Shown: positions 1 through 61,833 of the stretch, piece by piece
Numbering within the stretch: the stretch's first letter is position 1
How the letters are laid out: each line of letters opens with the position of its first letter
IMG/VR virus record: IMGVR_UViG_3300032086_000660
Location: 1 to 61,833 of that record
Length of the DNA stretch: 61,833 nt
From: a virus
Lineage: Duplodnaviria > Caudoviricetes
Reading direction: 5' to 3' (one strand)
The notes under the pieces: generated by a model
What the model was told of the DNA's origin: nothing
The model's input: only the letters and a program-made list of their open reading frames with translations
The model's database searches: none
Position numbers and translations under genes: made by a program

Positions 1-44
1 CAGATGATTACTACAACGAAACCTTTAACACCAAAAGGAAATGA
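1..44 (+). CDS. C-terminal fragment of a small hypothetical protein (..DDYYNETFNTKRK*)
   Basis: Open frame from nt 3 to TGA at 42-44, overlapping the next ATG (ATGA). Probably the 3' end of the gene starting at 61751. Confidence 0.5.
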   Translation, partial: DDYYNETFNTKRK

Positions 45-226
45 AAGAGAATCTAAACATCGCTTGGTGGCACGAGCGAATGATGCTCACAGCACTTGCT
101 CGTTTCAAGACTCAGAAAGAAGCGGCAGCTGCGCTTGGAGTAAGCGACAGAACTTTAATACGAATGAAAAAAGAATACAATGAAAGACAGTCAAAATCTA
201 ACGGACAAGATAATCAACGCTTGTAA
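41..226 (+). CDS. Fis-like helix-turn-helix DNA-binding protein
   Basis: TQKEAAAALGVSDRTLIR matches a Fis-type HTH pattern. Confidence 0.7.
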   Translation: MKENLNIAWWHERMMLTALARFKTQKEAAAALGVSDRTLIRMKKEYNERQSKSNGQDNQRL

Positions 227-243
227 CAACGACAGAGACACCT

Positions 244-768
244 ATGGAATCGAAGCAGACTGATTACTATGGGTTCATCAAGATTGATGTAACGGAAGCT
301 CAGCTGAAAAGAGCTGAGGAACGCTTTGAGTTTGGAGCTTTGAAAGGCTCCATAACCAAAGGCGATGGAAACCTTGCTGGAGCTCTCGGAGAGATAGTCA
401 CACTCGACTATATGGTTAGCAAGGGAAACGAAGTAAAAGACATAAGCACCTATGACTACGATTTAATTATAGATGGTCATAGAGTTGATGTAAAATCAAA
501 ACGTCAGAAGTACGCACCTCAACCCAACCACCGATGTACGGTATCAGCGTATAACACTCGTCAGAAGTGTGACTACTATTTCTTCACGCAAGTGATGTAT
601 GATATGAACGCAGTGTATCTAAGTGGATACAAAAAGAAGTCTGACTTTTTTAATCAGTCTACTTTCTTTGAGAAGGGAGACACCGACCCATCTGGTCAGA
701 AGTCCGACTTTGTATTTAGTTACGACTGCTATGTAATGAACTTAGAAGATTTAATAAAATTCAAATGA
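244..768 (+). CDS. PD-(D/E)XK restriction-endonuclease-fold protein
   Basis: GALGE...YDYD...VDVKSK pattern (E...D...D-x-K). Confidence 0.5.
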   Translation: MESKQTDYYGFIKIDVTEAQLKRAEERFEFGALKGSITKGDGNLAGALGEIVTLDYMVSKGNEVKDISTYDYDLIIDGHRVDVKSKRQKYAPQPNHRCTVSAYNTRQKCDYYFFTQVMYDMNAVYLSGYKKKSDFFNQSTFFEKGDTDPSGQKSDFVFSYDCYVMNLEDLIKFK

Positions 769-1082
769 CAACACAAGACAAAATCAGAGCGATAGGCAAG
801 GAGGTAATTGACTTGCTAATCGAAAAGAACGAATCGTATGGAGACTCTGCTTTAAACCCCGCAAACATATTTGCAAAAGGCGATGCGGTAGAGAATCTTT
901 GTGCGAGGATTGACGACAAATTGATGCGAATCAAGTCACAAGGAATCAGCGGTTACGGAGAAGACAATGTAAAAGATTTGATTGGTTACTTAATTCTTCT
1001 TAAAATTGCATTGGATAACAAGTCCGACTGGAAAGAAGAGATTCTCAGCAGAGAAGGATTCTACACCACAACTACAACCTAA
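765..1082 (+). CDS. Nucleotide-modification-associated domain protein (DUF1599-like, all-alpha)
   Basis: KNESYGDS...RIDDKLMR...DLIGYLIL motifs. Confidence 0.65.
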   Translation: MTTQDKIRAIGKEVIDLLIEKNESYGDSALNPANIFAKGDAVENLCARIDDKLMRIKSQGISGYGEDNVKDLIGYLILLKIALDNKSDWKEEILSREGFYTTTTT

Positions 1083-1088
1083 AACATT

Positions 1089-2918
1089 ATGACCGAACAA
1101 GTAACAATCTTTCAGAACATCTACGAGAAGGACAACCCCTTCTACAAGTCTGTAGAGTTCTGTCTGAACAGAATCAAGAATGGTAGCTCGAAAGTAGCTA
1201 TCGAAAAACTGCGCTCTGGCGAGAAGCAACACAAGAAGACTCTTCCAGTTGTTCTTTGGAGCGGTACTTTCACATCAAGAAAAGATGATGCAATAGTTGA
1301 ACACAATGGATTCATCGTGCTCGACTTTGACAATGTAGATACTATTCAGTCTAAGGCTTTGCTTGCAACAGATAGCTATGTATACTCTTGCTGGGTATCT
1401 CCAAGCGGTAACGGACTGAAGGCGTTGGTAAAGGTATCTGACAGCTCGGCTCACAGAGACCACTTCAGAGCTCTCTCACGATACTTTGACAAAGAGTATG
1501 GTCTCGAGGTAGACCCAAGTGGTATCAATGAATCTCGTGCGTGTTACGAGAGTTACGATGAGAACATCGCAATCAACGAAAGCGCATCTATATTTACTAC
1601 ACGATTAACTGAAGAAGCGCAAGAGACTGGTCAAACTGTTGTTCGAAGACACACGGACTACACGGACTACGCCAAGCTGAACATCGCAGCTCGTATGGTC
1701 AACCAAGCTCCCGATGGCGCAAGACACGAGACTCTTCTCAGAGCATCTAAGTTCTGTGGTGGATACATAAGCGTTGGTCGTATGGAAGAGGAAGAGGTCA
1801 AGCGTGTTCTCTTTCAAGAGTTCGCTCGTAGAGAGTACGACACCGACTACAATCCAAAGTCTACCATCATTGATGGAATCAACTACGGAAAGAACACACC
1901 GATAACAGAGACACTTGCAGAAGAGAAATCAATCGAGCGTGACTTAGCTATCTACGATGGAGATATGTCTTTCATATCATCAGATGATGAGGACTACGAT
2001 TGGATTGAGAAGCTTGCAAGAGGTGAGATACAACTTGGTCTTACAACTGGCAATGAGGAACTGGATAAGTATTTCAGATTCAAGAAGGAGTTCGTTATGA
2101 TAAACGGTCACTCCAATGTCGGTAAGACCACATCTGCATTGTATCTGATATCAGCATCTGCAATCACACACGATTGGAAATGGATTATCTACTCTTCTGA
2201 GAACAACACAGCATCTATCAAAGCTAAGCTTATGCAGTTCTTGGTAGACAGAAGGTTGACCGAGATGACAGAGGAGGAGCGTAAGAAGGCGTTCAAGCTC
2301 GTGAAGAAAAACTTCATCATCATCAGCAACAAGGATGTGTACTCTTACACTGATTTGATTCTGTACGCTCAGAAGATTATGGTCAATCAGAAGGTAGATG
2401 GGTTCTTCATAGACCCTTACAACTCTCTGAAGATTAAGATGAGTAGTGGCTCGAGCATCTCTACGCACGAGTATCACTACGAGGCAACATCAGAGCTTCT
2501 TACATTCAGCAAGGCTAACGACATTGCAGTATGGGTAAACGCACACGCTGTAACAGAAGCACAGAGAATGAAGGGAGAGGATGGACTACCTATCGCTCCG
2601 TTTGCAGAGCAGACTGAAGGAGGCGGTAAGTTCGTGAACCGCTGTGATACTTTCTTAACGTTCCATAGGAAGGTTCAGCATCCCGACCACGATGTTCGGA
2701 GAACAACTGAACTTCACGTTCGCAAGGTTCGTGAGACAGAGACTGGTGGAGAGCCTACTCCATTTGACTCGCCATTCACTATGGTGATGAACTCATCTAT
2801 GACTGGATACTTCTGTACGCAAGGCAGTAGAAGGTTATTCACACCATACACCTTTGAAACATTCAGTAACGGTTTGGAGATTTCAAATAATATACCTACA
2901 TTAGAACAATCCTTTTAG
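1089..2918 (+). CDS. Primase-helicase (BT4734/VirE-N-like primase domain fused to DnaB-like helicase)
   Basis: N-terminal LDFD...SPSGNGLK; C-terminal Walker A GHSNVGKT, Walker B FFIDPYN, and VWVNAH. Confidence 0.85.
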   Translation: MTEQVTIFQNIYEKDNPFYKSVEFCLNRIKNGSSKVAIEKLRSGEKQHKKTLPVVLWSGTFTSRKDDAIVEHNGFIVLDFDNVDTIQSKALLATDSYVYSCWVSPSGNGLKALVKVSDSSAHRDHFRALSRYFDKEYGLEVDPSGINESRACYESYDENIAINESASIFTTRLTEEAQETGQTVVRRHTDYTDYAKLNIAARMVNQAPDGARHETLLRASKFCGGYISVGRMEEEEVKRVLFQEFARREYDTDYNPKSTIIDGINYGKNTPITETLAEEKSIERDLAIYDGDMSFISSDDEDYDWIEKLARGEIQLGLTTGNEELDKYFRFKKEFVMINGHSNVGKTTSALYLISASAITHDWKWIIYSSENNTASIKAKLMQFLVDRRLTEMTEEERKKAFKLVKKNFIIISNKDVYSYTDLILYAQKIMVNQKVDGFFIDPYNSLKIKMSSGSSISTHEYHYEATSELLTFSKANDIAVWVNAHAVTEAQRMKGEDGLPIAPFAEQTEGGGKFVNRCDTFLTFHRKVQHPDHDVRRTTELHVRKVRETETGGEPTPFDSPFTMVMNSSMTGYFCTQGSRRLFTPYTFETFSNGLEISNNIPTLEQSF

Positions 2919-2927
2919 TTTTAATGG

Positions 2928-3356
2928 GTGGCAAAGAAGAAGAAATCTAAAAACTTAGGCAAATACGCCAGCGGATTGGAGAAATACTGCGGTGATTCTC
3001 TTGGCAAAGCTGGCTTTAAATTTATCTACGAACATCAGTTCGTTCTTATGGAGGGGTTCAAATACCCCTCCCCTTATTTTAAATCAACACCTAAGTCTAA
3101 GGAGTTGAAAGACGTATCGTCAAGGAAAATTCTTCCGATTACTTACAAGCCCGATTTTTACTTACCCGACCACAAGGTCATCATCGAAACAAAGGGATGG
3201 GTCAGAGCCAACGACTCTTTCCCACTGAGATGGAAAATCTTTATGAACTACTTAGTCGCCAATGATATGGACGACCATAGTCTGTTCATACCAAAGAACA
3301 AGAAACAAGTAGATGAAATATTAAACCAACTAAACCGATGGAAAGAGAAAAACTAA
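2928..3356 (+). CDS. T7 endonuclease I-like Holliday junction resolvase
   Basis: YASGLE...YE...YKPDF...IETKG. Confidence 0.75.
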   Translation: MAKKKKSKNLGKYASGLEKYCGDSLGKAGFKFIYEHQFVLMEGFKYPSPYFKSTPKSKELKDVSSRKILPITYKPDFYLPDHKVIIETKGWVRANDSFPLRWKIFMNYLVANDMDDHSLFIPKNKKQVDEILNQLNRWKEKN

Positions 3357-3556
3357 GTGAGCTTTACAACCTTGCTTGCATTAACGCACACAAGCTCTTG
3401 GACGAGTTGTACGAGCAAGTACATACTCCCGATGGAGACCCTCTGATTACACCAGACGAGGTAAAATCTGTACGCCAGAAATACTTGGCTAAAATCAGAC
3501 ACGAACTTGAGTTAATTCAAACAGCGAGCGATGAAGCAAACGAAACTATGCAGTAA
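3338..3556 (+). CDS. hypothetical protein
   Basis: Overlaps both neighbours in the operon. Confidence 0.55.
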   Translation: MEREKLSELYNLACINAHKLLDELYEQVHTPDGDPLITPDEVKSVRQKYLAKIRHELELIQTASDEANETMQ

Positions 3557-3878
3557 ATGCAAGGACTTCAAGCCGTTTGTTGAGTTCCATAAAGACAAGA
3601 GTCGTGCTGATGGACTACAGCGGTATTGTAAGCAGTGCAAAAAGAAGGTTGACACTCACGGCAGCAGCGGTGAAGAGGGCAAGTACATATTGTATTATCT
3701 CCCCAAAGAGAGGTACATAGGTATGACTAAGAACTTCACCAAGAGAAAGCAGAAGCATAGAAAGGGTGGCAAGGATGTGAGATGGGCATTCGTGGTTATG
3801 AAGACCAGAAAGGTAAAGCTCGCTCACCTTGTTGAAACTCTATTCCATATGCTTGGATTTAACGGATTTCGTTATTAG
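3531..3878 (+). CDS. Zn-finger plus GIY-YIG-like endonuclease
   Basis: CSKC...CKQC zinc ribbon followed by YILY...YIGMT...R..KH. Confidence 0.65.
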   Translation: MKQTKLCSKCKDFKPFVEFHKDKSRADGLQRYCKQCKKKVDTHGSSGEEGKYILYYLPKERYIGMTKNFTKRKQKHRKGGKDVRWAFVVMKTRKVKLAHLVETLFHMLGFNGFRY

Positions 3879-3925
3879 ATTTACATCAGATTTGTTACTT
3901 GGTTGTAACTGGTTTTGGTTAAACG

Positions 3926-3960
3926 GAAAGGGGGCTATTTGCCCCCTTTCTTTTTCTTCT
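3926..3960. terminator. Intrinsic terminator at the convergence of the early and late arms
   Basis: GAAAGGGGGC-TATTT-GCCCCCTTTC hairpin followed by a T-tract. Confidence 0.8.
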
Positions 3961-4033
3961 TAGTTTTCTTCTTGTCACAACAAGAGCCATCGCATTCGAC
4001 TGGTCTTGTCTTACACCATTTTTGTTTCTGCAT
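3935..4033 (-). CDS. Cys/Lys-rich microprotein (32 aa, MQKQKWCKTRPVECDGSCCDKKK..)
   Basis: Translated by hand; ATG lies 1 nt after the stop of the lipoprotein gene. Confidence 0.4.
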   Translation of the reverse strand: MQKQKWCKTRPVECDGSCCDKKKTKKKKKGGK

Positions 4034-4034
4034 A

Positions 4035-4457
4035 TTAGATGTGCTTATCAACGAACCTTTGTAACAACTTAACTCCAATAATCAGAGCTAAAAGATACAA
4101 AAGCCATCGTTGCAACATCTGCATAGGCTTCTCTTTTTCGACATAAACTATTTTTTCGTACGGAACTTCAATGGTCTTAACTATTGTATCCGAGTCGCAT
4201 TTCCCTTCTATAATAAGAGTGTCCAGACTCTTTACGATTCTGACGCTCAGCTTGTCCTTTTGGAGTATTATAGTATCGTGTTGCTTCAAAGTCACAGTAT
4301 CCGTGATAGCCACAGCTGGCACTACAACCGTGTCCTTCACAACCAGCGTGTCTCTTTCCATTATTGTAGGGTCTTTCTTCACCGCTTGGTTTAGATGCCA
4401 AGTGGCGCTGCAACTGCTTAACAAGCTTATCGTGATTAACTTTACCACCCATTTCAT
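4035..4457 (-). CDS. Lysis-cassette lipoprotein, candidate unimolecular spanin
   Basis: Signal peptide with lipobox LSSC, beta-rich DT repeats and a C-terminal transmembrane segment; next to the endolysin. Confidence 0.6.
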   Translation of the reverse strand: MKWVVKLITISLLSSCSATWHLNQAVKKDPTIMERDTLVVKDTVVVPAVAITDTVTLKQHDTIILQKDKLSVRIVKSLDTLIIEGKCDSDTIVKTIEVPYEKIVYVEKEKPMQMLQRWLLYLLALIIGVKLLQRFVDKHI

Positions 4458-4927
4458 ATCGTATCAAAGTCTGTGTAGGTGATGGTCACCTTCTCCCCCC
4501 TTTCAATAGCCTCAGAAATTGGAGGATAAATTCTTTTATAAGCATTAACTGACGACCCCACCATACCATTACTATCGCCAAAATTCGCTTGTTGACTATC
4601 ACCAACAAGGAGACACCCAGCAGTGTGCTCATCAGTATTACCAGTGTGAATAAGGATATACTCAAAGTTAGGTACATCCCATACCCATAACATCCCTTTG
4701 TGCATCTCCCCATACTTCTTTAGATATCTGCTATGGAATCCTCCGACTTTTCTGAGTACGAGGTCGTATGTTCCAGCGGGAACACGAGTCTCGCCAGCGA
4801 CTTTCTCCTCCCTATGCTCATCTTCAAGCGTGTAGCATAAGAACTTTCTTTCTCCCCCAGTAACATCGAATAGTATCCCATTGGTGCTGTCTTTCTGACT
4901 GCTGAAGCGCAATACTTCTAACTGCAT
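4454..4927 (-). CDS. Endolysin candidate (DUF5675 family, L,D-transpeptidase-like)
   Basis: CYTLED...TRVPAGTY...ILIHTGN...TAGCLLVG. Confidence 0.8.
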   Translation of the reverse strand: MQLEVLRFSSQKDSTNGILFDVTGGERKFLCYTLEDEHREEKVAGETRVPAGTYDLVLRKVGGFHSRYLKKYGEMHKGMLWVWDVPNFEYILIHTGNTDEHTAGCLLVGDSQQANFGDSNGMVGSSVNAYKRIYPPISEAIERGEKVTITYTDFDTI

Positions 4928-5178
4928 TACTCTCCCTTTTTAGCAAACTTCTCCAAGCCCGCAATACCGAAACTACCAAGAGTCACTATTACGAAAGAGT
5001 TGTAGGTAAACTCATTGATGACCAAATCATTACCCATAGCCCCACTGATTACATCAGCTAACATTACCAACACCATTACGGCAAAAGATAAGAAGCCGAT
5101 GATGGTCTTCTCATTGTAGTCGTTTTTGTCTTTGAAGATTTCTCCGAATTTCATAACTGCTTTTTTTAGTCTGTTCAT
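4927..5178 (-). CDS. Holin candidate
   Basis: 83 aa, two hydrophobic segments, basic C-terminus, directly upstream of the endolysin. Confidence 0.65.
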   Translation of the reverse strand: MNRLKKAVMKFGEIFKDKNDYNEKTIIGFLSFAVMVLVMLADVISGAMGNDLVINEFTYNSFVIVTLGSFGIAGLEKFAKKGE

Positions 5179-5196
5179 AGTATTATATGTTGAATT

Positions 5197-8100
5197 TTAC
5201 TTTTGTTTCATTTTGTAGTAGTACCCATTGAACTGCTGATAGATAGCAATCTTCTTGTCGTGTAGCTTGTCCAGAAGCTCTTGTCTCTTCACTGGGTCTT
5301 CGATACGCTCTGCACGCTTCTCAGCCTCAGCAAGTTTCTTAACCTTGCTCTGTACTTGCTTATCAAGATTAAGCAGTCTGTTTAGTTGCTTCATCTCTGC
5401 CGTCATAGGCTCTCCACTCTTCAGTGCACCGATAGCCTTGTTCTTCTGCTTGAGAATCTCTCTTCGTGTCTCGTAGTATCGACCCGCAGCTTCTGACTCT
5501 CTTACTGTGCCCAAGAACTGTCTTGCCAGAGGAACATCGTTGAACTCAATGTCACCAGCTTTTCCTTTGTATAGCTTTTGACCAGTATCCATTGTTCTGT
5601 TGATGAACTTACCAGTACCACCCGACAAGAACGTAAACAAGTATTCAATAGTATCTGGGCTCAAATCAACCATACCCTTCTCGTAGTCGCTACCACCAGT
5701 CGCCTTGTTCAAGAACACAGCCATAGTCTTAGCCCACTCCGCAGCGTGTTTAGTTGGACGCTGTGAGTCTGGAGTGTCTGCTGAGTAGTAGAAGTCTTTC
5801 TTGTAGATTGGGCTACCGAAGAAGTTCTCATTAAGCTGTAGCTCCACGATTGGCTTCAATACTGTAGGCGTAGCACTCTTCAGAAGAGAGCCTCCCAAAT
5901 CACTACTCTTAGACAAAGAGATAGGAGAGAAAGAACCGACTATTCCATTCAGTAAGAATGAAGCAGACTCTGCTGGAGTAGAAACACCGAACGCTGTCTC
6001 AGAAAGAGCAGTACCCATGTTGAAGAACATACTCACACCATATGGCAGAGGAATCTTGAAGTAGTTTCCACGCTCGCTTCCGTACATAATGATTAGGAAA
6101 CGCTCACGCTCGTACTCTGGAATCTTGTTGTACATAGGGATGCCGTCTTCGTCTTCACCGCCCACAGCGATGTTCATCATAGTGAGTAGCGCACTGAACG
6201 CCATCATACCACCAGCAACCTTCTGAGCTTTCTTACTCTTGACAACCGAACGCAACAACCTTGTCGAACCTTGCACAGATGCATTGAAGAACAAGTATAG
6301 CGAGTTGGCTACAGCGCCAAGTTCACCCGAGCGGTTAAAGTTGATAGTGAGTTCTTTCACAAACTCTGCTGCTTGGTCTGCTGGTACGCCATTCTTTCTT
6401 GCAGCGATGTACGCACCGAAGCGGATACCGTTCTCAATAGATGTGTTTGCAACATCAACGAACTTAGCAACCTCAGAGAGCGAAGCAGTACCTTTCACAC
6501 CAACAGCTCTTGCCTTGTCTCTCAATGATGCTTCATCTGTAATCGGTTTTGTCTTCTCGATGTACTTGAGCATCTCTTTCTCAATCTCCTCAGCACTCTT
6601 CAATAAGAACCAGTCAGTCTTTGCACCCGATTTTAGGTACTCCTCGTAGAACGCTTTGGTCTCAGAGTCCATACCTTCTCTGTTTCCTTTCTCGTATTGG
6701 AACACGCCCTTGATAGCGTTAGGTACATTTCTGAGAGACTCTAAAACGAAGTCTTGACCAGAGATGTTTGACAACTCCATATCTTGTTCAGCCATCTGAT
6801 TGTACATAGCTGTTTGGATATCACGAGTGAAGTTAGCGAAGATAAACTCGGGGTTCCACGAAGTAAATACTCTTGTGAAGTGACGAGATGCTTTAGACAG
6901 TGCTTTCACCAGCATATTCGTCTTTGCTACACCACCATCGTTTAGCGTTCTTGTGATACGCTTGTCGTTGAACTTGATGTAGAATGTCTTACCCTTTACT
7001 TTCACTGGAACATAATCATTGTTACCAGCCATAGCAACACCAGCCATTCTTCTTCTCAGCTCGTACTCGTATTCTTCTCCAGTTGCTTCCTCAATGAAAA
7101 TAGATTCACCTCGTGAGGCAACACGAACACGCATATCTGGGTTTTCTTCTGTGAAGACCTCCCAAGCTTTAGCGTCTTTGTTCTGTTGAACCATCTCGAG
7201 TAGAACTTGAAGTACCTCGTTCTTTCTACCTCTTGAGATAGTACGCAAATGATTACTGATTACAGTTTCAAGCGGTGATTGAGCTTCAGAGAAACGACCA
7301 GAAACTTGTCTGTATTCCTTACCGAAGATTGCGATACCACCACCTCTCGACATATCTTGAGATGAACGAGTGTCGGTGAAGTCAAACAAATCAGATGTAG
7401 GAGTAACTGCTGTACCGACTAACGGAACGTAGTTCTCAAACATACCGAATGAATCATACTGTGCTTTGTTAATCAGTCCAAAGTCAAGCATCATCTTACG
7501 AGAAGCCTCTGTGATTTCGTAGACCATATCAGCCAGCTCATCCATTCTTGCTTTGTCCCCTTCGTACTTTTTGATGATTGCATCAGCAACCTCGTTAGTC
7601 ATACCAGAGCCAGCTTCATTTGCTGGGTCAATAGTATTCTTAACGAACTCGTTACGCTCACGAGCGTGTAGTGCGTATAGGTACTCAGAGATTTGCTCGT
7701 TTGTAACACCATACTCAATCATCTTATCCATCAAAGGCTTGAGCTTCTGCTCTTCAAACTGACGAGCATCTTCCGCAGCCTTACCGTGCATCAATGCTTC
7801 AGCTCTACGGAAGTTAGCATCGCTTCTTAGTACACGCCCTTGAGCCTTCTCGATAGATTTCTGTAGGTTCTGTAGTGGCTGGTACTTGTCCGCAAACTTG
7901 AATCTCAAGTGTTCGAATAGTCTGTATGCACCACCTTGTGTCTCAACGAAGTTTTCTACACCGTTTCGAATCAACTCTTCTTGGAACTCTTTCTTGAATA
8001 GGTCGTACTCTTGCGTTCCCTCTATAAGCTGTGCTTTACCCTTTTGAGACTTATCGTTCATTTTGTTCAGAAGAATTTTAATCTCTTCTGATACCTTGTC

Positions 8101-11100
8101 GATGTTTTTTTGGTTTTCAGCCTCCATATCAGCTCTTTCCATAGGGTCTAAAGACAGATTATCTAAAGCCTTGTTAGCTCTTTCGATAGCCTTTCTTTTA
8201 GCTTCTATTTTAGCCAGTCTTTTGAACGCATAGGCTGGAGGAGACATCCATATTTCATCTCTACTCACATCTGGGTAAAGCTCGTGAAACGCTGGGGTTC
8301 TGTTTTTTACTTTTTGAGTACCTCTTTGTCCTACGAAACGTGCTTCTGCTTCTCCAAGTTTTCCTTGATACACTTGATAGTCGCTCGCTCTTCCTCCAGT
8401 CATTTTTTCAGTGAATCTTTTCACGTTCAATGCAGCTCCTTGAGCAACGTTTCGAGCGACCTCTTTGAAATAGTTCAATGAATCAGCATTTAGGGTTTCA
8501 AGCATCCACTTAGTCCCCTTCATTGTCTTGTCCTTCTGCATAGCCTCCACAGCATACAGTAGAGATATAAAATCTTTGTTTCTTTCAGCAAAATCCTTCA
8601 TCTTGCTTCTTAGCTCTTCCAGTACCTCTGTGTTTACTTGGTCTCTGCTTTCGAGATTCGCTGTAATAACAGCTTTTCTTAAAGACGAGCTGTATGGAGC
8701 TCTACTTGTTAACCATGTAACTCCATCTGAATTTTTTACAGCGTCAACGATGTCTCCTCGAGACTCTATGAACTCTGACAAAGAAGACATATTAAAGTCG
8801 TACAAATCGTTTAGAGCCCAGTCAACATTTTCGAAATCTTCATTGGTTACAATGCGCCACAGCTCTTTAAGAGAGCCTATGAAGTCACCGTTTCTTTCTA
8901 TCTCAAGTATCTTTTCTGTCAAATTGTTTGCTGTTTTCAACTGAGCTTCCGCTGACCTTCTTGACCTTGTTCCAGAGTATCTTGCATCTCCAGATATTCT
9001 TCCAGTGTTGTACCCCTCGTCAAACTGCTCTATGTGTTGTACAGCGTGCTGTACTTCGTGATACACCGTGTTCATCAGCTCCGTGAAATCTCCTCCAAAA
9101 GTGCCTTTCTTTTTTCTTATCGGCTTTATCCCTAATTCAGTTTTCTCAAAGAAGTTATCCCAAGACACAGAAATCTCTTTTGAATAAGAATTGTGCTCAC
9201 CTTGCAGAAGAGGGTTAGAAAACTTTTCTATGATGAATGAGTATTCTTTTAGAGAAGGGTACATTCTGTATAAAGCCTTGTTCTCCAAAAAGTCTTCAAG
9301 CTTCATTTTGATTCCAACAGTCTTTGTTCTCCCTTTTACTTTTTTTGTAATCAACTCGAGCATAGGGTTCAGACTTGCATTCTCACCGTACATATCTGAC
9401 AGAATGTTAAGGGTACTGCCTTTTACGAAACCATAGTTGATTTCTGAACGCCAAAGATTGTCCATACCTCTGTACCATCCAGTTGCAAAGAAGATTGCTT
9501 CTCTACCCTTTCCAGCTTCCTCCATCTCTCTTGCGAGATTTAGATTCTCTTCAAGTCTACCACCAGCCATAGCGCCAATCTCTCCAATAATCTGTGCTTT
9601 ACCCTCTGGGGTAGAAGACAGCTTATGGTATTGGTTGAATGGGTCTGTGTCTGGAAGAGCTACCAAATCAAGAACAGCCTCTTGTGTAGACTCTTGGAAG
9701 CTACCAGCGAAGATGCTTTGAGATGTACTCTGTTTCAATCCAAAAGGCGGTACTGTGTACATACCCTTTTCTTGATTGTATCCAAATGTCAGTAAGTCTT
9801 TGAACGCTTTGTCAACTTGATATCCTCCGTCTAACTTGAAGGTCTGCTTTGACGGAAGCTTAGCGTTAAACTGCGGATGTGCAATACCGCTGTTTTGTTG
9901 GAAGCTCTCTCCCCAGTCAAGCGAAGGGTTCGTTACAAATCCGCTGTATGTGTATCCCCAGTCTCCATTGAGCGCTCCCTCTATGTATTCATCTGTTCTT
10001 GTCTCTGGTGAAGAATACTTTCTCCAGAAATCTACTTGACTGAATCCAGCCTCTGCCATTCTTTTTGATAGGCTTACAGCTACTCTTGCGTTAGGGTTGA
10101 TTCGCTCAACTCCTTTCACCTTGCCGTATCCTTTAGGTAGTAATGATTTTACGATTGCCTTTCTTAGCGGGAAACTCATCTTATCAACTACCTCAGCAAC
10201 AGCTTCTGATTTAGAGCCGTTAGCGATACCGTCAATAAACTTCTCTACAAGGTCAAGCTCCCCAGAGTTCTTGATAGGGGTAAGACTCATCAATCTTTCT
10301 TTGATTTCCGCAGCCGCTTGCTTTCTATCGTCCTTAAATGTCTCTGTAATAGCTTCAGCTAAGTAATCAGCAGCGTAGAAGTTTCCAAGCATTCCGTCTG
10401 GAGCTTGCTGCATAATCAGTACCGTAACATCTTTTCCGTTACCGATACTCTGAACCATATTTTTAATCTTGGTGACAGACTCTTGACTTACAGATGCAAA
10501 CCCAACACCATCTCTTAGATTTTCTTCTATGAATGAGTAGCCAATTCCACCCATAACGTCTTTACCGTCTACCTCACCAATACCAGTGTTGTCAGATGTA
10601 ATAACAAGGACACGACCCTCTGTTTGCTTTAATGCTTCTTGTAGGCTAAACGTAGGTGCGTCTCCAGTAATCACTTGAGCCTTTCCAGCCTCTGGGCTTA
10701 TAAAGCTTTCATCAGCTTGTGCTGCTACGCTTCCATCTTCAAAGTTCTGTTTTGTGATGTCAATCTGTGGGTATACCAGTATCTGGTCTTCACGAGCAAC
10801 ATCTTCTGTAGTAGACAACGGCTTCTGACGCAATTGCTCCACAGAATAGTAAGAACGAGTCTCAGCGTTTCTTGACTCAACCTCACCAGCGAGTCTTTGA
10901 TACAACTGATATCCGTTAGCAGAGTCGCTCTTTCTAACAACCTCGTCCCAGTAATCAAAAGCAGCGTTAGCCATATACTGGTGTCCCTTGTAATCCCACC
11001 ATCCATTCTCTTCGATGTTTTCTGTCATACCGTTTAGTATGTCTTCATCGAGGTTAGATAGGAACTCGATAAGCTCTTCAGCTTGTTCTTCGTCAAGTAT

Positions 11101-14100
11101 GTCATCGCTCGCCTCTACGATTTGCTCTGGAGACATATTGACCATATCGTTGTAGTTTCCTCCGAAACCAGACATCTCAGCCCCTTCAGCAAACCAGTCA
11201 AGGTATCTCGCCATATCTCTTGCCTTCATAAACGGCTTGAGAGGTTCTATAATCTGCTCATAAAGCTTCTGAGCCTCTTGAGTACCACCAAAGAAAGTTT
11301 GGAAGCTACCTCCAGTAGCCATCATCTCTCTGTGTTGCACCCAGTGCTGTAGTTCGTGAACAAGGTATGTTCTTACAGCTGAAGGTGTTTTTACTTGTAT
11401 CTCTATCGTGTTCTGAGAAGGACTGTACCAAGCTTCTGCTCTACCAGTTCCGTCTTCAGCTACATTGATGTCGATAACAATATCTTTTGACTCTGGGTAC
11501 ACCTCGAATAGCTCTGTTTCTATTACGTCAGACAGCTTAGCTCCTTTAATATTTGTTCCAGCTTGTAGCTCTGCTTTGATTGTAGGATACTCTATTTCGT
11601 ATCTCCACTTGCCGTCTGCACCTAAAGTCCAACCAAACGACTCTTGAAGTATTCTTTCAGTCTCTTCCTCAGACTTTACGTCTTTAATCATATCGTAGAA
11701 CTGCTTGGCTTGCTCTAACCTTCCAGAAATCTCTGGTCTTAGGTTTCCGCTTTCGCCAATAATCTGAGCCTTGTCGCCAGTCTCTTGACCTTTGTCCTTT
11801 CTCTTACGCAGTCTCTCGATGTCGTTAGGGTCGATTGGCTCGCCTTCTCTCATAGAAGCAGCGATGTCCTTCATAATCTGAACACCTTGAGTTCTTGAAG
11901 GAATAGGTACTTCAAACCCAAGAGCATCACCGATTACCTCAGCAATCTTTCTCAGAATACCTTTTTCAATCTGAATATCAAACTTGCCAGCAGCAAGCAT
12001 TGCAATGAACTCAGTAACACCTTCCTCAGAACGGTTTCCAGCTTCGTATCCAGCAATAAATCTTTGGATAGCAGAACCTACTGCCACACCCTCAATGCCA
12101 GACTGCTTAACCATCTTAGCAATCTCACCGAATAGAGCATCAAAAGACTTGTTTCCAAGCACCTCTCCGAATGCACCGTGTGTTGCTTCGTGGTATCCAG
12201 TAGTAGAAACCATAGCTGGAGCAAGGAAGTGAATCTCGTTTCCCTTCATAAAGTAACCACGAGTAAGTTTATCCAGTCCAGTTGCATCTTTAAATGCTTG
12301 TGCGCTCGTATGCACGAACACCTTTGCATCTGGTCTTACTGCTTTGATAGCCTTAACAGCGTTTTCAATAGACTGAAGACCTTTGATGGCAGCGTCTTTA
12401 GTTGTTTTAAAACCTTCAAATACTTGCTCACCAATTGTTTCAAAGTGATTGATGAGGTCAGCCAAAAAGCCTTCTTTGCCATCGTATTCAATAGTAGGCT
12501 GTAGCTTACCCTTCTCCATTTCAAATGGAACGTATAGCTCTTTACCACCAGCATCAGAAACCGCTTGTTCAACCTCAGCTTGATTCTCTGCATAGAAGCT
12601 TTCCTCTTCCATTGTAAGCGATTCTCCTTGCTTAATCTTTTGTGCAATAGAGATTGCCTCAGCAGACATATTTGAAGCGCTCTGAACAGATTGTAGACCC
12701 TTGTATTTTTCTTCGATAGCAAGCTTCTCTTGGAAGTCTGCTTTAATCTCTGCTCCAAGTGCTGACTTCGCAGCTCCTTCTGGCATAGAGTTCCACTGGT
12801 CTACCTTGCTTTGGAATGTATCAGCAATCTGCATCAACTTAGCGTGGTCTTCTGGAGACTCTTGTCTGATTCTTTCGAAGAACTCAGCGTTCTGCTTGTT
12901 ACGCATACCCTCTTTTGCGAGAGCTTTAGCAAGCTGAGCGCCTATAATTCCTTTTGTTTTCTTGTCTGCTGCGTTTTGATATTCCTCAGACAACTGCTTA
13001 ATCACAGCTCTTGAACGCAACTTGTCCATACCCAAACCAAGCTTACCAGCAATGTGTAGGTTCTGAACCTCGAATGGTGCACGAACCGCTGTTGTTGCAG
13101 TCTGCATACCGCCAGTCATAAGAACAGCAGAGTCAACAGCCTCCATTAACGGCTCTTTTAGTCTTTCCCAAGTAGCTCGTTTGCCTTGTGCTTCAAGCTC
13201 GTATTTAGTTTGAACGAGAGCTGTAGCAGCTTCGGCTGCCGCCTCCTCTGAAACAGATGTTCCATAAGAGTATGCAGTTGCCTTGATAAACTCACCGAAT
13301 GTCTTTTTAGCGGCTTCGCCAGAAATACCCTTTAGTGCTGGGGTAATCATTCTGTTAAAGATGTGCGCAGAAACGCTTTCACCAAGACCTTCTGCAAGAC
13401 CGTTTACCGTTGCAAGGGTAACACGCTGGGCTGGGCTCATTTCAGAGAACCAATCTTGACCCATTACAGACATATAGTAAGAAGAACCGCTTAAAGCCCC
13501 CATACCTACTGTCGATGTAGTCATTGCTGCGAGCGACTTGCTGCCAGAAATAGTTAAACCAGCTGCTCTTGAAGCGCCTTGAAAGTAACCAGCACCAACC
13601 ATATATGGTGCAGACTTAGCAAGAAGAGTTAGCGACTCGTTTACAAGTACAAGAGGGTTCTCATTTATGGTTTGGTTACGACCAGTTAGAGCTTCGCCTA
13701 AATCTACATCGCCCATAACTCGTTGACCTTCCTTACTTCTATAGTATTCGAGACCGTCACGAACCTTTTTTAGTGCGTGTGAAACATCAAATAAGTCGTC
13801 ATCTCCAGAGTATTGAAGTCTCTTGTCTATTCTGTCCCCAAGACCATCGAGCCCTTTCCCAAGCTCCTCTGTAGCCATAACAGTTGTTTCGAGAGCACCA
13901 GCTATAAGTGCTAATCCAGAAACAGCCATTTCGGCAAACGAAACAGCCGCAACATTTAGGCTACTATCTAATATGTTTTTGTTGTAGATTTTTCCATCAC
14001 CAGTGAGGTCAATAGACACATTACCCCAGTGCATAGTGTTTTCAACATCCTTCAAAAACTCCTCGTCATTGCGAAGGTTTTCTGGAAGGTTTTGCATCAA

Positions 14101-14868
14101 GTTGGTTTTGAAAATATCGTTGTATTCTCTTCCGTACTTCTCGTAGTATTTAGCACGGATTTTTTCTTTGCGTGCTTCTGGGTCATCAGTATCCAGTTGC
14201 TCTGGCATACCTCTACGCTTCTTCTCTTCTTGAACTGCCTCGTATGCAGCAGCTGCATTTTTAGAAGGTCTGTATCTCGATGGTTTAGATATCGATAAGA
14301 GAACACTCTTGTCTTTTACCTCATTCTTTAACTTTGTATGTTTCCAAGACTCAAAGTCATCAAGCACACCCAGTTCTTCAGCGATATCTTCGTCAGTCGT
14401 AGTCAGTGCCTCGTCATATGCCTTAACCTCTTTCTGATAGTCTTCATCATTATCAATGAGGTGGTCAAACAAGTCGTTAGGACTGTTTATCTCTAAGTCG
14501 GGAGCTTTGATGTTTTTATAGTCGTTAAACGAGCTATAGTTGATGAGGTCAATCTTCTCCTTTGGAAACTTCTCTGTAATAGAAGAATCCAAGCGTGAAG
14601 CTTCTGCCAGCAATTCTGATTCTGTAAGTTCTGGTGTTCTTTTTTTTTTACGTTCTGCGAGAATAACGTCAATGTCGTTATCAGAGAAGTTACGCATCTT
14701 CAAGATGTCTGCAATCTCTCTATCAGACTTGTTGCTCTTTACAGAAGCCTCGAGAATCTTGTCGTAGTCAGTTTTACTTATCTTACGAGATGTGTCGTAA
14801 GTAGGTTCTTCTTTCTTTACAATTTTTGCTTCCGTTTGATAAACGTACTTAGAATCGTTACCAGCCAT
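5197..14868 (-). CDS. Giant polyvalent virion/ejected protein (zincin HExxH modules, two LPD23-like modules, C-terminal LPD38-like region)
   Basis: HEATH, HELQH and HEVQH motifs; GWTLGADGKWRYEI and GWYRGMDNLWRSEI; C-terminal NPEF..NF.RD, TINFNRSG, LYLFFNASVQG and KIPLPYG. Confidence 0.8.
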   Translation of the reverse strand: MAGNDSKYVYQTEAKIVKKEEPTYDTSRKISKTDYDKILEASVKSNKSDREIADILKMRNFSDNDIDVILAERKKKRTPELTESELLAEASRLDSSITEKFPKEKIDLINYSSFNDYKNIKAPDLEINSPNDLFDHLIDNDEDYQKEVKAYDEALTTTDEDIAEELGVLDDFESWKHTKLKNEVKDKSVLLSISKPSRYRPSKNAAAAYEAVQEEKKRRGMPEQLDTDDPEARKEKIRAKYYEKYGREYNDIFKTNLMQNLPENLRNDEEFLKDVENTMHWGNVSIDLTGDGKIYNKNILDSSLNVAAVSFAEMAVSGLALIAGALETTVMATEELGKGLDGLGDRIDKRLQYSGDDDLFDVSHALKKVRDGLEYYRSKEGQRVMGDVDLGEALTGRNQTINENPLVLVNESLTLLAKSAPYMVGAGYFQGASRAAGLTISGSKSLAAMTTSTVGMGALSGSSYYMSVMGQDWFSEMSPAQRVTLATVNGLAEGLGESVSAHIFNRMITPALKGISGEAAKKTFGEFIKATAYSYGTSVSEEAAAEAATALVQTKYELEAQGKRATWERLKEPLMEAVDSAVLMTGGMQTATTAVRAPFEVQNLHIAGKLGLGMDKLRSRAVIKQLSEEYQNAADKKTKGIIGAQLAKALAKEGMRNKQNAEFFERIRQESPEDHAKLMQIADTFQSKVDQWNSMPEGAAKSALGAEIKADFQEKLAIEEKYKGLQSVQSASNMSAEAISIAQKIKQGESLTMEEESFYAENQAEVEQAVSDAGGKELYVPFEMEKGKLQPTIEYDGKEGFLADLINHFETIGEQVFEGFKTTKDAAIKGLQSIENAVKAIKAVRPDAKVFVHTSAQAFKDATGLDKLTRGYFMKGNEIHFLAPAMVSTTGYHEATHGAFGEVLGNKSFDALFGEIAKMVKQSGIEGVAVGSAIQRFIAGYEAGNRSEEGVTEFIAMLAAGKFDIQIEKGILRKIAEVIGDALGFEVPIPSRTQGVQIMKDIAASMREGEPIDPNDIERLRKRKDKGQETGDKAQIIGESGNLRPEISGRLEQAKQFYDMIKDVKSEEETERILQESFGWTLGADGKWRYEIEYPTIKAELQAGTNIKGAKLSDVIETELFEVYPESKDIVIDINVAEDGTGRAEAWYSPSQNTIEIQVKTPSAVRTYLVHELQHWVQHREMMATGGSFQTFFGGTQEAQKLYEQIIEPLKPFMKARDMARYLDWFAEGAEMSGFGGNYNDMVNMSPEQIVEASDDILDEEQAEELIEFLSNLDEDILNGMTENIEENGWWDYKGHQYMANAAFDYWDEVVRKSDSANGYQLYQRLAGEVESRNAETRSYYSVEQLRQKPLSTTEDVAREDQILVYPQIDITKQNFEDGSVAAQADESFISPEAGKAQVITGDAPTFSLQEALKQTEGRVLVITSDNTGIGEVDGKDVMGGIGYSFIEENLRDGVGFASVSQESVTKIKNMVQSIGNGKDVTVLIMQQAPDGMLGNFYAADYLAEAITETFKDDRKQAAAEIKERLMSLTPIKNSGELDLVEKFIDGIANGSKSEAVAEVVDKMSFPLRKAIVKSLLPKGYGKVKGVERINPNARVAVSLSKRMAEAGFSQVDFWRKYSSPETRTDEYIEGALNGDWGYTYSGFVTNPSLDWGESFQQNSGIAHPQFNAKLPSKQTFKLDGGYQVDKAFKDLLTFGYNQEKGMYTVPPFGLKQSTSQSIFAGSFQESTQEAVLDLVALPDTDPFNQYHKLSSTPEGKAQIIGEIGAMAGGRLEENLNLAREMEEAGKGREAIFFATGWYRGMDNLWRSEINYGFVKGSTLNILSDMYGENASLNPMLELITKKVKGRTKTVGIKMKLEDFLENKALYRMYPSLKEYSFIIEKFSNPLLQGEHNSYSKEISVSWDNFFEKTELGIKPIRKKKGTFGGDFTELMNTVYHEVQHAVQHIEQFDEGYNTGRISGDARYSGTRSRRSAEAQLKTANNLTEKILEIERNGDFIGSLKELWRIVTNEDFENVDWALNDLYDFNMSSLSEFIESRGDIVDAVKNSDGVTWLTSRAPYSSSLRKAVITANLESRDQVNTEVLEELRSKMKDFAERNKDFISLLYAVEAMQKDKTMKGTKWMLETLNADSLNYFKEVARNVAQGAALNVKRFTEKMTGGRASDYQVYQGKLGEAEARFVGQRGTQKVKNRTPAFHELYPDVSRDEIWMSPPAYAFKRLAKIEAKRKAIERANKALDNLSLDPMERADMEAENQKNIDKVSEEIKILLNKMNDKSQKGKAQLIEGTQEYDLFKKEFQEELIRNGVENFVETQGGAYRLFEHLRFKFADKYQPLQNLQKSIEKAQGRVLRSDANFRRAEALMHGKAAEDARQFEEQKLKPLMDKMIEYGVTNEQISEYLYALHARERNEFVKNTIDPANEAGSGMTNEVADAIIKKYEGDKARMDELADMVYEITEASRKMMLDFGLINKAQYDSFGMFENYVPLVGTAVTPTSDLFDFTDTRSSQDMSRGGGIAIFGKEYRQVSGRFSEAQSPLETVISNHLRTISRGRKNEVLQVLLEMVQQNKDAKAWEVFTEENPDMRVRVASRGESIFIEEATGEEYEYELRRRMAGVAMAGNNDYVPVKVKGKTFYIKFNDKRITRTLNDGGVAKTNMLVKALSKASRHFTRVFTSWNPEFIFANFTRDIQTAMYNQMAEQDMELSNISGQDFVLESLRNVPNAIKGVFQYEKGNREGMDSETKAFYEEYLKSGAKTDWFLLKSAEEIEKEMLKYIEKTKPITDEASLRDKARAVGVKGTASLSEVAKFVDVANTSIENGIRFGAYIAARKNGVPADQAAEFVKELTINFNRSGELGAVANSLYLFFNASVQGSTRLLRSVVKSKKAQKVAGGMMAFSALLTMMNIAVGGEDEDGIPMYNKIPEYERERFLIIMYGSERGNYFKIPLPYGVSMFFNMGTALSETAFGVSTPAESASFLLNGIVGSFSPISLSKSSDLGGSLLKSATPTVLKPIVELQLNENFFGSPIYKKDFYYSADTPDSQRPTKHAAEWAKTMAVFLNKATGGSDYEKGMVDLSPDTIEYLFTFLSGGTGKFINRTMDTGQKLYKGKAGDIEFNDVPLARQFLGTVRESEAAGRYYETRREILKQKNKAIGALKSGEPMTAEMKQLNRLLNLDKQVQSKVKKLAEAEKRAERIEDPVKRQELLDKLHDKKIAIYQQFNGYYYKMKQK

Positions 14869-14888
14869 ATCAGAATTAGTGTATTAGG

Positions 14889-14896
14889 CAAATTTA
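14889..14896 (-). promoter_or_regulatory. Bacteroidota -7 promoter box
   Basis: TAAATTTG (TAnnTTTG) about 20 nt upstream of the polyvalent protein ATG. Confidence 0.6.
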
Positions 14897-14928
14897 CAAA
14901 ATATTACCTAACGCTCTGATAATCAGTC

Positions 14929-16392
14929 CTACTCTTCTCCAGCTAAAATCTCGTCAGCTACTTGGTCACCTATACCATCTTGTTGCAAACGACTGACCAC
15001 TTGTTGACCAGTTTCCATTTGTACTTTCTGGCTAAGCAATCCGCCCATTGTTTCACCAAAGGTTCTGTTTAGCTCTCTTGGGTCGAATACACGAATCTTA
15101 ACAAACTTCTTCTGAGCCGCCTTGAGGTCTGGTAGGCTCTTCCAGTATTCCAAGCGCTCTTGCATACTCATATCTTTTGGAGCACCCTCGTCTTCAATAG
15201 TGATGTCTGTAGATAGTAGGTCGTCAAAAGAACCGTCCTTGATTTTTTCTGCTGGCACTTTTATAATGAAGTGGTCAAGATTACCGTTTTGGTCAAAGTA
15301 AATCTTGTCTACCTTCTGACCCTCAGCCTTGTCGTACGAAATATCAAGAGCCTTCATATCCATAGAGTACAAGTCGATGTCCATAGTCTGTCCGTCTGGA
15401 CGCACAAGCTGCATTTTCTTGTGGATATCTAAAGGTCTGTCAAGTATACGCTTTTCGTTAGCACCTAAGCTAAATCCAGTTCCATCGTCATCTGGGTCTC
15501 TTCCGTATTCCTTTTCAAGTCTGTTTTTGATATCTCTTGTGTAAGAGCTCCAAGCAGCGCTGTGACCTTTCTCGTCTTCAGAATACTTTTCAATAGCTTC
15601 ACGCTTCTCCGCTGGAGATAGCTGTCTGTTATCTTTTGCACGACCTAAAACATCTCTGTAATAATAGATGGCTGCCGCATCACGATACTCTTTGCTGTCT
15701 CTATCAATCTGAAGCTGACCGTCAATCCTTGTAGCGACATCGCTCCAGCTGTCATCTTCCTCTACGTTTAGTAGGTTTCTATAACCAGCAGATGCTTCTG
15801 AAGGGATAGCCAGTTTCGGCACTTCTGTAGCCTTTTCTAAGATGTAGTCACTCTTTCCAGCGTTGATGTTCTTGACATCAGAATAAATAGTGTTCTGCCA
15901 AGCAACAGTTTCTCCATTGTCTTTGACTACAAGCAAACCAGTCTTAGGGTCAAGTGTTGGTTCTTCATCAAAACCAGTTTCCATAACCGCAGTCCATTGA
16001 CCGTCTACTTCTGCTTGCCCACCGAGTACACCTTCAAAACCAGCCTCGTATGCTGCGTTTCTTGCAGCGGCAGCTCTATCGTAACGAGCCTTTCCTACTG
16101 CAAGTGTGCTCATTAGCTCGTTCTTTAGGTCTGTGTATCTTTGTAGGTCAGCTTGACTACCGCTCTTGCGATAGCTAATGTATGCATCTTGCATACCCTT
16201 TACATACGCTTGAGATGCTTGAACGTGCTTCTGAGGCATAAACCCACGAGTAGCAGCAGCGTAAGCCTCTTGCTTCTTTAGGTCTTCACCAGTCTTTTCT
16301 CGTTTAGCTACCTCTTGCTTCGCTTGTTCAAATGCAAGTTTACCGAGCTTTGGTTGCTGGAATACTTGCTGACTAATCATCTTATCAAGCAT
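14929..16392 (-). CDS. Putative ejected (cargo) virion protein
   Basis: Helical composition; lies between the tail genes and the giant protein. Confidence 0.5.
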   Translation of the reverse strand: MLDKMISQQVFQQPKLGKLAFEQAKQEVAKREKTGEDLKKQEAYAAATRGFMPQKHVQASQAYVKGMQDAYISYRKSGSQADLQRYTDLKNELMSTLAVGKARYDRAAAARNAAYEAGFEGVLGGQAEVDGQWTAVMETGFDEEPTLDPKTGLLVVKDNGETVAWQNTIYSDVKNINAGKSDYILEKATEVPKLAIPSEASAGYRNLLNVEEDDSWSDVATRIDGQLQIDRDSKEYRDAAAIYYYRDVLGRAKDNRQLSPAEKREAIEKYSEDEKGHSAAWSSYTRDIKNRLEKEYGRDPDDDGTGFSLGANEKRILDRPLDIHKKMQLVRPDGQTMDIDLYSMDMKALDISYDKAEGQKVDKIYFDQNGNLDHFIIKVPAEKIKDGSFDDLLSTDITIEDEGAPKDMSMQERLEYWKSLPDLKAAQKKFVKIRVFDPRELNRTFGETMGGLLSQKVQMETGQQVVSRLQQDGIGDQVADEILAGEE

Positions 16393-16394
16393 AC

Positions 16395-17243
16395 TTATTT
16401 CTTTTTAGCCTCCTTTGCGAACTTCTTAAACAGTTTTCTTGCGTACTCGCTTTGCTCTGCAATCTGCTTCGCTTGTTCTGGGTTAATAACGTATTCACCT
16501 CCAGTGGCTTCTCCTACTTTTTCACCGTTTTGAATTAAGTGGATAGGGTTATCCTTGTGACTGAATTTACCTTTAGTCATCATACCTCCGTCTTCGAGGA
16601 ATGTTTTTGCAAGGAAGTTCGCACCCATTTTAGCATACTTACCACCGATTTGATTCAAAACACTGCCTATAACTCCGGGCTTTTGTTCTTCTCCAAGCAT
16701 CTTGTTAGCCATAGACTGGTAAGCCATATTCTCAGCGCCACCAGCAATTGCTTGTCCGATATTCTGTGTACCAGCTTGGAAAGAAGCCTCTACTCTTGCT
16801 CGTTCTTGGTTGAAAGCATCAATCTTTCTTCCTTGAGCTTCTGATTCAGCAGCAGCGAGTTGCTGACCAGCTTGCATACGCATAGCACGTTCATCAGCAA
16901 GCATTTTGTTCATACCCATCTGACGTTGCGCTTCAATACTTCCGAGACCACCTACTAACGCTCTGCCTCCTCCACTCTGAAGGGCATCAAGATTTGCACC
17001 GTATGCTCTGTTAATAGCATCAGTTTCCATACGAGCCAACTGGCTATCGTAAGCATTCTTGTAGTTTTCGTAGTATTGCTCTGGTGTATCAAGAGATGGA
17101 GCAGATGCCTTTAATCTTGCATACTCCTTTTCAGCTTTCTTGCGCTGATGTATTCCGTGTAGAGCTTGTGCACCCGCAAGTCCAGCTTGAAGTAGCATAC
17201 CTCCACCGAAGTATTTTTTTGGTTTATTTCTCTTTGAACGCAT
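16395..17243 (-). CDS. Putative DNA ejection/pilot protein
   Basis: Ala/Gly/Gln-rich with hydrophobic glycine-zipper-like segments; position after the tail stabilisation gene. Confidence 0.55.
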   Translation of the reverse strand: MRSKRNKPKKYFGGGMLLQAGLAGAQALHGIHQRKKAEKEYARLKASAPSLDTPEQYYENYKNAYDSQLARMETDAINRAYGANLDALQSGGGRALVGGLGSIEAQRQMGMNKMLADERAMRMQAGQQLAAAESEAQGRKIDAFNQERARVEASFQAGTQNIGQAIAGGAENMAYQSMANKMLGEEQKPGVIGSVLNQIGGKYAKMGANFLAKTFLEDGGMMTKGKFSHKDNPIHLIQNGEKVGEATGGEYVINPEQAKQIAEQSEYARKLFKKFAKEAKKK

Positions 17244-17247
17244 ATTG

Positions 17248-17255
17248 CAAATTTA
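17248..17255 (-). promoter_or_regulatory. Bacteroidota -7 promoter box
   Basis: TAAATTTG immediately upstream of the ejection gene. Confidence 0.45.
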
Positions 17256-17261
17256 ATGTTT

Positions 17262-20200
17262 TTAGTTGACTCTATCGTTATGCAGTCGTGACCTATCAAA
17301 ATGTGTAGACAGTGCGTGTACCTCGAAAGGAGTTGTATCAGAGCTCTCTATTTTAATCTTCAAGAATACATCTCTCATAGGGTCTCCATCTACTCTTGCA
17401 GCGTGCTCAACAAACACATTGTCTCCAGCAGAGATGTTACTGATATTTGTAGTACACTGAATAGTTTTTCTTCCGTCAATACCGCTAATCTCCATACCAG
17501 TTCCAGTCAATGTTGAACCAGATGCTGTTTTAAGAACATCACCCACAACAAATGGAATTGTGTTAATCGGTGTAGTGAATGTTACCTTGTCTCCAGATAC
17601 AGAGTCAACCTTTCCTAAGTATATCTGATGCTCTGTAGATTTAAGCGTATCACGAGGTATCATAGCGTATCTATGACCTTCACGAACATCAAAGTCAGAA
17701 GTGCCTATAGTTGTACTCTGCTCTGAGTTGCTTACAGTTGAAGACCAAGTACCGTTTCCTTCTACAGCGAGTGCTTCATAAACCTTAATCATAGATGGGT
17801 TTCTGTTGCTCACTACCTCAATCATAGAATCGTACTGAGTATTGTAGAAGTTGTTTCTTGTCGTGTTTACGTTATGCTCCCAAACAAGTCTGTTGTCTTC
17901 GTTATCAAAGAAGCTGTACAAGTCGTTGTTGATGTTCACATAAGAGGTAGGCTTGAAGCTGTACTTGCTTCCCCATACACCTTCCTTGTGCTTGTATGCT
18001 ACGGTAAACCCTTCTTCTTTTTCTGTTGCTGCCCCAACGGTAATGCTATCACCTTGACAAGTGGTAGATGGAAGGGTAATCTGTCCAGTAGACAAGTTTA
18101 CTTGACCTATTGCGCTGAAGCTGTAAGAAGAGTCAGTAACAAGAACATCAATGGTAGAGGTACTGCCTAAGTAAGATAAGTCAACAACAACACCTTGCGC
18201 ATTGAATGCTGAGTCTACAAAAACAACTCCGTTTCCTACATCGTCCCAATCACCACAGAATGTGTTCCACACGTTGCCCCATACGTTCCATAGAACCGTG
18301 TTCTGTACATATGTGATTCCTTGAATGGTAAACTCTGCGTTTGCATCAACTGGGATGTTATTTGTATCAGAGCCAATGGTTAGCTGCGAGTTGTATACTG
18401 GTTCTACAGTTACAAGGTACTCATCGTTGTCTGGGTCGAAACCACCTACTACACGAATCTTCTCGGTAATTGAAAGCAAGCTCTTGAACTTGTCCTCAAA
18501 GAAGCTGTTCATTCCCTTGTCGCTAATAAGCGTGATACCATCAGTAGACAGTCTTACAATCTTTCCAGCCTTAGCGTCTGCATAGTACACAACTCCAAAT
18601 CGCTCTACAACTGACTCTGGGTTACCAGATGTTCCGAAGTCTCCAGCGTAGTAGCTTGGCTGAGACAGTACATTTCTTGATACAGTTACACCAGCTTGAC
18701 CGTTTGCGTACTCGATTACATTTCTGTTTACTGGTATCTGAGATGCCTTGCTGTCTTGCAGACAAGTGAGTGAATCAGCTCTGTTAATCAGAGAGTCGAT
18801 ACCACCATACTTGATGTCTACGTCTGACCAGTTGGCAAGAGACAGATTAAAGCTACTTAGGTTGAGCTTATCCGAGTCTATAACGAATGGGTCAGAGTAT
18901 GTAATAGAAGCTCTTCTGCGAAGTCTTTTTGCTTCTGGAATATGTGCGAATGGTCTACCAGTAGAACCAAACTTAGAGTCAAAGAAATCACTAACAGAAT
19001 AGTCTTCTGCGTACTTGACCATAGATGCAATGATGTTTGCCTTCACAAAATCGGTGTCATCAATCTGCTCTTCTTTCGTGAACATTACACGAGGTCTAAA
19101 GTAAGCATCGCCTACATTTAAGTCGATAACAGCGTCTGGGTTGCTTACCGTGAATGCGTATGTAGCAAGAGGTAAAGGCGTTGCGCTATTGTCGTCTGCG
19201 TAGAAATAGTATGTGCTTCCGTCTTTGTATACGTTGCGAACAGTAAGTGTTCCAGCGCTTGTAGTAAGAACATCGCCTTTAAACACTCGTACAGCTGTCT
19301 GTGCAAATGCAATTCCGTTAGTATTAGAGTCAATCTGAGCGTTCAGAGAGGTAAAGTTTCTCATATCAGAGTGAGTACCGCTATTACAGTCATACACCTT
19401 ACCAAGCTCATAGTATACTCGGTCTTCTGTTTTCTTGTCCTTGCGGAATACCTCTACGACACATCTTTTAAACCAGCCGCTTGAATCGTTGGCTACGGCA
19501 GATGTGTTAAATGATGGAGCAGTCGGATTGTTCTTGATTACCAAGAAATCACCAGTGGTTGCCTCGATAGCATCCTTGCTTCTTCTGCTAAGAATAGGGT
19601 TGGTATCAAGGTCGTTTACAAGTGTTCTGTGGTCTACCACCTCAAACTCTTTCTTTGTTCTTTGACCTCCATCGTATTCTACGATTCTTAGTCTGTCTCC
19701 TTTCTCGAATTGATACTTGATGTCCGCACCAGTTGCTTTTGTGTAGCTGTCTGGTTTATGGAACAAGCTGTTTAGAGAGAGGTATATAGTGTCTTGTATA
19801 GAGAATCCACTTGTTTCTCCAGTAGATTTAGGTAGGAAAGCACCCTTTACTGAGTACATCAGCTTGGTTTCGGTTTCCCCTTTTCCTACATATACTGGCA
19901 TCCAAGTTCTCGCCCAGCTTGGTGCGCTGTGCTTTAGTCTCATAACGATAGATGCTCTACCGTGTAAGTCGTCTTCTTGGGTTCTGTCGTTTAAGTGTTT
20001 TACATAGACATCACCAGCCTCTTGTACGCCACCAGCACGACCTCTGTTATCGAAATAAACCACACCCATCTTGTGTGCAGAGCCAGACTTAAATGTCTTA
20101 CCACTGTCTAAGTATTTAGCGGCAAATGAACCCCCGTTGTTTATGGTTAAATCTACTTCTTGGAATCCGCCATACGGCTGATAAGAAGAGCCAGTTAAAT

Positions 20201-21887
20201 CAACAACAGCTGTTTCCGTCTCAATTATGTCAACCTTTTTGCTTCCAGTAGCAAAGAAGTCAACAAGACGAAGCGTGGCTTCATTAGGCTCTACCTTGAT
20301 TCTAACTTGCTGAGTACCAACATTGTATGAGTTGATTCTAAACTTAACCTCACCCTCAAATCTACCAGACTGAGTAGTAAAAGGAGTAGAACCGCTTGTG
20401 TTCAATATGCTGTAGCTCTCTTCCCCTTCTTTTGGAGAGAACACAGCAGTCTTGTATGTGTCGTGAAACTTATCTACAATCAGCGCTCTAACATCAGAAA
20501 TGGTGCTACCAGCTGGTACAGATATAGCTTCTTTAAATATGATTCCGCTCAGATGACCGTGTATACCTCCTTTTGCAACAGATATGTTGAACTCTTTGGT
20601 CTCTCTGTTGGTGTCATCGTTATCGTTGTAGTATTTGACCCAAGTATCTAAAGGAACATTGAGGAGACCGTTCTTATCAATCTTTACGTCTTTTTGCTCG
20701 TAAGAAACATTTATATGAACTGTTGAAGCATCATTAAAAACTGACGGAAGGTCTGATAGGCTAAGAGTAAAGCCTCTACCGTTAAGCTCATTGTCGTAAA
20801 CAGTGAGTGAGATGTCATATACATCTGGTATGTTGCCGTAGTTGGCAAGCATTTCGACATCAGTGTCAACATTATCGTATCCTTCTATGTAGTTTCCGTA
20901 CATCAATCTATTTCCTACGATAGCTTGAGCCTTAGCTACTTGAGGTACGTTGTCGTATGTCTTATTCAGTTCATTGTTTGCAAGAGGTGAGCCAAGAGTA
21001 TCGTTTGTAAACTCGATTGTTCTTGTGCCACCAGAGGTGCTGTTTGACACCTTCTTTGCTTGATAGAAAGTTCCGTTACCCTCACGAGCATACAGAATAA
21101 TCTCTTTCACATCTGCAACAGAGTTCTTTACGAATACGTTGATTTGATTGTAAAAGTCTTTCTGTTCCTCGCTGTTCAGTCCATCTCTAAGCTGGCTTAC
21201 AGCAACTGTAAGAGAGCTGTACGGTGACAGTGCACTGTGCTCACCATCCTCATATACATACTTGTAAGCAAACTGAAACACACTTCTTTTGATGTTGTTC
21301 TGAATAAGTGTAGGGTTGTTTACAATGTTGTATGTAGGTGCGTGCTTTGGTGGCTGTTTAGCCGTTGTCAAGCAAAGTAGTTTTTCTGCATCTGTACCAG
21401 AAGTAAGAGCTGCGGGGTATCCACCTCTAATCAGTCTCTGTACATTCAGCTTCATCGGAGGGTTGTCGTTGTCTGTCCAGTAGAACAGAGTGTCTTCGTC
21501 CTCGTTGATAATTACATCACACTTAGCGTAGCTGTACTTCTTAAAGTTTAGAACACTATCCTCGTATAGCTTCTGATACTTGTTAGTGGTTAGGTCTATA
21601 CGATAGATACCGTGATTCCCAGCGCTGTTCCATACGAGAAACAAAATCTCTTTGTTGTGCTCATTTGCAATAGAACCGATTACACGATTATCTCCAGAAG
21701 GCACATTGTCCGATGAGCTTCTCGGGCTTACAGACTCATTACCTTTAACATTCTTAACTACCCCAGCTGTTCCTTCTGCATCGTTAGATATGCGAACATT
21801 GAGGTTGTCTGTCATCTCAACAGACTTTACGAGTTTTTGGTCAGTATCCGAGTTTAGATACTGAGGTATGAGTTTGTCAATAGCCAT
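17262..21887 (-). CDS. Tail stabilisation/nozzle (crAss-like muzzle) protein
   Basis: N-terminal LNSD.D...NVRIS, YWTDNDNPPMKLN, NRLMYGNY and GDFGTSGNPES motifs; beta-propeller character. Confidence 0.75.
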   Translation of the reverse strand: MAIDKLIPQYLNSDTDQKLVKSVEMTDNLNVRISNDAEGTAGVVKNVKGNESVSPRSSSDNVPSGDNRVIGSIANEHNKEILFLVWNSAGNHGIYRIDLTTNKYQKLYEDSVLNFKKYSYAKCDVIINEDEDTLFYWTDNDNPPMKLNVQRLIRGGYPAALTSGTDAEKLLCLTTAKQPPKHAPTYNIVNNPTLIQNNIKRSVFQFAYKYVYEDGEHSALSPYSSLTVAVSQLRDGLNSEEQKDFYNQINVFVKNSVADVKEIILYAREGNGTFYQAKKVSNSTSGGTRTIEFTNDTLGSPLANNELNKTYDNVPQVAKAQAIVGNRLMYGNYIEGYDNVDTDVEMLANYGNIPDVYDISLTVYDNELNGRGFTLSLSDLPSVFNDASTVHINVSYEQKDVKIDKNGLLNVPLDTWVKYYNDNDDTNRETKEFNISVAKGGIHGHLSGIIFKEAISVPAGSTISDVRALIVDKFHDTYKTAVFSPKEGEESYSILNTSGSTPFTTQSGRFEGEVKFRINSYNVGTQQVRIKVEPNEATLRLVDFFATGSKKVDIIETETAVVDLTGSSYQPYGGFQEVDLTINNGGSFAAKYLDSGKTFKSGSAHKMGVVYFDNRGRAGGVQEAGDVYVKHLNDRTQEDDLHGRASIVMRLKHSAPSWARTWMPVYVGKGETETKLMYSVKGAFLPKSTGETSGFSIQDTIYLSLNSLFHKPDSYTKATGADIKYQFEKGDRLRIVEYDGGQRTKKEFEVVDHRTLVNDLDTNPILSRRSKDAIEATTGDFLVIKNNPTAPSFNTSAVANDSSGWFKRCVVEVFRKDKKTEDRVYYELGKVYDCNSGTHSDMRNFTSLNAQIDSNTNGIAFAQTAVRVFKGDVLTTSAGTLTVRNVYKDGSTYYFYADDNSATPLPLATYAFTVSNPDAVIDLNVGDAYFRPRVMFTKEEQIDDTDFVKANIIASMVKYAEDYSVSDFFDSKFGSTGRPFAHIPEAKRLRRRASITYSDPFVIDSDKLNLSSFNLSLANWSDVDIKYGGIDSLINRADSLTCLQDSKASQIPVNRNVIEYANGQAGVTVSRNVLSQPSYYAGDFGTSGNPESVVERFGVVYYADAKAGKIVRLSTDGITLISDKGMNSFFEDKFKSLLSITEKIRVVGGFDPDNDEYLVTVEPVYNSQLTIGSDTNNIPVDANAEFTIQGITYVQNTVLWNVWGNVWNTFCGDWDDVGNGVVFVDSAFNAQGVVVDLSYLGSTSTIDVLVTDSSYSFSAIGQVNLSTGQITLPSTTCQGDSITVGAATEKEEGFTVAYKHKEGVWGSKYSFKPTSYVNINNDLYSFFDNEDNRLVWEHNVNTTRNNFYNTQYDSMIEVVSNRNPSMIKVYEALAVEGNGTWSSTVSNSEQSTTIGTSDFDVREGHRYAMIPRDTLKSTEHQIYLGKVDSVSGDKVTFTTPINTIPFVVGDVLKTASGSTLTGTGMEISGIDGRKTIQCTTNISNISAGDNVFVEHAARVDGDPMRDVFLKIKIESSDTTPFEVHALSTHFDRSRLHNDRVN

Positions 21888-21890
21888 AGA

Positions 21891-22703
21891 TTAACCTTTA
21901 GGGCTTTGCTTGTAGTTCTTTCTAATAGTCTTGAGAGCTTCTTCCTTCGTGAATGATTTCAAGCGTGCGTTAGCCAGTCTTCTTTCATTGAAGTATTCTT
22001 GTCTTGCTCTCATCTTCTCCGCCATAGGAACGTTAGCCTTACGCTCCACAAGTCTGTAATAGATGTAAGAGCGCAGTGCGTTCTCTGCGTAAATATGGAT
22101 GGATGGGTTTGTACTTCTTGCTTCATCCGCAATGTATTCTATAACGATTTCACTGTATCCAGCGGTGCTGTACAGCTCAATACGGTTTTGTTCGAAGTTG
22201 ATGCGGAACTCGCCAGAGTATTTACCACCGCCAATACCGTAGGCACGACCAATGTTACCCTCGTACAAGAAGTTACGGAACGTGTAGCTTTCAAAGTCAG
22301 ATAGAGACGCACGGCTTCCGCCAGCGTTTTTAGCATCCTCACGGTCATACACGCCATCGCTGTCAGAGTCTACTCTGTTTCCAGCTGCATCGACCTTGTA
22401 CTTCATAGGGGCAGCTTGATTCTTGTTCTCAGCGAAAACATAAATCAAACCATCAGCACCTACAATACCAATCTTGGTGTAGTCCACAAAATCGTCTGGC
22501 AACTCTACAGTGTCGTTAGAGCTATTTACAGACAGTTTAAGAGACTTTATCTTCTTCTGAATGTCAAAGTTCATCTCACGGATTCCTCGTAGCGCATAGT
22601 TGCGTACAATAACTCCGTTAGCGTTGTTTACATAGTCATCGCCATCAGCGGTAAGCATAAAGTCGTTAACTATCTGGTCTACTGATACTGTATCTCTTGC
22701 CAT
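21891..22703 (-). CDS. Tail ring/adaptor protein
   Basis: LPDDFVDYTKI motif; position as in crAss-like phages. Confidence 0.6.
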   Translation of the reverse strand: MARDTVSVDQIVNDFMLTADGDDYVNNANGVIVRNYALRGIREMNFDIQKKIKSLKLSVNSSNDTVELPDDFVDYTKIGIVGADGLIYVFAENKNQAAPMKYKVDAAGNRVDSDSDGVYDREDAKNAGGSRASLSDFESYTFRNFLYEGNIGRAYGIGGGKYSGEFRINFEQNRIELYSTAGYSEIVIEYIADEARSTNPSIHIYAENALRSYIYYRLVERKANVPMAEKMRARQEYFNERRLANARLKSFTKEEALKTIRKNYKQSPKG

Positions 22704-22706
22704 CTA

Positions 22707-23447
22707 TTACTGCTTTTGTTTCTGCTCTTCAGCATTAGTGTATGCAACAACATCTTGGTCACGAAGGTTGATTCCTACCATTTTACCAATCTCAATAACC
22801 AGTGTAGGTACATAGTGGTCTGGTAGCTCAAAGTCTACAGATGTAGTAGGGTCAAACACTTCTGTTGATGCTCCCAAGTTGGTTGCGTTGTATCTTGGTG
22901 TTAGAGCTGTTCTCGCTCCAGTGCTTACGTTTCTACCCTCTGGGTACTTGTAGTAACGCACTTTAATCTTCTTAACACTTGTAGGGAATACCTCGATATC
23001 CTCAGATACCATAGCAACTGGGTGTGTCGCAGATGGTGCAGATAAATCAGATTGTAGTATGTACTCAATCTTTGATTCATCGTATATCACATCTATGGGT
23101 GTAGATGTAGACTGACCGAATACATAAGCACCGTGTGTCTTCATAGAGATGATTCTCGATAAGTCGTCTGGCTTACCGAACACTCCGTTTGACTGACTAA
23201 GTGTAGATTCCTTAGAAAAGTACGCTAAGTCTTCTTCCAATCTTTTGATGTAAGACTGGTGCGTTTTTGCATCAATGTTTCTTGCACGCATTGTCTGCGC
23301 CTTAGTCAGTTCATTGAATAGGTCGTTGAATATCTTGTTCTGAGCAATGGTAGTAAACGTGTTAAACACCTTTGGGGTGATGAATCCACGCTCATCCTTG
23401 TTTGCCAGATTTTTAAGTGCTGAATAAACTTCGTTTACAGATGCCAT
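22707..23447 (-). CDS. Tail tubular/ring protein
   Basis: NKDERGFITP.VFN...AQ, YYKYP and ELPDH motifs. Confidence 0.6.
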   Translation of the reverse strand: MASVNEVYSALKNLANKDERGFITPKVFNTFTTIAQNKIFNDLFNELTKAQTMRARNIDAKTHQSYIKRLEEDLAYFSKESTLSQSNGVFGKPDDLSRIISMKTHGAYVFGQSTSTPIDVIYDESKIEYILQSDLSAPSATHPVAMVSEDIEVFPTSVKKIKVRYYKYPEGRNVSTGARTALTPRYNATNLGASTEVFDPTTSVDFELPDHYVPTLVIEIGKMVGINLRDQDVVAYTNAEEQKQKQ

Positions 23448-23466
23448 AATAATTCTGTTCTATAGG

Positions 23467-23509
23467 CAAAGATACAAAAAAGAAGGGGCTGCGTAATGCA
23501 ACCCCCTCG
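23467..23509 (-). promoter_or_regulatory. Intrinsic terminator fused to a TATCTTTG promoter box
   Basis: Hairpin (about 23482-23508), U-tract, then TAnnTTTG at 23467-23474. Confidence 0.65.
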
Positions 23510-23532
23510 TATACAGTAACTTATAAGTTAAC

Positions 23533-24360
23533 TTAGATTTTAGACAACTGTCTTTCGATTTCTTCGAATACGGTAGCACCCTTGTCTGTTAGACAGAAGC
23601 GTGTAGCGGTGTCGAGTGTATCTTGTCCAGCTGGTGTAGCTACAATCAGCTTACCGCTGTCGTACCACTTCAATCCATCTACATCTGCACGAAGAATTTG
23701 GAAGTCTACAGCATTCATAATTGTACTACGAGTCTGTACTTGTGGGTTGTCAAACATCTTGATAAAGCGAGTCGGGTTAGACTTGGCTTCTTGTAGAAGC
23801 TCACGCTTAATCTCCATATTCTTTTGATTGACATCGATACCCAAGTATAGTGCTACTGGTAGTAGTTCTTCAATAGACTTGTCACGAACCATAGCCACTG
23901 CATCAACCATAGCAAACTCTTGCTCGATTTCTACCTCAGCTTTAGCTTCGTTGTTTACAAGCTCAAATCGACTACCACCGTTAGAAAAGTTATCTGGATG
24001 CAAGTCCAAATACTTCATTAGGTTTGGCTTGGTGAAAGGAACGTAGAGCTCTTTATTATTGAAGATAATCTGTTCACGGATAATGTTTTCTCCTTGCTCA
24101 TCTGCAAATACAGAGTTCTCATTAGGAGAGTAACGAAGCTGTCTTACAAGACCAGACTCTTCATCGAATACCGTGATGTTTTGTTGTTTAAGCTTGTACC
24201 AGTGACCGCCACCATTAGTGACACGATACAGCCTATTTTGACGAGCCTCTTCAACGAGGTTTCTCTTTACTTTTTGCGCTAAAGGAGCGGCTTTCTTTGG
24301 AGCTGCTTTTGGTGCAGCTTTAGGTGCAGCTTTAGGGGCTGCCTTAGCAGTTGTTGCCAT
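23533..24360 (-). CDS. Conserved-type head/neck-associated protein with N-terminal AAPK repeats
   Basis: Follows the capsid gene; starts with (KAAP)x4. Confidence 0.55.
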   Translation of the reverse strand: MATTAKAAPKAAPKAAPKAAPKKAAPLAQKVKRNLVEEARQNRLYRVTNGGGHWYKLKQQNITVFDEESGLVRQLRYSPNENSVFADEQGENIIREQIIFNNKELYVPFTKPNLMKYLDLHPDNFSNGGSRFELVNNEAKAEVEIEQEFAMVDAVAMVRDKSIEELLPVALYLGIDVNQKNMEIKRELLQEAKSNPTRFIKMFDNPQVQTRSTIMNAVDFQILRADVDGLKWYDSGKLIVATPAGQDTLDTATRFCLTDKGATVFEEIERQLSKI

Positions 24361-24382
24361 TGTTATTGATATTAAATAAAAT

Positions 24383-24417
24383 TAAAAAAAGAGGGAGGGG
24401 ACGAATCCCCTCACCTC
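24383..24417 (-). terminator. Intrinsic terminator after the capsid gene
   Basis: GAGG(T)GAGGGGA-TTCG-TCCCCTCCCTC followed by T7 on the minus strand. Confidence 0.8.
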
Positions 24418-24430
24418 AGTAGTGTTATGC

Positions 24431-25813
24431 TTACGCCTTAATCAACAAGTGACGGTTAGCAGCACGAGTAATCAAGTTACACTCAGAACGGTAGTGGAAC
24501 TCAACGTTGTCCTTAGTTGCGTTAGACGCACCCAATACAGAACCAATCATCCAGTGCTCCATTTCACGAGAGTAACCGTTAGCAGCTTTGTAGTTCATTT
24601 CCAAAGCTGGTGCTTTTTCACCAGTTTTAGCATCAGCTACTTGCGCCATTGGTACAGCTACACCGTAGAAGTCTGAGTCAGCCAACAATGTTGGGTCGTT
24701 CAACAACTTCCAGTCGTGCTTGTGGAATGTGTATCCACCACGAGCGAAGCTGCGGAAACCAAGAGTCAAAGCTGTCTCTGGGCTGTTTTGGAATGAACCG
24801 AAAGCAGCAGCACCTACAGTAGTTGCAGATGTACCAGAAGCCAACTGACCAGCAGCCAACATATCATCGATAGCCAAATCTTGTGCACGGTTAACGTAAA
24901 GAGCGTACTCAGATGCAGCACCTTCTTTATCGAATACCTTAACGATGTCATCAACCTCAGAGATAGTGTTGATTAGACCAGACTGAACCATACCTCTATC
25001 TTCGATTGCAGCGAAGTAACCTTCAGAACCGTCAATAGCAGTGTAGTCGTAAGAGCCAGAAGAACCAGCAGTGCTGTTTCCTACAGTCTGTCCCAACAAC
25101 ATCATCATTTCACGCTTGTCCATGAAACGCTGACGAGTGTCGCTTTCTGATTTCAAGTACCAGCGGTAGTCACCGTTACCCAAGTTAATCCAACCGATGT
25201 TAGTTGCTTGAGAACCAGTTACACTGTATACTTCCTTCATAATCATAAACTTGTTGGTACGCTTAGTGATACCAGACTCGATGAAAGATGAAGGTTGGTC
25301 AGAACCTTGCTCGTACAAGTTACCAATGATTGGGAACTCGTAAGAAGTACCAGAAACCAATGCTGGAAGGTTAGCATCAGCCAAGTTAGCGATTTCGAAA
25401 GACGTGTCACCAGTAACCTTGATTACGATAGCACGGCTTGAACCGTCACTTGACAATACGATGTCGTTCAAACGAACGATAGCTTTGTTAGCAGAGCCCA
25501 AAGTAATAACTTGTACTTTGCCAGTAGCTACAGCACCAGTTGGAGTAGCTTTTTGCTTCTTGTGCAAACGCTCTTCTTCCCAGTATTGTACTTCGTCATT
25601 TGTTGCAACAGCTTTTGTTGCACCTACCAACTGGAGGAATCCAGTGATACCTTGTGAACCGTAAGTCTTGATAAGAGCGTCACGGTTGTCTGGCTTGTTT
25701 ACCAAGTCGTACAAAGAGATGTACTTGGCAGCATCCAATTTTTGTAGGTCAAACTGGTTACCAGCAGCGTTGCTACCAGCAAGACCATACGTTACGTTAC
25801 CTAAAGTAGCCAT
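24431..25813 (-). CDS. Major capsid protein
   Basis: 460 aa, follows an acidic scaffold gene, has a strong terminator; crAss-like motifs (WEEE, DGSEGYFAAIEDRG, HYRSEC). Confidence 0.8.
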   Translation of the reverse strand: MATLGNVTYGLAGSNAAGNQFDLQKLDAAKYISLYDLVNKPDNRDALIKTYGSQGITGFLQLVGATKAVATNDEVQYWEEERLHKKQKATPTGAVATGKVQVITLGSANKAIVRLNDIVLSSDGSSRAIVIKVTGDTSFEIANLADANLPALVSGTSYEFPIIGNLYEQGSDQPSSFIESGITKRTNKFMIMKEVYSVTGSQATNIGWINLGNGDYRWYLKSESDTRQRFMDKREMMMLLGQTVGNSTAGSSGSYDYTAIDGSEGYFAAIEDRGMVQSGLINTISEVDDIVKVFDKEGAASEYALYVNRAQDLAIDDMLAAGQLASGTSATTVGAAAFGSFQNSPETALTLGFRSFARGGYTFHKHDWKLLNDPTLLADSDFYGVAVPMAQVADAKTGEKAPALEMNYKAANGYSREMEHWMIGSVLGASNATKDNVEFHYRSECNLITRAANRHLLIKA

Positions 25814-25824
25814 AATCTATGTGT

Positions 25825-26949
25825 TTAAATCTTAAACGTTAATCCATTGTCATTCATCCCGAGAGCTTGACGAACTTGGTCTTCTAAACTTGGCACATTA
25901 GACTGACCAGTATTGCCAGCTTGATTAGGTTGTTGATACTGCACGTTTGCAGCTTTGTCAACCAGACCACGCTGTCCTTCTCCAAGTCCTTGCTGATAAG
26001 CAGTCTTTACTATCGTTTCGATATTGTCTAAGACTGTTTGATGCATATTCCACTTTTCGAAGTCAAACTGACCAGCTTCTGAAACATAGTTTGAGAAGAA
26101 GTCTTCAATGTTCTCGTTCTTAGACAAGAGTTGATTCTTGTACGACTCGTCAAGACCAAATGTAAACGATTTGTCTTTTCCAAGCTCGAACTCAATGCCA
26201 TCCAGTGCATCAACTTCGGCTGACATATCGCCTAACCATTGCTCATCAACGATACCCTCATACTCTTGCTCCGCACGTTGTGGAGCTGCGTATTGAGAGC
26301 GCACAGACTCAATTTCTTGTCTGGCTTTGTCTGCGTCCATCTTGAGCTGTAGCTGCGACAATCTAACATCTGCCTCATCATACAAATCTGCGTCCAGCTT
26401 GTACTTGTTGTTAAGCAGTAAATCCAAGTCGTCATTAGAGATATCACCGTACTGATTACGCAACTGAGTTCTAACCGCAGCTAAATCATCCATTTCGGAT
26501 GGGTTCATAGCTTGGTATGTAAACCAGTCTTGTGGGTCTCGTCCAGTTTCTCTGACGAATTGATTGATTGCAGCAACACGCTCATCAATTTCCGTAGACG
26601 TATTTTCACTCTGTCCGATTTCATCGAAACTACTTACTTGTCGTCCCAGCCTTTCGCTGAGGTAGCCAAGCATTGCAGCTTCCATTTCCTCATCAGAGAT
26701 ATTTTCATCGTCTTCTTGTAAAGAACTTTGAGGCTGTTCTACAGCCGCCTCAGTCTGTTGTGGCTGCGTAGGCTCTTGAAACTGTTGTGCTTCTTGTTGC
26801 ACTGGCTCTTGCACCGTTTCTGGTGCAGACTCTACTGGAGCTTCTTGAGGCTGTTCCGCAGTTGGTTCTAAATTTGTTGGAGCTTCGTTAGATACAGACA
26901 TTCCCATATCACCTACCAAGCTCTCTAAGTCTTTGTTTAAATCGCTCAT
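25825..26949 (-). CDS. Capsid scaffolding protein
   Basis: Very acidic E/Q/P-rich N-terminus, directly upstream of the capsid gene. Start moved to MSDLNK. Confidence 0.65.
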   Translation of the reverse strand: MSDLNKDLESLVGDMGMSVSNEAPTNLEPTAEQPQEAPVESAPETVQEPVQQEAQQFQEPTQPQQTEAAVEQPQSSLQEDDENISDEEMEAAMLGYLSERLGRQVSSFDEIGQSENTSTEIDERVAAINQFVRETGRDPQDWFTYQAMNPSEMDDLAAVRTQLRNQYGDISNDDLDLLLNNKYKLDADLYDEADVRLSQLQLKMDADKARQEIESVRSQYAAPQRAEQEYEGIVDEQWLGDMSAEVDALDGIEFELGKDKSFTFGLDESYKNQLLSKNENIEDFFSNYVSEAGQFDFEKWNMHQTVLDNIETIVKTAYQQGLGEGQRGLVDKAANVQYQQPNQAGNTGQSNVPSLEDQVRQALGMNDNGLTFKI

Positions 26950-26973
26950 TTGAAATAAATTGTAATTACGATA

Positions 26974-27012
26974 CAAAATTACACAAAAAAGGGATACATT
27001 TCTGTACCCCTC
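26974..27012 (-). promoter_or_regulatory. Terminator fused to a TAATTTTG promoter box
   Basis: GAGGGGTACAGAAATGTATCCC-TTTTTT followed by TAnnTTTG at 26974-26981. Confidence 0.65.
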
Positions 27013-27030
27013 TAATAATCAGTGTGTTAA

Positions 27031-27420
27031 TTACTTTCGGTAACGCCTTACTTTCTTGGCGATACTCTTCGGCTGTTTTACGAACTGCTTACCTTTTCGG
27101 TTTCCAGCTGCTTTAGCTCTGTTGGTAGCTCTTCTTTCCGCTGGGCTCAATGCTCTCCAAGCAGCATCTGGTAAGTATCTTTTCTTTCCCCGAGACTTGC
27201 TTCCGTCTGAGGTTCTCCACTTTTGCTTACTCCACTTAGATAGACTGTTGGATGATTTCTTTTTGCCCTTGTAACCACCCCCAGCTTTTTTGTAGCGAGC
27301 CACAGCAATCTGCGCCTTACGAGCAGACCACTGCCCAGCACGACCACCTTTAGTACCAGACTTAACTGATGCTACGATGCGCTTCCAAAGAGATGGGTTT
27401 GATTTTTTAGCGGTACTCAT
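27031..27420 (-). CDS. Highly basic small protein (DUF5872-like)
   Basis: GQWSARKAQ...YKKAGGGY...LSKWSKQKW...RYLP motifs. Confidence 0.65.
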   Translation of the reverse strand: MSTAKKSNPSLWKRIVASVKSGTKGGRAGQWSARKAQIAVARYKKAGGGYKGKKKSSNSLSKWSKQKWRTSDGSKSRGKKRYLPDAAWRALSPAERRATNRAKAAGNRKGKQFVKQPKSIAKKVRRYRK

Positions 27421-27423
27421 AAT

Positions 27424-27525
27424 TTAGCTGCCACAAGCCTCACAGTCTTCTGGGTTTTCAAGGTTACAAGTTGGTTGTTCTGCGTTCTCCAATTCGTTAA
27501 CGAAATCTGCAAAGCTGTCTGACAT
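27424..27525 (-). CDS. 33-aa acidic microprotein ending CNLENPEDCEACGS
   Basis: Translated by hand; fills the gap in the operon exactly. Confidence 0.6.
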   Translation of the reverse strand: MSDSFADFVNELENAEQPTCNLENPEDCEACGS

Positions 27526-27571
27526 AATAGTATGTGTATAGGGTTAGTAAAAAAGGGCTACGAAGATACAA

Positions 27572-27883
27572 TTATTTGTTCTTCAATCTGTCGTTCTCCT
27601 TCTCCAAGAACTCTACCTTAACACGGAGCGCAGAAACCTCTTGCGTTAGGGCTAATACTTGGTCACGAAGTTCATCTTTTTCATCGCTGCTCGAAGCTAA
27701 CAAAGCCTCAAGGTTGCGTACTCTGTTCTTTAGGTCATCACGGTACTGCACACCATCATTATTTTCAAGTTGGGATTTACGTTCATCGGATTTGACTTTT
27801 AATCGAGCTTGTAGGAATTGCCAAATCCCAGCTGTCCCAGCGACAGATACTACAGTAATAATTATTTGCGTGATATCTTCCAT
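27572..27883 (-). CDS. Membrane-anchored coiled-coil protein
   Basis: N-terminal transmembrane segment followed by a heptad-rich region. Confidence 0.6.
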   Translation of the reverse strand: MEDITQIIITVVSVAGTAGIWQFLQARLKVKSDERKSQLENNDGVQYRDDLKNRVRNLEALLASSSDEKDELRDQVLALTQEVSALRVKVEFLEKENDRLKNK

Positions 27884-28269
27884 TACAAGCCCTTCTCCAT
27901 TTTCTCTTTAAATACTCTGACAGTGTTCCACATAGCGAATACCATTATAATAGCCCATCCAATACGACTGCCATTAAGCATTCCCTCTACGAATAGATTT
28001 TCTACTGTCATAAAAGCTATTATTGCTGCAATCTGCACAGCGTATAAACGCATACGAAGTGTGCCATCCCACACCACAGACCACATCTGAAAAAGACCAG
28101 CAGCTACACCTCCTAATATCAAAGGTATAGATGGGTTATCAAAGTCTACACATAGCGCAGCGGGAAGAGCAAAGATGTGACAGAATGCAATCAACACTTC
28201 GTTTGGCTCAGAGTCTGAATACCAAAACAAATCTTTAACCTTAGCTAATCCTTTCTTTCCCATTACCAT
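27883..28269 (-). CDS. Multi-pass membrane protein
   Basis: About four hydrophobic segments; translationally coupled. Confidence 0.6.
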   Translation of the reverse strand: MVMGKKGLAKVKDLFWYSDSEPNEVLIAFCHIFALPAALCVDFDNPSIPLILGGVAAGLFQMWSVVWDGTLRMRLYAVQIAAIIAFMTVENLFVEGMLNGSRIGWAIIMVFAMWNTVRVFKEKMEKGL

Positions 28270-28556
28270 TTAACTTTATTAGCCCAATAAGCAGCAGACA
28301 ATTTACCTTTTGCAATGTTCTTGCGGTGACGTGCTTTAAATGATGCACGTTTCTTTTTCATACGGTCAGATTCACCAGCCTTCGGCTTACCAGCCGTGCT
28401 TGCTCCTTGTTCACCAAAGCGAATAGTCTTAATAATGTCACCCACTTTAGCAACCACAATGTGCGACTTTTTTGGGTGATTAGGAGTGCGTTTTGGTTTG
28501 TTGTAACCAGACACCCCCGCACGAACAAGTCTTGAGTCTTTTTTCTTCGCTTTCAT
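28263..28556 (-). CDS. Highly basic small protein
   Basis: KTIRFGEQG...RASFKARH...SAAYWANKVKW, a common phage family pattern. Confidence 0.65.
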   Translation of the reverse strand: MKAKKKDSRLVRAGVSGYNKPKRTPNHPKKSHIVVAKVGDIIKTIRFGEQGASTAGKPKAGESDRMKKKRASFKARHRKNIAKGKLSAAYWANKVKW

Positions 28557-28561
28557 AGCTA

Positions 28562-28602
28562 CAAAGATATAAAAAAAGAGGGCTACATTTCTGTAACCCT
28601 CT
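28562..28602 (-). promoter_or_regulatory. Terminator fused to a TATCTTTG promoter box
   Basis: GAGGGTTACAGAAATGTAGCCCTC-T7-A-TATCTTTG on the minus strand. Confidence 0.7.
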
Positions 28603-28653
28603 GAGTATAAGCGAGGTAATGAATCTCTTAAAGGAGGTGGCTCTCTCCCAAAC

Positions 28654-28902
28654 CTATTCCGCTGTTTCTTCTTCTACAACCTCGTACTCACCAGTCTCTA
28701 CATCGATAGATACGTTGCCGTACTTGTCTTGTAGAACCTTGCGCTCTTCTGCAAGTTGCGCTTGAGCTTTTTGATATTCCGTGAGCATTGTTGACTTAGC
28801 GATTTCTAAGTCTCCGATACGAGCTGTGATTGCACGAACAGAGCTAACTGCTTTCTGCACGTTCTCCAGTTCAGTCTTTGTAAGCTTTGTTTTCTTAGCC
28901 AT
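28654..28902 (-). CDS. Small coiled-coil protein
   Basis: Ends LQDKYGNVSIDVETGEY; TATATTTG box at 28935-28942 upstream. Confidence 0.65.
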   Translation of the reverse strand: MAKKTKLTKTELENVQKAVSSVRAITARIGDLEIAKSTMLTEYQKAQAQLAEERKVLQDKYGNVSIDVETGEYEVVEEETAE

Positions 28903-28947
28903 AATTATGAATGAATTAAATTGTTATAACGTCACAAATATAACAAA

Positions 28948-29067
28948 CTATTGTGAATCTATCCACTGCTGACACTCTTCTTGTGTCCCCATATAACAGA
29001 CTACCGCTTCGTCTTGCCAGACTTCGTAGACTGTAGCCGCTTCATCGTAAGGTTCTATAGTATACAT
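28948..29067 (-). CDS. 39-aa hypothetical protein (MYTIEPYDEAATVYEVW..)
   Basis: Translated by hand; ATG overlaps the previous stop (TAATG). Confidence 0.5.
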   Translation of the reverse strand: MYTIEPYDEAATVYEVWQDEAVVCYMGTQEECQQWIDSQ

Positions 29068-29975
29068 TAGTAAGCTATTCTTGACCCGCCTACTATACTT
29101 GTGTCGTATAAACCAGCTGAGTCGTGTTCGTTAGTATCAAATGTCCATTCAGTAAGTAAACTGCTTGAATGAGTCTGTGAGCTGTCTGCAATATTACCAC
29201 TATTATAAAGCGTAGTAATCTCAGAAGATGTAAGCACGTCTGTAAATACTTTAAACTCGTCTAAGTCTACATTAGCATTACCAGCAGAAGCTGTAGTGTG
29301 TATGTTCTCACAAAACCTAAACCAGTCTGCACGAGTTGATGTTCTTGTGCCGCTATTCGCAGCCGCTTGAGTAGTCAGTTCAGAGCCATTCCAGTACAGC
29401 TTAAAGGCATTAGAAGCATTAGTCTGAGAGGCGTCATAAGTAAGAGTAAGCATACAGAAGTTGTCTGAGTTTACATTACCACGCTGCCCAGTTGTCCATC
29501 CAGTAGAACTGTTTGTAATGCCAGTTGCAGAGCTGTTGTCGTGTAGTCCGTATTGTCTGTCAAAGTTTACAGAGTTTGTTCTAACACGGCAAAGAAGTCT
29601 GTTGGAACTTGCAATGTACTGCATAAATATACGGTTGTTACCATTGGCTTGTGTGCTACCAAAGTTCCATAGCGTTTCGTTGTTTTTGGTGCTGCTTTTA
29701 ATCCTAACCCAAAAGTTAAATGATAAGTCTTGAGTAGTGTTTATGTCAAAAGGAGTAGCACTTATTTTACCGCCAGTGATGTAGTCATTAGTACCATCGT
29801 TAGAGTAATAGTGACTATTAGTGTATGATGCGTATCCGTAAAACTCTGATATAGCATCTGGTTCAGTAAATCCAGCCGTGTCAGACATAGAGCCAAGAGA
29901 TACGTTGGATAACGATACCCCTTGCTCATTAGCTATCTCCGACATTTTAATCTGTCCACTGGTCTGTAAAGCCAT
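29067..29975 (-). CDS. LamG/concanavalin-A-like lectin domain virion protein
   Basis: DGTNDYI, SFNFWV, LTYD, LDEFKVF..VLTSSEITTLYN; N-terminal MALQTSGQI typical of fibre-tip adhesins. Confidence 0.75.
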   Translation of the reverse strand: MALQTSGQIKMSEIANEQGVSLSNVSLGSMSDTAGFTEPDAISEFYGYASYTNSHYYSNDGTNDYITGGKISATPFDINTTQDLSFNFWVRIKSSTKNNETLWNFGSTQANGNNRIFMQYIASSNRLLCRVRTNSVNFDRQYGLHDNSSATGITNSSTGWTTGQRGNVNSDNFCMLTLTYDASQTNASNAFKLYWNGSELTTQAAANSGTRTSTRADWFRFCENIHTTASAGNANVDLDEFKVFTDVLTSSEITTLYNSGNIADSSQTHSSSLLTEWTFDTNEHDSAGLYDTSIVGGSRIAY

Positions 29976-32900
29976 TATAGTCTGTTTTCTAAGTCAATGA
30001 TACGCTCTTCTAACTGGGCAATAACATCTTGTTGCTCTTTGTTAGCCTCGATAAGAAGACCTACAAGTTTAGCGTAGTCTACACGCTTGGCTGTTGTACC
30101 ATCGAGCAACTCGCCTTCGCTTACTACCTCTGGTACTACTTCTTCAACCTCTTGTGCAATCAAACCGATATCACGCTGTCCTTTGCGCTTTCCGTGATTC
30201 CAAGTATACTCGACACCACGAAGCTGAGAAACCTTCTCAGATGCGCTTTCAATAGTCTGTATGTCGGTCTTTAGTCTGCGGTCAGAGTTTGTAACTGTAG
30301 AGTAAGCTACAACGTCACCGTCTACATCAAGAGTACCAGAATTAGACAGTCTCATATCTAACACACCGTCTAAGTACCAAGCAAAGTTAGTGGTGTTGAA
30401 TGCGAGGAAGTCATTACTATCTCTACCTATGTGCGTAATACCATCACGAAGGTCTGTTTCGATAGAGAATGTACCGCTTGTTAAATCAAGACCAGTACCA
30501 GCAGAATACTGACTGTTTGTAGAGTCGATAGTAATCGTACCGCCAGACTTGTTAACGCTTGTTGCACCACCGCCTACGAGTGTTATAGTTCCAGTAGAGT
30601 GGTCGCCAGTAATACCTACACTTGTTATAGTGTTGTCGTTTGGTGGTATAGTCCACCCACCATCACCGTCAAGATAGTATGTAGCATCGTAGCTATCACC
30701 AGCGGGAACAAGACCCGCAGCATCTCCAGTAAATGAAGAATACTGAGTATCTGTGTAGTTGTCTGCGTGAATATTTTCAGTCTGACTAACAGTCCAGTCA
30801 ATGATAGCGTTACCGCTTGGGATAGTAGGTTTGTTTTTAATAAAGGCGTCACCAGATGTAGCATTCCAATCAGACTGTACGTTAGCTTCTGCATCACTTG
30901 GTGCGTGGGCAGCTTGACTATGTGTATAAGCAGTATCCCATTGACCTACTTTAGCGTTTGTAATAGTGTTTGAGCCACCGCCAAGAGTTAGAACCGAATC
31001 ATCGGTTAGCTTCATTTTTTGATTGGCATTTGTACCGTCATTATCGTGCTTCCACCATTGCCAAGAAGCTGTGCCCGTTGCACTGGTATGAAGCTCAAAC
31101 CTTGTTTGATGGGTAGAACTTCCAGTTTCGTCTTGTCTGTGTATTAAATAAGCAGTGCTGTCATCCGTTCTTACACCCCAGTATTGAGATGTATCTCTAC
31201 CAACTTTAAACTGGGCGGTGCTTGTGGGTTGCGCTCCACCAGAAACTCTTACAACAAGACCAGTATCAGCTACAGCGTGTACAATATCTAAATTACCGCT
31301 TATTGTATCTCCAGAAGCAGAAACAAAGTCTGTTGAAGCGGCAGATGCTGCTGTACCAAGAGTAGGCAAATTGGTGATGTCAGCATCATAATCAATTTGA
31401 TTTAATGTAATTACTTGACCACTTATAGTAAGGTAATCGTATGAACCAGCAAGTGTAACGTCAGTAGAATTATCAGTACCTACTGGGTCGAAGTCTGTAC
31501 CGCTTACTGGTATAGAAGTATCCCCAGCCAAAGCTGTTGTAGAGGTCGTTCCTAATTGCAGAGCGTCAGTAATACCGTAGCCAGAAATAGTTGTAGGCGT
31601 ACTTGTAAGGTCTGAAAATGCTACAGAAGTTAGATATGTAGATGTATCTACACTTACAACACCAGAAGCATTTGTTTTGAGTAAACCAGCTCCGTAATTA
31701 GACAAGGTTAGTGGTTTGGTAATGTTAACCAATTCTGCACTACCGTCTATATTCAAATATGTTGTAAGACCACCAGAGCCATCATCACTACGCAAAGAAA
31801 TATCACCATCGTCTTGAAGGTTTTGAATAACTAAGTTGCCAGTATTGTTTGCAATTCTGCTATATGTACCATCGTGGTAGATTTTTAAATCACTACCACT
31901 ACCAAACCTTGCTTCTACGTTGTCATAGAACAAGAAGTTTTTAGAAAGTTTAGTGGTAGTATCAGAGCCATCAAGTCTAATGTACTCTGTCATTCCACCG
32001 CTACCATCGTCAGTTCTTAAAATAATATCACTATCGTTAGCGTCATTTTGAATGTAAATGTGACCAGTGCTATTTTGAAGAACACTATCTGTTGTGTTGT
32101 GATATATTTGGAAATCTGTGTTTCCTCCAAATGTAGCCTTTACATTGTCTAAAAACAGTGCGGATTTAGAGAACTTATTGTATCCAATACTGCCATCTAT
32201 AGCAAGATACTCTACTACGCCTCCACTACCATTGTCACTTCTAAATATTACATCTTTATCATCCGATGTATTTTGTATAAACAAATGACCAGTCTCATTC
32301 TGAATAACAGTATCTGTACCGTTGTGATACATTTGCAAGTCCGAGCTTGAACCTAAATCAACTCTTACGTTATCGTTGAATTTGATATTACCAGTAACAG
32401 TGTCACCACTAACAGCAACAAAATCTGTTGAAGCTGATGTAGCTGCCGTACCCAATCCTAAGTTAGTACGAGCAGCAGATGCACTTGATGCACCAGTACC
32501 ACCGTTGGCTATAGACAAGTCTGTACCAGACCAATCTGAGTTACTGATAGCCAGTGTACCACCAAGAGTGAGGTTGCCCGTTGAGGTTACTGTACCAGTT
32601 AGGGTGAGTCCATTTACAGTACCAGTACCACCTACAGATGTTACCGTACCACTACCTCCACTTGCTACTGTAGTAAAAGACAGTGTGCCATTACCATCTG
32701 TTGTAAGCACTTGTCCGTTTGTACCGTCAGTAACGTTAAGTTCGGAAATACCTACAGAGTTAGCAGCAATAGAAGTTAGGTATGTATTGTTAGAGTCAAA
32801 CTTGGTTGTACCTCCAGCAACAATTCTTACTCTATTTGTATCAAACTGAATGTTTGTATCAGTATCGCCACTATGAATGATGTCATCAAGAACATACATA

Positions 32901-34015
32901 TTGGTAGCTTTTGCGTTACCGCTTACATGAAGAGTTTCATCTGGGGAAGAAGTTCCTATACCTACCCTTCCGTTAGTTAGGATGTGTAGTTTTGAAGAAT
33001 CATTTGCTCCAAGATAGAGAGGGTGATTTGATGTAGAACCAAGAAACATAAACCCACTTGAATTTGGATTAAATGTACCTTCTTGTGTGCCATTTGACAC
33101 TTCAAATTTATATGTAGGATTAGTTACACCAATACCTACATTACCACCAGTAGTGATAGTCATTCTTTCCGTGTTACCACCAGCACCTAATGCAAGTCTA
33201 TTTCCAGAAAGACCGTATACCATTGCACGACCAGTATCCCAAGACAATCTACCAGCAGTAGCTGAGGACCCCCAATATACAGTTCCGTCATCATCAAGTC
33301 TAATCTTACTTGCTACGGTAAACTCATCGTCAGTCTTTAAGACATTAGCTGCACTACGATATATATTAGTGTCACCGCTTTGACCAAACTTTAGTTTACC
33401 GTCTGTATCAAACTGCCAAGTATTTCTATCTGCCCAAGCTGTACTATTGTTTGGAAAAGAGTGAATAATAGCACCGCCCTCTGCACCAAGAATTACTCTC
33501 TCGTTACCAGCAGCGTGGTTTGCGTTTAGAGTAGCACCTACATCACCACCGACAATCATTGTAGTGTCATCGTGACCAAATGTAATAGCACCGTTTGCAG
33601 AACGTCTCTCAAGAATAGTCTGTCCGTCAAACTTGATTAGCACACCCGTGTCTGGAGTATAATCAATAGTACCACCAGTACCGATAGTCATAGTAGACGT
33701 AAGGCTCATACCATTATTTATGGTTGGATTGTATAGGTTTAGCGTAGTATCCGATGAACCAACAGTAAGTGTAACAGTACCTCCATCTTCACCTTTGATG
33801 GATGCGTTCTGCTCAAACAAAAGGTCTACAGAGTTCACACCATCACCGATGTATACATCACCTCCAGCATCACCGAATAATACATTACCGACAGCATTCG
33901 TAATAACGAGGTCGTTGCCATCCATTTCAATCTTTCCAGCGTCTGTACCAGCACTGGTCTGAAACTGAATAGGTTGCTTTGTAGTTAAGTCTGTTAGAAA
34001 TCTAATTCCAGCCAT
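29975..34015 (-). CDS. Long tail fibre with C-terminal intramolecular chaperone (peptidase S74)
   Basis: GNVGIG repeats; C-terminal SDRRLKTDI...GLIAQEVEEVVPEVV...VDYAKL followed by a coiled coil. Confidence 0.85.
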   Translation of the reverse strand: MAGIRFLTDLTTKQPIQFQTSAGTDAGKIEMDGNDLVITNAVGNVLFGDAGGDVYIGDGVNSVDLLFEQNASIKGEDGGTVTLTVGSSDTTLNLYNPTINNGMSLTSTMTIGTGGTIDYTPDTGVLIKFDGQTILERRSANGAITFGHDDTTMIVGGDVGATLNANHAAGNERVILGAEGGAIIHSFPNNSTAWADRNTWQFDTDGKLKFGQSGDTNIYRSAANVLKTDDEFTVASKIRLDDDGTVYWGSSATAGRLSWDTGRAMVYGLSGNRLALGAGGNTERMTITTGGNVGIGVTNPTYKFEVSNGTQEGTFNPNSSGFMFLGSTSNHPLYLGANDSSKLHILTNGRVGIGTSSPDETLHVSGNAKATNMYVLDDIIHSGDTDTNIQFDTNRVRIVAGGTTKFDSNNTYLTSIAANSVGISELNVTDGTNGQVLTTDGNGTLSFTTVASGGSGTVTSVGGTGTVNGLTLTGTVTSTGNLTLGGTLAISNSDWSGTDLSIANGGTGASSASAARTNLGLGTAATSASTDFVAVSGDTVTGNIKFNDNVRVDLGSSSDLQMYHNGTDTVIQNETGHLFIQNTSDDKDVIFRSDNGSGGVVEYLAIDGSIGYNKFSKSALFLDNVKATFGGNTDFQIYHNTTDSVLQNSTGHIYIQNDANDSDIILRTDDGSGGMTEYIRLDGSDTTTKLSKNFLFYDNVEARFGSGSDLKIYHDGTYSRIANNTGNLVIQNLQDDGDISLRSDDGSGGLTTYLNIDGSAELVNITKPLTLSNYGAGLLKTNASGVVSVDTSTYLTSVAFSDLTSTPTTISGYGITDALQLGTTSTTALAGDTSIPVSGTDFDPVGTDNSTDVTLAGSYDYLTISGQVITLNQIDYDADITNLPTLGTAASAASTDFVSASGDTISGNLDIVHAVADTGLVVRVSGGAQPTSTAQFKVGRDTSQYWGVRTDDSTAYLIHRQDETGSSTHQTRFELHTSATGTASWQWWKHDNDGTNANQKMKLTDDSVLTLGGGSNTITNAKVGQWDTAYTHSQAAHAPSDAEANVQSDWNATSGDAFIKNKPTIPSGNAIIDWTVSQTENIHADNYTDTQYSSFTGDAAGLVPAGDSYDATYYLDGDGGWTIPPNDNTITSVGITGDHSTGTITLVGGGATSVNKSGGTITIDSTNSQYSAGTGLDLTSGTFSIETDLRDGITHIGRDSNDFLAFNTTNFAWYLDGVLDMRLSNSGTLDVDGDVVAYSTVTNSDRRLKTDIQTIESASEKVSQLRGVEYTWNHGKRKGQRDIGLIAQEVEEVVPEVVSEGELLDGTTAKRVDYAKLVGLLIEANKEQQDVIAQLEERIIDLENRL

Positions 34016-34018
34016 ATG

Positions 34019-36562
34019 TTATAGTCTTGTACCTCCAATACGTTTTTTGCTTGAAGGAGTAAATGATGTTCTTTTTTCTACTTTATTTTTAGATGCACGA
34101 CCTATTGTCGGGATTGCTGATGACTTATCAAAGTACACCTCTGGGTCTTCAAAGTAAAACAATTCTTGTCTACCATTAGATGAAGCCCCCGCAATACCAT
34201 ATACGAGAAAGTAACCCTTATCTTGTGCAGCAATAGTCATCTGCTTTGTTTGATGTATACCTTGAGAACCAGAATCAAAGTAATTAGTCTGTATAAACCC
34301 AGCCAAAGGGTTTTTAGCGTTTGTGCTGTTTACAGTGCTTGTCTGACCAGTATAGTTTGTGTGCCATCTACCTTGATGATATCCACCATAGTGGGGACGT
34401 GCAAACATAAACGGATAGCTGTACGAGCCAGTTTTCGGTGATTTAAGCTTTGCAGAAATGCGAACTGTTGTAGCTGCTGGTACATATATCTTTTCACCAA
34501 ACCATAGGTAGCTGCTTTCTGTACCAACTACCACCCAATCGTTTCCTAAATCGTTGTTTTGATATCTCCATTGAGAACCCCACGCTTGAGCAGTTAAGTC
34601 GTACTCAAAGTTATGCTCGTAGGACTGCTGGAACATATACTTTCCAGTGGTTCTGTGATATTGACCTCTACCGTCATCACCACCGTACACACTATAATCG
34701 TTAGCCCATACCTCTCCAGCTTTTCCAGTAAAGACATCTTTAACCCATCTGTTTTTAAAGTACGAATCTAACCAGTTTATCTCACCGCTACCCACACCGT
34801 TGTAAGGTATATCTGCTCTAAATCCGTCACAATACCAACGCTCATAAACAGCACCATTACCTTGATAGTAAGCGTAAAAGAATCTTTGCTCGTGGTTTAG
34901 CAGTATATGATGTCTTACCTTATTAGAACCTTCTCTGTTGTGATGCCATAATGTTCCGTAATCATCACTTCTTGTGTAGTAGTTGTATGCCCACTCACAG
35001 TGAGGCTCGTATCCAGCATCATTGTAAAAGGTAGTGTAATTAGAACGGGTAGCATAGTTATTATACCACTTTAAGTTGTGTTGTGACGACCAGTTCCAAT
35101 AGTTGTAGCTACCAATATTGTATACACAGTTGTTTCTTACCACAAGCCCGTGAGGATGTCGTGTAGTAAGACCAGTGTACGATGTCTTGTAGTTACAGTT
35201 ATCTATTACAATTCCTTGAACCTTAGATTGAAACTGATTACGATTATCAGAACTTCCGTCTTCGTATGCGCTATTGTATCCAGCAAACATTACACCTCTG
35301 TAGTAGGTGCTTTTTGTGTTACCGCCCCATTGTGTAAACCTCAAATTCTTCAAAGAGATATGGCGTGTTCTACAATTGCTGTAGTCAGTCCAATACTCAA
35401 TGTACATAAAAGGACGTGTGTTGCTGTTATTGTCAACACCCTTAACAGTAAAGTGTCTTGTGAGAATGTTTACCAACGAACCTTTGAAATGCTTGTGCCT
35501 TACTTGGTCGTCAAGCGTAAGAGTATTACCAGACTTAGCTGTGACGTTGTACTCAGTATCGTAGTCCCAGTTCGTGTCATTGTTGTTAGCATCAATAATA
35601 ATAGTGTCCCCTACAGATATATCACTTGCGTTTCCTACTGTAATTTGATTACTACTATCTACAGTTGTTACAGCAGTAGTCAGTGTGGTTGCACATCGTT
35701 CTATTCTGTCACCCGACTCGTGTTCTTTTTCAGCACCAGTCTGATACAGAGTCTGACCTACATTAGCAGATGCGAAACTAACACTCATAGTGAGCTTGTG
35801 AGACTTGTAATCAATCTCGTTTACAGTAGCCACCTTTCTGCTTGAGCCAGTACCGCAGATTAGCTTATATCCTTTTCTAAAAACCTTTGCGTTTTCTACA
35901 TAAACAGTGCTTCCAGAAACCTTAGTAATGTCTGATTTAGGGGCTACGAACTGTCTAATGTAAATTCTGTTGTTTGTAGTATCTACATCGTGTATCCAAA
36001 AACCCTCATCACCAGTAACACGATTGTCTTGATTCCCATCTCTAAATATAGCTATCCAATCTTCTGCTGCAAAGTTTGACGCACTTGAAACGGTAATGTA
36101 TGCATCGTCAATATTAACTTTTGCTGTTGTAGTTATATTCAGTCTTTTATAGTCTGCCTCAAGCTTCATAGAAGCAAAGCGTTCATTTTCTACCCAGATG
36201 CCGTGCTGGTCATCGTTAGTACCTCTAACCTCAAGTAACATATTGTTACCGCTTGAAGAGAACAACCCAGCTGTTGCTGAATTACCTTTAGTAAACCAAG
36301 CACCGCCACTTACATTCCAAGCAGCAGTGTTGTAACCACGAACTGTAATACGACCATTAAGTCTAAACTTTCCGTTTGTTTCAAACTTTAAGTGCCCATA
36401 CACTTGTATGTCTCCATACCCGTTAGTAGGTCGCAAGTCTGAGTTTACAACAACCTCGTGACCACGATTGATAGTAAACGTGTCTCCATCGCTTGGTGCT
36501 GTTCCGCCCCAAGTTGATGCAGAGCTAAAATTACCGCTTTGTGTTGATGATAATGCAGCCAT
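34019..36562 (-). CDS. Tail-associated protein with G8-like N-terminus and beta-helix region
   Basis: SGNFSSASTWGG..PSDGDTFTINRGHEV start; Asn/Tyr/Trp-rich beta repeats. Confidence 0.55.
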   Translation of the reverse strand: MAALSSTQSGNFSSASTWGGTAPSDGDTFTINRGHEVVVNSDLRPTNGYGDIQVYGHLKFETNGKFRLNGRITVRGYNTAAWNVSGGAWFTKGNSATAGLFSSSGNNMLLEVRGTNDDQHGIWVENERFASMKLEADYKRLNITTTAKVNIDDAYITVSSASNFAAEDWIAIFRDGNQDNRVTGDEGFWIHDVDTTNNRIYIRQFVAPKSDITKVSGSTVYVENAKVFRKGYKLICGTGSSRKVATVNEIDYKSHKLTMSVSFASANVGQTLYQTGAEKEHESGDRIERCATTLTTAVTTVDSSNQITVGNASDISVGDTIIIDANNNDTNWDYDTEYNVTAKSGNTLTLDDQVRHKHFKGSLVNILTRHFTVKGVDNNSNTRPFMYIEYWTDYSNCRTRHISLKNLRFTQWGGNTKSTYYRGVMFAGYNSAYEDGSSDNRNQFQSKVQGIVIDNCNYKTSYTGLTTRHPHGLVVRNNCVYNIGSYNYWNWSSQHNLKWYNNYATRSNYTTFYNDAGYEPHCEWAYNYYTRSDDYGTLWHHNREGSNKVRHHILLNHEQRFFYAYYQGNGAVYERWYCDGFRADIPYNGVGSGEINWLDSYFKNRWVKDVFTGKAGEVWANDYSVYGGDDGRGQYHRTTGKYMFQQSYEHNFEYDLTAQAWGSQWRYQNNDLGNDWVVVGTESSYLWFGEKIYVPAATTVRISAKLKSPKTGSYSYPFMFARPHYGGYHQGRWHTNYTGQTSTVNSTNAKNPLAGFIQTNYFDSGSQGIHQTKQMTIAAQDKGYFLVYGIAGASSNGRQELFYFEDPEVYFDKSSAIPTIGRASKNKVEKRTSFTPSSKKRIGGTRL

Positions 36563-36741
36563 TAGTCTGTAGGTAGTTCGTTAATCTGCTCGTAAACGCT
36601 TGTATCAATGGCTACTTCAAAACTTACATTAGAAGAATTGTCGTCTGTTGCATTATCGTTTACAGATACATCTATGGAAGATATATCAGAAGAAACAGTA
36701 ATCTCTCCAGTTACCTTATCGTAGTTTACGCTTAATATCAT
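36562..36741 (-). CDS. hypothetical protein
   Basis: Start moved to MILSVN, downstream of the TATCTTTG box at 36761-36768. Confidence 0.5.
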   Translation of the reverse strand: MILSVNYDKVTGEITVSSDISSIDVSVNDNATDDNSSNVSFEVAIDTSVYEQINELPTD

Positions 36742-36760
36742 TGATATACATTTTGTTCCA

Positions 36761-36803
36761 CAAAGATAAAAAAAAGAGGGGTGCAGTCTGAACCACACCC
36801 CTC
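36761..36803 (-). promoter_or_regulatory. Terminator fused to a TATCTTTG promoter box
   Basis: GAGGGGTG...CACCCCTC-T7-ATCTTTG on the minus strand. Confidence 0.7.
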
Positions 36804-36824
36804 GTATATTAGTCTAAGTCTGTA

Positions 36825-39053
36825 TTAGTCAATCTTAGTAACCAAGATGATAATATCATTTGCAGCTGGAGCAGTGTTAAAGTCCACTGTTACCGTACTT
36901 GCATCTGTTCTAACAACTTGAGCGTATACAGTCTCATAGCTTGATGCATCGTACATCTGAACCATTACGTCACGAGTACCGAGACCGTGAGATACTGCAA
37001 TGCTTGTAGCAGAGCCATCACCAATCGTTCCTTTGTAAGAACGAGCAGCTAAACCAGCTGGTGTTACAGCTCTCGTAGAGTCTGTACCAGCGAGTGCCTC
37101 AGCAGCAGTTGCAAGTTCAACGATACCCTTGTTAGATGCAGAAGCAGTTTCACCGCTTACGGTAAACACACCACTCGATACAGATACATCAATACCGTCA
37201 CCAGCAGCTACTCTTGCACGACCAATTGCAGAAGCTGTTGCAGTATCTACTACGAAGTCTAACTCGTTGTTAGCGTCATCGTATGTAACAGTGATACCAG
37301 TCTCTGTGTTACCAGTAACCATCTCACCAACGTAGTCTTGTACAGTTTCTTTAGAAAGCTGAGTGTTGGTGTTTGTAGCACTAATAGTAGTACCAGAGAT
37401 AGTAAGGTTTGAGCCGATGTCCAACCATTTGAATGCACCAGCAGAATCATCCCAGAATGCGATGCGGTCATCGTTAGGGTCTGCAAGAGACTCAAGACCT
37501 AAGTGGCTAAGAGATACAGCATCTGCGGCAACCGAGATACCAGTACCAGCACCTACATGAAGAGTCTTAGAGAATGCACCGCTTGAAGCAGTACCACCGC
37601 CAGTCAAACCATTACCAGCCGTTACAGTTACAGCGGTAATATCACCAGAGTTGTTTGAGTATTCAGAAGAGATTGGAATGTTGTAGTAAGTAGAACCATC
37701 ATTCGTAAACTCCCATCTGTCGTTTGTCTCGTTCCAACGGAACAATACGTTTGTAGAGTTACCACGCTCAACTTCAAGACCAGCGTTTTCTGTAGGTGTT
37801 GCTGCTGCGTTGCTGTTCAACAACAAGATATTGTCATTGAATGTAACAGTCTCTGAAGTGGTAGTAAACGAACCACCATCAATTTGCAGTGTACCACGAA
37901 TTACAACCGTAGTATCGTCATCAGCATCACCAATGTATACTGTATCTGCACTTGTAAACTGAGCCAATCTTGATTTCAAGTTAGCTACACTTACATCTGT
38001 ATCGGTGTTTGTAGTTTTAGCAGTCCAAGAGAACGAGCCGTCACCGTCTGAAGTCAACACTTGACCAGAAGAACCATTGCTACCTACGTTAAGCTCAGAA
38101 GCTCCTACAGCGTTTGCAGCAATCTCTGAAGAGCCAACTGCGTTAGCATCAATCTGAGCAGCTCCTACGCTATTCAGTGTAGCAAGAGTACCAAGACCTA
38201 AGTTTGTACGAGCTGTTGAAGCATCACTTGCGCCAGTACCACCATTTGCAATAGCAAGGTCAGCACCACTCCAGTCAGCGTTGCTAATAGCAAGTGTACC
38301 GCCAAGAGTTAAGCTACCGCTTGATGTTACACTTCCAGTAAGAGTAAGACCGTTCTTAGTACCAGTACCGCTTACACTTGTTACTGTACCAGTAGTGGTA
38401 GAGAAGTTAGCGTCGTTGTTGAAGATACTCAATGGAATCTCACTCGCAGCTTTACGCTTCTGAGATGATGCGTCCAATACAACAAACTCATCTGTAGCAA
38501 CCATCGCTTGAGTCATATCTGTCAATTCAGATAGGTCTACATTGATAGAGATAGTTCCAGATGTAGTAATAGGGTTAGTACCGCCTATGTCAATTAGGTT
38601 ACCAGCAGAAAGCTGTACAGACGTTACCGTACCAGTGTTTGTTGTGTATCCAAGACCAGTTACCCAGTCGTATACATCGTTACCAGTTACAAGCGTAGTA
38701 GCACCGTTGGTTACACCAGCAGTTTTAGCTTGTACCGTGTCAGATACAATTTCGATTGTTGTGCTGTCTACGTTTACGTTTAGTGTAACAGCTCCAGATG
38801 TACCACCACCAGTAAGACCACTTCCAGCAGTTACCGCTGTGATGTCACCAGTTGTAGTAGATAGAGTCTGCCACGAGCTACCGTTGTAGAACTTAATCGC
38901 ATCAATATCTGAGCGATAAATCATACGACCCTCGAAGTTACCACTCGTAGGGTCAGCAGTTACAACTTGAAAGCGTGAGTCGATTAACTGACCTTGATTG
39001 AGGTCAATGTTACCGTCTACGTTTAAGTTACTTAAAAATTTTACTTCAGCCAT
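36825..39053 (-). CDS. Tail fibre protein
   Basis: GDITAVTAG repeats, ANGGTGAS..ARTNLGLG, and KGIVELAT...AVTP fibre motifs. Confidence 0.8.
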   Translation of the reverse strand: MAEVKFLSNLNVDGNIDLNQGQLIDSRFQVVTADPTSGNFEGRMIYRSDIDAIKFYNGSSWQTLSTTTGDITAVTAGSGLTGGGTSGAVTLNVNVDSTTIEIVSDTVQAKTAGVTNGATTLVTGNDVYDWVTGLGYTTNTGTVTSVQLSAGNLIDIGGTNPITTSGTISINVDLSELTDMTQAMVATDEFVVLDASSQKRKAASEIPLSIFNNDANFSTTTGTVTSVSGTGTKNGLTLTGSVTSSGSLTLGGTLAISNADWSGADLAIANGGTGASDASTARTNLGLGTLATLNSVGAAQIDANAVGSSEIAANAVGASELNVGSNGSSGQVLTSDGDGSFSWTAKTTNTDTDVSVANLKSRLAQFTSADTVYIGDADDDTTVVIRGTLQIDGGSFTTTSETVTFNDNILLLNSNAAATPTENAGLEVERGNSTNVLFRWNETNDRWEFTNDGSTYYNIPISSEYSNNSGDITAVTVTAGNGLTGGGTASSGAFSKTLHVGAGTGISVAADAVSLSHLGLESLADPNDDRIAFWDDSAGAFKWLDIGSNLTISGTTISATNTNTQLSKETVQDYVGEMVTGNTETGITVTYDDANNELDFVVDTATASAIGRARVAAGDGIDVSVSSGVFTVSGETASASNKGIVELATAAEALAGTDSTRAVTPAGLAARSYKGTIGDGSATSIAVSHGLGTRDVMVQMYDASSYETVYAQVVRTDASTVTVDFNTAPAANDIIILVTKID

Positions 39054-39054
39054 A

Positions 39055-39375
39055 TTAGTTCATATACGCCTTCCCACTCGTAGGGGCAGACAAGGTTATT
39101 GTTAAAGAATTATTATCTGTATACGACACAGCTCCATACAAAACTGTATCTGCACTATCTACGACAGTAACGGCTGGTTTCTTGCCGAGATTGTGTGTTA
39201 CACTCCAAGTATCAGAAACAGAGTTCTGATTGTGGGTATAGTGAGAGTCCTTAGTAGAAATCACACCAGCAATCGCTACATTGATTTCTGGTTGACTAAT
39301 CTTAGCTGTGGTTACCTTAGTGGTAACTCCTCCAATCTTTACAGAGTCTCCGCTATTTACTTCTATATTACTCAC
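39055..39375 (-). CDS. Small structural protein
   Basis: W.VTHNLGKKPAVTVVDS motif, similar to the C-terminus of the adjacent fibre. Confidence 0.6.
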   Translation of the reverse strand: MSNIEVNSGDSVKIGGVTTKVTTAKISQPEINVAIAGVISTKDSHYTHNQNSVSDTWSVTHNLGKKPAVTVVDSADTVLYGAVSYTDNNSLTITLSAPTSGKAYMN

Positions 39376-39727
39376 TTACGTCTTCGTTGATTTTAAAGAT
39401 TCCGTATACCCAAGTTTTTACCGTGCCACTATTTGTAGACTGCAAGTCATACACATAGAGACCGCCAGATACAGCAGCCATAGTAGCAGCAGTTGCTGTA
39501 ACTGTAAGCTCACCATCTGAGTTTCCAGAGTAAGTGAAGCTTGAATCTCCAATAATATCAGAAGAAGAGGTGTCTGTTTCTTTGACATCCATCTTCCAAG
39601 TATAGCTCGTTAGGTCAATGGCATCACCATCGTCATCAGTAAAGGTGAACTCCAACTTGAACGTGTCTCCTCTGCGACAAGTAATATCTACTCTCGTAGC
39701 TGTATCTAAGTTAATCTGTGTTGCCAT
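39368..39727 (-). CDS. Baseplate/fibre-attachment domain protein
   Basis: RGDTF...IDLTSY...YVYDLQ...G.F.I pattern. Confidence 0.6.
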   Translation of the reverse strand: MATQINLDTATRVDITCRRGDTFKLEFTFTDDDGDAIDLTSYTWKMDVKETDTSSSDIIGDSSFTYSGNSDGELTVTATAATMAAVSGGLYVYDLQSTNSGTVKTWVYGIFKINEDVSE

Positions 39728-39942
39728 TATTCTAAATCTTCTACCCAGTCATCTGAGTTGTCATACATATATTTTTGAGCTTCGTCCTTACCAATAAAAT
39801 ACTGAGTATGAGTATCAGTAAGTGGAGTTCCAGAAGCCAGTTGCACAATGTGCATATCACCGTCTAAGTTAGACTTAGTTGCACCAGTGTAGTCCGCTGT
39901 AGTTCTTGAGTCATATTGACTCTGTGTCATTAGTACATACAT
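39727..39942 (-). CDS. hypothetical protein
   Basis: Coupled to both neighbours. Confidence 0.55.
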   Translation of the reverse strand: MYVLMTQSQYDSRTTADYTGATKSNLDGDMHIVQLASGTPLTDTHTQYFIGKDEAQKYMYDNSDDWVEDLE

Positions 39943-40760
39943 TAGCTAAATGTTCCTCCGTTGTTAGTTGTTGTGTATATACCGCTACTGTCTGTAACAT
40001 CGGTATCAAGCTCCCACTCTGTAATGAGGTTTGAAGTTACACCCACATCAGAAGCGTTTAACGGTCTTCCAGAGTTGTAAATAGATGTAACATCTGAAGA
40101 GCTTAATACAGAGCTGTACAGCTTTATTTCGTTTATAGCTCCACCAAGAACACCAGCAGAAGGACTGGCGTTACCAACATTCTCTCCGATTCCTAAAAAT
40201 TCTGGGTTAAAGTTGGTTCTACTTGCTTCTGCTATATTGTAACCTCCAGAAACATTTAACTCTGTTGCATTCCAGTATGCTTTAATTCCATTGCTTCCAG
40301 AAGAAGCATCGTAGGTAAATGTGATATTGACAAAGCCATCATCATTTACATTACCTCTTTGACTTGCTATCCATCCATTTGTAGGGCTGGTGATTCCAGT
40401 AATAGTATCGTTACTGTCATCGTGAAGAGCATAGTATCTTTCGTGGTTTGAACCACCAAATCTTTGTCGAAAGTATATTCTGTTGCTATTAGCCGTATAA
40501 AATATAGTCCAGTTGTTGTTGGTATTCGACTCAGAAGCCGATAAACAGAATATCTGCTGATTCTTTTTTGAGGTAGAATCAATTCTAATCCAGAACGAAA
40601 TACTTAGGTCTTGTGTAGCAACATCTGTCCATATAAAAGGTGTTGAGTCTGTACCGTTTATATAGTCATTGACGCCATCGCCCACCCACCAGTTTTGGTC
40701 AACGGGATACACAGCGTCTACATACGCTTGTTTAGCTATTGATAAACCTAATCCTTGCAT
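39942..40760 (-). CDS. LamG/concanavalin-A-like lectin protein (paralogue of 29067..29975)
   Basis: Shares DG.NDYI, TQDLS..FW.RI, RGNVN.D.F and YDAS...YWN motifs. Confidence 0.75.
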   Translation of the reverse strand: MQGLGLSIAKQAYVDAVYPVDQNWWVGDGVNDYINGTDSTPFIWTDVATQDLSISFWIRIDSTSKKNQQIFCLSASESNTNNNWTIFYTANSNRIYFRQRFGGSNHERYYALHDDSNDTITGITSPTNGWIASQRGNVNDDGFVNITFTYDASSGSNGIKAYWNATELNVSGGYNIAEASRTNFNPEFLGIGENVGNASPSAGVLGGAINEIKLYSSVLSSSDVTSIYNSGRPLNASDVGVTSNLITEWELDTDVTDSSGIYTTTNNGGTFS

Positions 40761-41035
40761 TATCTGTCTTGTGCTTCTCTGTATGCTAAAATTTTACCAG
40801 AGCTTACTGTGATGCTGCTAAACTTACCGTAGATAGTCAATCCTTTAGGAATTGTTACTGACGATAAGTTGTCTCCACCAACAGCAGATGTTACACTAAT
40901 GCTTGCATCTTCAAGAGCACTGATAGCCATATACGAGTGAGCATTGATTGTCCCAGTCGTAACATAATCGAAACCAGACTGACCAAAGGCTTGAAGGTTT
41001 GCATTATAGTTGTGAACTAATTTGTTTGCTGCCAT
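40760..41035 (-). CDS. Small structural protein
   Basis: Beta-rich; ends IPKGLTIYGKFSSITVSSGKILAY; TACCTTTG box at 41050-41057. Confidence 0.6.
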   Translation of the reverse strand: MAANKLVHNYNANLQAFGQSGFDYVTTGTINAHSYMAISALEDASISVTSAVGGDNLSSVTIPKGLTIYGKFSSITVSSGKILAYREAQDR

Positions 41036-41072
41036 TTTGTTATTTTTTACAAAGGTACTAATTTACTGGTTA

Positions 41073-43511
41073 TCAAGACTTTAGCAAGTCCATCAACCCG
41101 TCTTCTTCTTCTTTCAATTCTTCTCTCTTGCCTTGTCGCTGAGATATTAGTTTTGACTGCTCAACGGCTTGCTTTTTTACACGCTCGTCTTTAGCCTTCT
41201 CTTTATCTCCTTCGAGCTTCTGTCTGAACTGCATATCAGACAGCTTTTCCGCTTGAGTGCTTTGCAGTTTCATTTGCTCCATCTGTCCTTTCAGCTGATA
41301 CTCCATTTGAAGCAACTGAGCGTTAGCTTGAGCTTGTGCTTGAATCTCTGCAATCTTAGCTTGTGCTTGCGCTTGAATCTCTTGCATCTTTCCTTGCGAT
41401 GTTGCCATTGCGGTCTGCTGATTAGCTTGCGCTTGCATCTGAGAGTTTTGCTGAGCAATCTGTTGCATCATCTTCATACGCTTCTTGCGTCTTACGATAA
41501 GCAGTCTCTCAGCTTGGTCGATATCTCGTAGCTGACGAATTGCGATTGCGTCTTCGAGGTCTATTTCTTTTTGACCCAGAGCTACTTGAATGTTTTGCTC
41601 CAAGTAAGCCTTCTCTGTTTCATCCATCTCAGTCTGAACCTTGACACCGAAGTTGTACATCGGAAGGTTAGAGAATGATTGTAGGATAGCCATAGTCTTT
41701 TCTCCGATAGCCTTTTCGTACACTTGGAACAGAACTGACTTAGGAGGAATAATCTGTAGACACTTTACGATGTCTTCGCAAATCTTACTGTACAAGTAGA
41801 TTGATGCGTTTGTGATATCGTAGATAGCGTTGTTACCAGCAGCCATAGCTTGCTGACGAACACCAACCAACTGCTCTCCTTTTGGAGAAGTGCCGTCCAT
41901 CACCTCGTTTATACCAGTGGTATCACGAATGAGGCGAAGATTATGGTTATAAATAGCGATAAGCTCGTTAATGTTACGAATGCTATTGTCCAAAGAACGG
42001 ACGGGTGGATTTTGAAAACCACCTTCTGGGTTCTTGCTTCTATAGTAGAATACACCAGTTTGCTCATAGATGTCTTGTATATCAAGGGGCTGTAGTTCAC
42101 CGCCCTTACCAAGCTGAACGTTTTCAAGACCCTCGATGTCTACAATGAGACCGTCTGGTTTTGCCTTAGCGATAGCTTGCTGTAGTTTCAAATGAGATAG
42201 CTGCAACTGGTCTGCGAAACCGATTACCGAGCCTACAAGAGACTTAGGCATCATTCTACGCAAGTTTGTTGCGACTACTGAGTACGACAGTTTAGCTTTC
42301 GTTAGGTCGTGTACGTTTTTAGGTACGTTTGCTTTTTGACCATATCCGAACATATAGTCACATCCAACAACGTAGCTACCACCGTACACAGTGGCTATAG
42401 ACATATTCACTGGTTTTCTATCGTACACAGATTCCTTTGGCGGGGTGTACTCAAGTCCTTTGTAGTAGAAGCCCACGTTACCGTGCTTAGATTGCTTCTC
42501 CTCAAAGTGAATGTCGTCAACAGAGATGAACTCAAAGTCCATAACTTCAACAATGAACTCATCGTATCCGTAGGTTGTACGGTCAAGAGTCTCATCGTAG
42601 TATTTGTAGCTTAGTTTATCTGCTCTGTTTTGGTATTTGTTTTTAACCTTCTGAGCTATCTTTTGGAATTGCTCTTCTGTAAACTCTGAACCAGCGAGAC
42701 GTTTAAGCTCCGAGATGCTAATCTTTTTAACGTGCCCAGCATAGATGAGGTCTGAGAACGTTGGGTCTTCTGTGTAGCTGTGGAAGAAGAACGCTGGGTC
42801 AATATACTCTTCAGTAATTCCATAGTTGGGGTCGTTGTTTCTCTTAACAACCGCCATACCACAAGTAACCAAATCGTTTACAGCTCTACGGTACACACGC
42901 TGGTCAAAGTCGTTCCACTCAAGAGTTAGGGATGTACCTAACTGAGCTGCAACCTCAGCATCTGTTTTTACGGTAGAGTCAATAAATATTTCTGCTTCTT
43001 CTTTTGTCTCTGGCACAGACTCTAAATCGTCTTCGATAGGAACACCAGCTGCTTTTGCTTGAGCAAGTAGCTCTCGGTTCTCTACGTTGAACATCATCTT
43101 AGCCTTCTTCTCGTCTTTCTCTGTGCGAGACAGCGGGTCAATAGCCACTACATTAGGGTAAGGCTTTCTCGATAGAATGTTGTTTACAACAATCTTTACG
43201 AACTTAGGAACGATTGGAACTGGAGACCAGTCCAAGTTAAGTAGCGTTCCATCGCCAGAGTTAGGGTCAAGTGAGTTAAGGATTTGTTTGTAGATAGAAG
43301 TATCTTGAGTACCGTTGGCGTAATCACGGTTAGTCTCAAAGTCTTTCATTCTTCTACGGAAAAGACTTCTCTCATCATCAGCGTTACCCCACTGTTTTTC
43401 AATGGCTTTAGCATACTTCAGACCATACGCCTTGCTGGTCTTTTGTTTATGAGGTGAGAATGGGTCTGGGAAATTACCGTACTTCCCTTTGTCGTTGTCG
43501 TTACTGTACAT
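41073..43511 (-). CDS. Portal protein
   Basis: 812 aa directly downstream of the terminase; PIVPKFV, TGINEVMDG and a Q-rich C-terminal coil as in crAss-like portals; TATATTTG box at 43538-43545. Confidence 0.8.
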   Translation of the reverse strand: MYSNDNDKGKYGNFPDPFSPHKQKTSKAYGLKYAKAIEKQWGNADDERSLFRRRMKDFETNRDYANGTQDTSIYKQILNSLDPNSGDGTLLNLDWSPVPIVPKFVKIVVNNILSRKPYPNVVAIDPLSRTEKDEKKAKMMFNVENRELLAQAKAAGVPIEDDLESVPETKEEAEIFIDSTVKTDAEVAAQLGTSLTLEWNDFDQRVYRRAVNDLVTCGMAVVKRNNDPNYGITEEYIDPAFFFHSYTEDPTFSDLIYAGHVKKISISELKRLAGSEFTEEQFQKIAQKVKNKYQNRADKLSYKYYDETLDRTTYGYDEFIVEVMDFEFISVDDIHFEEKQSKHGNVGFYYKGLEYTPPKESVYDRKPVNMSIATVYGGSYVVGCDYMFGYGQKANVPKNVHDLTKAKLSYSVVATNLRRMMPKSLVGSVIGFADQLQLSHLKLQQAIAKAKPDGLIVDIEGLENVQLGKGGELQPLDIQDIYEQTGVFYYRSKNPEGGFQNPPVRSLDNSIRNINELIAIYNHNLRLIRDTTGINEVMDGTSPKGEQLVGVRQQAMAAGNNAIYDITNASIYLYSKICEDIVKCLQIIPPKSVLFQVYEKAIGEKTMAILQSFSNLPMYNFGVKVQTEMDETEKAYLEQNIQVALGQKEIDLEDAIAIRQLRDIDQAERLLIVRRKKRMKMMQQIAQQNSQMQAQANQQTAMATSQGKMQEIQAQAQAKIAEIQAQAQANAQLLQMEYQLKGQMEQMKLQSTQAEKLSDMQFRQKLEGDKEKAKDERVKKQAVEQSKLISQRQGKREELKEEEDGLMDLLKS

Positions 43512-43565
43512 ATAGCCTTTCGCAAAATACTTCCTTGCAAATATACGAAATTAAAGCACTGCCTA

Positions 43566-45695
43566 TCAGCGCCTTATCTCTTTGGTGTATCTTCTGAAAA
43601 ACTTCTTGTCGTTAAAGTTAGATTCCTTCTTCTCCACCCTTACTTTTTGAGCAGCAAGCAGTGCTAAACCAGAGCTAATGGTAAGGTCAAACTTAGTTCG
43701 GTTGTCTATTTTGTAGCCTATCCAGTCTTCAAGGGTTCTATCAAAGTACATCTTACCCATATCACCGTTTTGACTGTTTATTCCAACGTGTTCTTCCACA
43801 TAAGCTTCGATTGCGTGTGCGTGAGCTTGGATAACATCTTGCGAGTTGGACGGAATACCACGAGTTTTTACGTTTGAAGACGCATTTGGTGGTTTCAAGT
43901 GCTCTGGACGCTTCATAACGTACTCTTCGTACCCTCTTGCCTCAAAATGACGCACAATTCCGTACTTGTTGTTCTCTATAAGCAGTGGATACCCGTAGAA
44001 TACAGCTGCCATAAGCACATCTTCGTAGAATATCTTAGCCAGAGGGGGTCGTGAGGCGTATTCAGCCACAAACATATTGGCTGGAGCGGCTAAACTAAAC
44101 TTATTGTATAGGTGACAAGCTCCTTTAGAGCCTCTGTTGTCTGAGGTAGAGTCCAAATCGTAGCTATCGACACCTCCAACGCCTATATGGTCGTTCGCTG
44201 GGTGCTTTTTTCCGTACTTAATTGCGTACTTGTTTCTATCCTCTGGCTTCGGCATCCAAGCTATACGCCATCTACCCTCTTTGTTTGGACTGAATACAAC
44301 TTCCTTGTCGCTTACTCCGTCTTTCCAGCTGAAGTTGCCACGAACCACTGGGTTTGGAAACAGCTCTTGGTTGTATTCTATTTGTTCGTATATCTTTCCA
44401 ATATTAAATGTAGACCCCTCGATACTGTCTCGCATCGCTTCCTCAACTGTAAACGGGAACTGTCGTACATACTCGTTGAGTTCTCTTGCATCGTGCTTGA
44501 GTGCGTCTCTTTCGTTTTTGAGGTACGTCTTTGCACCAATGTCGACAAAATCGCCATCAATCGTTTTAACTGGTTTTTCTGGGTCTTCCACAATTGGATT
44601 ACCGTACTCGTCAAAGAAACCTTCGAGAGCTTCGTAGGCTGGTATAAATAATCTATAAAGTCCAGTCTTTGTCCTTCCGTTTGCGTTTCTGTCGTCTGGG
44701 TCTGAGTCTCGCCAGAGTTCTTTGTATTGCTTTCCACCTTTGTCCATTGGATTTACTGTAGAACCCATAAGACACTTACCAATAATCTTACGACCTACAA
44801 TTAAACAAGTTCTTTCTATTCGCCACGCCTCACGGATGTCGGTAGGCTTCTCCCACTTACCGCTCTCATCCATATACATCATATGAAGCTTCTCACCATC
44901 GTATGCGTTGTTCGTGGTGTTCTTCCAGTTGATAATGCTGTTGAGGGCTTCTCCTTTTGATGAGGTCTTATTATTCTTTGTGATACGCTTAGATGGCTCA
45001 CGGAATGCTAATTCCATACGGGGGTTTGTAGTACCATCTTGAATAGGCTTAAAGAAGAATGGGTAGCTTTTAAACATAGGAACTACCTTCTTCATAAAGA
45101 TGTTCTCTTGCGCATCCTTACCAGTCTTAGACTGAATACCCAGTAGCTTGTCTTTTACTTGCGTGCCTTCGTCCACCAGAATAGCAGCAGACATATTGGT
45201 GTATCCAGAACGTCTACACTTGGTGTACATCTGACCCATAGAGCGAGGGTCTGCCTCACAAGCTGCGAAGTGTAAGAACAGTCTTCTCTGGAACTCTAAG
45301 TAGTAGCCGTAGCCGATATCCAGCTTCGACCACTGTAGCATCATATAGTGTCTCCCCGTAATGTAGACACGCTCACCGTTATTCCAGAACCAAACACCTT
45401 CACGCCTACGCTGAAACTCCTTTTCGATATATGGAGAAAAGCGTTTTTTAAATTCGGAAGGCATCTCGTACCACTCATCCATAGAGCGAATCCTTTGCAG
45501 TTCTTCTGGCACAGAAAGTCGTCTCCACATTTGCAGATGAACATCCCTTCCATAGTTGAGGATGTCTTCGTCTCTTGGAGCTTTGGGAAGCTGAATATCA
45601 ATCCCACCGACTTCGATGACTTCACCCTCCGTATCGTTGGGACATATGTTGACAACGTAGTTATCATACCCTTCAACTTGTTTAAGACCAGCCAT
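43566..45695 (-). CDS. terL: Terminase large subunit
   Basis: YITGRHY, Walker A-like KCRRSGYT, Walker B YMDESGK, and nuclease motifs GGVDSYD, IENN and FDLTI. Confidence 0.9.
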   Translation of the reverse strand: MAGLKQVEGYDNYVVNICPNDTEGEVIEVGGIDIQLPKAPRDEDILNYGRDVHLQMWRRLSVPEELQRIRSMDEWYEMPSEFKKRFSPYIEKEFQRRREGVWFWNNGERVYITGRHYMMLQWSKLDIGYGYYLEFQRRLFLHFAACEADPRSMGQMYTKCRRSGYTNMSAAILVDEGTQVKDKLLGIQSKTGKDAQENIFMKKVVPMFKSYPFFFKPIQDGTTNPRMELAFREPSKRITKNNKTSSKGEALNSIINWKNTTNNAYDGEKLHMMYMDESGKWEKPTDIREAWRIERTCLIVGRKIIGKCLMGSTVNPMDKGGKQYKELWRDSDPDDRNANGRTKTGLYRLFIPAYEALEGFFDEYGNPIVEDPEKPVKTIDGDFVDIGAKTYLKNERDALKHDARELNEYVRQFPFTVEEAMRDSIEGSTFNIGKIYEQIEYNQELFPNPVVRGNFSWKDGVSDKEVVFSPNKEGRWRIAWMPKPEDRNKYAIKYGKKHPANDHIGVGGVDSYDLDSTSDNRGSKGACHLYNKFSLAAPANMFVAEYASRPPLAKIFYEDVLMAAVFYGYPLLIENNKYGIVRHFEARGYEEYVMKRPEHLKPPNASSNVKTRGIPSNSQDVIQAHAHAIEAYVEEHVGINSQNGDMGKMYFDRTLEDWIGYKIDNRTKFDLTISSGLALLAAQKVRVEKKESNFNDKKFFRRYTKEIRR

Positions 45696-45740
45696 TTCAT
45701 CGAATTTTACTATATTTACATTAAATTAACATTCCAGCTT

Positions 45741-45878
45741 ATGAAACGTATATTGCTTTTCGCTGGGTTTCTATTACTAACCGCTTGTGTTAGTAGCGAA
45801 AGTATAGCAGTTCAGTCATCTTGCCCCCATCACGGTTGTGACCTCACCGCTATACACTCCCACGCTTACTGGTACTAA
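45741..45878 (+). CDS. 45-aa lipoprotein on the opposite strand
   Basis: MKRILLFAGFLLLTAC signal peptide and lipobox; His/Cys-rich mature part; AT-rich leader. Confidence 0.6.
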   Translation: MKRILLFAGFLLLTACVSSESIAVQSSCPHHGCDLTAIHSHAYWY

Positions 45879-45902
45879 TAATCCCAGTAGATGAAGACTT
45901 GA

Positions 45903-46196
45903 CTACTTTGAGAATCGCTCTGCGAATCCCCCAGAGTAGTCTTTGTCTTCTTCAATCCCTCCAGTTTCCTTGAGTTCTTTGACCATTTGTTCCAGTCTTT
46001 GGTACTCGATAAGCAGTTCTTTTGCATCTGTTGCCGTTTGTTTGATACTTTGAAGCTCTGCCTTTCTCTGCGAACCAGACAGCTCTGAGTCTACTGGCTT
46101 GCGGATTTCATCAATCATATTATTGATTGCCACCTCCATAGAAGACAACAATCTTGTCGATGCTTCAATCGTTGTAAATTTACTCTTTCTTGGCAT
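45903..46196 (-). CDS. Terminase small subunit candidate
   Basis: Helical, upstream of terL, ends GFAERFSK. Confidence 0.5.
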   Translation of the reverse strand: MPRKSKFTTIEASTRLLSSMEVAINNMIDEIRKPVDSELSGSQRKAELQSIKQTATDAKELLIEYQRLEQMVKELKETGGIEEDKDYSGGFAERFSK

Positions 46197-46749
46197 ACAC
46201 TAATTCTGTTATGCGCATACGATAAACCTTCGTACCGTCTTGAAGCTCCATTTCATATTCAGAGTTCGGTCTGTAACCCACCACATCACCAGACTCCGCT
46301 CCAATCCATTCTGCATCTCGGGGTAGACTGAGTAGCTCTCCTTCCAGTTTAGGTTCTTCTTTGATGCTAAGAATAATGCCAGAATCACTTGTTTCCTCTT
46401 CTGGCTCATCTGGGGGTAGTACGAAACACCAATCCCCAAGCATATCAATATTGCCAGTTTTATCTTGGACAGCAATAGCGTGGTTTCCATATCCTCCATC
46501 TGGGTCGTAGTTTACTAAGTATAGGTCATCTCCAATGTCATACATCTGCTCCATCACAACGTGGTGGTGGAAGTACAGAGTATCTCCAACGCAGTCAAAT
46601 CCTTTTGGTGCGCCTATGATTTCTGCCGAGTTGTGACGGTGCTCAAACTCGTTAAACTTGCTAACCAGCTTTAGCTTTCCTCCGTTGAAGGATACTTCGT
46701 CTTTAAACTTGTTTGGTATTCTTACGATGAAATGATGTAACGGTCTCAT
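46180..46749 (-). CDS. GroES-like co-chaperonin (tandem domains)
   Basis: EETSDSGIIL...GDVVGY...YRM motifs. Start moved to MRPLHH. Confidence 0.65.
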   Translation of the reverse strand: MRPLHHFIVRIPNKFKDEVSFNGGKLKLVSKFNEFEHRHNSAEIIGAPKGFDCVGDTLYFHHHVVMEQMYDIGDDLYLVNYDPDGGYGNHAIAVQDKTGNIDMLGDWCFVLPPDEPEEETSDSGIILSIKEEPKLEGELLSLPRDAEWIGAESGDVVGYRPNSEYEMELQDGTKVYRMRITELVYAKKE

Positions 46750-46750
46750 A

Positions 46751-46981
46751 CTATTCAAATTTAAGGTCGTACTCCAGAATACAAGGCATATCGTCAATAG
46801 CCTTCCATAACATCGTTCCTTGCTCATTCTCAATGTAAATGAGATACCGTTTTTTACTGTACTTGTGTAAATGCGCCTCGTCTTCAACAATAGCGACTAC
46901 TTTTCCAGCTCCAGCTCGCATACCCACATAGTATGCCATAGCGTCTTTCGGGTCACGCCCGATAACAATTTTTCTAATCAT
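46751..46981 (-). CDS. hypothetical protein
   Basis: MIRKIVIG.DPKDAMAYYVG...LWK...MP...EYDL. Confidence 0.65.
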   Translation of the reverse strand: MIRKIVIGRDPKDAMAYYVGMRAGAGKVVAIVEDEAHLHKYSKKRYLIYIENEQGTMLWKAIDDMPCILEYDLKFE

Positions 46982-47011
46982 TTTAATTAAAGTATGTAAA
47001 GGGTTTGGCGT

Positions 47012-47347
47012 TTAGTTTACGCTGCCGTCCCCTCTTGATAAGTTTATCCAGTAATCTATATTGGACGTGTCCTTCTCCTCTTCTTCCTTCTCCATACGGT
47101 ATGCTTCCACACAGTACGAGAGTAGGTCGTCTAACTCTTCCTCATCGTGCACAGCAAACGAAGAGAGCAAGCTCATATTAGCTCTTTCTGCTCCGTCCTC
47201 ATCTGTAAACTGGCTTTCCATATCGAGAAACCCTACGGCTAATACAGCAAGGAACTCGTTTTCAAGCTCGTACTTCTTTACTACATTGTTTATAGCGATG
47301 ATGAGGTCTTGAATTTCAAGCACACATTCCTTTTGTCTTTCAGTCAT
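47012..47347 (-). CDS. Acidic hypothetical protein
   Basis: In-operon ORF. Confidence 0.6.
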   Translation of the reverse strand: MTERQKECVLEIQDLIIAINNVVKKYELENEFLAVLAVGFLDMESQFTDEDGAERANMSLLSSFAVHDEEELDDLLSYCVEAYRMEKEEEEKDTSNIDYWINLSRGDGSVN

Positions 47348-47353
47348 ATTTAA

Positions 47354-48241
47354 TTAGTCTAATTTGGTAACAGCAAACGTGCTCGAAGTAAGCAACGATG
47401 CTCCACCAGAAGAGTTTCTTGAGATTTCGTAGTAGATATCTGTGTCATCAGCAGCGTGACGGAACAGACTAAATCCGATAGCCATATTACCAGCAGCAGC
47501 TTTGCTTCTTACAATACTCTGAATAGTAGCAGCTGAACCACCAGAAGGTTTTTCCTTTACATCAATAGTAACATCAGTGTTTGCTGTTGTTACCTCAAGC
47601 ATAAAGTTGATGTCAATGCGAATCAAACCGTTACGCTCGATAGTCATAGCTCCAGTTGTAGTAGATGAAGTTTGTAGGTGCACATTGCTGTCATCGTTTA
47701 CAAGGTGAGAGGATGTGTTACTGTTGTTGTTTACCGCAGCTTGCGTTGGTGTAGCAGCTGTAGTAGTAAGAGAGTAGGACGCACTCGGTCTCAAGATAAA
47801 CATTGGGTTACCGAATACAGATGCTGTAGAAGCAATCGTAACTGTATCTGTAGATGCGTTTGTAGTAAGAGTAATGTTACTACCAGCTGCAAGCGTCAAT
47901 GTATCTGTAGCAGAGTCGGCAACGACATTGCCTTGACCAGAAACAGCTATAGTCTTAAACGCTGCTGTTGCAGCTGTGTCAAACGCTGTTGAATCTAACT
48001 CACGAGTAACTACATTGTTAGTACCGTCTACAAGTAGAGCGGTAAGCTCAGATGCTGACGAAGTAGGTGCAGAGCCGAAGCTAAGTGCAGCTACCTCAAC
48101 CTCAGTTGTAGATAGTTTCAGTGCAGAGTCAACACCCGCACCGTCTTCTACGGTTTTCAATGTTGAGGTTACACCATTAGATTCTAATTTGAGTAGGGAC
48201 GTGTAGGTGTCCTTGACCTTATTTCCAGAAAGAGTTGCCAT
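47354..48241 (-). CDS. Structural/decoration fibre-like protein
   Basis: MATLSGNKVKDTYTSLLK start; AFKTIAVSGQ..VVADSATDTLTL motif; Ser/Thr/Ala-rich. Confidence 0.6.
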   Translation of the reverse strand: MATLSGNKVKDTYTSLLKLESNGVTSTLKTVEDGAGVDSALKLSTTEVEVAALSFGSAPTSSASELTALLVDGTNNVVTRELDSTAFDTAATAAFKTIAVSGQGNVVADSATDTLTLAAGSNITLTTNASTDTVTIASTASVFGNPMFILRPSASYSLTTTAATPTQAAVNNNSNTSSHLVNDDSNVHLQTSSTTTGAMTIERNGLIRIDINFMLEVTTANTDVTIDVKEKPSGGSAATIQSIVRSKAAAGNMAIGFSLFRHAADDTDIYYEISRNSSGGASLLTSSTFAVTKLD

Positions 48242-48246
48242 TTGCT

Positions 48247-48271
48247 TAACTTTGTATACAATGCAAATTTA
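48247..48271. promoter_or_regulatory. Overlapping oppositely oriented TAnnTTTG promoter boxes
   Basis: TAACTTTG (+, 48247-48254) and TAAATTTG (-, 48264-48271) within a 36-nt intergenic gap. Confidence 0.6.
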
Positions 48272-48277
48272 ATAAAA

Positions 48278-48712
48278 ATGGCGAAGCGTTCACGAAAGAG
48301 TATGTTCCGTGACTTCAAGATGAGGGATGCCAACAAACTTGGTAGCTCCTACGGAAAGTATCACAGACTGGTTATCAGAGATTTAATAGAGAGTGCAGAA
48401 CTAAAAGAGCGTGAAATAAATTTTTTGATATTTATCTACGACTACGAGTTCTTCACCTTAGACCATATGTCTGAAGCATACTTCTACAACAAGCTGAAGC
48501 TTGCGCAGAGGTTGGTATACCCGCTTGTAAACAAGGGATACCTATACAAGTATTTTGATAAGCTGTCACCCAGCACTTACGAGGAAGCTATATTTCACGA
48601 AAGCAAGATGGGATACAGAGTTAGATACGCCTTATCCCAGAAGGGTAGGCTTTTGGTGCAACGATACTATAGGAAGCTCGAAGGCAACGAACAGATTAGT
48701 GTGCCGTCTTAA
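48278..48712 (+). CDS. Winged-helix (MarR-like) DNA-binding protein
   Basis: L..REINFL...LVNKGYL...YALSQKGRLLV pattern. Start moved to MAKRSR. Confidence 0.6.
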   Translation: MAKRSRKSMFRDFKMRDANKLGSSYGKYHRLVIRDLIESAELKEREINFLIFIYDYEFFTLDHMSEAYFYNKLKLAQRLVYPLVNKGYLYKYFDKLSPSTYEEAIFHESKMGYRVRYALSQKGRLLVQRYYRKLEGNEQISVPS

Positions 48713-48854
48713 CCTTGAACTCTGCTTTCAGAGATGCGTTTTCGTGTGGGACGAACTTGCCCTTGTGAGGCATTAGGTAGTAACGCCCCCTCTCGAGCAT
48801 CCAGTGATACCCAGAGGGAGCTTTTACTTTTACTTTCTTGCGAGAAGCTTTCAT
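48696..48854 (-). CDS. 52-aa basic protein (MKASRKKVKVKAPSGYHWM..)
   Basis: Translated by hand; TAATG coupling with the upstream gene. Confidence 0.6.
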   Translation of the reverse strand: MKASRKKVKVKAPSGYHWMLERGRYYLMPHKGKFVPHENASLKAEFKVKTAH

Positions 48855-49564
48855 TACTTCTTCTTAGCTTTTGCTTTTGCCATTAGGATGAAGTCAGCTT
48901 TGCTAATCTTGCCATCCTTGTTGAAGTCAAGAGCTTTTTTCTTTCCAAGCATACCACCCTTCTTGTAGGTCTTGATTTTATCAATACCCATCTCTTTTCT
49001 TTTTTCAGCGTAGTATTTGTCAGAGATAGCCTTACGAAGCTTGCTGTCGTTACCAGCACTACCAGCAGTTGCATCAACTTTGTCCATATCAGCGCTGTTA
49101 GGGTAGTTTAACTCGCCAGTTCTTGGGTTTCTACCAACTGTTGACTCGTAGCGTCTGTCGATTTCAGCCTCGTCAGCCTTCTTCATTTTTTTAGTAGGGT
49201 CGATTTTACCACCCTTGTTATACATTTTCTTTTTCGCTTTCATAATTCCTCCGTTTGAGTATTCTTTTTTATCGTGTTTCTTTAAGTGTACATATACTGT
49301 TTGACCAGCTTCGTTCTTGGTTCTGTATACCTTTTGGTCATTGTAGTTTACCTCTGAAGCTCCCTTAGAAGCTGATATGCTTGAAGCTCTGTTGGCTTTT
49401 CTCTGTGCAACAGACGGGTCAATAGAAGCTCCTACGAATACTGTATCGCTCTGCGGATTGAAATCCGTAAATGCTGCCGCTGCCGACTGGTAGTCTGCAA
49501 AGGTTTCAGTCTTTCCGTAGTTAGGTCTTTTTATTTTACCCTTTCCTTTCTTCTTAGGTGTCAT
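48854..49564 (-). CDS. Lys-rich protein with three YxxGG motifs and a C-terminal EF-hand-like loop
   Basis: YSNGG, YNKGG and YKKGG; DFNKDGKISKADF. Confidence 0.65.
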   Translation of the reverse strand: MTPKKKGKGKIKRPNYGKTETFADYQSAAAAFTDFNPQSDTVFVGASIDPSVAQRKANRASSISASKGASEVNYNDQKVYRTKNEAGQTVYVHLKKHDKKEYSNGGIMKAKKKMYNKGGKIDPTKKMKKADEAEIDRRYESTVGRNPRTGELNYPNSADMDKVDATAGSAGNDSKLRKAISDKYYAEKRKEMGIDKIKTYKKGGMLGKKKALDFNKDGKISKADFILMAKAKAKKK

Positions 49565-49803
49565 TTCTTACTTCTGTTTCGTTTAGCTGTAATGAATCTT
49601 CTTTCATCGTGGTCGTAGTCCATACCGTCACCGTTACCGTAGCGACCAGCCTTTCTACGCATCTTTACCAAGAATGCACGATACCGTCTACGAGCTTTAG
49701 ATGAATGGTACTTTGTATCGTACTTCTTCTTCTTATCACGAGCCTTCTTGTTCTTGCGGTAGTATTCCGCTGAGGACTGCTTCTTTTTCTTCTTGGCTTT
49801 CAT
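49561..49803 (-). CDS. Highly basic protein with degenerate HNH-like tail
   Basis: GDGMDYDH...KRNR. Confidence 0.55.
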   Translation of the reverse strand: MKAKKKKKQSSAEYYRKNKKARDKKKKYDTKYHSSKARRRYRAFLVKMRRKAGRYGNGDGMDYDHDERRFITAKRNRSKK

Positions 49804-50417
49804 TACTTGCTGTATGTTTTATCGTACGCAGTCATACTCTCACGGAAGCTATCGTAGTTCGTTGTAGAACCTCCAGCGTGGTGGTAGTTGCCCCAGAATT
49901 GTTCTGTAGAAATCTTTCCATCCTTCCAAGCACCGAGATTGGCTTTAGGATGTTGTAGGTAGTTACCGATGAATAGCGTTCTCTGCTGGTCACCAGTTAG
50001 TTTAGATGCATCCAGTGATTTCTCCTTGTATGCTTCTTGCAACCACTTAGGGATTTCCATACCACTGTCCTTGAACTCTTTGTATGTTCTGTTCACTGCG
50101 GTGATACCACCAGCGGCATCTCCAGCCTCCATCATAAACAGTCCTCTGCCCACTCCTTGTGGCACGAGTTCTCCCTTATCGTTTTTGATTAACTGGATAG
50201 CATTCTCTTTCATTCTCTGCTGTGCTCCAGTTTCGTGGAATGCAATACGATTCATCAAGTCTTCGTACTGCTTAGATGTTCCTCCCTTAACGTCAAGTAG
50301 GTGTTTCATCATTGCCGAGTAACCACTCTTGGGTGGGTCTGTTGGCTTTGACTGAATCATACCCCCTTCATCGAAGAAGAGCGTGTACTTTTGTTTACCC
50401 TTGCGTTTTGCTATCAT
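49803..50417 (-). CDS. Lysozyme-fold-like protein (tentative)
   Basis: IAFHETG...GRGLFMME pattern resembles lytic transglycosylase cores. Confidence 0.4.
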   Translation of the reverse strand: MIAKRKGKQKYTLFFDEGGMIQSKPTDPPKSGYSAMMKHLLDVKGGTSKQYEDLMNRIAFHETGAQQRMKENAIQLIKNDKGELVPQGVGRGLFMMEAGDAAGGITAVNRTYKEFKDSGMEIPKWLQEAYKEKSLDASKLTGDQQRTLFIGNYLQHPKANLGAWKDGKISTEQFWGNYHHAGGSTTNYDSFRESMTAYDKTYSK

Positions 50418-50601
50418 CCTTTCTTCTTATGCAGTCCTTCGACTTCTCACAGATACAGAGCTCGTCCGTACCACAACCAAAGTTGTCTGGTACATTACGA
50501 CTGTAACCGATTAAGTCTAAGACTGTTACGGGAACAAAGATAATCAATATTAGGATAAAAATAGTGGTGAGCATATTAGGTACAGTTTGGGTACAGTGCA
50601 T
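50395..50601 (-). CDS. Small membrane protein with Cys-rich tail
   Basis: Hydrophobic segment followed by CGTDELCICEKSKDC; start uncertain. Confidence 0.45.
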   Translation of the reverse strand: MHCTQTVPNMLTTIFILILIIFVPVTVLDLIGYSRNVPDNFGCGTDELCICEKSKDCIRRKDDSKTQG

Positions 50602-50738
50602 CGCAATACAACTCTTTGTGTGTGCGTTACAACTCTACTTTCAATGAAAAACATCTTGTGCGGGTCTAACGTTCAGACTGGTTAACCGCTTTCATTTCAC
50701 ATTCGTTCAAACGCTTAAACCCATCGTTGATTGCATAG

Positions 50739-50746
50739 CAAAGGTA
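50739..50746 (-). promoter_or_regulatory. First late-arm promoter -7 box
   Basis: TACCTTTG on the minus strand. Confidence 0.55.
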
Positions 50747-51241
50747 CAACATATTTATGACAAAATCAAGTGTCTACTTTGATACTGATTACGTGTTGAT
50801 GGTACAAAAAGCACCACATATATAGAGAGGTACGAAAATGCATAACATATATAGGGGTGAGTAATATAGAGGGTGGGGATTATAATACATATAGCACGCA
50901 CGCAGACACATACCGAAACGCAACCCAAGACCCTACCCCCCATCGATTGGCTGAGCGCCTACAGATATTTCAGCGTTTGCCCACAGCGCACAGACATTCT
51001 ATGTATTACAGCTATGTTGATAGTGAGATAGTACATAGACTATGTATGCAATCAATCCACTACAGATAGCTCAGTTGATTTGTGAGCGCAGTTCGTTACA
51101 GAGTGAGCACAATACCCCCCAATGAATTTATAACAGCATCACAGCGCCTCAATGGGGTACGCATTATATCTATATATAGCTACCCGTCTTATTTAGATTG
51201 GTTCTAAATTAACATCAAATGTGAAATATTTTACCACAGCG

Positions 51242-51302
51242 CTTGTGGAAACAAAATAATTGCGTATCTATGCAATGTCGAAAGCGACAAACGTTCTTTG
51301 AA
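51242..51302 (+). promoter_or_regulatory. Early promoter followed by a boxB-like hairpin and boxA-like element
   Basis: TATCTATG (51265-51272, one mismatch to TAnnTTTG); hairpin TGTCG-AAAG-CGACA (51276-51289); GTTCTTTGAA (51293-51302). Confidence 0.6.
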
Positions 51303-51318
51303 TCTGCACTTGCAACAA

Positions 51319-52010
51319 TCACTACAGCGCCTCCGCTGACTGCCGTACTTGTGGGCATTAAACACTCGAATCAATGTCAGCAACAGCGCACCAATGTAGT
51401 GAGCGGAAACGAGTCAGAGCACGAGCATCTTGAAATACGGATGCAAACTGCGGATAGGCGGTACATATGGTAACTGCCTTGATGAGCTAACTTTAAGTGG
51501 TGTAAACTTGGAAGCGGAGCTACAGCGGAAACCAAATGTACCTATGGGGCATTCGGACTTAGGCTGTAGGGACTTCGGTCAGATGTGAAAGAGGTGTAAT
51601 CATTGATAGCAATAAGCGAGGAGTGAGAGTAGTACAAGAATCCATCAAAGCGACAATGGTCACAGCGACAGCTGTAGTCCACTTGGGGTTTTGGAGAGGG
51701 TAAGAGATAGCCATAGGATGTCTCTGAGAGTATTCAACTACTTTGGGTTTTGGAGAGCAGTATAAACACATCAACAGCGGAGCATCGAGAATGCTCAGAG
51801 CTACATCAAACATCTGATTAGGGCGCTCAATTGGGAGCGCTTAGAATCTGTATCACAATGGCTGAATTTGTTATGAGATTGGGAGCGCACAAACAGAGCA
51901 TTTGCTCGGGTGCTTAATACATCAATTGCATAGGAGGTCGTGGTACGGCAATAATCGTTTGGTATATCTCAGACATCTTGCCTAATTGGAGGCGCAATGC
52001 TGTTGTAGTG
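51319..52010 (+). ncRNA. Candidate large structured non-coding RNA (about 690 nt)
   Basis: No credible ORF; several perfect long-range complements close the ends; C(UUCG)G and other hairpins inside. Confidence 0.6.
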
Positions 52011-52013
52011 TTA

Positions 52014-52069
52014 GCCCTAATTGGTTTGCTTTAAATGGAAGGTACGCAGTTCGATTCTGTGTTAGGGCA
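52014..52069 (+). ncRNA. tRNA-like element lacking the anticodon arm
   Basis: 7-bp acceptor GCCCTAA/TTAGGGC; T-stem CGCAG/CTGTG; loop TTCGATT. Confidence 0.6.
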
Positions 52070-52120
52070 CAAATGCTGAGTGACATCAGCACTTTTTTAT
52101 TAACCAAAATTTTATCAATT

Positions 52121-53686
52121 ATGTCACAAGTTAGAAACATCATCACCAACAGAATGATTAACAGCGAGAATGCTCGTATGTCTAATCTAATGGGAGGTTA
52201 CATTCACGTTAATGTAGCTGAGCAAATTGTCGAATCAGTACGAGTAGATGCTGATTCTGTTTACGATGCAATCCGTACAGAGTATGATTGGGTTTCTCGT
52301 GATTACAGAGATTCTCAGTGCATCAAATTGCTATTGGTAGTCCTTGCAAACGGAGGTCGTGTTCGCACTCTCAATGCTTGGGCATCGCCTAACATCAACT
52401 TAGATGGTCTAAACTTCTTCCACATTGGAACAACAAAAGTTTACACTAACCTACATTGCAATGGTACAGATTGTCCGCCGGATTTTCTCAAGCAAGTATC
52501 TATACTCGAGTACGGAAATCCTAACGGCAATCCTACCGGCATTCTTACTTACAAGCAGTTTACTGCGATGAGCAACAGACCAAGCGCTGTGAATTTACCA
52601 TCAGCAGTTCTGAGAGAGGTGCGCCAAGAGATGGTATGTCCTTATGTAATCGAAAGCGGATGGCTCAGAGATAAGTTATTCTCTCGCAATATGACCATCA
52701 ATGGTACAGACAGAAGAATAAACTTTATGTATGGTTCTGATTCTCATACAGCATACGAGTCTTGGAGGTCAGCGCAGTACAACAACAACAATGGTCGCAT
52801 CTTCGGGTATCACGGAAGCGGTAATTTCCGCTCGCAGTTCGATGCTCAGATGGAAGATGGTAAATGGTATTTCGGTATCGAGGCTGAGAAGCAAGATTCT
52901 GATGCCAAAGCATATGCTGATTACCTAAGCGGTAAATGTGGTCAATGGGGCGCTGAGAGAGATGGTTCACTTGGTCGTGGTGGTGCTGAGTTTATCTCGC
53001 CAATCCTACCATTACACAATGGGTCATTTGTTCGTAAGAATTTCCAACAGCATCGTTGGATGCTCGATGCGAAATTGGATGACAATGGCAATGCGAATCG
53101 TACATCTTGCGGAGGTCATATGACCATCAGCAAAAAGGGTATGAGCGGTCGTGAATTGCTCACGCACTTGCATCACTTTGTGCCTTTGTTCTACAGCCTA
53201 TACATCGGGCGCTTGAACACTAACTACGGAGGCGCTGTTGCAAAGGGCGATGTTGCTCATACACGCAGAGCATTCAACTTGAAATCGTTCGGTGTTGAAA
53301 TTCGTATCTTCAGCGGTGTTCCATCAATGGAAGGCGCTTGGTGGAGAGTTCAACTTCTGCAAGTTATCGCTGATATGATTGACAGCGGAGAGGTTCAATC
53401 GTACAAGGATGTTGCTAACGCACTCGTTACAGACAAGCATCCACTACGCAAGGTTATGCGTAAGCAGTACGATAGCAAGCGCATTCGTGACAAGTTCGCA
53501 CTTGTGCTCGCATTCGGTCATATGTACGAGAACAATGGTTCTTCAAGCATTGACATCAGCAATACATCAGATGATGTAAAGCATAAGAGTGACAGAGTAA
53601 TCAGAGCATTCAATCAGTTCAGAGATGTGCGTTCGTGTACTCAGCGCTTGTGGGGTGTTGACAGCATCACTACAACAGAGGCATAA
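52121..53686 (+). CDS. Putative amidoligase (COOH-NH2 ligase, Amidoligase_2-like)
   Basis: FGIEAE, ERDGSL, AEFISP, SCGGHM and VEIRIF motifs. Start moved to MSQVRN. Confidence 0.75.
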   Translation: MSQVRNIITNRMINSENARMSNLMGGYIHVNVAEQIVESVRVDADSVYDAIRTEYDWVSRDYRDSQCIKLLLVVLANGGRVRTLNAWASPNINLDGLNFFHIGTTKVYTNLHCNGTDCPPDFLKQVSILEYGNPNGNPTGILTYKQFTAMSNRPSAVNLPSAVLREVRQEMVCPYVIESGWLRDKLFSRNMTINGTDRRINFMYGSDSHTAYESWRSAQYNNNNGRIFGYHGSGNFRSQFDAQMEDGKWYFGIEAEKQDSDAKAYADYLSGKCGQWGAERDGSLGRGGAEFISPILPLHNGSFVRKNFQQHRWMLDAKLDDNGNANRTSCGGHMTISKKGMSGRELLTHLHHFVPLFYSLYIGRLNTNYGGAVAKGDVAHTRRAFNLKSFGVEIRIFSGVPSMEGAWWRVQLLQVIADMIDSGEVQSYKDVANALVTDKHPLRKVMRKQYDSKRIRDKFALVLAFGHMYENNGSSSIDISNTSDDVKHKSDRVIRAFNQFRDVRSCTQRLWGVDSITTTEA

Positions 53687-53693
53687 GCCTACA

Positions 53694-53735
53694 GAGGGGT
53701 AATGGTTAATGCGGGTTCGATTCCCGCACCTTTCC
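53694..53735 (+). ncRNA. Minimal tRNA-like element (acceptor stem, D-like loop, T-arm)
   Basis: GAGGGGT/ACCTTTC acceptor with two G-U pairs; linker AATGGTTAAT; GCGGG-TTCGATT-CCCGC. Confidence 0.55.
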
Positions 53736-53781
53736 TATTCAATCATTCACTTGTTTCGTGGATATTTTTGGTTAATGATTG

Positions 53782-53817
53782 TGGGCGCTCGGGGTTTCTC
53801 GGGCGCTCATTTTTTTC
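53782..53817 (+). terminator. Intrinsic terminator
   Basis: TGGGCGCTCGGGG-TT-TCTCGGGCGCTCA-type hairpin followed by T7. Confidence 0.7.
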
Positions 53818-53874
53818 ACCATTCCACTATCAACGGAACAAACACACACGCACTAATCCTTAAAAATTATAGAT

Positions 53875-54180
53875 ATGGATATTCTACAACAACTGAGGTT
53901 TCAAGTTTTCAACCTCACGAAAAACGGAGAGCACGACTACGATGCAATCAAAACTATGACGACTAAGCAAGGTAAAAAGACTACAAAAATTGCTCAGTTA
54001 ATTATGCTCAAGAAAGTTCACGATTTGAACGATGAGCTACAACAAGCCAGAATCGAACACTTCGATACAGAGGAGGAGATAAGCAGTCTAATCAAAGCTA
54101 TGATTGATACTTGCTATGTCCTACAGAAGAAGGAAGGATACAAGGATGTAGCTTGGAGCTACACAAGGACGCTCGGATAA
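53875..54180 (+). CDS. hypothetical early protein
   Basis: AT-rich leader, in-operon ORF. Confidence 0.6.
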   Translation: MDILQQLRFQVFNLTKNGEHDYDAIKTMTTKQGKKTTKIAQLIMLKKVHDLNDELQQARIEHFDTEEEISSLIKAMIDTCYVLQKKEGYKDVAWSYTRTLG

Positions 54181-54198
54181 TAACTAAATACCAACGAT

Positions 54199-54495
54199 AT
54201 GAAGGTTTACAAAATCTACAAAGCAAACGGAGAGATGCACTCATCGTTTGACAACAAGCAAGAAGCGATTGACTTCTTGGAGTACGGAGCATCAATGGAG
54301 TTCTCAGAAGAAGGATTCTATATGGAGGAACATCTCGCTTGCCGATGCGGTAACGAGGAGAGCACAGAAACACGATTCGATGCCTACGGGATAACAACGG
54401 GAGATTGGTGCGATGAATGTTACAACGGGAGCAACTATCCGTACAGAAAAGACAAGTATCACGACTACTTGTATGCGGGAGAAAGACTATACTAA
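54199..54495 (+). CDS. hypothetical protein with a possible Zn site
   Basis: CRCG...WCDEC. Confidence 0.6.
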   Translation: MKVYKIYKANGEMHSSFDNKQEAIDFLEYGASMEFSEEGFYMEEHLACRCGNEESTETRFDAYGITTGDWCDECYNGSNYPYRKDKYHDYLYAGERLY

Positions 54496-54511
54496 TTTAA
54501 CACCAAAAGCA

Positions 54512-54769
54512 ATGAGAAAATCAAGAATCAGAATCAGCATCGTTTACTTGGACATCACTTGCGGTCATACTCTGTACAAGATATGGCTGTACAACGATGA
54601 TATGGAAACGAGAGAGAAACTAAGTAAAGCTCAGTTCTTTGCTTTATTCGGTATCACACTACCAAAACACTACAGCTACGAGGCGCTTGACTCTGTAGCG
54701 GAGCTAATCCAAGACGAGTGGAACGGATTGGTGAAAATCAAGCACGATGACTGCATGGACATCAGCTAA
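54512..54769 (+). CDS. hypothetical early protein
   Basis: Start moved to MRKSRI after the upstream stop. Confidence 0.55.
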   Translation: MRKSRIRISIVYLDITCGHTLYKIWLYNDDMETREKLSKAQFFALFGITLPKHYSYEALDSVAELIQDEWNGLVKIKHDDCMDIS

Positions 54770-54803
54770 TTCCACAAAATCAGAATGTTTTTTCTGAATT
54801 AAA

Positions 54804-54835
54804 TTTGCACAACTAATCTGAATAGTGTATCTTTG
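54804..54835 (+). promoter_or_regulatory. Consensus Bacteroidota housekeeping promoter
   Basis: TTTG (54804-54807), 20-nt spacer, TATCTTTG (54828-54835). Confidence 0.8.
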
Positions 54836-54892
54836 CACTATGTTTAACCAACACCGATGTCTGCGATGGGATATAACAGCAGTCCAACCATT

Positions 54893-55663
54893 ATGTGTTT
54901 GCTAATCGTAAATCAAACAAATCTTATTTCAAAGAAACATCTCAAGAATGCTTGGGAGAACAATTCACACGGAGGTGGTATGGCGTACCCATTCATCAAC
55001 GAGTACAACGAGCGATGTGTATTCATCGAAAAATTCAACGATTTCGAATCATTCTACGCTGAGTACGAGAGTGTACGCAAGATGATTGACAAGCCAATGA
55101 TTCTGCACTTCCGCATCTCATCGAGTGGTGGTCGTAGCGAGGAGAACATTCATCCATTCTATGTTCGCAAGGACAAGATGGCTATGGGTCACAACGGAAC
55201 AATCCGTACGCTTGGAGATGAAACGATGTCTGACTCTCGCCATTTGGCGCAAATCATCGGGACATTCAAGGGCAACTCTACGGCTATGCTGAATCACAGC
55301 GGTCTGCGACAGCTTATCTACGCAGTAATCGGTCAGAGCAAACTCGCATTCGTAGATGCTCAAGGTCAGTTCGCAATCTTCAACGAGCACTTAGGTCATT
55401 GGACTGCTAACGGAGATTGGATGTCTAACGACTCTTACAAGGCTGTGCGCAATTGGGTGTATCAAGGCAACAAGAAGGTCGCAAAGACTTCGCTGTCTAA
55501 TCACACAGCAAAGGCAAAGACAACGACTCAAACCTACAACAAGTACAAGGCTGACTACAAGAAGGCTGAACCAACTCGTGACTTGTTCAAGGATTGGGAC
55601 AAAGACTTGGAGAAACAAGAAGAGCAATTCGACTTGGAAACTAACAAGTGGGTTAAAATATAA
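54893..55663 (+). CDS. Class II glutamine amidotransferase (Ntn hydrolase)
   Basis: Start moved so that Cys2 is the N-terminal nucleophile (MCLLI); NSHGGG, HFRISS, HPF, HNG and SDS motifs. Confidence 0.85.
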   Translation: MCLLIVNQTNLISKKHLKNAWENNSHGGGMAYPFINEYNERCVFIEKFNDFESFYAEYESVRKMIDKPMILHFRISSSGGRSEENIHPFYVRKDKMAMGHNGTIRTLGDETMSDSRHLAQIIGTFKGNSTAMLNHSGLRQLIYAVIGQSKLAFVDAQGQFAIFNEHLGHWTANGDWMSNDSYKAVRNWVYQGNKKVAKTSLSNHTAKAKTTTQTYNKYKADYKKAEPTRDLFKDWDKDLEKQEEQFDLETNKWVKI

Positions 55664-55735
55664 TTGGTGGTTGGTTAGGTTGGGGGCACGGCTGTGGTGG
55701 CTGTGCTCCCTTATCAACTTCTAAATTCAAATCAA

Positions 55736-55891
55736 ATGACTTTACACGAACAAAAACTTTACGATAGACTCGTTGAACTCAGCGAGGATATGCTGTCATA
55801 CGGAGAGATGATGGACAATGCTTACATCCGATTGAAATCAGCGGAGATTGAAGCAGTAACAAGAGAACTAATCAAAACAAGAGGACTATGA
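55736..55891 (+). CDS. hypothetical protein
   Basis: Start moved to MTLHEQ; ATGA coupling to the next gene. Confidence 0.5.
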   Translation: MTLHEQKLYDRLVELSEDMLSYGEMMDNAYIRLKSAEIEAVTRELIKTRGL

Positions 55892-56313
55892 GAAAACAAA
55901 TCTTTGAAACCAATCAACTCGTAGCGGTGTACGGAACGCTGAAACGAGGATACGGCAATCATAGGTTGCTGAGCAACGCTACCTTTTTGGGCAGCGGTAC
56001 TACGAAAGACAAGTACAGATTGTGCGTAAGCGGTCTTCCTTATATGCTAAAAGGCGTAAGTGAGGAAGGTCACAATGTCGAGGTTGAGGTGTACGACTGC
56101 AATCCGTTTGAGATGTACAACTTAGACTTGCTTGAAGGTCATCCACGATTCTACAAGAGAGAGAAGGTGGATGTTGTTGTGGGAGAAAAAACAATGTCAG
56201 CTTGGGTGTACTTTGTGCCCGATAGCATCCACTACAACAACGGAACTTATGTGGATTCGTACAGAGGTGCGAACTACAATGAGGTGTTAGAACAAATCGA
56301 AACTCAATACTAA
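55888..56313 (+). CDS. Gamma-glutamylcyclotransferase (GGCT/AIG2-like)
   Basis: VAVYGTLKRGYGNH...LDLLEGHP..YKR...AWVY. Confidence 0.9.
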   Translation: MRKQIFETNQLVAVYGTLKRGYGNHRLLSNATFLGSGTTKDKYRLCVSGLPYMLKGVSEEGHNVEVEVYDCNPFEMYNLDLLEGHPRFYKREKVDVVVGEKTMSAWVYFVPDSIHYNNGTYVDSYRGANYNEVLEQIETQY

Positions 56314-56331
56314 TCAAAACAACAAACAACT

Positions 56332-56688
56332 ATGAAAACATTTATGTTGTCCTATCCCGATAAAACGGATAGAAATCAGACTCGCTACTTGTTTGAGGTA
56401 GCACAGAACGAAGAAGAAGCTCGCACGAACTTCAGAAACATTCTCAAGATAGGTAGACTGCCTAACTTCAGTAACATCGTAGAACTTCAAGTAGAGGGAA
56501 CTCATATCTCTGAAAGCAGAAACTCTCTGCCAGTAGAGATTGACTGGAACGATGAAATCGTTATGGACTTCGCTAATCAAGTGTGGAACTTGGCGCAAGG
56601 AAAGTTTGCGAGCGAATGGGTAACCAAAGAAGAGAAAGCTGTGATTGTAACTCAGCTGAATAGGTTCAAGCGAAAATCAGTTAAGTAA
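56332..56688 (+). CDS. hypothetical protein
   Basis: In-operon ORF followed by a terminator. Confidence 0.55.
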   Translation: MKTFMLSYPDKTDRNQTRYLFEVAQNEEEARTNFRNILKIGRLPNFSNIVELQVEGTHISESRNSLPVEIDWNDEIVMDFANQVWNLAQGKFASEWVTKEEKAVIVTQLNRFKRKSVK

Positions 56689-56710
56689 TTGATTCGCAGA
56701 GTGTAAGATT

Positions 56711-56744
56711 GGGCGGGGAAAATATTCCTCGCCTTTTCTTTTTT
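56711..56744 (+). terminator. Intrinsic terminator
   Basis: GGGCGGGGAA-AATA-TTCCTCGCCT followed by T-tract. Confidence 0.75.
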
Positions 56745-56762
56745 GTTCTTAAAAACAATACA

Positions 56763-57011
56763 TATGTTTGTGCCATCGCTGAGTGTAACGGCTTAAAGGT
56801 TCACGGCTTCCGAACAACTATGTTGATAGTGGATGAGGGGCGGTGGACTGTGTGATAATCAGTCAAAGTAATCCTATTTAGGAATCGGCTTGGCAACTTG
56901 AGTCGTTAGGTGGTGATACGAACGAAGAACTCAACGGAGGTATTCATCTACTCAACTTACTTCTCTTTTGGGGGAGGGGGGAGTAAACTTGAGTAGCTTC
57001 AACTCACTCGG
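56763..57011 (+). ncRNA. Promoter followed by a structured non-coding segment of about 240 nt (ncRNA or replication origin)
   Basis: TATGTTTG box at 56763-56770; closing pair CTGAGTG/CACTCGG; several hairpins including a long G-rich one. Confidence 0.4.
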
Positions 57012-57031
57012 AATCTAACAAAGGTATTCTT

Positions 57032-57184
57032 ATGGAAAACAAACAAATCATCACAGAGGTCATAGCAATTCTGGTTATGCTCTGGTTTACTGGCTTCTTT
57101 ATCTCGCAAGGCGAGGTAACGATGTCGTTACTTTTCATCGCATTCACATCCTACAAATCGATGAACTTCTTATCTAATCTTTAG
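57032..57184 (+). CDS. 50-aa membrane protein
   Basis: Translated by hand: MENKQIITEVIAILVMLWFTGFF..; two hydrophobic stretches. Confidence 0.45.
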   Translation: MENKQIITEVIAILVMLWFTGFFISQGEVTMSLLFIAFTSYKSMNFLSNL

Positions 57185-57204
57185 CTGTTTCAACGCTAAA
57201 TGTT

Positions 57205-57212
57205 TATATTTG
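57205..57212 (+). promoter_or_regulatory. Bacteroidota -7 promoter box
   Basis: TATATTTG upstream of erf. Confidence 0.6.
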
Positions 57213-57235
57213 TATAACAATTTAATTCAAACAAG

Positions 57236-57814
57236 ATGAGTAAAACACTAACATCTGCTCTGCTTAAAGTACAAGCGGAACTCAAAGCGCCAAAGAATCA
57301 GCGCAACAAATTCGGAAACTACAACTACCGCAGTGCGGAGGATATATTGGAGGCAGTAAAACCATTACTGACTAAGAACAAACTATCTATGCACATCACT
57401 GATGAGATTATGGAGGTAGGCGGTATCACATTCGTTAACTCTACGGTTGTGGTTACAGATGGAGAATCATCTGTCTACTCTTCTGCTCAAGCGGGTATTG
57501 ATATCAATCGCAAAGGAATGGACATCGCTCAGTCTTTCGGCTCTTCATCTTCTTACGCTCGTAAGTATGCAATGAACGGAATGTTCTTAATTGATGACAC
57601 GAAAGATGCCGATGCAACAAACACGCACGGAAGAACTACTACTTCTACACCTAAATCAAATTCTGATTCAGAGTGGTTTAGTAAGTCTATCGAGTACATC
57701 AAGAGTGCTAAAGACAAGAAGGCTAAGGAACTCGCATACAAGCAAGTGATTGCTAAGTACGGAGCAACTGCGTCTGATGGTCAGAAGAACGCTCTACTTA
57801 AATTTGTAGGGTAA
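57236..57814 (+). CDS. erf: ERF-family single-strand annealing protein
   Basis: LKAPKNQRNKFGNYNYRSAEDILEAVKP...AQSFGSSSSYARKYA...DDTKDAD. Confidence 0.9.
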   Translation: MSKTLTSALLKVQAELKAPKNQRNKFGNYNYRSAEDILEAVKPLLTKNKLSMHITDEIMEVGGITFVNSTVVVTDGESSVYSSAQAGIDINRKGMDIAQSFGSSSSYARKYAMNGMFLIDDTKDADATNTHGRTTTSTPKSNSDSEWFSKSIEYIKSAKDKKAKELAYKQVIAKYGATASDGQKNALLKFVG

Positions 57815-58653
57815 TGGATTTTGCACAGAAACTTATGGAGCGAACGGGTAAGGGATATCTCTCTTACTCGGCTCTAAAGTATGCGGCAGATGGTTCACGA
57901 CAGCAAGATATGAAGCTGTTCGAACTCTATATGAAAGGTCTGCTCAAGAAGAAATCAGATGCTCTTTCGTTTGGGTCATTGTATGATGTGCTGTTACTTG
58001 AACCCGAGAAGCTGACTGATAGGTTCTACGTCTTGTATGACCAACAGATTAAAGATAAGCTAAACGAAAAGTACGCATCAAAGTACAAAAACCCGAGTGC
58101 ATCAAAAGTGTACAAGGAAGAGTACGATGAGTGGTATCAGAACGAACTCGAGCACGCAGAGGGAAAAGACATCGTTGATGAAGAGATGATGAACCAAGCT
58201 GAGGCTATGATTATCCGACTCGATGAATCAGAGGTACTGGATATGGAGACTGGAGAGATTAATCAAGTGAGAAGGTATCTCGCTGGAAATACTCAGTACG
58301 AAATCAACGATTGGATTGAAGACATTCCAGTCAGAGGTTTTCTTGATGTTAGAGGGGATGGATTCATCACGGACTCAAAGACTACGAGAAACCTATATGG
58401 TTTCAGATATGATGTTGGTAGTTACGACTACGACATCCAAGCATACATTTATACACAAGTGGAGCAGTGTGATAACTTCTATTGGGTAGCACAGACTAAA
58501 TCTGTTCCCTACACTTGTGCGGTTTACAAAGCAAGCAAAACAACAATCAGTAAAGGCGAGTACAAGTTTTGGTCTGCGGTGGAGAACATTCGCCAATGGC
58601 TGAACGCTCCCGAGAAAGACACTAACACATTCGCAATTTATTCAGAGATATGA
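57814..58653 (+). CDS. PD-(D/E)XK exonuclease (RecE/DUF3799-like)
   Basis: LSYSALK, FGSLYD..LLEPE, RGFLD, DSKTT and YDIQAYIY; adjacent to erf. Confidence 0.8.
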   Translation: MDFAQKLMERTGKGYLSYSALKYAADGSRQQDMKLFELYMKGLLKKKSDALSFGSLYDVLLLEPEKLTDRFYVLYDQQIKDKLNEKYASKYKNPSASKVYKEEYDEWYQNELEHAEGKDIVDEEMMNQAEAMIIRLDESEVLDMETGEINQVRRYLAGNTQYEINDWIEDIPVRGFLDVRGDGFITDSKTTRNLYGFRYDVGSYDYDIQAYIYTQVEQCDNFYWVAQTKSVPYTCAVYKASKTTISKGEYKFWSAVENIRQWLNAPEKDTNTFAIYSEI

Positions 58654-59033
58654 AATACATCAGTAACTTAGTAGATGACTACTACAACGCAATTACAATC
58701 GAGCGCAATGATGAGGCTCGAGACCACGACTCTACTCTTGCACGCCAAGCCATTATGGTAGCGCTACTCAATGTAGCCAATATGACTGAGGTGGGTAACG
58801 AGTTTAACAAAGACCATACAACGGTCTTGTACGCACGCAAGAAACACGAGAAGAATATGCGCAACCTTGACTACATCGCATTGTACGAATTGGCTAACAC
58901 TTGTGTGGACAGCGTAATCGGTAAGATTGACACAGAGGTGTTCTCAAACCGAAACAAAGCGAAGGAATTTATTTTTGCATTAGTGCAAGAGAATAACTAT
59001 CTTCGTTCAGAATTATCGAAACAAATTGTTTAA
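58650..59033 (+). CDS. DnaA domain IV-like HTH protein
   Basis: ARQAIM...VGNEFNKDHTTVLYA resembles the DnaA signature RDHTTV. Confidence 0.7.
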   Translation: MKYISNLVDDYYNAITIERNDEARDHDSTLARQAIMVALLNVANMTEVGNEFNKDHTTVLYARKKHEKNMRNLDYIALYELANTCVDSVIGKIDTEVFSNRNKAKEFIFALVQENNYLRSELSKQIV

Positions 59034-59050
59034 TTTAATACAGAGAAACC

Positions 59051-59365
59051 GTGAGTGAAACTAAGTACGACTCAGACTTCATCGGATTTGCCGATGACCC
59101 AAAGACAAACGAGGATGGAACAATCCGTTCTTGGAGACTAACGCTAAAAGACAACCACTTGGCTGAACTTGAAAAGTACAAGACAGCTAAAGGCAATGTC
59201 TACATCACAATGATGATGAGCAAAGCTGGTAAGCCAATGGCTACCATCTACAATCCTCGTTCAGAGAAAGCTATCGCTGATATGAAAGCGAAGCAAAACG
59301 GAGTAACACCGCCAGCAGATGCTGCCGTGAAGCAAGCTCCGCCATCGGATGACCTTCCATTCTAA
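59051..59365 (+). CDS. Single-stranded DNA-binding protein candidate
   Basis: Acidic C-terminal tail DDLPF; located in the recombination cluster. Confidence 0.6.
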   Translation: MSETKYDSDFIGFADDPKTNEDGTIRSWRLTLKDNHLAELEKYKTAKGNVYITMMMSKAGKPMATIYNPRSEKAIADMKAKQNGVTPPADAAVKQAPPSDDLPF

Positions 59366-59383
59366 GGCAATCTTAGATACTCG

Positions 59384-59414
59384 AGGGGAGTGGGGAAACC
59401 CATTCCCCTTTTTT
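59384..59414 (+). terminator. Intrinsic terminator
   Basis: AGGGGAGTGGG-GAAA-CCCATTCCCCT followed by T-tract. Confidence 0.8.
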
Positions 59415-59434
59415 GTAACCAAAACACAATCACT

Positions 59435-59755
59435 ATGGACAATTTAATAGCGGGAGCTACGATGCTTAAATTCAAGCTCGACTTCAAGAGAGATGTGACA
59501 GACTACAATGGTAATCAGTTCTCTTTTACCGACAAAGATGGCGCTACCAAAAAGGTAGGATGCTACTTGGCAAAATACAACCCTACAACCCAAGATGTAA
59601 TCATATCTAAATCGGGTGACGAGGATTTTTCTGTGCTTTATTTTCCTCAGAAATCAAATGATAATGTTATATTAGTACCACAGATGACCGATACTTCTAT
59701 AAGCATATCAGACCTTACAAGCAACATCATAACTAAGTGGGCGTATGAAGGGTAA
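59435..59755 (+). CDS. hypothetical protein
   Basis: Start moved to MDNLIA, after the terminator. Confidence 0.55.
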   Translation: MDNLIAGATMLKFKLDFKRDVTDYNGNQFSFTDKDGATKKVGCYLAKYNPTTQDVIISKSGDEDFSVLYFPQKSNDNVILVPQMTDTSISISDLTSNIITKWAYEG

Positions 59756-59993
59756 GCCTATTTATTTTATGGAGATACTTGTTGCCTATCGAAAAGGAAA
59801 GTCTATGATGAAGAAAGACACTTGGTGTGTATCCACATACACAACTCCGAGTGACATCACAAGACACGACAACAAGACAATGAGCAGATTAAATCAAGAA
59901 CTATATAACAAGACCTACAAGTCTCAACGCAACATTGTAATACTCAGTATCGCAAGCAAGAAGCAAGTAGGTGTAACAAATCAATCGGCATGA
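59745..59993 (+). CDS. hypothetical protein
   Basis: Coupled ORF. Confidence 0.55.
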   Translation: MKGKPIYFMEILVAYRKGKSMMKKDTWCVSTYTTPSDITRHDNKTMSRLNQELYNKTYKSQRNIVILSIASKKQVGVTNQSA

Positions 59994-60184
59994 ACAAATA
60001 CCTTAGAAAACAAAAACACAAGAGATATGTCAGCGCCTACTTGCGTGACATAAGATGGGAGATAATCAACACAGTTATATCTTCATCACATACTGGGTTT
60101 CACAACGGAGTGGACACACACCTTGAAAACTTGGGAACGCTCGTTCGCAAATACGAAAGAAGAAAAAGACTACTTAAATTTTAA
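59990..60184 (+). CDS. Basic hypothetical protein
   Basis: ATGA coupling. Confidence 0.55.
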   Translation: MNKYLRKQKHKRYVSAYLRDIRWEIINTVISSSHTGFHNGVDTHLENLGTLVRKYERRKRLLKF

Positions 60185-60187
60185 CAT

Positions 60188-60394
60188 ATGGCTTATCACA
60201 ACGACAAAGAGCACAAGAAGATTATCGACTGCGTACTACAGCAGAATGCAAAGCTGTTTCAGAATCTGGGTTTAGATTCAAGTAAATCAGACTACGAGAA
60301 AGCAAAGGTCAAAGAGCGACAGAAACTGAGAAAGATTATGCATCTGGACGAGGAAAAAATCGGGAGACTGATTAAAGACTCACTCGATGATTAG
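60188..60394 (+). CDS. hypothetical protein
   Basis: In-operon ORF. Confidence 0.6.
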   Translation: MAYHNDKEHKKIIDCVLQQNAKLFQNLGLDSSKSDYEKAKVKERQKLRKIMHLDEEKIGRLIKDSLDD

Positions 60395-60560
60395 TCCTTT
60401 GCAGAAAGCGGGTGAGCTGATTTTTAGATACAATCGGCTCAAAGATGCAGTAGCACAAGCAAAGCAGTGCGAGGTTCTTGCTCACGATGTGAGAAAGCCT
60501 TATTGGGAACAAGTCATTTATTACTTAGAAAAATTACACGCAGATAATGGAGCAAGATGA
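60387..60560 (+). CDS. 57-aa hypothetical protein (MISPLQKAGELI..YWEQV..)
   Basis: Translated by hand; fills the operon gap. Confidence 0.55.
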   Translation: MISPLQKAGELIFRYNRLKDAVAQAKQCEVLAHDVRKPYWEQVIYYLEKLHADNGAR

Positions 60561-60834
60561 AAAAGGAATCGAAAGATTCAGAAGCGTTATGAAACTCATC
60601 ATCCTATTTCAAGCAACCCTTGAGCAGATGGATGAAATCAAAGAGATTGAACACTTGTACAGACAAGACATCAAGAAGCAAATCAACAACCTTGAAAAGA
60701 AGCTGGAGCACTGGTTACGACCATTACTCAATGGCTCTATACCTAAAGACCAAGAAGGAATCTTTATGCAGATTCAAAGAGGTGTAGACAGCATACTTAA
60801 AAAAACACTTGAGGAGATTCACAATGAGGAATAA
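60547..60834 (+). CDS. hypothetical protein
   Basis: Coupled ORF. Confidence 0.55.
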   Translation: MEQDEKGIERFRSVMKLIILFQATLEQMDEIKEIEHLYRQDIKKQINNLEKKLEHWLRPLLNGSIPKDQEGIFMQIQRGVDSILKKTLEEIHNEE

Positions 60835-61375
60835 CGATGTAATCGGTCTCATTGACCAACAGATGATGCTCGAGGATTACTGGAGGAAGATAGCTCAGAC
60901 ACACAACATCAAGAAGAACAGAGAGCGAAGAAATGTCATCTACAGACAAGCGTTCTTTGTGGCGGCACGGCAGTTCAGTAACCTTAGTCTAAATGCTATA
61001 GGGAACATACTGAAAAAGAATCACGCTACGGTTCTTCACGCACACAAGTGTCACGAGATGAACTACAAGTACGATAAGATATATCGAACAACATTCGACT
61101 CTATGGCTTACGCTATCACTAAGATGGTAGATGCGCATACAGAGAATATCGAACAGCTTGTAGCTGAAAGACTCTCTAAAATCAATGTAGATGTTTATGA
61201 GAACTCACTCATAGATATGTACAAGCGGAAGCTTGAAAAGACTGAAGAGAGATACGAGGAATTGTTAGGGTCTGTTAAAAGAGACCTTGCTGTAGTTACA
61301 AAACAAATGAAGCATCACAAACGAAGAGCTGAGAAGCTGAACAAAGAGTGCTTGCGATTAAAGAATCTGTTATGA
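60824..61375 (+). CDS. Second DnaA domain IV-like HTH protein with a C-terminal coiled coil
   Basis: RERRNVIYRQ...LSLNAIG....NHATVLHA. Start moved to MRNNDV. Confidence 0.7.
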   Translation: MRNNDVIGLIDQQMMLEDYWRKIAQTHNIKKNRERRNVIYRQAFFVAARQFSNLSLNAIGNILKKNHATVLHAHKCHEMNYKYDKIYRTTFDSMAYAITKMVDAHTENIEQLVAERLSKINVDVYENSLIDMYKRKLEKTEERYEELLGSVKRDLAVVTKQMKHHKRRAEKLNKECLRLKNLL

Positions 61376-61521
61376 GAATATTTGAAGTTAAGTATGACGG
61401 CAACGTCAAGTGGTTCAACTGCATTAACAAGGCGAGAGAGTTTAGAGACAAGATGTCTATGAAGTTTGATGGTGTGGTACTCAGTATTACAGACAAGGAC
61501 ATAAACCCTTACGAGAAATGA
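61372..61521 (+). CDS. 49-aa hypothetical protein
   Basis: Translated by hand; ATGA coupling at both ends. Confidence 0.5.
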   Translation: MRIFEVKYDGNVKWFNCINKAREFRDKMSMKFDGVVLSITDKDINPYEK

Positions 61522-61673
61522 AGTGGTTTGGTTACTTAGTGTTCGCACTACTGATAGCTACGGCTTGGTCTTGTAAAGAAGAACAGACTGCGTACCAAAC
61601 GGGTACACTTACCAAAGGCAATCCCGACAACACCTATTTAGATTCGTGCGACATTTATTGTTGTGGGGATTGA
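61518..61673 (+). CDS. 51-aa lipoprotein
   Basis: MKWFGYLVFALLIATAWSC-KEEQ signal peptide and lipobox; ends CDIYCCGD. Confidence 0.55.
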   Translation: MKWFGYLVFALLIATAWSCKEEQTAYQTGTLTKGNPDNTYLDSCDIYCCGD

Positions 61674-61750
61674 TATCGCATATCGCAATACGCAATAATT
61701 ATAGGCGCACACATATAAAAATAGGCGCAAACCTTTAAAACAAAAGAGAA

Positions 61751-61833
61751 ATGAAAACACCAATGCAAGAATTTATTGAAGTGCTAAAAATCCATAGAGA
61801 TACTGCACTTAAAAAACAGAAATTATACGAAGA
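61751..61833 (+). CDS. N-terminal fragment of a small hypothetical protein (MKTPMQEFIE..)
   Basis: Open to the window end. Confidence 0.5.
   Translation, partial: MKTPMQEFIEVLKIHRDTALKKQKLYE

Follow-up and report, generated by a model that had tools for sequence, protein, structure and literature searches.

The 3223-amino-acid product of a giant gene from an uncultured phage carries four copies of a short tag, G/D-K-A-Q, located at the linker/domain edges of the protein. The peptide is conserved independently of its flanks and is linked to LPD23-zincin modules, which it brackets. An equivalent arrangement with other, private tags was found in hundreds of LPD23-zincin proteins. As to their candidate role, we see about an even chance that the tags are processing sites for the embedded LPD23-zincin.

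Architecture of the protein and position of the tags

The window, i.e. the whole stretch of DNA analysed, is a complete phage genome record of 61.8 kb. The translated giant ORF closes the structural block, with the terminase, portal and tail fibre genes upstream on the same strand. LPD38 (151.4 bits) and LPD23 (55.3 bits) were both found above the Pfam cut-off of 27. With these LPD domains, and as a very large multi-domain phage protein, the product corresponds to the polyvalent proteins of Iyer et al. 2017. It is a probable virion protein, and its chain consists of an N module, zincin module M1, M2, zincin module M3 and a C module (Table 1). The virion assignment is suggested by the gene position and by proteomic records of homologues (JC1 gp69 and a record note for H66 gp60). 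The N module had no Pfam family match; for M2, there was no Pfam match below E = 0.29 and no usable Atlas match.

Table 1. Coordinates of the gene, its modules and the four tags.
Feature	Amino acids	Position	Strand	Remarks
Polyvalent virion-type protein gene (P0001)	1-3223	5197..14868	(-)	ORF list and translation; closes structural block
N module	1-1031	11776..14868	(-)	Hydrophobic segment aa 306-332; HExxH no. 1 at aa 893 (12178-12192)
Tag 1, D-K-A-Q	1032-1035	11764..11775	(-)	N module end; N-flank of M1
M1, LPD23-zincin module 1	1036-1394	10687..11763	(-)	IIGE start, GWTLGADGKWRYE, HELQHWVQHRE (11344-11358), TEDVAREDQ tail, 22-aa linker
Tag 2, G-K-A-Q	1395-1398	10675..10686	(-)	C-flank of M1; M2 start
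M2	1399-1755	9604..10674	(-)	Between tags 2 and 3; no assigned family
Tag 3, G-K-A-Q	1756-1759	9592..9603	(-)	M2 end; N-flank of M3
M3, LPD23-zincin module 2	1760-2276	8041..9591	(-)	HEVQHAVQHIE (9046-9060), GEAEAR
Tag 4, G-K-A-Q	2277-2280	8029..8040	(-)	C-flank of M3; start of conserved C-terminal module
C module	2281-3223	5200..8028	(-)	Hydrophobic segment aa 2884-2902; LPD38 aa 2912-3104

The motif [GD]KAQ[ILVM] occurs four times (aa 1032, 1395, 1756 and 2277), each copy flanking an LPD23-zincin module on the N- or C-side of M1 or M3. The original prediction had placed KAQ at 11764-72, 10675-83, 9592-9600 and 8029-37, which matches the translation exactly. Its proposal that a module starts at each KAQ also holds: a Pfam LPD23 match would begin two residues past the Gln at sites 1 and 3, the domain opened by site 2 has no family match, and the phrog_10691 alignment to the C-terminal LPD38-bearing region begins right at site 4 (aa 2276). 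Of the KAQ-hydrophobic motif originally described, the [GD]KAQ part stands, but the hydrophobic residues (IIGE, VIT) belong to the strand that opens the following domain and lie outside the shared tag.

Based on composition, 0.03 copies of the tag are expected, and at least three copies were reached in 0 of 20000 shuffles. When all [GD]xyz[ILVM] tripeptides were considered, four copies were obtained in one of 3000 shuffles, the flank classes [GD] and [ILVM] having been picked after seeing the data. Four plain 4-mers are present three times in the real protein (LAEA, DLFD, GKAQ and KVKG), against a shuffle mean of 1.74. The repeat count by itself is only moderately strong; the position and conservation of the tag outweigh it as evidence and are decisive. 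Beyond the four sites, no [GD]KAQ was found in the six frames of the whole 61.8 kb. The four copies use different codons at synonymous positions, which argues for selection on the peptide and not on the DNA.

The AlphaFold model had a mean pLDDT of 69.5, with values for M1 of 88-97 over aa ~1035-1185 and 86-92 over aa ~1325-1364. At site 1 the confident fold begins at Q1035, with a pLDDT below 50 for the 12 residues before it, and Q-I-I was modelled as the beta strand that opens the fold. Site 2 is inside a stretch of pLDDT 30-37 after the TEDVAREDQ tail. A location inside a disordered linker, as anticipated, is predicted for site 2, and one at the edge of such a linker for site 1. At sites 1-3 the residues past the Gln make up the opening strand of the fold that follows. 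As modelled, an identical short site would be present at domain joints in accessible linkers, as in a self-processing polyprotein.

The LPD23-zincin module is characterized by a Q-x-I-G-E start, GW..DG.WR.E, HE.QH..Q..E and GE.E.R; a TEDV..DQ tail is common, not invariant. All invariant columns of a 31-row module alignment, which include H, E, H and E, are present in M1 (motifs at aa 1036, 1079, 1171 and 1354). M3 has the signature motifs at aa 1760, 1797, 1937 and 2164; its tail is degenerate. The protein had been said to carry three HExxH motifs, and these were located at aa 893, 1171 and 1937. The candidate peptidase is the LPD23-linked zincin (aa 1171 and 1937); the motif at aa 893 is also present in relatives without the tag. 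Among 341 modules, HExxH followed LPD23 in 330, with the HExQHxxQxxE-like form in 316 of those 330, and [FIL][IA]GE was conserved just past the tag position at LPD23 starts (91 unique sites). The module family counts 4273 cluster representatives at E ≤ 0.001. Zincin families scored below their Pfam cut-offs (MPTase-PolyVal, PF18818, 13.2 versus 27.5 bits; DUF6782, 15.2 versus 27), and no significant peptidase match was obtained in fold searches. The best Foldseek match to the PDB had E = 0.4; the core-spanning VIA-align matches were all zincins but weak, with PprI at Z 4.8 (rmsd 3.4, 92 aligned), VgrG2b at Z 4.5 (rmsd 4.4, 119 aligned), lethal factor at Z 3.8 (rmsd 4.4, 106 aligned) and PPEP-2 at Z 3.7 (rmsd 4.9, 107 aligned).

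Conservation of the tag and module turnover

Absence of the motif from homologues had been named as counting against the original prediction; the motif was found, as [GD][KR]xQ, at every module joint in 15 of 16 close relatives, with 3-6 copies per protein against ~0.7 expected. Only three copies lie off the joints: DKSQ in P0001 (the protein described here) and in P0002, and GKTQ at aa 733 in P0017. Over 65 tabulated joint instances the Gln is invariant and the Lys nearly so, while the flanks fall to 0.1 pairwise identity. Site 2 is kept as GK[AQE]Q in all 11 family members with M2 (P0001 and 10 relatives). Among the 16 tabulated members (P0001 and 15 relatives), site 3 is identical in all (GKAQ followed by IIG), and all carry the site 4 tag with a tag identity of 0.9-1.0 against an upstream pairwise identity of 0.1-0.5. 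The 15 tag-bearing relatives form one clade, so the joint conservation and the co-occurrence of tag and LPD23 do not represent 15 independent events.

M3 is present in all 15 tag-bearing relatives. M1 and M3 are ~29% identical and belong to separate clades of the module tree, with the tag in common. None of 13 giant relatives without LPD23 is tagged (P0016, seven IMG/VR loci and five named phages). Distant relatives of M2 (27-29% identity), found in giant ORFs of seven IMG/VR contigs, are all without the tag; their first strand is kept, the tag is not.

Whether homologues gain or lose modules exactly at KAQ had been put forward as a check, and gains, losses and mosaic identity were all observed to break exactly at the tag. 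The N module is conserved in the relatives, and its end, ‘...KDKGQExG-DKAQ’, leads into different modules among them, the residue past the Gln being A, N, G, E, T, D, K, Q or I. Where M1 is lost, both its tags remain around a diverged spacer of ~23-31 aa; in-frame remnants of M1 are recognisable in P0007-P0011 and P0013, and P0012, P0014, P0015 and P0017 have an equal layout. P0002 contains a 188-aa extra module exactly between DKAQ and GKSQ. Identity to P0001 in P0007 is 89% for N, 69% for M2, 42% for M3 and 95% for C, M1 being absent; in P0008 the values are 96% for N, 70% for M2, 40% for M3 and 99% for C. Module shuffling at the tags is real and may be a by-product of a processing layout. 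Homologues of the C module (20.6-34% identity) form the C-terminal part of giant proteins from 340 phage records, among them Vibrio, Stx-converting, Ralstonia and Bcep22-like phages.

The tags of other LPD23-zincin proteins are lineage-specific: GKAQ here, and ILFQ, DIRYS, YNQ, LSQ or RKQ elsewhere. When 140 independent LPD23-zincin proteins were examined for further copies of the tripeptide that precedes LPD23, 194 were counted elsewhere in the respective chain, versus 88.1 expected from composition; tripeptides taken from other proteins as a control gave 87.4 recurrences (sd 11.2, maximum 121) in the same 140. A first protein set had yielded 139 recurrences versus 69.1 expected. The same tripeptide returns within 70 aa past the zincin tail in 13 of 61 non-redundant modules, against 0.84 expected, and the exact tag was not found after the tail in the other 48. 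The single LPD23 module of Pseudomonas phage H66 gp60 likewise comes without a repeat.

Processing sites and alternative readings

If the tags are processing sites, the embedded LPD23-zincin (M3, and M1 where present) would recognise G/D-K-A-Q and cleave there. By cutting at its two ends it would release itself and thereby separate the modules on either side, whether inside the capsid or once ejected into the host cell, and module swapping at the tags would be an evolutionary by-product of this layout. The zincin activity, the reading of the tag, and which bond is cut and when are what we infer. Cleavage is favoured by a peptide-level tag at linker/domain edges that brackets both zincin modules and survives in remnants of a lost module, by the 0 of 13 LPD23-less giant relatives that are tagged, and by the common tag of the divergent M1 and M3. 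No separate protease family was found in 20 other ORFs scanned (Pfam on 10, PHROGs on 20, in overlapping sets), most of which had no match at all. Against cleavage stand the sub-cut-off Pfam zincin scores, the lack of a significant fold match, the 48 of 61 modules without an exact tag after the tail, and the variable residue past the Gln where the N module ends. The last point is atypical, as zincins mostly prefer a hydrophobic residue at P1'. Access to sites 1-3 could be limited as well, because there the next fold starts with a strand right past the Gln. The prediction of zincin self-processing of polyvalent proteins in Iyer et al. 2017 (PMC5512222) supports cleavage, while the N4 vRNAP and ArdC with MPTase, delivered uncut according to the same paper, count against it. 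A broader proposal sees the LPD23-zincin as a polyprotein protease that excises itself, its specificity evolving together with a junction code peculiar to each phage or plasmid lineage; this is possible but tentative.

A tag retained solely as a seam for exchanging modules in frame by recombination, in a protein that works uncut, would account for the jumps in identity to P0001 at the tags (P0007, P0008), for the exact position of the 188-aa insertion in P0002 and for the wholly different sequences past ‘...G-DKAQ’ among relatives, and it agrees with the extensive mosaicism of polyvalent proteins reported by Iyer et al. (PMC5512222). Cleavage and domain shuffling both fit the comparative sequence data, neither being proven. 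However, at most 12 nt of DNA are common to the copies, with synonymous differences between them, which is too little for homologous recombination. Any linker seam would do for exchange, yet K and Q are near invariant amid freely varying linkers, and tags remain around remnants without a module between them. With the link between the tag and the presence of LPD23-zincin also left unexplained, we consider exchange as the sole role unlikely.

Still less probable is an uncleaved structural or docking element, such as a strand cap, or a peptide bound by capsid, portal or chaperone during packaging or ejection. The modelled Q-I-I strand at the start of a confident fold, the conserved [FIL][IA]GE after the tag position, the virion-protein gene position and the virion proteomic record of homologues are in line with such an element. 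But where the N module ends, the tag leads into a variable acidic spacer and not into a fold, and distant M2 relatives keep the strand without the tag; for docking, four residues are few for a specific site, and lineage-private tags need a co-varying partner, of which none was identified. It seems very unlikely that the tags serve another protease, be it one of the host or a phage maturation protease that escaped recognition. An invariant Gln at P1 with a variable P1' does look closer to Cys/Ser protease sites than to zincin sites, and the zincin assignment is one of motifs, without a significant family or fold match. Nevertheless, outside the giant protein no frame of the genome, not even in the capsid genes, contains [GD]KAQ, no protease family was detected among the 20 other ORFs scanned, and relatives lacking LPD23 are tagless too. 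Lineage-varying tags that recur within one protein rather fit a protease in the same chain, as the embedded zincin would be.

Known systems and significance

Like the polyvalent proteins of Iyer et al. (PMC5512222), the protein is giant and multi-modular, is encoded in the virion gene block and has LPD23, LPD38 and HExxH peptidase-like modules. Such peptidases were predicted there to cut the chain into functional units, and an analogy with RNA virus polyproteins was drawn, noting the different peptidase types. The main text of that paper contains the words ‘linker’ and ‘LPD23’ 0 times, and no cleavage site or junction motif was found named there; relative to that text, the new elements are a tag of defined sequence, its placement on both sides of the LPD23-zincin module and its variation between lineages. 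Literature searches found no comparable junction tags.

Polyproteins of eukaryotic RNA viruses combine an embedded protease with a repeated site, with Gln at P1 for picornavirus 3C and the coronavirus main protease. Shared features are a short conserved peptide per joint, a protease flanked by its own sites and an invariant Gln that would precede the cut; here, however, it concerns a dsDNA phage virion protein, with a putative zincin-type and not a chymotrypsin-like protease. In MARTX toxins an internal cysteine protease domain cuts the inter-effector linkers after delivery. As proposed for the phage protein, these are delivered multi-effector chains with a built-in protease and cut sites in disordered inter-domain linkers, but they are bacterial toxins without sequence relation to the phage protein, and differ in protease class and in their host small-molecule activator. 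Polymorphic toxin junctions (VENN of CdiA, DPxGL of Rhs) are present in single copy before the C-terminal toxin. There too a short conserved peptide bounds swappable modules, with exchange at the motif, whereas the tag described here is repeated and brackets peptidase modules; VENN, DPxGL and (Q/E)LYN do not occur in the 3223-aa protein. Prohead maturation proteases of the T4 gp21 and phiKZ gp175 type trim head proteins, while [GD]KAQ is found in no other head protein of this phage (six-frame scan). Cultured podovirus homologues (the ‘DarB-like’ Bcep22 gp75 and JC1 gp69, VT2-Sakai orf71 and Vibrio phage K249 gene 22) share the C-terminal module of ~900 aa (20.6-34% identity) and the gene position, but are without the LPD23 module and the GKAQ tag. 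JC1 gp69 was detected in virions by mass spectrometry (PMC9144972).

The prediction of zincin-cut polyvalent proteins in phages and conjugative elements, which dates from 2017, now has precisely located candidate sites, each directly after a G/D-K-A-Q (aa 1035, 1398, 1759 and 2280), and a candidate enzyme, the LPD23-linked HExQHxxQxxE module. The rule, a tag on both sides of the zincin with further copies at other joints, lends itself to checking in every family member. If it holds, module boundaries of giant phage proteins could be parsed, the mature products entering the host predicted, and the family would possibly be one of proteases with different short recognition sites. Should each lineage indeed use a private code, thousands of polyvalent proteins would be timed-release effector cassettes and would provide a large natural set of mutually orthogonal protease/site pairs.

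Genome context and the four tags of the giant protein

The virus record, which the window covers entirely, is a linear genome of 61,833 bases with a CheckV completeness of 100%. A late block on the minus strand encodes the large terminase, the portal, the tail fibre and several further virion proteins, and ends with the ORF of P0001, a 3223-aa protein of polyvalent type. This structural block is similar to that of the 933W/Bcep22-type podoviruses, with portal and terminase of the PHROGs listed in the table; its last gene, a giant one, has homologues in VT2-Sakai orf71 and Bcep22 gp75. The ORF adjoining the terminase matches PHROGs annotated as co-chaperonin GroES (E = 8e-21), and the other very large virion gene, which is without the GKAQ tag, hits PHROGs named 'virion structural protein'. 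Megablast of the P0001 gene against 50,697 phage records gave no match and a scan of viral contigs with the M2+M3 protein as query no relative, while the scan with alignment A1 returned seven distant loci only.

Coordinates of features in the virus genome and in its giant protein P0001
Feature	Window position	Residues of P0001	Strand	Remarks
Large terminase	43566-45695		minus	late block; phrog_6681
Portal	41073-43511		minus	late block; phrog_6547
Tail fibre	29975-34015		minus	late block
236-aa ORF	46180-46890		minus	adjoins terminase
1541-aa ORF	17262-21887		minus	second very large virion gene
P0001, 3223-aa ORF	5197-14868		minus	last gene of late block
N module		1-1031	minus	one hydrophobic segment
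Hydrophobic segment of N	13873-13953	306-332	minus	
M1		1036-1394	minus	between sites 1 and 2; IIGE start, GWTLGADGKWRYE, HELQHWVQHRE, TEDVAREDQ tail, 22-residue linker
M2	9604-10674	1399-1755	minus	between M1 and M3
M3		1760-2276	minus	between sites 3 and 4; signatures of M1, tail degenerate
C module		2281-3223	minus	one hydrophobic segment
Hydrophobic segment of C	6163-6219	2884-2902	minus	directly before LPD38
LPD38		2912-3104	minus	Pfam, 151 bits
HExxH motifs		893, 1171, 1937	minus	
[GD]KAQ[ILVM], sites 1-4		1032, 1395, 1756, 2277	minus	
DKSQ	8041-8055	2272-2276	minus	weaker, tag-like

P0001 falls within the polyvalent proteins described by Iyer et al. (2017). Pfam recognised LPD38 and two LPD23 matches (55 bits), both 'large polyvalent-protein-associated domains', and zincin families matched below threshold at about aa 1140-1185; NCBIfam has no family for the protein. 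Its last ~900 residues are homologous (20.6-34% identity) to the C-terminal parts of giant proteins in 340 phage records, among them Vibrio phages, Stx-converting phages, Ruegeria 45A6, Ralstonia phages and Bcep22, and the JC1 homologue of this part was detected in virions by mass spectrometry (PMC9144972). The two strongly hydrophobic segments are possibly membrane-inserting parts of the ejection apparatus. For M2, no Pfam family, usable ESM Atlas match or PDB lead was obtained; its relatives, at 27-29% identity, are giant ORFs of 2425-3131 aa in seven IMG/VR contigs, with one HExxH and no LPD23. No stand-alone M3 turned up at E <= 1e-5 when proteins of 286-912 aa were searched by word index. 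A profile-free search started from M1, which yielded 4273 cluster representatives at E <= 0.001, lists a few short proteins (e.g. 337, 360 and 278 aa) that may be whole genes or fragments.

The four tags, G/D-K-A-Q followed by a hydrophobic residue, were found exactly where the original prediction had placed them, and the three HExxH motifs that it mentions are at aa 893, 1171 and 1937. Every tag site flanks an LPD23-zincin module, M1 or M3. If P0001 were cut after each Q, the computed products would be 114, 41, 39, 60 and 107 kDa. Four copies of [GD]KAQ[ILVM] compare with 0.03 expected by composition (at least three copies in 0/20000 shuffles), and when any tripeptide was allowed between [GD] and [ILVM], four copies were reached in 1/3000 shuffles. 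Bare 4-mers at three copies are no rarity: a shuffle has 1.74 of them on average, and P0001 itself has LAEA, DLFD and KVKG three times as well, so the tag count alone is not the argument. Outside the four sites, no [GD]KAQ is present in the six frames of the whole genome. Five residues ahead of site 4 is the weaker DKSQ (DKSQ-K-GKAQ), which recurs in P0002, a 96%-identical relative. Synonymous codons differ between the four copies, which share at most 12 nt of DNA; a role as DNA-level recombination signal is thereby ruled out.

The tag at module joints

A search with aa 1020-2290 of P0001 yielded 107 proteins, 16 of which (P0002-P0017) share its N, M2, M3 or C modules. The pattern [GD][KR]xQ occurs 3-6 times in 15 of these relatives, against about 0.7 expected; the lone exception, P0016, has neither LPD23 nor tag. 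Almost all copies are at module joints, apart from DKSQ in P0001 and P0002 and GKTQ at aa 733 in P0017. When P0001 was divided at its tags, BLAST alignments of the five segments started at segment residue 1-4 and reached the segment end. Within one relative, neighbouring modules differ sharply in their identity to P0001: P0007 has 89% in N, no M1, 69% in M2, 42% in M3 and 95% in C, and P0008 has 96% in N, 70% in M2, 40% in M3 and 99% in C. The sequence '...KDKGQExG-DKAQ' is followed by M1, by a 188-aa extra module (P0002, P0003 and P0013) or by an acidic spacer after the N module, 23-31 residues long and with a second GKAQ at its end. The first residues of M1 are kept after the first tag in P0008 and P0013, and the end of its linker before the second tag in P0007-P0011; M1 was therefore lost in these lines and both tags were retained. 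The expectation that homologues would gain or lose modules at the tags was thus borne out by the segment alignments and the relatives, with module changes and identity jumps falling there.

In the 65 instances, grouped by type of joint, K and Q show little or no variation. The ten positions upstream of the tag at the C-module start have a pairwise identity of 0.1-0.5, and the ten downstream of the tag at the N-module end 0.1-0.2. Since K and Q are kept while the flanks are free and synonymous codons differ, these alignments indicate that selection acts on the peptide G/D-K-A-Q itself.

A site-3 HMM located 134 LPD23 starts in 105 of 108 proteins. With P1 and P1' as the residues before and after the putative cut (P1 being the Q of the tag), the consensus over 91 unique starts is R/K/L at P3, F/Y/A/H at P2 and Q/S at P1, then [FIL][IA]-G-E, so LPD23 opens with a conserved element, of which 'IIGE' at sites 1 and 3 is an instance. 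The Pfam LPD23 match would begin two residues past Q, and distant M2 relatives without GKAQ have 'VVS' or 'VVD' where site 2 has 'VIT'. The shared tag, as delimited by these alignments, comprises the four residues preceding the predicted first strand of the next domain.

A first AlphaFold model (aa 1000-1800, 17 rows) was poor, with a mean pLDDT of 50.5 and all three of its sites below 50, and gave only long-helix noise in a fold search (best Z 5.1). The second model (aa 1015-1410) was based on a 31-row alignment with 30 diverse full-length LPD23 proteins; MAFFT places the LPD23 start in register in 45/45 proteins. It reached a mean pLDDT of 69.5 and a pTM of 0.64. The pLDDT stays under 50 for fragment residues 7-18 (aa 1021-1032) and averages 88 over the block from fragment residue 21 (Q1035), where Q-I-I is a strand; the fold ends close to the TEDV tail, and site 2 lies within fragment residues 359-396 at pLDDT 30-37. 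By this pattern the tags border on predicted flexible linkers or lie within them: the originally predicted linker position held for site 2, while site 1 is at a linker edge, where the Q-I-I strand opens the fold. Fold searches with the second model gave no significant match; weak zincin rows spanning its core were PprI (Z 4.8), VgrG2b (Z 4.5), lethal factor (Z 3.8) and PPEP-2 (Z 3.7). A PDB sequence search with M1 gave no meaningful hit, the best being to an unrelated DUF (E = 0.037).

Private tags and the LPD23-zincin

Further LPD23 proteins have private tags that are repeated where LPD23 begins, behind zincin tails and in front of unrelated modules. Examples are ILFQ (five times in P0024), LTQRQ and VQFS (four times each, in P0018 and P0020), DIRYS (three times in P0022), KGKA(Q) (three times in P0035 and five relatives) and GRAQ (three times in P0038). 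A first set, which is redundant and takes in the window's family, has 139 further occurrences of the tripeptide preceding LPD23 in the protein it comes from; 69.1 are expected, and tripeptides taken from other proteins gave 63.7 (sd 10.1, max 112). In an independent set of 140 proteins with usable LPD23 starts, out of 145 newly listed by the profile-free M1 search, the preceding tripeptide recurs in this way 194 times, against 88.1 by composition and 87.4 (sd 11.2, max 121, 300 draws) for foreign tripeptides. Here ES-YNQ and D-x-RYS occur seven times and SI-LSQ and DI-RFS six times; tags of the DIR[FY]S type were seen in both sets. LPD23 starts share one tag within multi-module proteins ([MVI]LSQ at 5/7 in P0109, [ST]YNQ at 3/3 in P0113). 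Among 61 non-redundant modules with a recognisable zincin tail, 13 have the identical tripeptide within 70 residues after it, against 0.84 expected (max 5 of 1000); the remaining 48 are without an exact repeat there, several having near-matches. The private-tag pattern, in the proteins sampled, is thus indicated to be general among LPD23 proteins.

P0109, P0110 and P0111 are proteins of 5812-7242 aa with 4-7 LPD23-zincin modules each, and their private tags (ILSQ followed by FAG; [ST]Y[NKQ]Q followed by IIG) are repeated up to about ten times. Gp60 of Pseudomonas phage H66 (L015:2467-13830), a virion protein of a cultured phage with a mass-spectrometry note in its record, has one LPD23-zincin module and no tag repeat. 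The module stands behind a Pro/Glu-rich linker (VQYS followed by FAGR), with a second HExxH about 200 aa downstream, and the protein is a possible bench model; its NCBIfam name, 'PLxRFG', denotes a C-terminal domain that has nothing to do with the tag.

Thirteen giant relatives with the M2 or C module in common but without LPD23 (P0016, seven IMG/VR loci and five named phages) are also without the tag. As the first HExxH (aa 893) occurs in tag-less relatives, it is not the correlate of the tag. An HExxH follows 330 of 341 LPD23 modules, in 316 cases in an extended HExQHxxQxxE-like form, and fragment residues H157, E158, H161 and E167 are invariant in the 31 rows. M1 and M3 are about 29% identical and belong to different clades of a 124-module tree, and have the same tag. 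On this tree, tag class changes 34 times, against 66.8 for shuffled labels, a clustering that relatedness alone would also produce.

Cleavage and alternative roles of the tag

A peptide kept independently of its flanks, in linkers, bracketing a peptidase-like module with a strongly constrained catalytic signature, recurrent and lineage-specific, is read here as a cut site, and the layout of the tags, judged on sequence, is that of a polyprotein with an embedded protease. We give about even chances to G/D-K-A-Q being the site cut by the LPD23-zincin. The enzyme would be M3 in all members, plus M1 in P0001, and cuts at the tags would release the peptidase together with the N, M2 and C modules. 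We infer the activity of the LPD23-zincin, the scissile bond and the timing of the cut, which may fall in the capsid or in the host. Against cleavage by the zincin stand the variable P1' at the end of the N module, the sub-threshold family and fold matches, and the delivery of MPTase-bearing N4 vRNAP and ArdC uncut (PMC5512222). Complex prediction of the M1 core with a 40-aa site-4 peptide scored 0.00 against a mark of 0.32 and speaks neither for nor against binding.

The original prediction, which proposed self-cleavage or else junctions for domain shuffling, is supported in part: exchange of modules at the tags is real, given the segment identities, the insertion and loss of modules and the differing sequence after the N-module tag. 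As sole explanation, shuffling is nevertheless unlikely. A 12-nt tag with synonymous differences is unable to drive recombination itself, and shuffling is therefore taken as a consequence of the layout. That the tag is instead a docking or capping element seems quite unlikely, and cleavage by another protease is improbable, as the tag is missing from every other frame of the genome and scans of 20 other ORFs revealed no protease family.

For polyvalent proteins, zincin-mediated self-processing was predicted and likened to RNA-virus polyproteins (Iyer et al. 2017, PMC5512222); the main text of that paper contains neither 'linker' nor 'LPD23', no cut site was found named there, and its supplements may describe LPD23. 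Literature searches on polyvalent proteins yielded no account of a junction or cleavage motif. In function, viral polyproteins and MARTX toxins come closest; as regards how the seams evolve, the nearest counterparts are VENN and DPxGL of polymorphic toxins, two motifs absent from P0001. For the published prediction of self-processing, the tag would provide a specific code of cut sites open to test, and the LPD23-zincin a candidate enzyme, in a module family of thousands.

What the first reader, a model, noticed from the sequence alone, without database searches (positions are those of the whole stretch)
51319..52010. Candidate giant structured non-coding RNA as the first early transcript
Seen: about 850 nt without a credible ORF between an early promoter and the amidoligase gene, in an otherwise tightly packed genome. 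The two ends are complementary: CACTACA 51320-26 with TGTAGTG 52004-10, GCGCCTCC 51327-34 with GGAGGCGC 51988-95, and TGCCGTAC 51341-48 with GTACGGCA 51943-50. Internal long-range pairs include TCAGATGT 51579-86 with ACATCTGA 51810-17 and CCTATGG 51541-47 with CCATAGG 51711-17. Local hairpins include GAC-TTCG-GTC 51571-80, GAGCAT-CGAGA-ATGCTC 51780-96 and GGCGCTC/GAGCGCT 51822-41. Known: GOLLD and ROOL are large ornate phage-associated RNAs of similar size, often next to tRNAs. Inference: this is a member of such a class or a new Bacteroidota-phage class.
Basis: partly seen in the sequence, partly recalled or inferred. Interest (0 to 1): 0.9.

Follow-up and report, generated by a model that had tools for sequence, protein, structure and literature searches.

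The report
Large phage RNA with tRNA-like tail
A marine phage of the Bacteroidota-infecting kind and its relatives carry a conserved non-coding RNA of about 710 bases that folds into three domains and ends in a small tRNA-like module; it belongs to no described RNA family and its job is unknown.

Summary
The finding is real, but the proposed fold is wrong. The window is a whole 61.8-kb phage record. Its 1.7-kb gene-free gap sits between the late genes (minus strand) and the early/replication genes (plus strand). In that gap, ~51303-52069 (+) is conserved in five further distinct metagenomic relatives. It has no conserved ORF. Among close relatives all indels are 1-2 nt.

An RNAalifold consensus has 208 pairs, 83 of them covarying, against 43±5 in 80 column shuffles. 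Consensus energy is z = -7.9, against -2.4 for a coding control. Paired cells hold 174 G·U but only 24 A·C, so the RNA is on the plus strand.

The fold has three separately closed domains, then a 56-nt tRNA-like minihelix (acceptor stem, D-like hairpin, canonical T arm, no anticodon arm), then a terminator. A second minihelix follows the next gene.

The five long-range ones, including the end-to-end closure, are not kept in the divergent relatives.

Rfam gives no GOLLD, ROOL, tmRNA, intron or RNase P match. My best reading is a new family of large phage RNA, cut from its co-transcript at the tRNA-like module. Its function is unknown. Only six distinct sequences were available.

The parts
51232..51302 (+). 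Conserved upstream block, the candidate promoter region. It has a TTG/ATG at about 51268-51270, then the invariant GTTMTTTGAA at 51293-51302 about 20 nt later. It also holds two sequence-conserved hairpins, CCACA/TGTGG and TGTCG-AAAG-CGACA.
   Evidence: The block is nearly invariant in 6 of 6 relatives. Its hairpins show no compensatory change (pairs 3-17 and 46-59). This fits a DNA-level signal. The geometry resembles the Bacteroidota -33/-7 promoter (consensus recalled), but the TA of the -7 box is replaced by GT. Its role is inferred, not shown.
51303..51418 (+). Domain I. Helices: 51303-12/51410-18, 51316-26/51395-406, 51327-30/51386-89, 51335-40/51376-81, 51341-44/51354-57.
   Evidence: RNAalifold consensus. 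On alignment A4 (Domain I plus the next hairpin): 37 pairs, 86.9% of cells paired, 14 pairs changed on both sides against 5.2±1.8 in shuffles (0 of 500) and 2-6 when the partner is slid.
51425..51444 (+). Inter-domain hairpin GCAUCU-loop-GGAUGC.
   Evidence: 7 pairs, 100% of cells paired, 4 with compensatory change. In L012 the stem is GGUAU/AUACC (helix 6).
51447..51761 (+). Domain II. It is closed by 51447-51/51757-61 and 51452-55/51640-43. Internal helices include 51456-62/51473-79, 51496-501/51599-604, 51520-26/51563-69, 51646-51/51747-52 and 51703-12/51716-25.
   Evidence: On alignment A6: 71 pairs, 88.5% of cells paired, 30 pairs changed on both sides against 12.9±2.6 (0 of 500) and 4-9 when slid. 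This is the part where L011 and L012 are hardest to align, so the detailed helices are the least certain.
51765..52012 (+). Domain III. Closing helix 51765-69/52008-12 plus 51772-83/51994-52005. Long helix 51787-811/51957-79. Hairpin 51816-28/51835-48 with loop AAUUGG. Branch 51849-56/51940-47 with sub-helices. Hairpin 51980-83/51990-93, also with loop AAUUGG.
   Evidence: On alignment A5 (Domain III plus the tRNA-like module): 99 pairs, 94.9% of cells paired, 36 pairs changed on both sides against 11.9±2.7 (0 of 500) and 3-7 when slid. L011 lacks the inner branch (about 100 nt) but keeps the closing helix and both AAUNGG hairpins.
52014..52069 (+). tRNA-like minihelix TLS1. Acceptor stem 52014-20/52062-68. 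Linker UUGGUUU. D-like hairpin 52028-32/52039-43 with loop AAAUGG. T arm 52045-49/52057-61 with loop UUCGAUU (52050-56). Discriminator A at 52069. No anticodon arm and no encoded CCA.
   Evidence: In A5, helices 12-14: acceptor 6 pairs with 4 compensatory, D-like stem 5 with 2, T stem 6 with 4. Model R1 scores 66-88 bits on the 6 training sequences, which is by construction. ARAGORN does not call it a tRNA. The only Rfam hit is SpF41, 26.6 bits against a gathering score of 52.
52074..52101 (+). Terminator-like hairpin TGCTGA-GTGACA-TCAGCA followed by CTTTTTTATT, 20 nt before the start codon at 52121.
   Evidence: Found by the terminator scan. L001/L005, L011 and L012 have a hairpin of different sequence at this place. 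L008 has none here; it carries a small ORF straight after TLS1.
53694..53734 (+). Second tRNA-like minihelix TLS2, directly after the 521-aa gene. It has a 6-bp acceptor stem, a linker AAUGGUUAAU and a T arm GCGGG-UUCGAUU-CCCGC. It belongs to the same processing scheme.
   Evidence: Present in 6 of 6 relatives with 6/6 acceptor pairs and 5/5 T-stem pairs. Compensatory change occurs at 9 of 11 pairs. The 5' strand was chosen as the best upstream 6-mer, which favours pairing. R1 hits L012 and L014 at 25.1 bits, E 8e-4.
53785..53816 (+). Terminator-like hairpin GCGCTCG-loop-CGGGCGC plus T7, downstream of TLS2.
   Evidence: Read from the sequence. A homologous GC-rich hairpin plus T-run is seen in the relatives. 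It was not scanned with the terminator tool.

Best explanation
This is a new family of large structured non-coding RNA in a clade of marine podophages related to phages of Flavobacteriia. A promoter just upstream of about 51303 drives rightward transcription at the head of the early/replication block. The first ~710 nt (51303-52013) fold into three separately closed domains joined by a short hairpin. Directly behind sits a 56-nt tRNA-like minihelix with a 12-bp acceptor/T-arm stack, a canonical T loop and a D-loop-like hairpin.

Inferred mechanism: the RNA is co-transcribed with the downstream genes. The host's tRNA-maturation enzymes then cut it free, RNase P at the 5' side of the minihelix and RNase Z or another nuclease at the 3' side. 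This would work like tRNA 'punctuation'. A second minihelix after the first protein gene would do the same for that mRNA. The released RNA would then act in trans as a stable folded particle, serving as a scaffold or decoy for host or phage factors early in infection.

Shown: conservation, absence of coding, strand, secondary structure with covariation, and the tRNA-like modules. Inferred: the transcript ends, the cleavage, action in trans, and any function.
For: Conservation. A homologous block lies upstream of the same gene in all 10 metagenome and viral loci that reach far enough upstream. These give 5 further distinct sequences, 81-82% and 53-55% identical to the window.

Non-coding:
- Every one of the six frames in all 6 sequences has 7-19 stops.
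- Stop-free stretches of 60 or more codons lie at different alignment places in different relatives.
- All 33 indels against the three close relatives are 1-2 nt.
- Substitutions show no 3-base periodicity.

Structure:
- RNAalifold consensus energy is -247.9 against -181.7±8.4 in 80 column shuffles (z -7.9).
- 83 pairs covary against 43.2±5.0 (maximum 53).
- A coding control from the same six loci gives z -2.4 and 20 covarying pairs against 22.6.
- The count of structure pairs on three tool-made alignments finds 36, 14 and 30 pairs changed on both sides. Shuffles give 11.9, 5.2 and 12.9 (0 of 500 each). Slid partners give 2-9.

Strand. Paired cells hold 174 G·U/U·G against 24 A·C/C·A. The minus-strand consensus is only -193.0.

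Modular fold. L011 has lost an inner branch of Domain III but keeps the closing helix.

tRNA-like modules. TLS1 and TLS2 have covarying acceptor and T stems and an invariant UUCGAUU-type loop with a G-C closing pair.

Co-transcription. Only 20 nt separate the terminator's T-run from the ATG at 52121. In L008 a small ORF starts about 25 nt after TLS1 with no hairpin between them.

Presence in RNA libraries. Contigs from 3 RNA-library runs of 2 studies lie on the RNA. X18 has a 772-nt contig on 51340-52078, plus 34 unaligned 5' letters that read as the homologue of 51306-39. X19 has a 3684-nt contig bridging 51220-52183 and running on into the gene. X20 has a 159-nt contig on 51405-51532.

Precedent. 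In Cellulophaga phage phi14:2, long intergenic regions at the early end are transcribed above most genes and stay abundant. Their function is unknown (10.1101/2020.03.07.982082, passages read).
Against: - Only 6 distinct sequences, about 4-5 lineages, were available. Most compensatory changes come from L011 and L012, whose Domain II alignment is uncertain.
- The structure was derived from the same sequences it was then tested on.
- No R-scape test was possible.
- No 5' or 3' end is mapped. Contigs cannot show ends.
- The RNA-library runs may contain DNA. In X18 and X19 the flanking genes, late ones included, are covered at similar word depth. Expression is therefore not shown, and high abundance is not indicated.
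- RNase P or RNase Z cleavage is untested.
- The hairpin plus T-run at 52074-52101 could end most transcripts. The downstream gene would then need a promoter that I did not find.
- The -7-like box lacks the consensus TA.
- No function can be read from the sequence.
- The family was not found in cultured relatives.
Confidence: 0.6

Rival explanations
1. The RNA is a cis-acting leader. The whole structured region would be the 5' untranslated leader of the first early operon. It would control read-through of the terminator at 52074-52101, or mRNA stability, rather than acting as a separate RNA.
For: There is no room for a promoter between the terminator and the ATG at 52121. The terminator-like hairpin sits exactly between the RNA and the gene. 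The RNA is always upstream of the same gene family in the loci that hold it. The X19 contig bridges the RNA and the gene.
Against: A leader of about 770 nt with three closed domains and more than 200 pairs is far larger than known attenuators. A complete tRNA-like minihelix lies between it and the gene, and a second one follows the gene; this points to cutting rather than sensing. In L008 and L012 other small ORFs are inserted between the RNA and the 521-aa gene, so the link to that gene is loose. There is no match to the Rfam T-box or any riboswitch at E <= 10.
Confidence: 0.2
2. One reading: one giant RNA closed by pairing of its two ends (51320-34 with 51988-52010), belonging to GOLLD or ROOL.
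For: The pairings are perfect in the window, and the window's own minimum-energy fold uses them. It is a large phage-borne RNA with a tRNA-like neighbour, as is often reported for GOLLD and ROOL (recalled; listing and abstract of PMC12286853 seen).
Against: There is no compensatory change in 15 columns, and 8 of the 15 are broken in at least one relative. The arm 51994-52012 pairs with 51765-83 instead: 10 pairs with 5 compensatory, plus 5 invariant pairs (helices 1-2). No GOLLD or ROOL match appears in Rfam 15 at the gathering score over the whole window, or at E <= 10 over 50400-52300.
Confidence: 0.04
3. It is a divergent or rearranged tmRNA, with a tRNA-like part plus an mRNA-like, pseudoknotted part. 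The related-host phage phi14:2 carries a tmRNA in its early gene-free region.
For: phi14:2 has a tmRNA at 4031-4500 of NC_021806 (ARAGORN; Rfam 46 bits, E 2.6e-16), in the same kind of place. The present RNA also combines a large structured part with an acceptor/T-arm module.
Against: ARAGORN finds no tmRNA in the window. No Rfam tmRNA family, permuted ones included, matches at E <= 10. TLS1 is closed locally by its own two acceptor strands, so the large RNA is a 5' extension and not an insert between them. TLS1 has C3-G70, not the G3·U70 alanine identity pair (pair identity recalled; sequence). No conserved reading frame exists.
Confidence: 0.03
4. It is a DNA-level element rather than an RNA: a replication origin, packaging site, or array of protein-binding sites at the divergent-promoter region.
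For: The block lies in the only long gene-free region, between divergent gene blocks. The flanking parts 50600-51300 contain sequence-conserved blocks without covariation. ACAGCG occurs 9 times on one strand in 50983-52161.
Against: Helices are kept through G·U pairs that would be A·C on the other strand: 174 against 24. The consensus energy is strand-asymmetric. There is covariation in 80 of 207 pairs. A canonical T loop is present. The ACAGCG enrichment is not conserved: relatives have 0-4 copies.
Confidence: 0.04

Closest known systems
GOLLD and ROOL (large ornate bacterial and phage RNAs)
   Same: It is a non-coding RNA over 500 nt with many covarying helices arranged in separately closed domains. 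It is phage-borne, sits beside tRNA-like sequence, and has no known function. GOLLD, ROOL and OLE form RNA-only homo-oligomers (abstract of PMC12286853, seen in the search listing).
   Different: No sequence or structure match to either Rfam model. It has a different host group and habitat: marine Flavobacteriia-type podophages. The tRNA-like module is a truncated minihelix fused to the RNA's 3' end, not a neighbouring tRNA gene. Oligomer formation is untested.
Early long non-coding RNAs of Cellulophaga crAss-like phage phi14:2
   Same: Both are long gene-free stretches at the head of the rightward early genes of a phage of marine Flavobacteriia. In phi14:2 they are transcribed above most genes from the earliest time point and stay abundant (10.1101/2020.03.07.982082, passages read). 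That region also carries tRNA-related RNA, namely a tmRNA.
   Different: There is no detectable sequence similarity. nhmmer with the 6-sequence profile gives no hit. The best blastn match is 31 nt at E 0.13, in the upstream DNA and not in the RNA. The TLS model's best hit there is 9.6 bits, E 0.52. The present phage is about 62 kb, not 100 kb, and its giant protein lacks the DFDxD motif.
tRNA-like 3'-end processing modules: MALAT1/mascRNA in mammals, t-elements in plant mitochondria (recalled, no paper read here)
   Same: A tRNA-like fold lies directly 3' of a long non-coding RNA or mRNA. In those systems it is cut by RNase P and RNase Z to make the mature ends. Here TLS1 and TLS2 have the 12-bp acceptor/T stack and T loop that these enzymes recognise.
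   Different: This one is bacterial and phage-borne. Cleavage is not shown. The modules lack the anticodon arm, and TLS2 also lacks the D-like hairpin.
tmRNA
   Same: An acceptor stem plus T arm without an anticodon arm, joined to a large structured RNA. Phage-encoded examples exist.
   Different: The topology differs: the module is closed on its own. There is no tag frame, no G3·U70, and no ARAGORN or Rfam match.

Membership tests
GOLLD RNA | Match to the family's covariance model (consensus sequence and structure) | tested here: not met
   No match at the gathering score in the whole window. No match at E <= 10 in 50400-52300 on either strand.
ROOL RNA | Match to the family's covariance model | tested here: not met
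   Same searches, no match.
Large ornate RNAs as a kind (not a homologous family) | Over 500 nt, non-coding, with many conserved helices supported by covariation | tested here: met
   About 767 nt. 207 pairs on three alignments, 80 of them with change on both sides, against 30 expected from shuffles. Non-coding.
Large ornate RNAs as a kind | Self-assembly into RNA-only oligomers | not testable with these tools
   Needs SEC-MALS, native gels or cryo-EM of the transcript.
tRNA | Cloverleaf with an anticodon arm; recognised by tRNA finders | tested here: not met
   ARAGORN finds 0 genes in the window. There is no Rfam tRNA match at E <= 10. Only 24 nt lie between the acceptor and T stems, forming a single 5-bp hairpin.
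tRNA-like minihelix / t-element | Acceptor stem stacked on a T arm (about 12 bp) with a canonical T loop, kept by covariation | tested here: met
   TLS1 has 7+5 bp and loop UUCGAUU, with 4 of 6 acceptor pairs and 4 of 6 T pairs compensatory. TLS2 has 6+5 bp, with 9 of 11 pairs compensatory.
tRNA-like minihelix / t-element | Cleavage by RNase P and RNase Z in vivo or in vitro | not testable with these tools
   The runs were held as contigs only, and these cannot show ends.
tmRNA | tRNA-like domain formed by the 5' and 3' ends around a tag reading frame; ARAGORN or Rfam match | tested here: not met
   As a positive control, the same tools find the phi14:2 tmRNA.
SpF41 sRNA (Rfam) | Score at or above the gathering score of 52 bits | tested here: not met
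   26.6 bits, E 0.18, on 52012-52101. The match reflects a shared acceptor/T-arm plus terminator layout only.
Self-splicing introns, RNase P RNA, riboswitches, T-box | Match to an Rfam model | tested here: not met
   None of 4227 families matches at E <= 10, apart from chance-level snoRNA hits.
Intrinsic terminator | GC-containing hairpin followed by a T-run | tested here: met
   52074-52091 with 6 pairs, then CTTTTTTATT. The scan found 2 such sites against 1.3±1.2 in shuffles, so the scan alone is weak evidence.

The most novel reading that the evidence does not exclude
The RNA is a new class of GOLLD/ROOL-like ornate RNA that is excised from the first early transcript by tRNA-style punctuation. 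It then self-assembles, or assembles with the freed tRNA-like pieces, into a higher-order RNA particle. The three recurring D-loop-like hairpin loops (AAUUGG twice, AAAUGG once) would dock onto T loops. The particle would serve host take-over or counter-defence. Abundant, stable early non-coding RNAs, as in phi14:2, would then be a general trait of phages of marine Flavobacteriia.
Probability: 0.12. Interest if true: 0.9.

Novelty: new variant of a known kind. Interest (0 to 1): 0.72.

Why it matters
Few bacterial or phage RNAs longer than 500 nt have conserved ornate folds, and none of them has a known biochemical function. A further, unrelated class would widen that set to a new host group. 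This one comes from environmental phages of marine Bacteroidota, and its domain architecture is already supported by covariation, so it would give structural and functional work a fresh target.

The fused tRNA-like minihelices are of interest in their own right. If host RNase P and RNase Z cut there, these phages use tRNA punctuation to process early transcripts. To my knowledge that has not been described for phages. My four literature searches for it found nothing, but they cover open-access text only.

The side observation on phi14:2 may matter too. One of its unexplained abundant early RNAs appears to be a tmRNA. This suggests that stable-RNA cassettes at the leading end of the genome could be a recurring strategy in these phages.

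Tried and rejected
More homologues. I tried:
- blastn (distant mode) of 50400-52150 against 50,697 phage records: no match.
- Five DNA-pattern scans and two protein-based scans of viral contigs. These found only the one relative contig already known, plus L020, where the RNA side runs off the contig end.
- One genome-contig scan: a single 22-nt hit in a Thiodictyon MAG (L016), with no further similarity. I take it as chance.

Cultured relatives. TLS model R1 gave nothing below E 0.5 in Flavobacterium phage elemoA (42 kb of it), in MW202828 (10 kb) or in phi14:2 (9 kb). nhmmer with the RNA profile gave no hit.

Motifs:
- ACAGCG occurs 9 times on the + strand in the window, but relatives have only 0-4 copies. 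I dropped it as a family feature.
- TCCACTATCAAC, seen after the second terminator, is not enriched in the window: 61 matches at 3 or fewer mismatches against 57.6 expected.
- ACGTTMTTTGAAWCT is unique in the window, so it is not a repeated promoter.
- The sigma-70 consensus scan found 5 sites against 5.2 expected.

Virion RNA polymerase idea. The 3223-aa protein has no DFDxD motif, and its PHROG matches have unknown function. I therefore make no claim about which polymerase makes the RNA.

Neighbour gene. There is no Pfam match for the window's protein at E <= 0.01. None of the 19 family members matches an amidoligase family at E <= 1. There is no PHROG match and no PDB relative. 'Amidoligase' stays unverified. 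The genes downstream do match a glutamine amidotransferase domain weakly and a gamma-glutamyl cyclotransferase.

Read laying:
- The X18 contig stops at 52078 with no loose end, while a DNA contig of X13 runs on. This is one run only, so it is no evidence of a 3' end.
- Bins without cover in X18 and X20 prove nothing.
- Depth does not rank the RNA above its neighbours.

Supplements are closed, so the 10,006 candidate structured RNAs from IMG/VR in PMC10690425 (passages read) could include part of this element and I could not check. I found no paper describing this RNA.
Full report
SETTING. The window is a complete IMG/VR virus record of 61,833 bp. Structural and packaging genes lie on the minus strand from about 4035 to 50417: terminase, portal, tail fibre and a 3223-aa protein. 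The plus-strand block from 52121 runs over the record's end to about 4000. It holds an Erf-like annealing protein, an exonuclease and a primase/helicase. The two blocks diverge from a single 1.7-kb gene-free gap, 50418-52120.

The terminase is closest to an uncultured podophage, MW202828 (48% identity). More distant matches are Flavobacterium (39%), Cellulophaga, Tenacibaculum and crAss-like phages; there are 119 matching records, all under 60% identity. A Bacteroidota host is therefore likely, but inferred. Sequencing runs that hold the stretch are mostly from seawater, marine or aquatic samples.

THE OBSERVATION. However, 7-mer and 8-mer complementarities are common in 692 nt. Shuffles give 14.2±5.1 and 3.4±2.3 such pairs, against 27 and 6 observed. 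The single-sequence folding energy is only moderately better than shuffles: z -2.5 to -3.2, and similar on both strands. The window alone could not settle the matter.

HOMOLOGUES. The neighbouring 521-aa protein has 18 close relatives in the large protein collection (49-93% identity), plus one distant hit. Scans of IMG/VR and JGI metagenome contigs returned 12 loci. In every locus that reaches upstream of the gene (10 of 12), the non-coding block is present. This gives six distinct sequences:
- the window
- L001 (same as L007, nearly the same as L006)
- L005 (nearly the same as L009)
- L008 (same as L013)
- L011 (same as L015)
- L012

Identity to the window is 81-82% for the close set and 53-55% for L011 and L012. 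The conserved block starts near 51232 and ends at 52069. The sequence between 50990 and 51230 is far less conserved.

NOT CODING. Every one of the six frames in all six sequences has 7-19 stops. Stop-free runs of 60 or more codons sit at different alignment positions in different relatives. All 33 indels between the window and the three close relatives are 1 or 2 nt. Substitutions show no three-base periodicity.

STRUCTURE. I aligned the six sequences segment by segment between shared anchors and ran RNAalifold. The consensus has 208 pairs, 87% of cells paired, and 83 pairs in which both sides change while pairing is kept.
- Eighty column shuffles that keep gap pattern and column diversity give an energy of -181.7±8.4 (minimum -204.4) against -247.9 observed. 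They give 43.2±5.0 covarying pairs (maximum 53). Both differences are z about 7.9.
- The reverse-complement alignment gives only -193.0.
- The same procedure on the last 780 nt of the neighbouring gene from the same six loci gives z -2.4 for energy, and 20 covarying pairs against 22.6. The signal is therefore not a by-product of conservation.

I then mapped the structure onto three alignments made independently by the alignment tool and counted pairs:
- Domain III plus the tRNA-like module: 99 pairs, 94.9% of cells paired, 36 pairs with change on both sides against 11.9±2.7 in shuffles. Slid partners give 3-7.
- Domain I plus the hairpin: 37 pairs, 86.9% paired, 14 against 5.2±1.8. Slid partners give 2-6.
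- Domain II: 71 pairs, 88.5% paired, 30 against 12.9±2.6. Slid partners give 4-9.

In all three, 0 of 500 shuffles reached the observed count. Among paired cells there are 174 G·U/U·G but only 24 A·C/C·A, which puts the RNA on the plus strand.

Caveats: there are only six sequences, the structure was derived from them, and L011 and L012 are hard to align in Domain II.

ARCHITECTURE (window coordinates):
- Domain I: 51303-51418.
- A hairpin: 51425-51444. Its stem is rewritten in L012 (GCAUC/GAUGC becomes GGUAU/AUACC).
- Domain II: 51447-51761.
- Domain III: 51765-52012.

Domain III is closed by 51765-69/52008-12 and 51772-83/51994-52005. L012 and L011 keep this helix with different letters. L011 has lost an inner branch of about 100 nt yet keeps the closing helix and both small hairpins. 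The 3' arm he paired with 51320-34 belongs to this local helix, and his five long-range pairs show 0-1 compensatory columns and break in the divergent relatives.

Two hairpins in Domain III carry the loop AAUUGG, and the hairpin in the tRNA-like module carries AAAUGG. By eye they resemble tRNA D loops. I could not test whether that means anything.

THE tRNA-LIKE MODULES. Directly after Domain III comes a 56-nt element, 52014-52069. It has:
- a 7-bp acceptor stem
- a linker with invariant UGGU
- a 5-bp hairpin
- a 5-bp T stem with the loop UUCGAUU closed by G-C
- an unpaired A or G after the acceptor stem

Acceptor and T stems covary strongly (helices 12-14). There is no anticodon arm. ARAGORN does not call it. 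Rfam's only hit is a sub-threshold match to SpF41, an sRNA with the same acceptor/T-arm plus terminator layout (26.6 bits against 52).

A covariance model of the element led to a second, shorter module right after the 521-aa gene, at 53694-53734 in the window. It has a 6-bp acceptor, a linker AAUGGUU and the same T arm. It is present in all six relatives with every pair formed and compensatory change at 9 of 11 pairs. Both modules are followed by hairpin plus T-run terminators.

The acceptor/T stack of about 12 bp with a T loop is what RNase P, RNase Z and the CCA-adding enzyme recognise in tRNA precursors (established knowledge, recalled). I therefore infer that these modules are cutting signals.

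The terminator's T-run ends 20 nt before the ATG at 52121. In L008 a small ORF begins about 25 nt after the module with no hairpin between them. The RNA and the downstream genes are therefore probably made as one transcript, at least in part, and then separated.

TRANSCRIPT START. The 70 nt before 51303 are almost invariant, but their two hairpins do not covary. That fits DNA-level signals. An invariant GTTMTTTGAA (51293-51302), preceded about 20 nt upstream by TTG (ATG in the window and in L011), resembles the Bacteroidota -33/-7 promoter layout (consensus recalled), apart from the missing TA. That would place the start near 51306, which is also where the first helix begins. This is an inference only. 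The sigma-70 scan is uninformative.

EXPRESSION. Only contigs, not raw reads, were available. Contigs of relatives in three RNA-library runs from two studies lie on the RNA:
- X18: a 772-nt contig on 51340-52078, plus 34 unaligned 5' letters that read as the homologue of 51306-39.
- X19: a 3684-nt contig that bridges the RNA and the downstream genes.
- X20: a 159-nt contig on 51405-51532.

In X18 and X19 the flanking genes are covered at similar depth, and such libraries can hold DNA. This shows presence in RNA libraries, not proven transcription, and gives no ends.

COMPARISON WITH WHAT IS KNOWN. Rfam 15 has no match at gathering scores in the whole window. No GOLLD, ROOL, OLE, tmRNA, intron, RNase P, T-box or riboswitch match appears at E <= 10 in 50400-52300. 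I found no paper describing this RNA. The IMG/VR-based catalogue of 10,006 candidate structured RNAs (PMC10690425, passages read) lists its motifs in supplements that I could not open.

The nearest biological precedent is Cellulophaga crAss-like phage phi14:2. There, two long intergenic regions at the early end are transcribed above most genes from the first time point and stay abundant, with function unknown (preprint 10.1101/2020.03.07.982082, passages read). I looked at that region (NC_021806 2905-4601). It shares no detectable similarity with the present RNA. ARAGORN and Rfam both find a tmRNA at 4031-4500; this is a side finding.

Flavobacterium phage elemoA and MW202828 lack the RNA and the modules.

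VERDICT. A real, conserved, plus-strand structured RNA of about 710 nt with a fused tRNA-like module is well supported. I put the existence of the structured RNA at about 0.9. The processing-by-punctuation and trans-acting reading is my preferred mechanism, at about 0.6 including the parts that are shown. The cis-leader reading is the main rival, at 0.2. It is not GOLLD, ROOL or tmRNA. It is best filed as a new class within the known kind 'large ornate phage-associated RNAs', with an unusual built-in tRNA-like excision signal.

Noticed in passing
window 53694-53734 (+), terminator 53785-53816: A second tRNA-like minihelix (acceptor plus T arm, no D-like hairpin) lies directly after the 521-aa gene. 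It is conserved with compensatory changes in all six relatives, and a terminator-like hairpin follows about 50 nt later. ARAGORN does not call it.
   Followed up: yes
L019 (NC_021806.1, Cellulophaga phage phi14:2) 4031-4500 (+); gene-free region 2905-4601: ARAGORN calls a tmRNA (tag GSSVQKLAMVA*) and Rfam tmRNA scores 46 bits against a gathering score of 47 (E 2.6e-16). It lies inside the early intergenic region whose abundant, stable 'long non-coding RNAs' were reported as of unknown function. The record's feature table for this stretch lists no RNA gene. The other part, about 2905-3589, remains unexplained.
   Followed up: partly
window 50600-50990: The rest of the gene-free gap holds blocks conserved in all six relatives, for example TTGATTRCRTAGCAAAGKTACAA at 50725-50747 and GTGGGGATTATAATAC near 50872. 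On the minus strand the first block reads as a Bacteroidota-type promoter, TTG-20 nt-TACCTTTG (read by eye, consensus recalled). RNA-library contigs of X18 and X19 also lie on 50579-50884.
   Followed up: partly
window 50983-52161 (+): ACAGCG occurs 9 times on the plus strand within 1.2 kb and 0 times on the minus strand there, against 18 plus-strand copies in the other 60 kb. Relatives have only 0-4 copies, so this is a trait of this genome and not of the family. Unexplained.
   Followed up: yes
window 51065-51112 (+): A degenerate tRNA-like remnant lies upstream of the RNA. It has a D-arm-like GCTCAGTTGATTTGTGAGC and a T-arm-like CGCAGTTCGTTACAGAG, 76% identical over 21 nt to the T arm of TLS1. 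The TLS model scores it 10.8 bits, E 1.8.
   Followed up: partly
L008 2700-3000; L012 2740-3000: In two relatives a small extra ORF sits between the tRNA-like module and the 521-aa gene. In L008 it is followed by a second T-arm-like hairpin GGGCAG-TTCGATT-CTGCCC (2903-2952, 22.3 bits, E 0.004) and only then by the terminator. The space after the module seems to be an insertion hot spot.
   Followed up: partly
window 51681-51698 and 51740-51757: An 18-nt direct repeat, ACTTGGGGTTTTGGAGAG / ACTTTGGGTTTTGGAGAG (94% identical), lies inside Domain II. The G/U-rich runs are conserved in the close relatives.
   Followed up: no
window 5197-14868 (-): The 3223-aa protein matches only PHROGs of unknown function, over its last ~900 residues, and has no DFDxD motif. 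It cannot be called a crAss-type virion RNA polymerase on this evidence.
   Followed up: partly
window 52121-56313 (+): The early block encodes the 521-aa protein with no Pfam, PHROG or PDB match. Also present are a protein with a weak glutamine-amidotransferase domain match (54857-55663) and a gamma-glutamyl cyclotransferase (55888-56313).
   Followed up: partly
window 51021-51051 vs L019 3065-3095: A 31-nt stretch upstream of the RNA (GATAGTACAT...TATGCAA) is 81% identical to a stretch at the start of the phi14:2 non-coding region (E 0.13, not significant). A (C/G)TATGCAAT motif occurs three times in the window's gap: 51043-52 and 51267-76 on the plus strand, and 50726-35 on the minus strand.
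   Followed up: no
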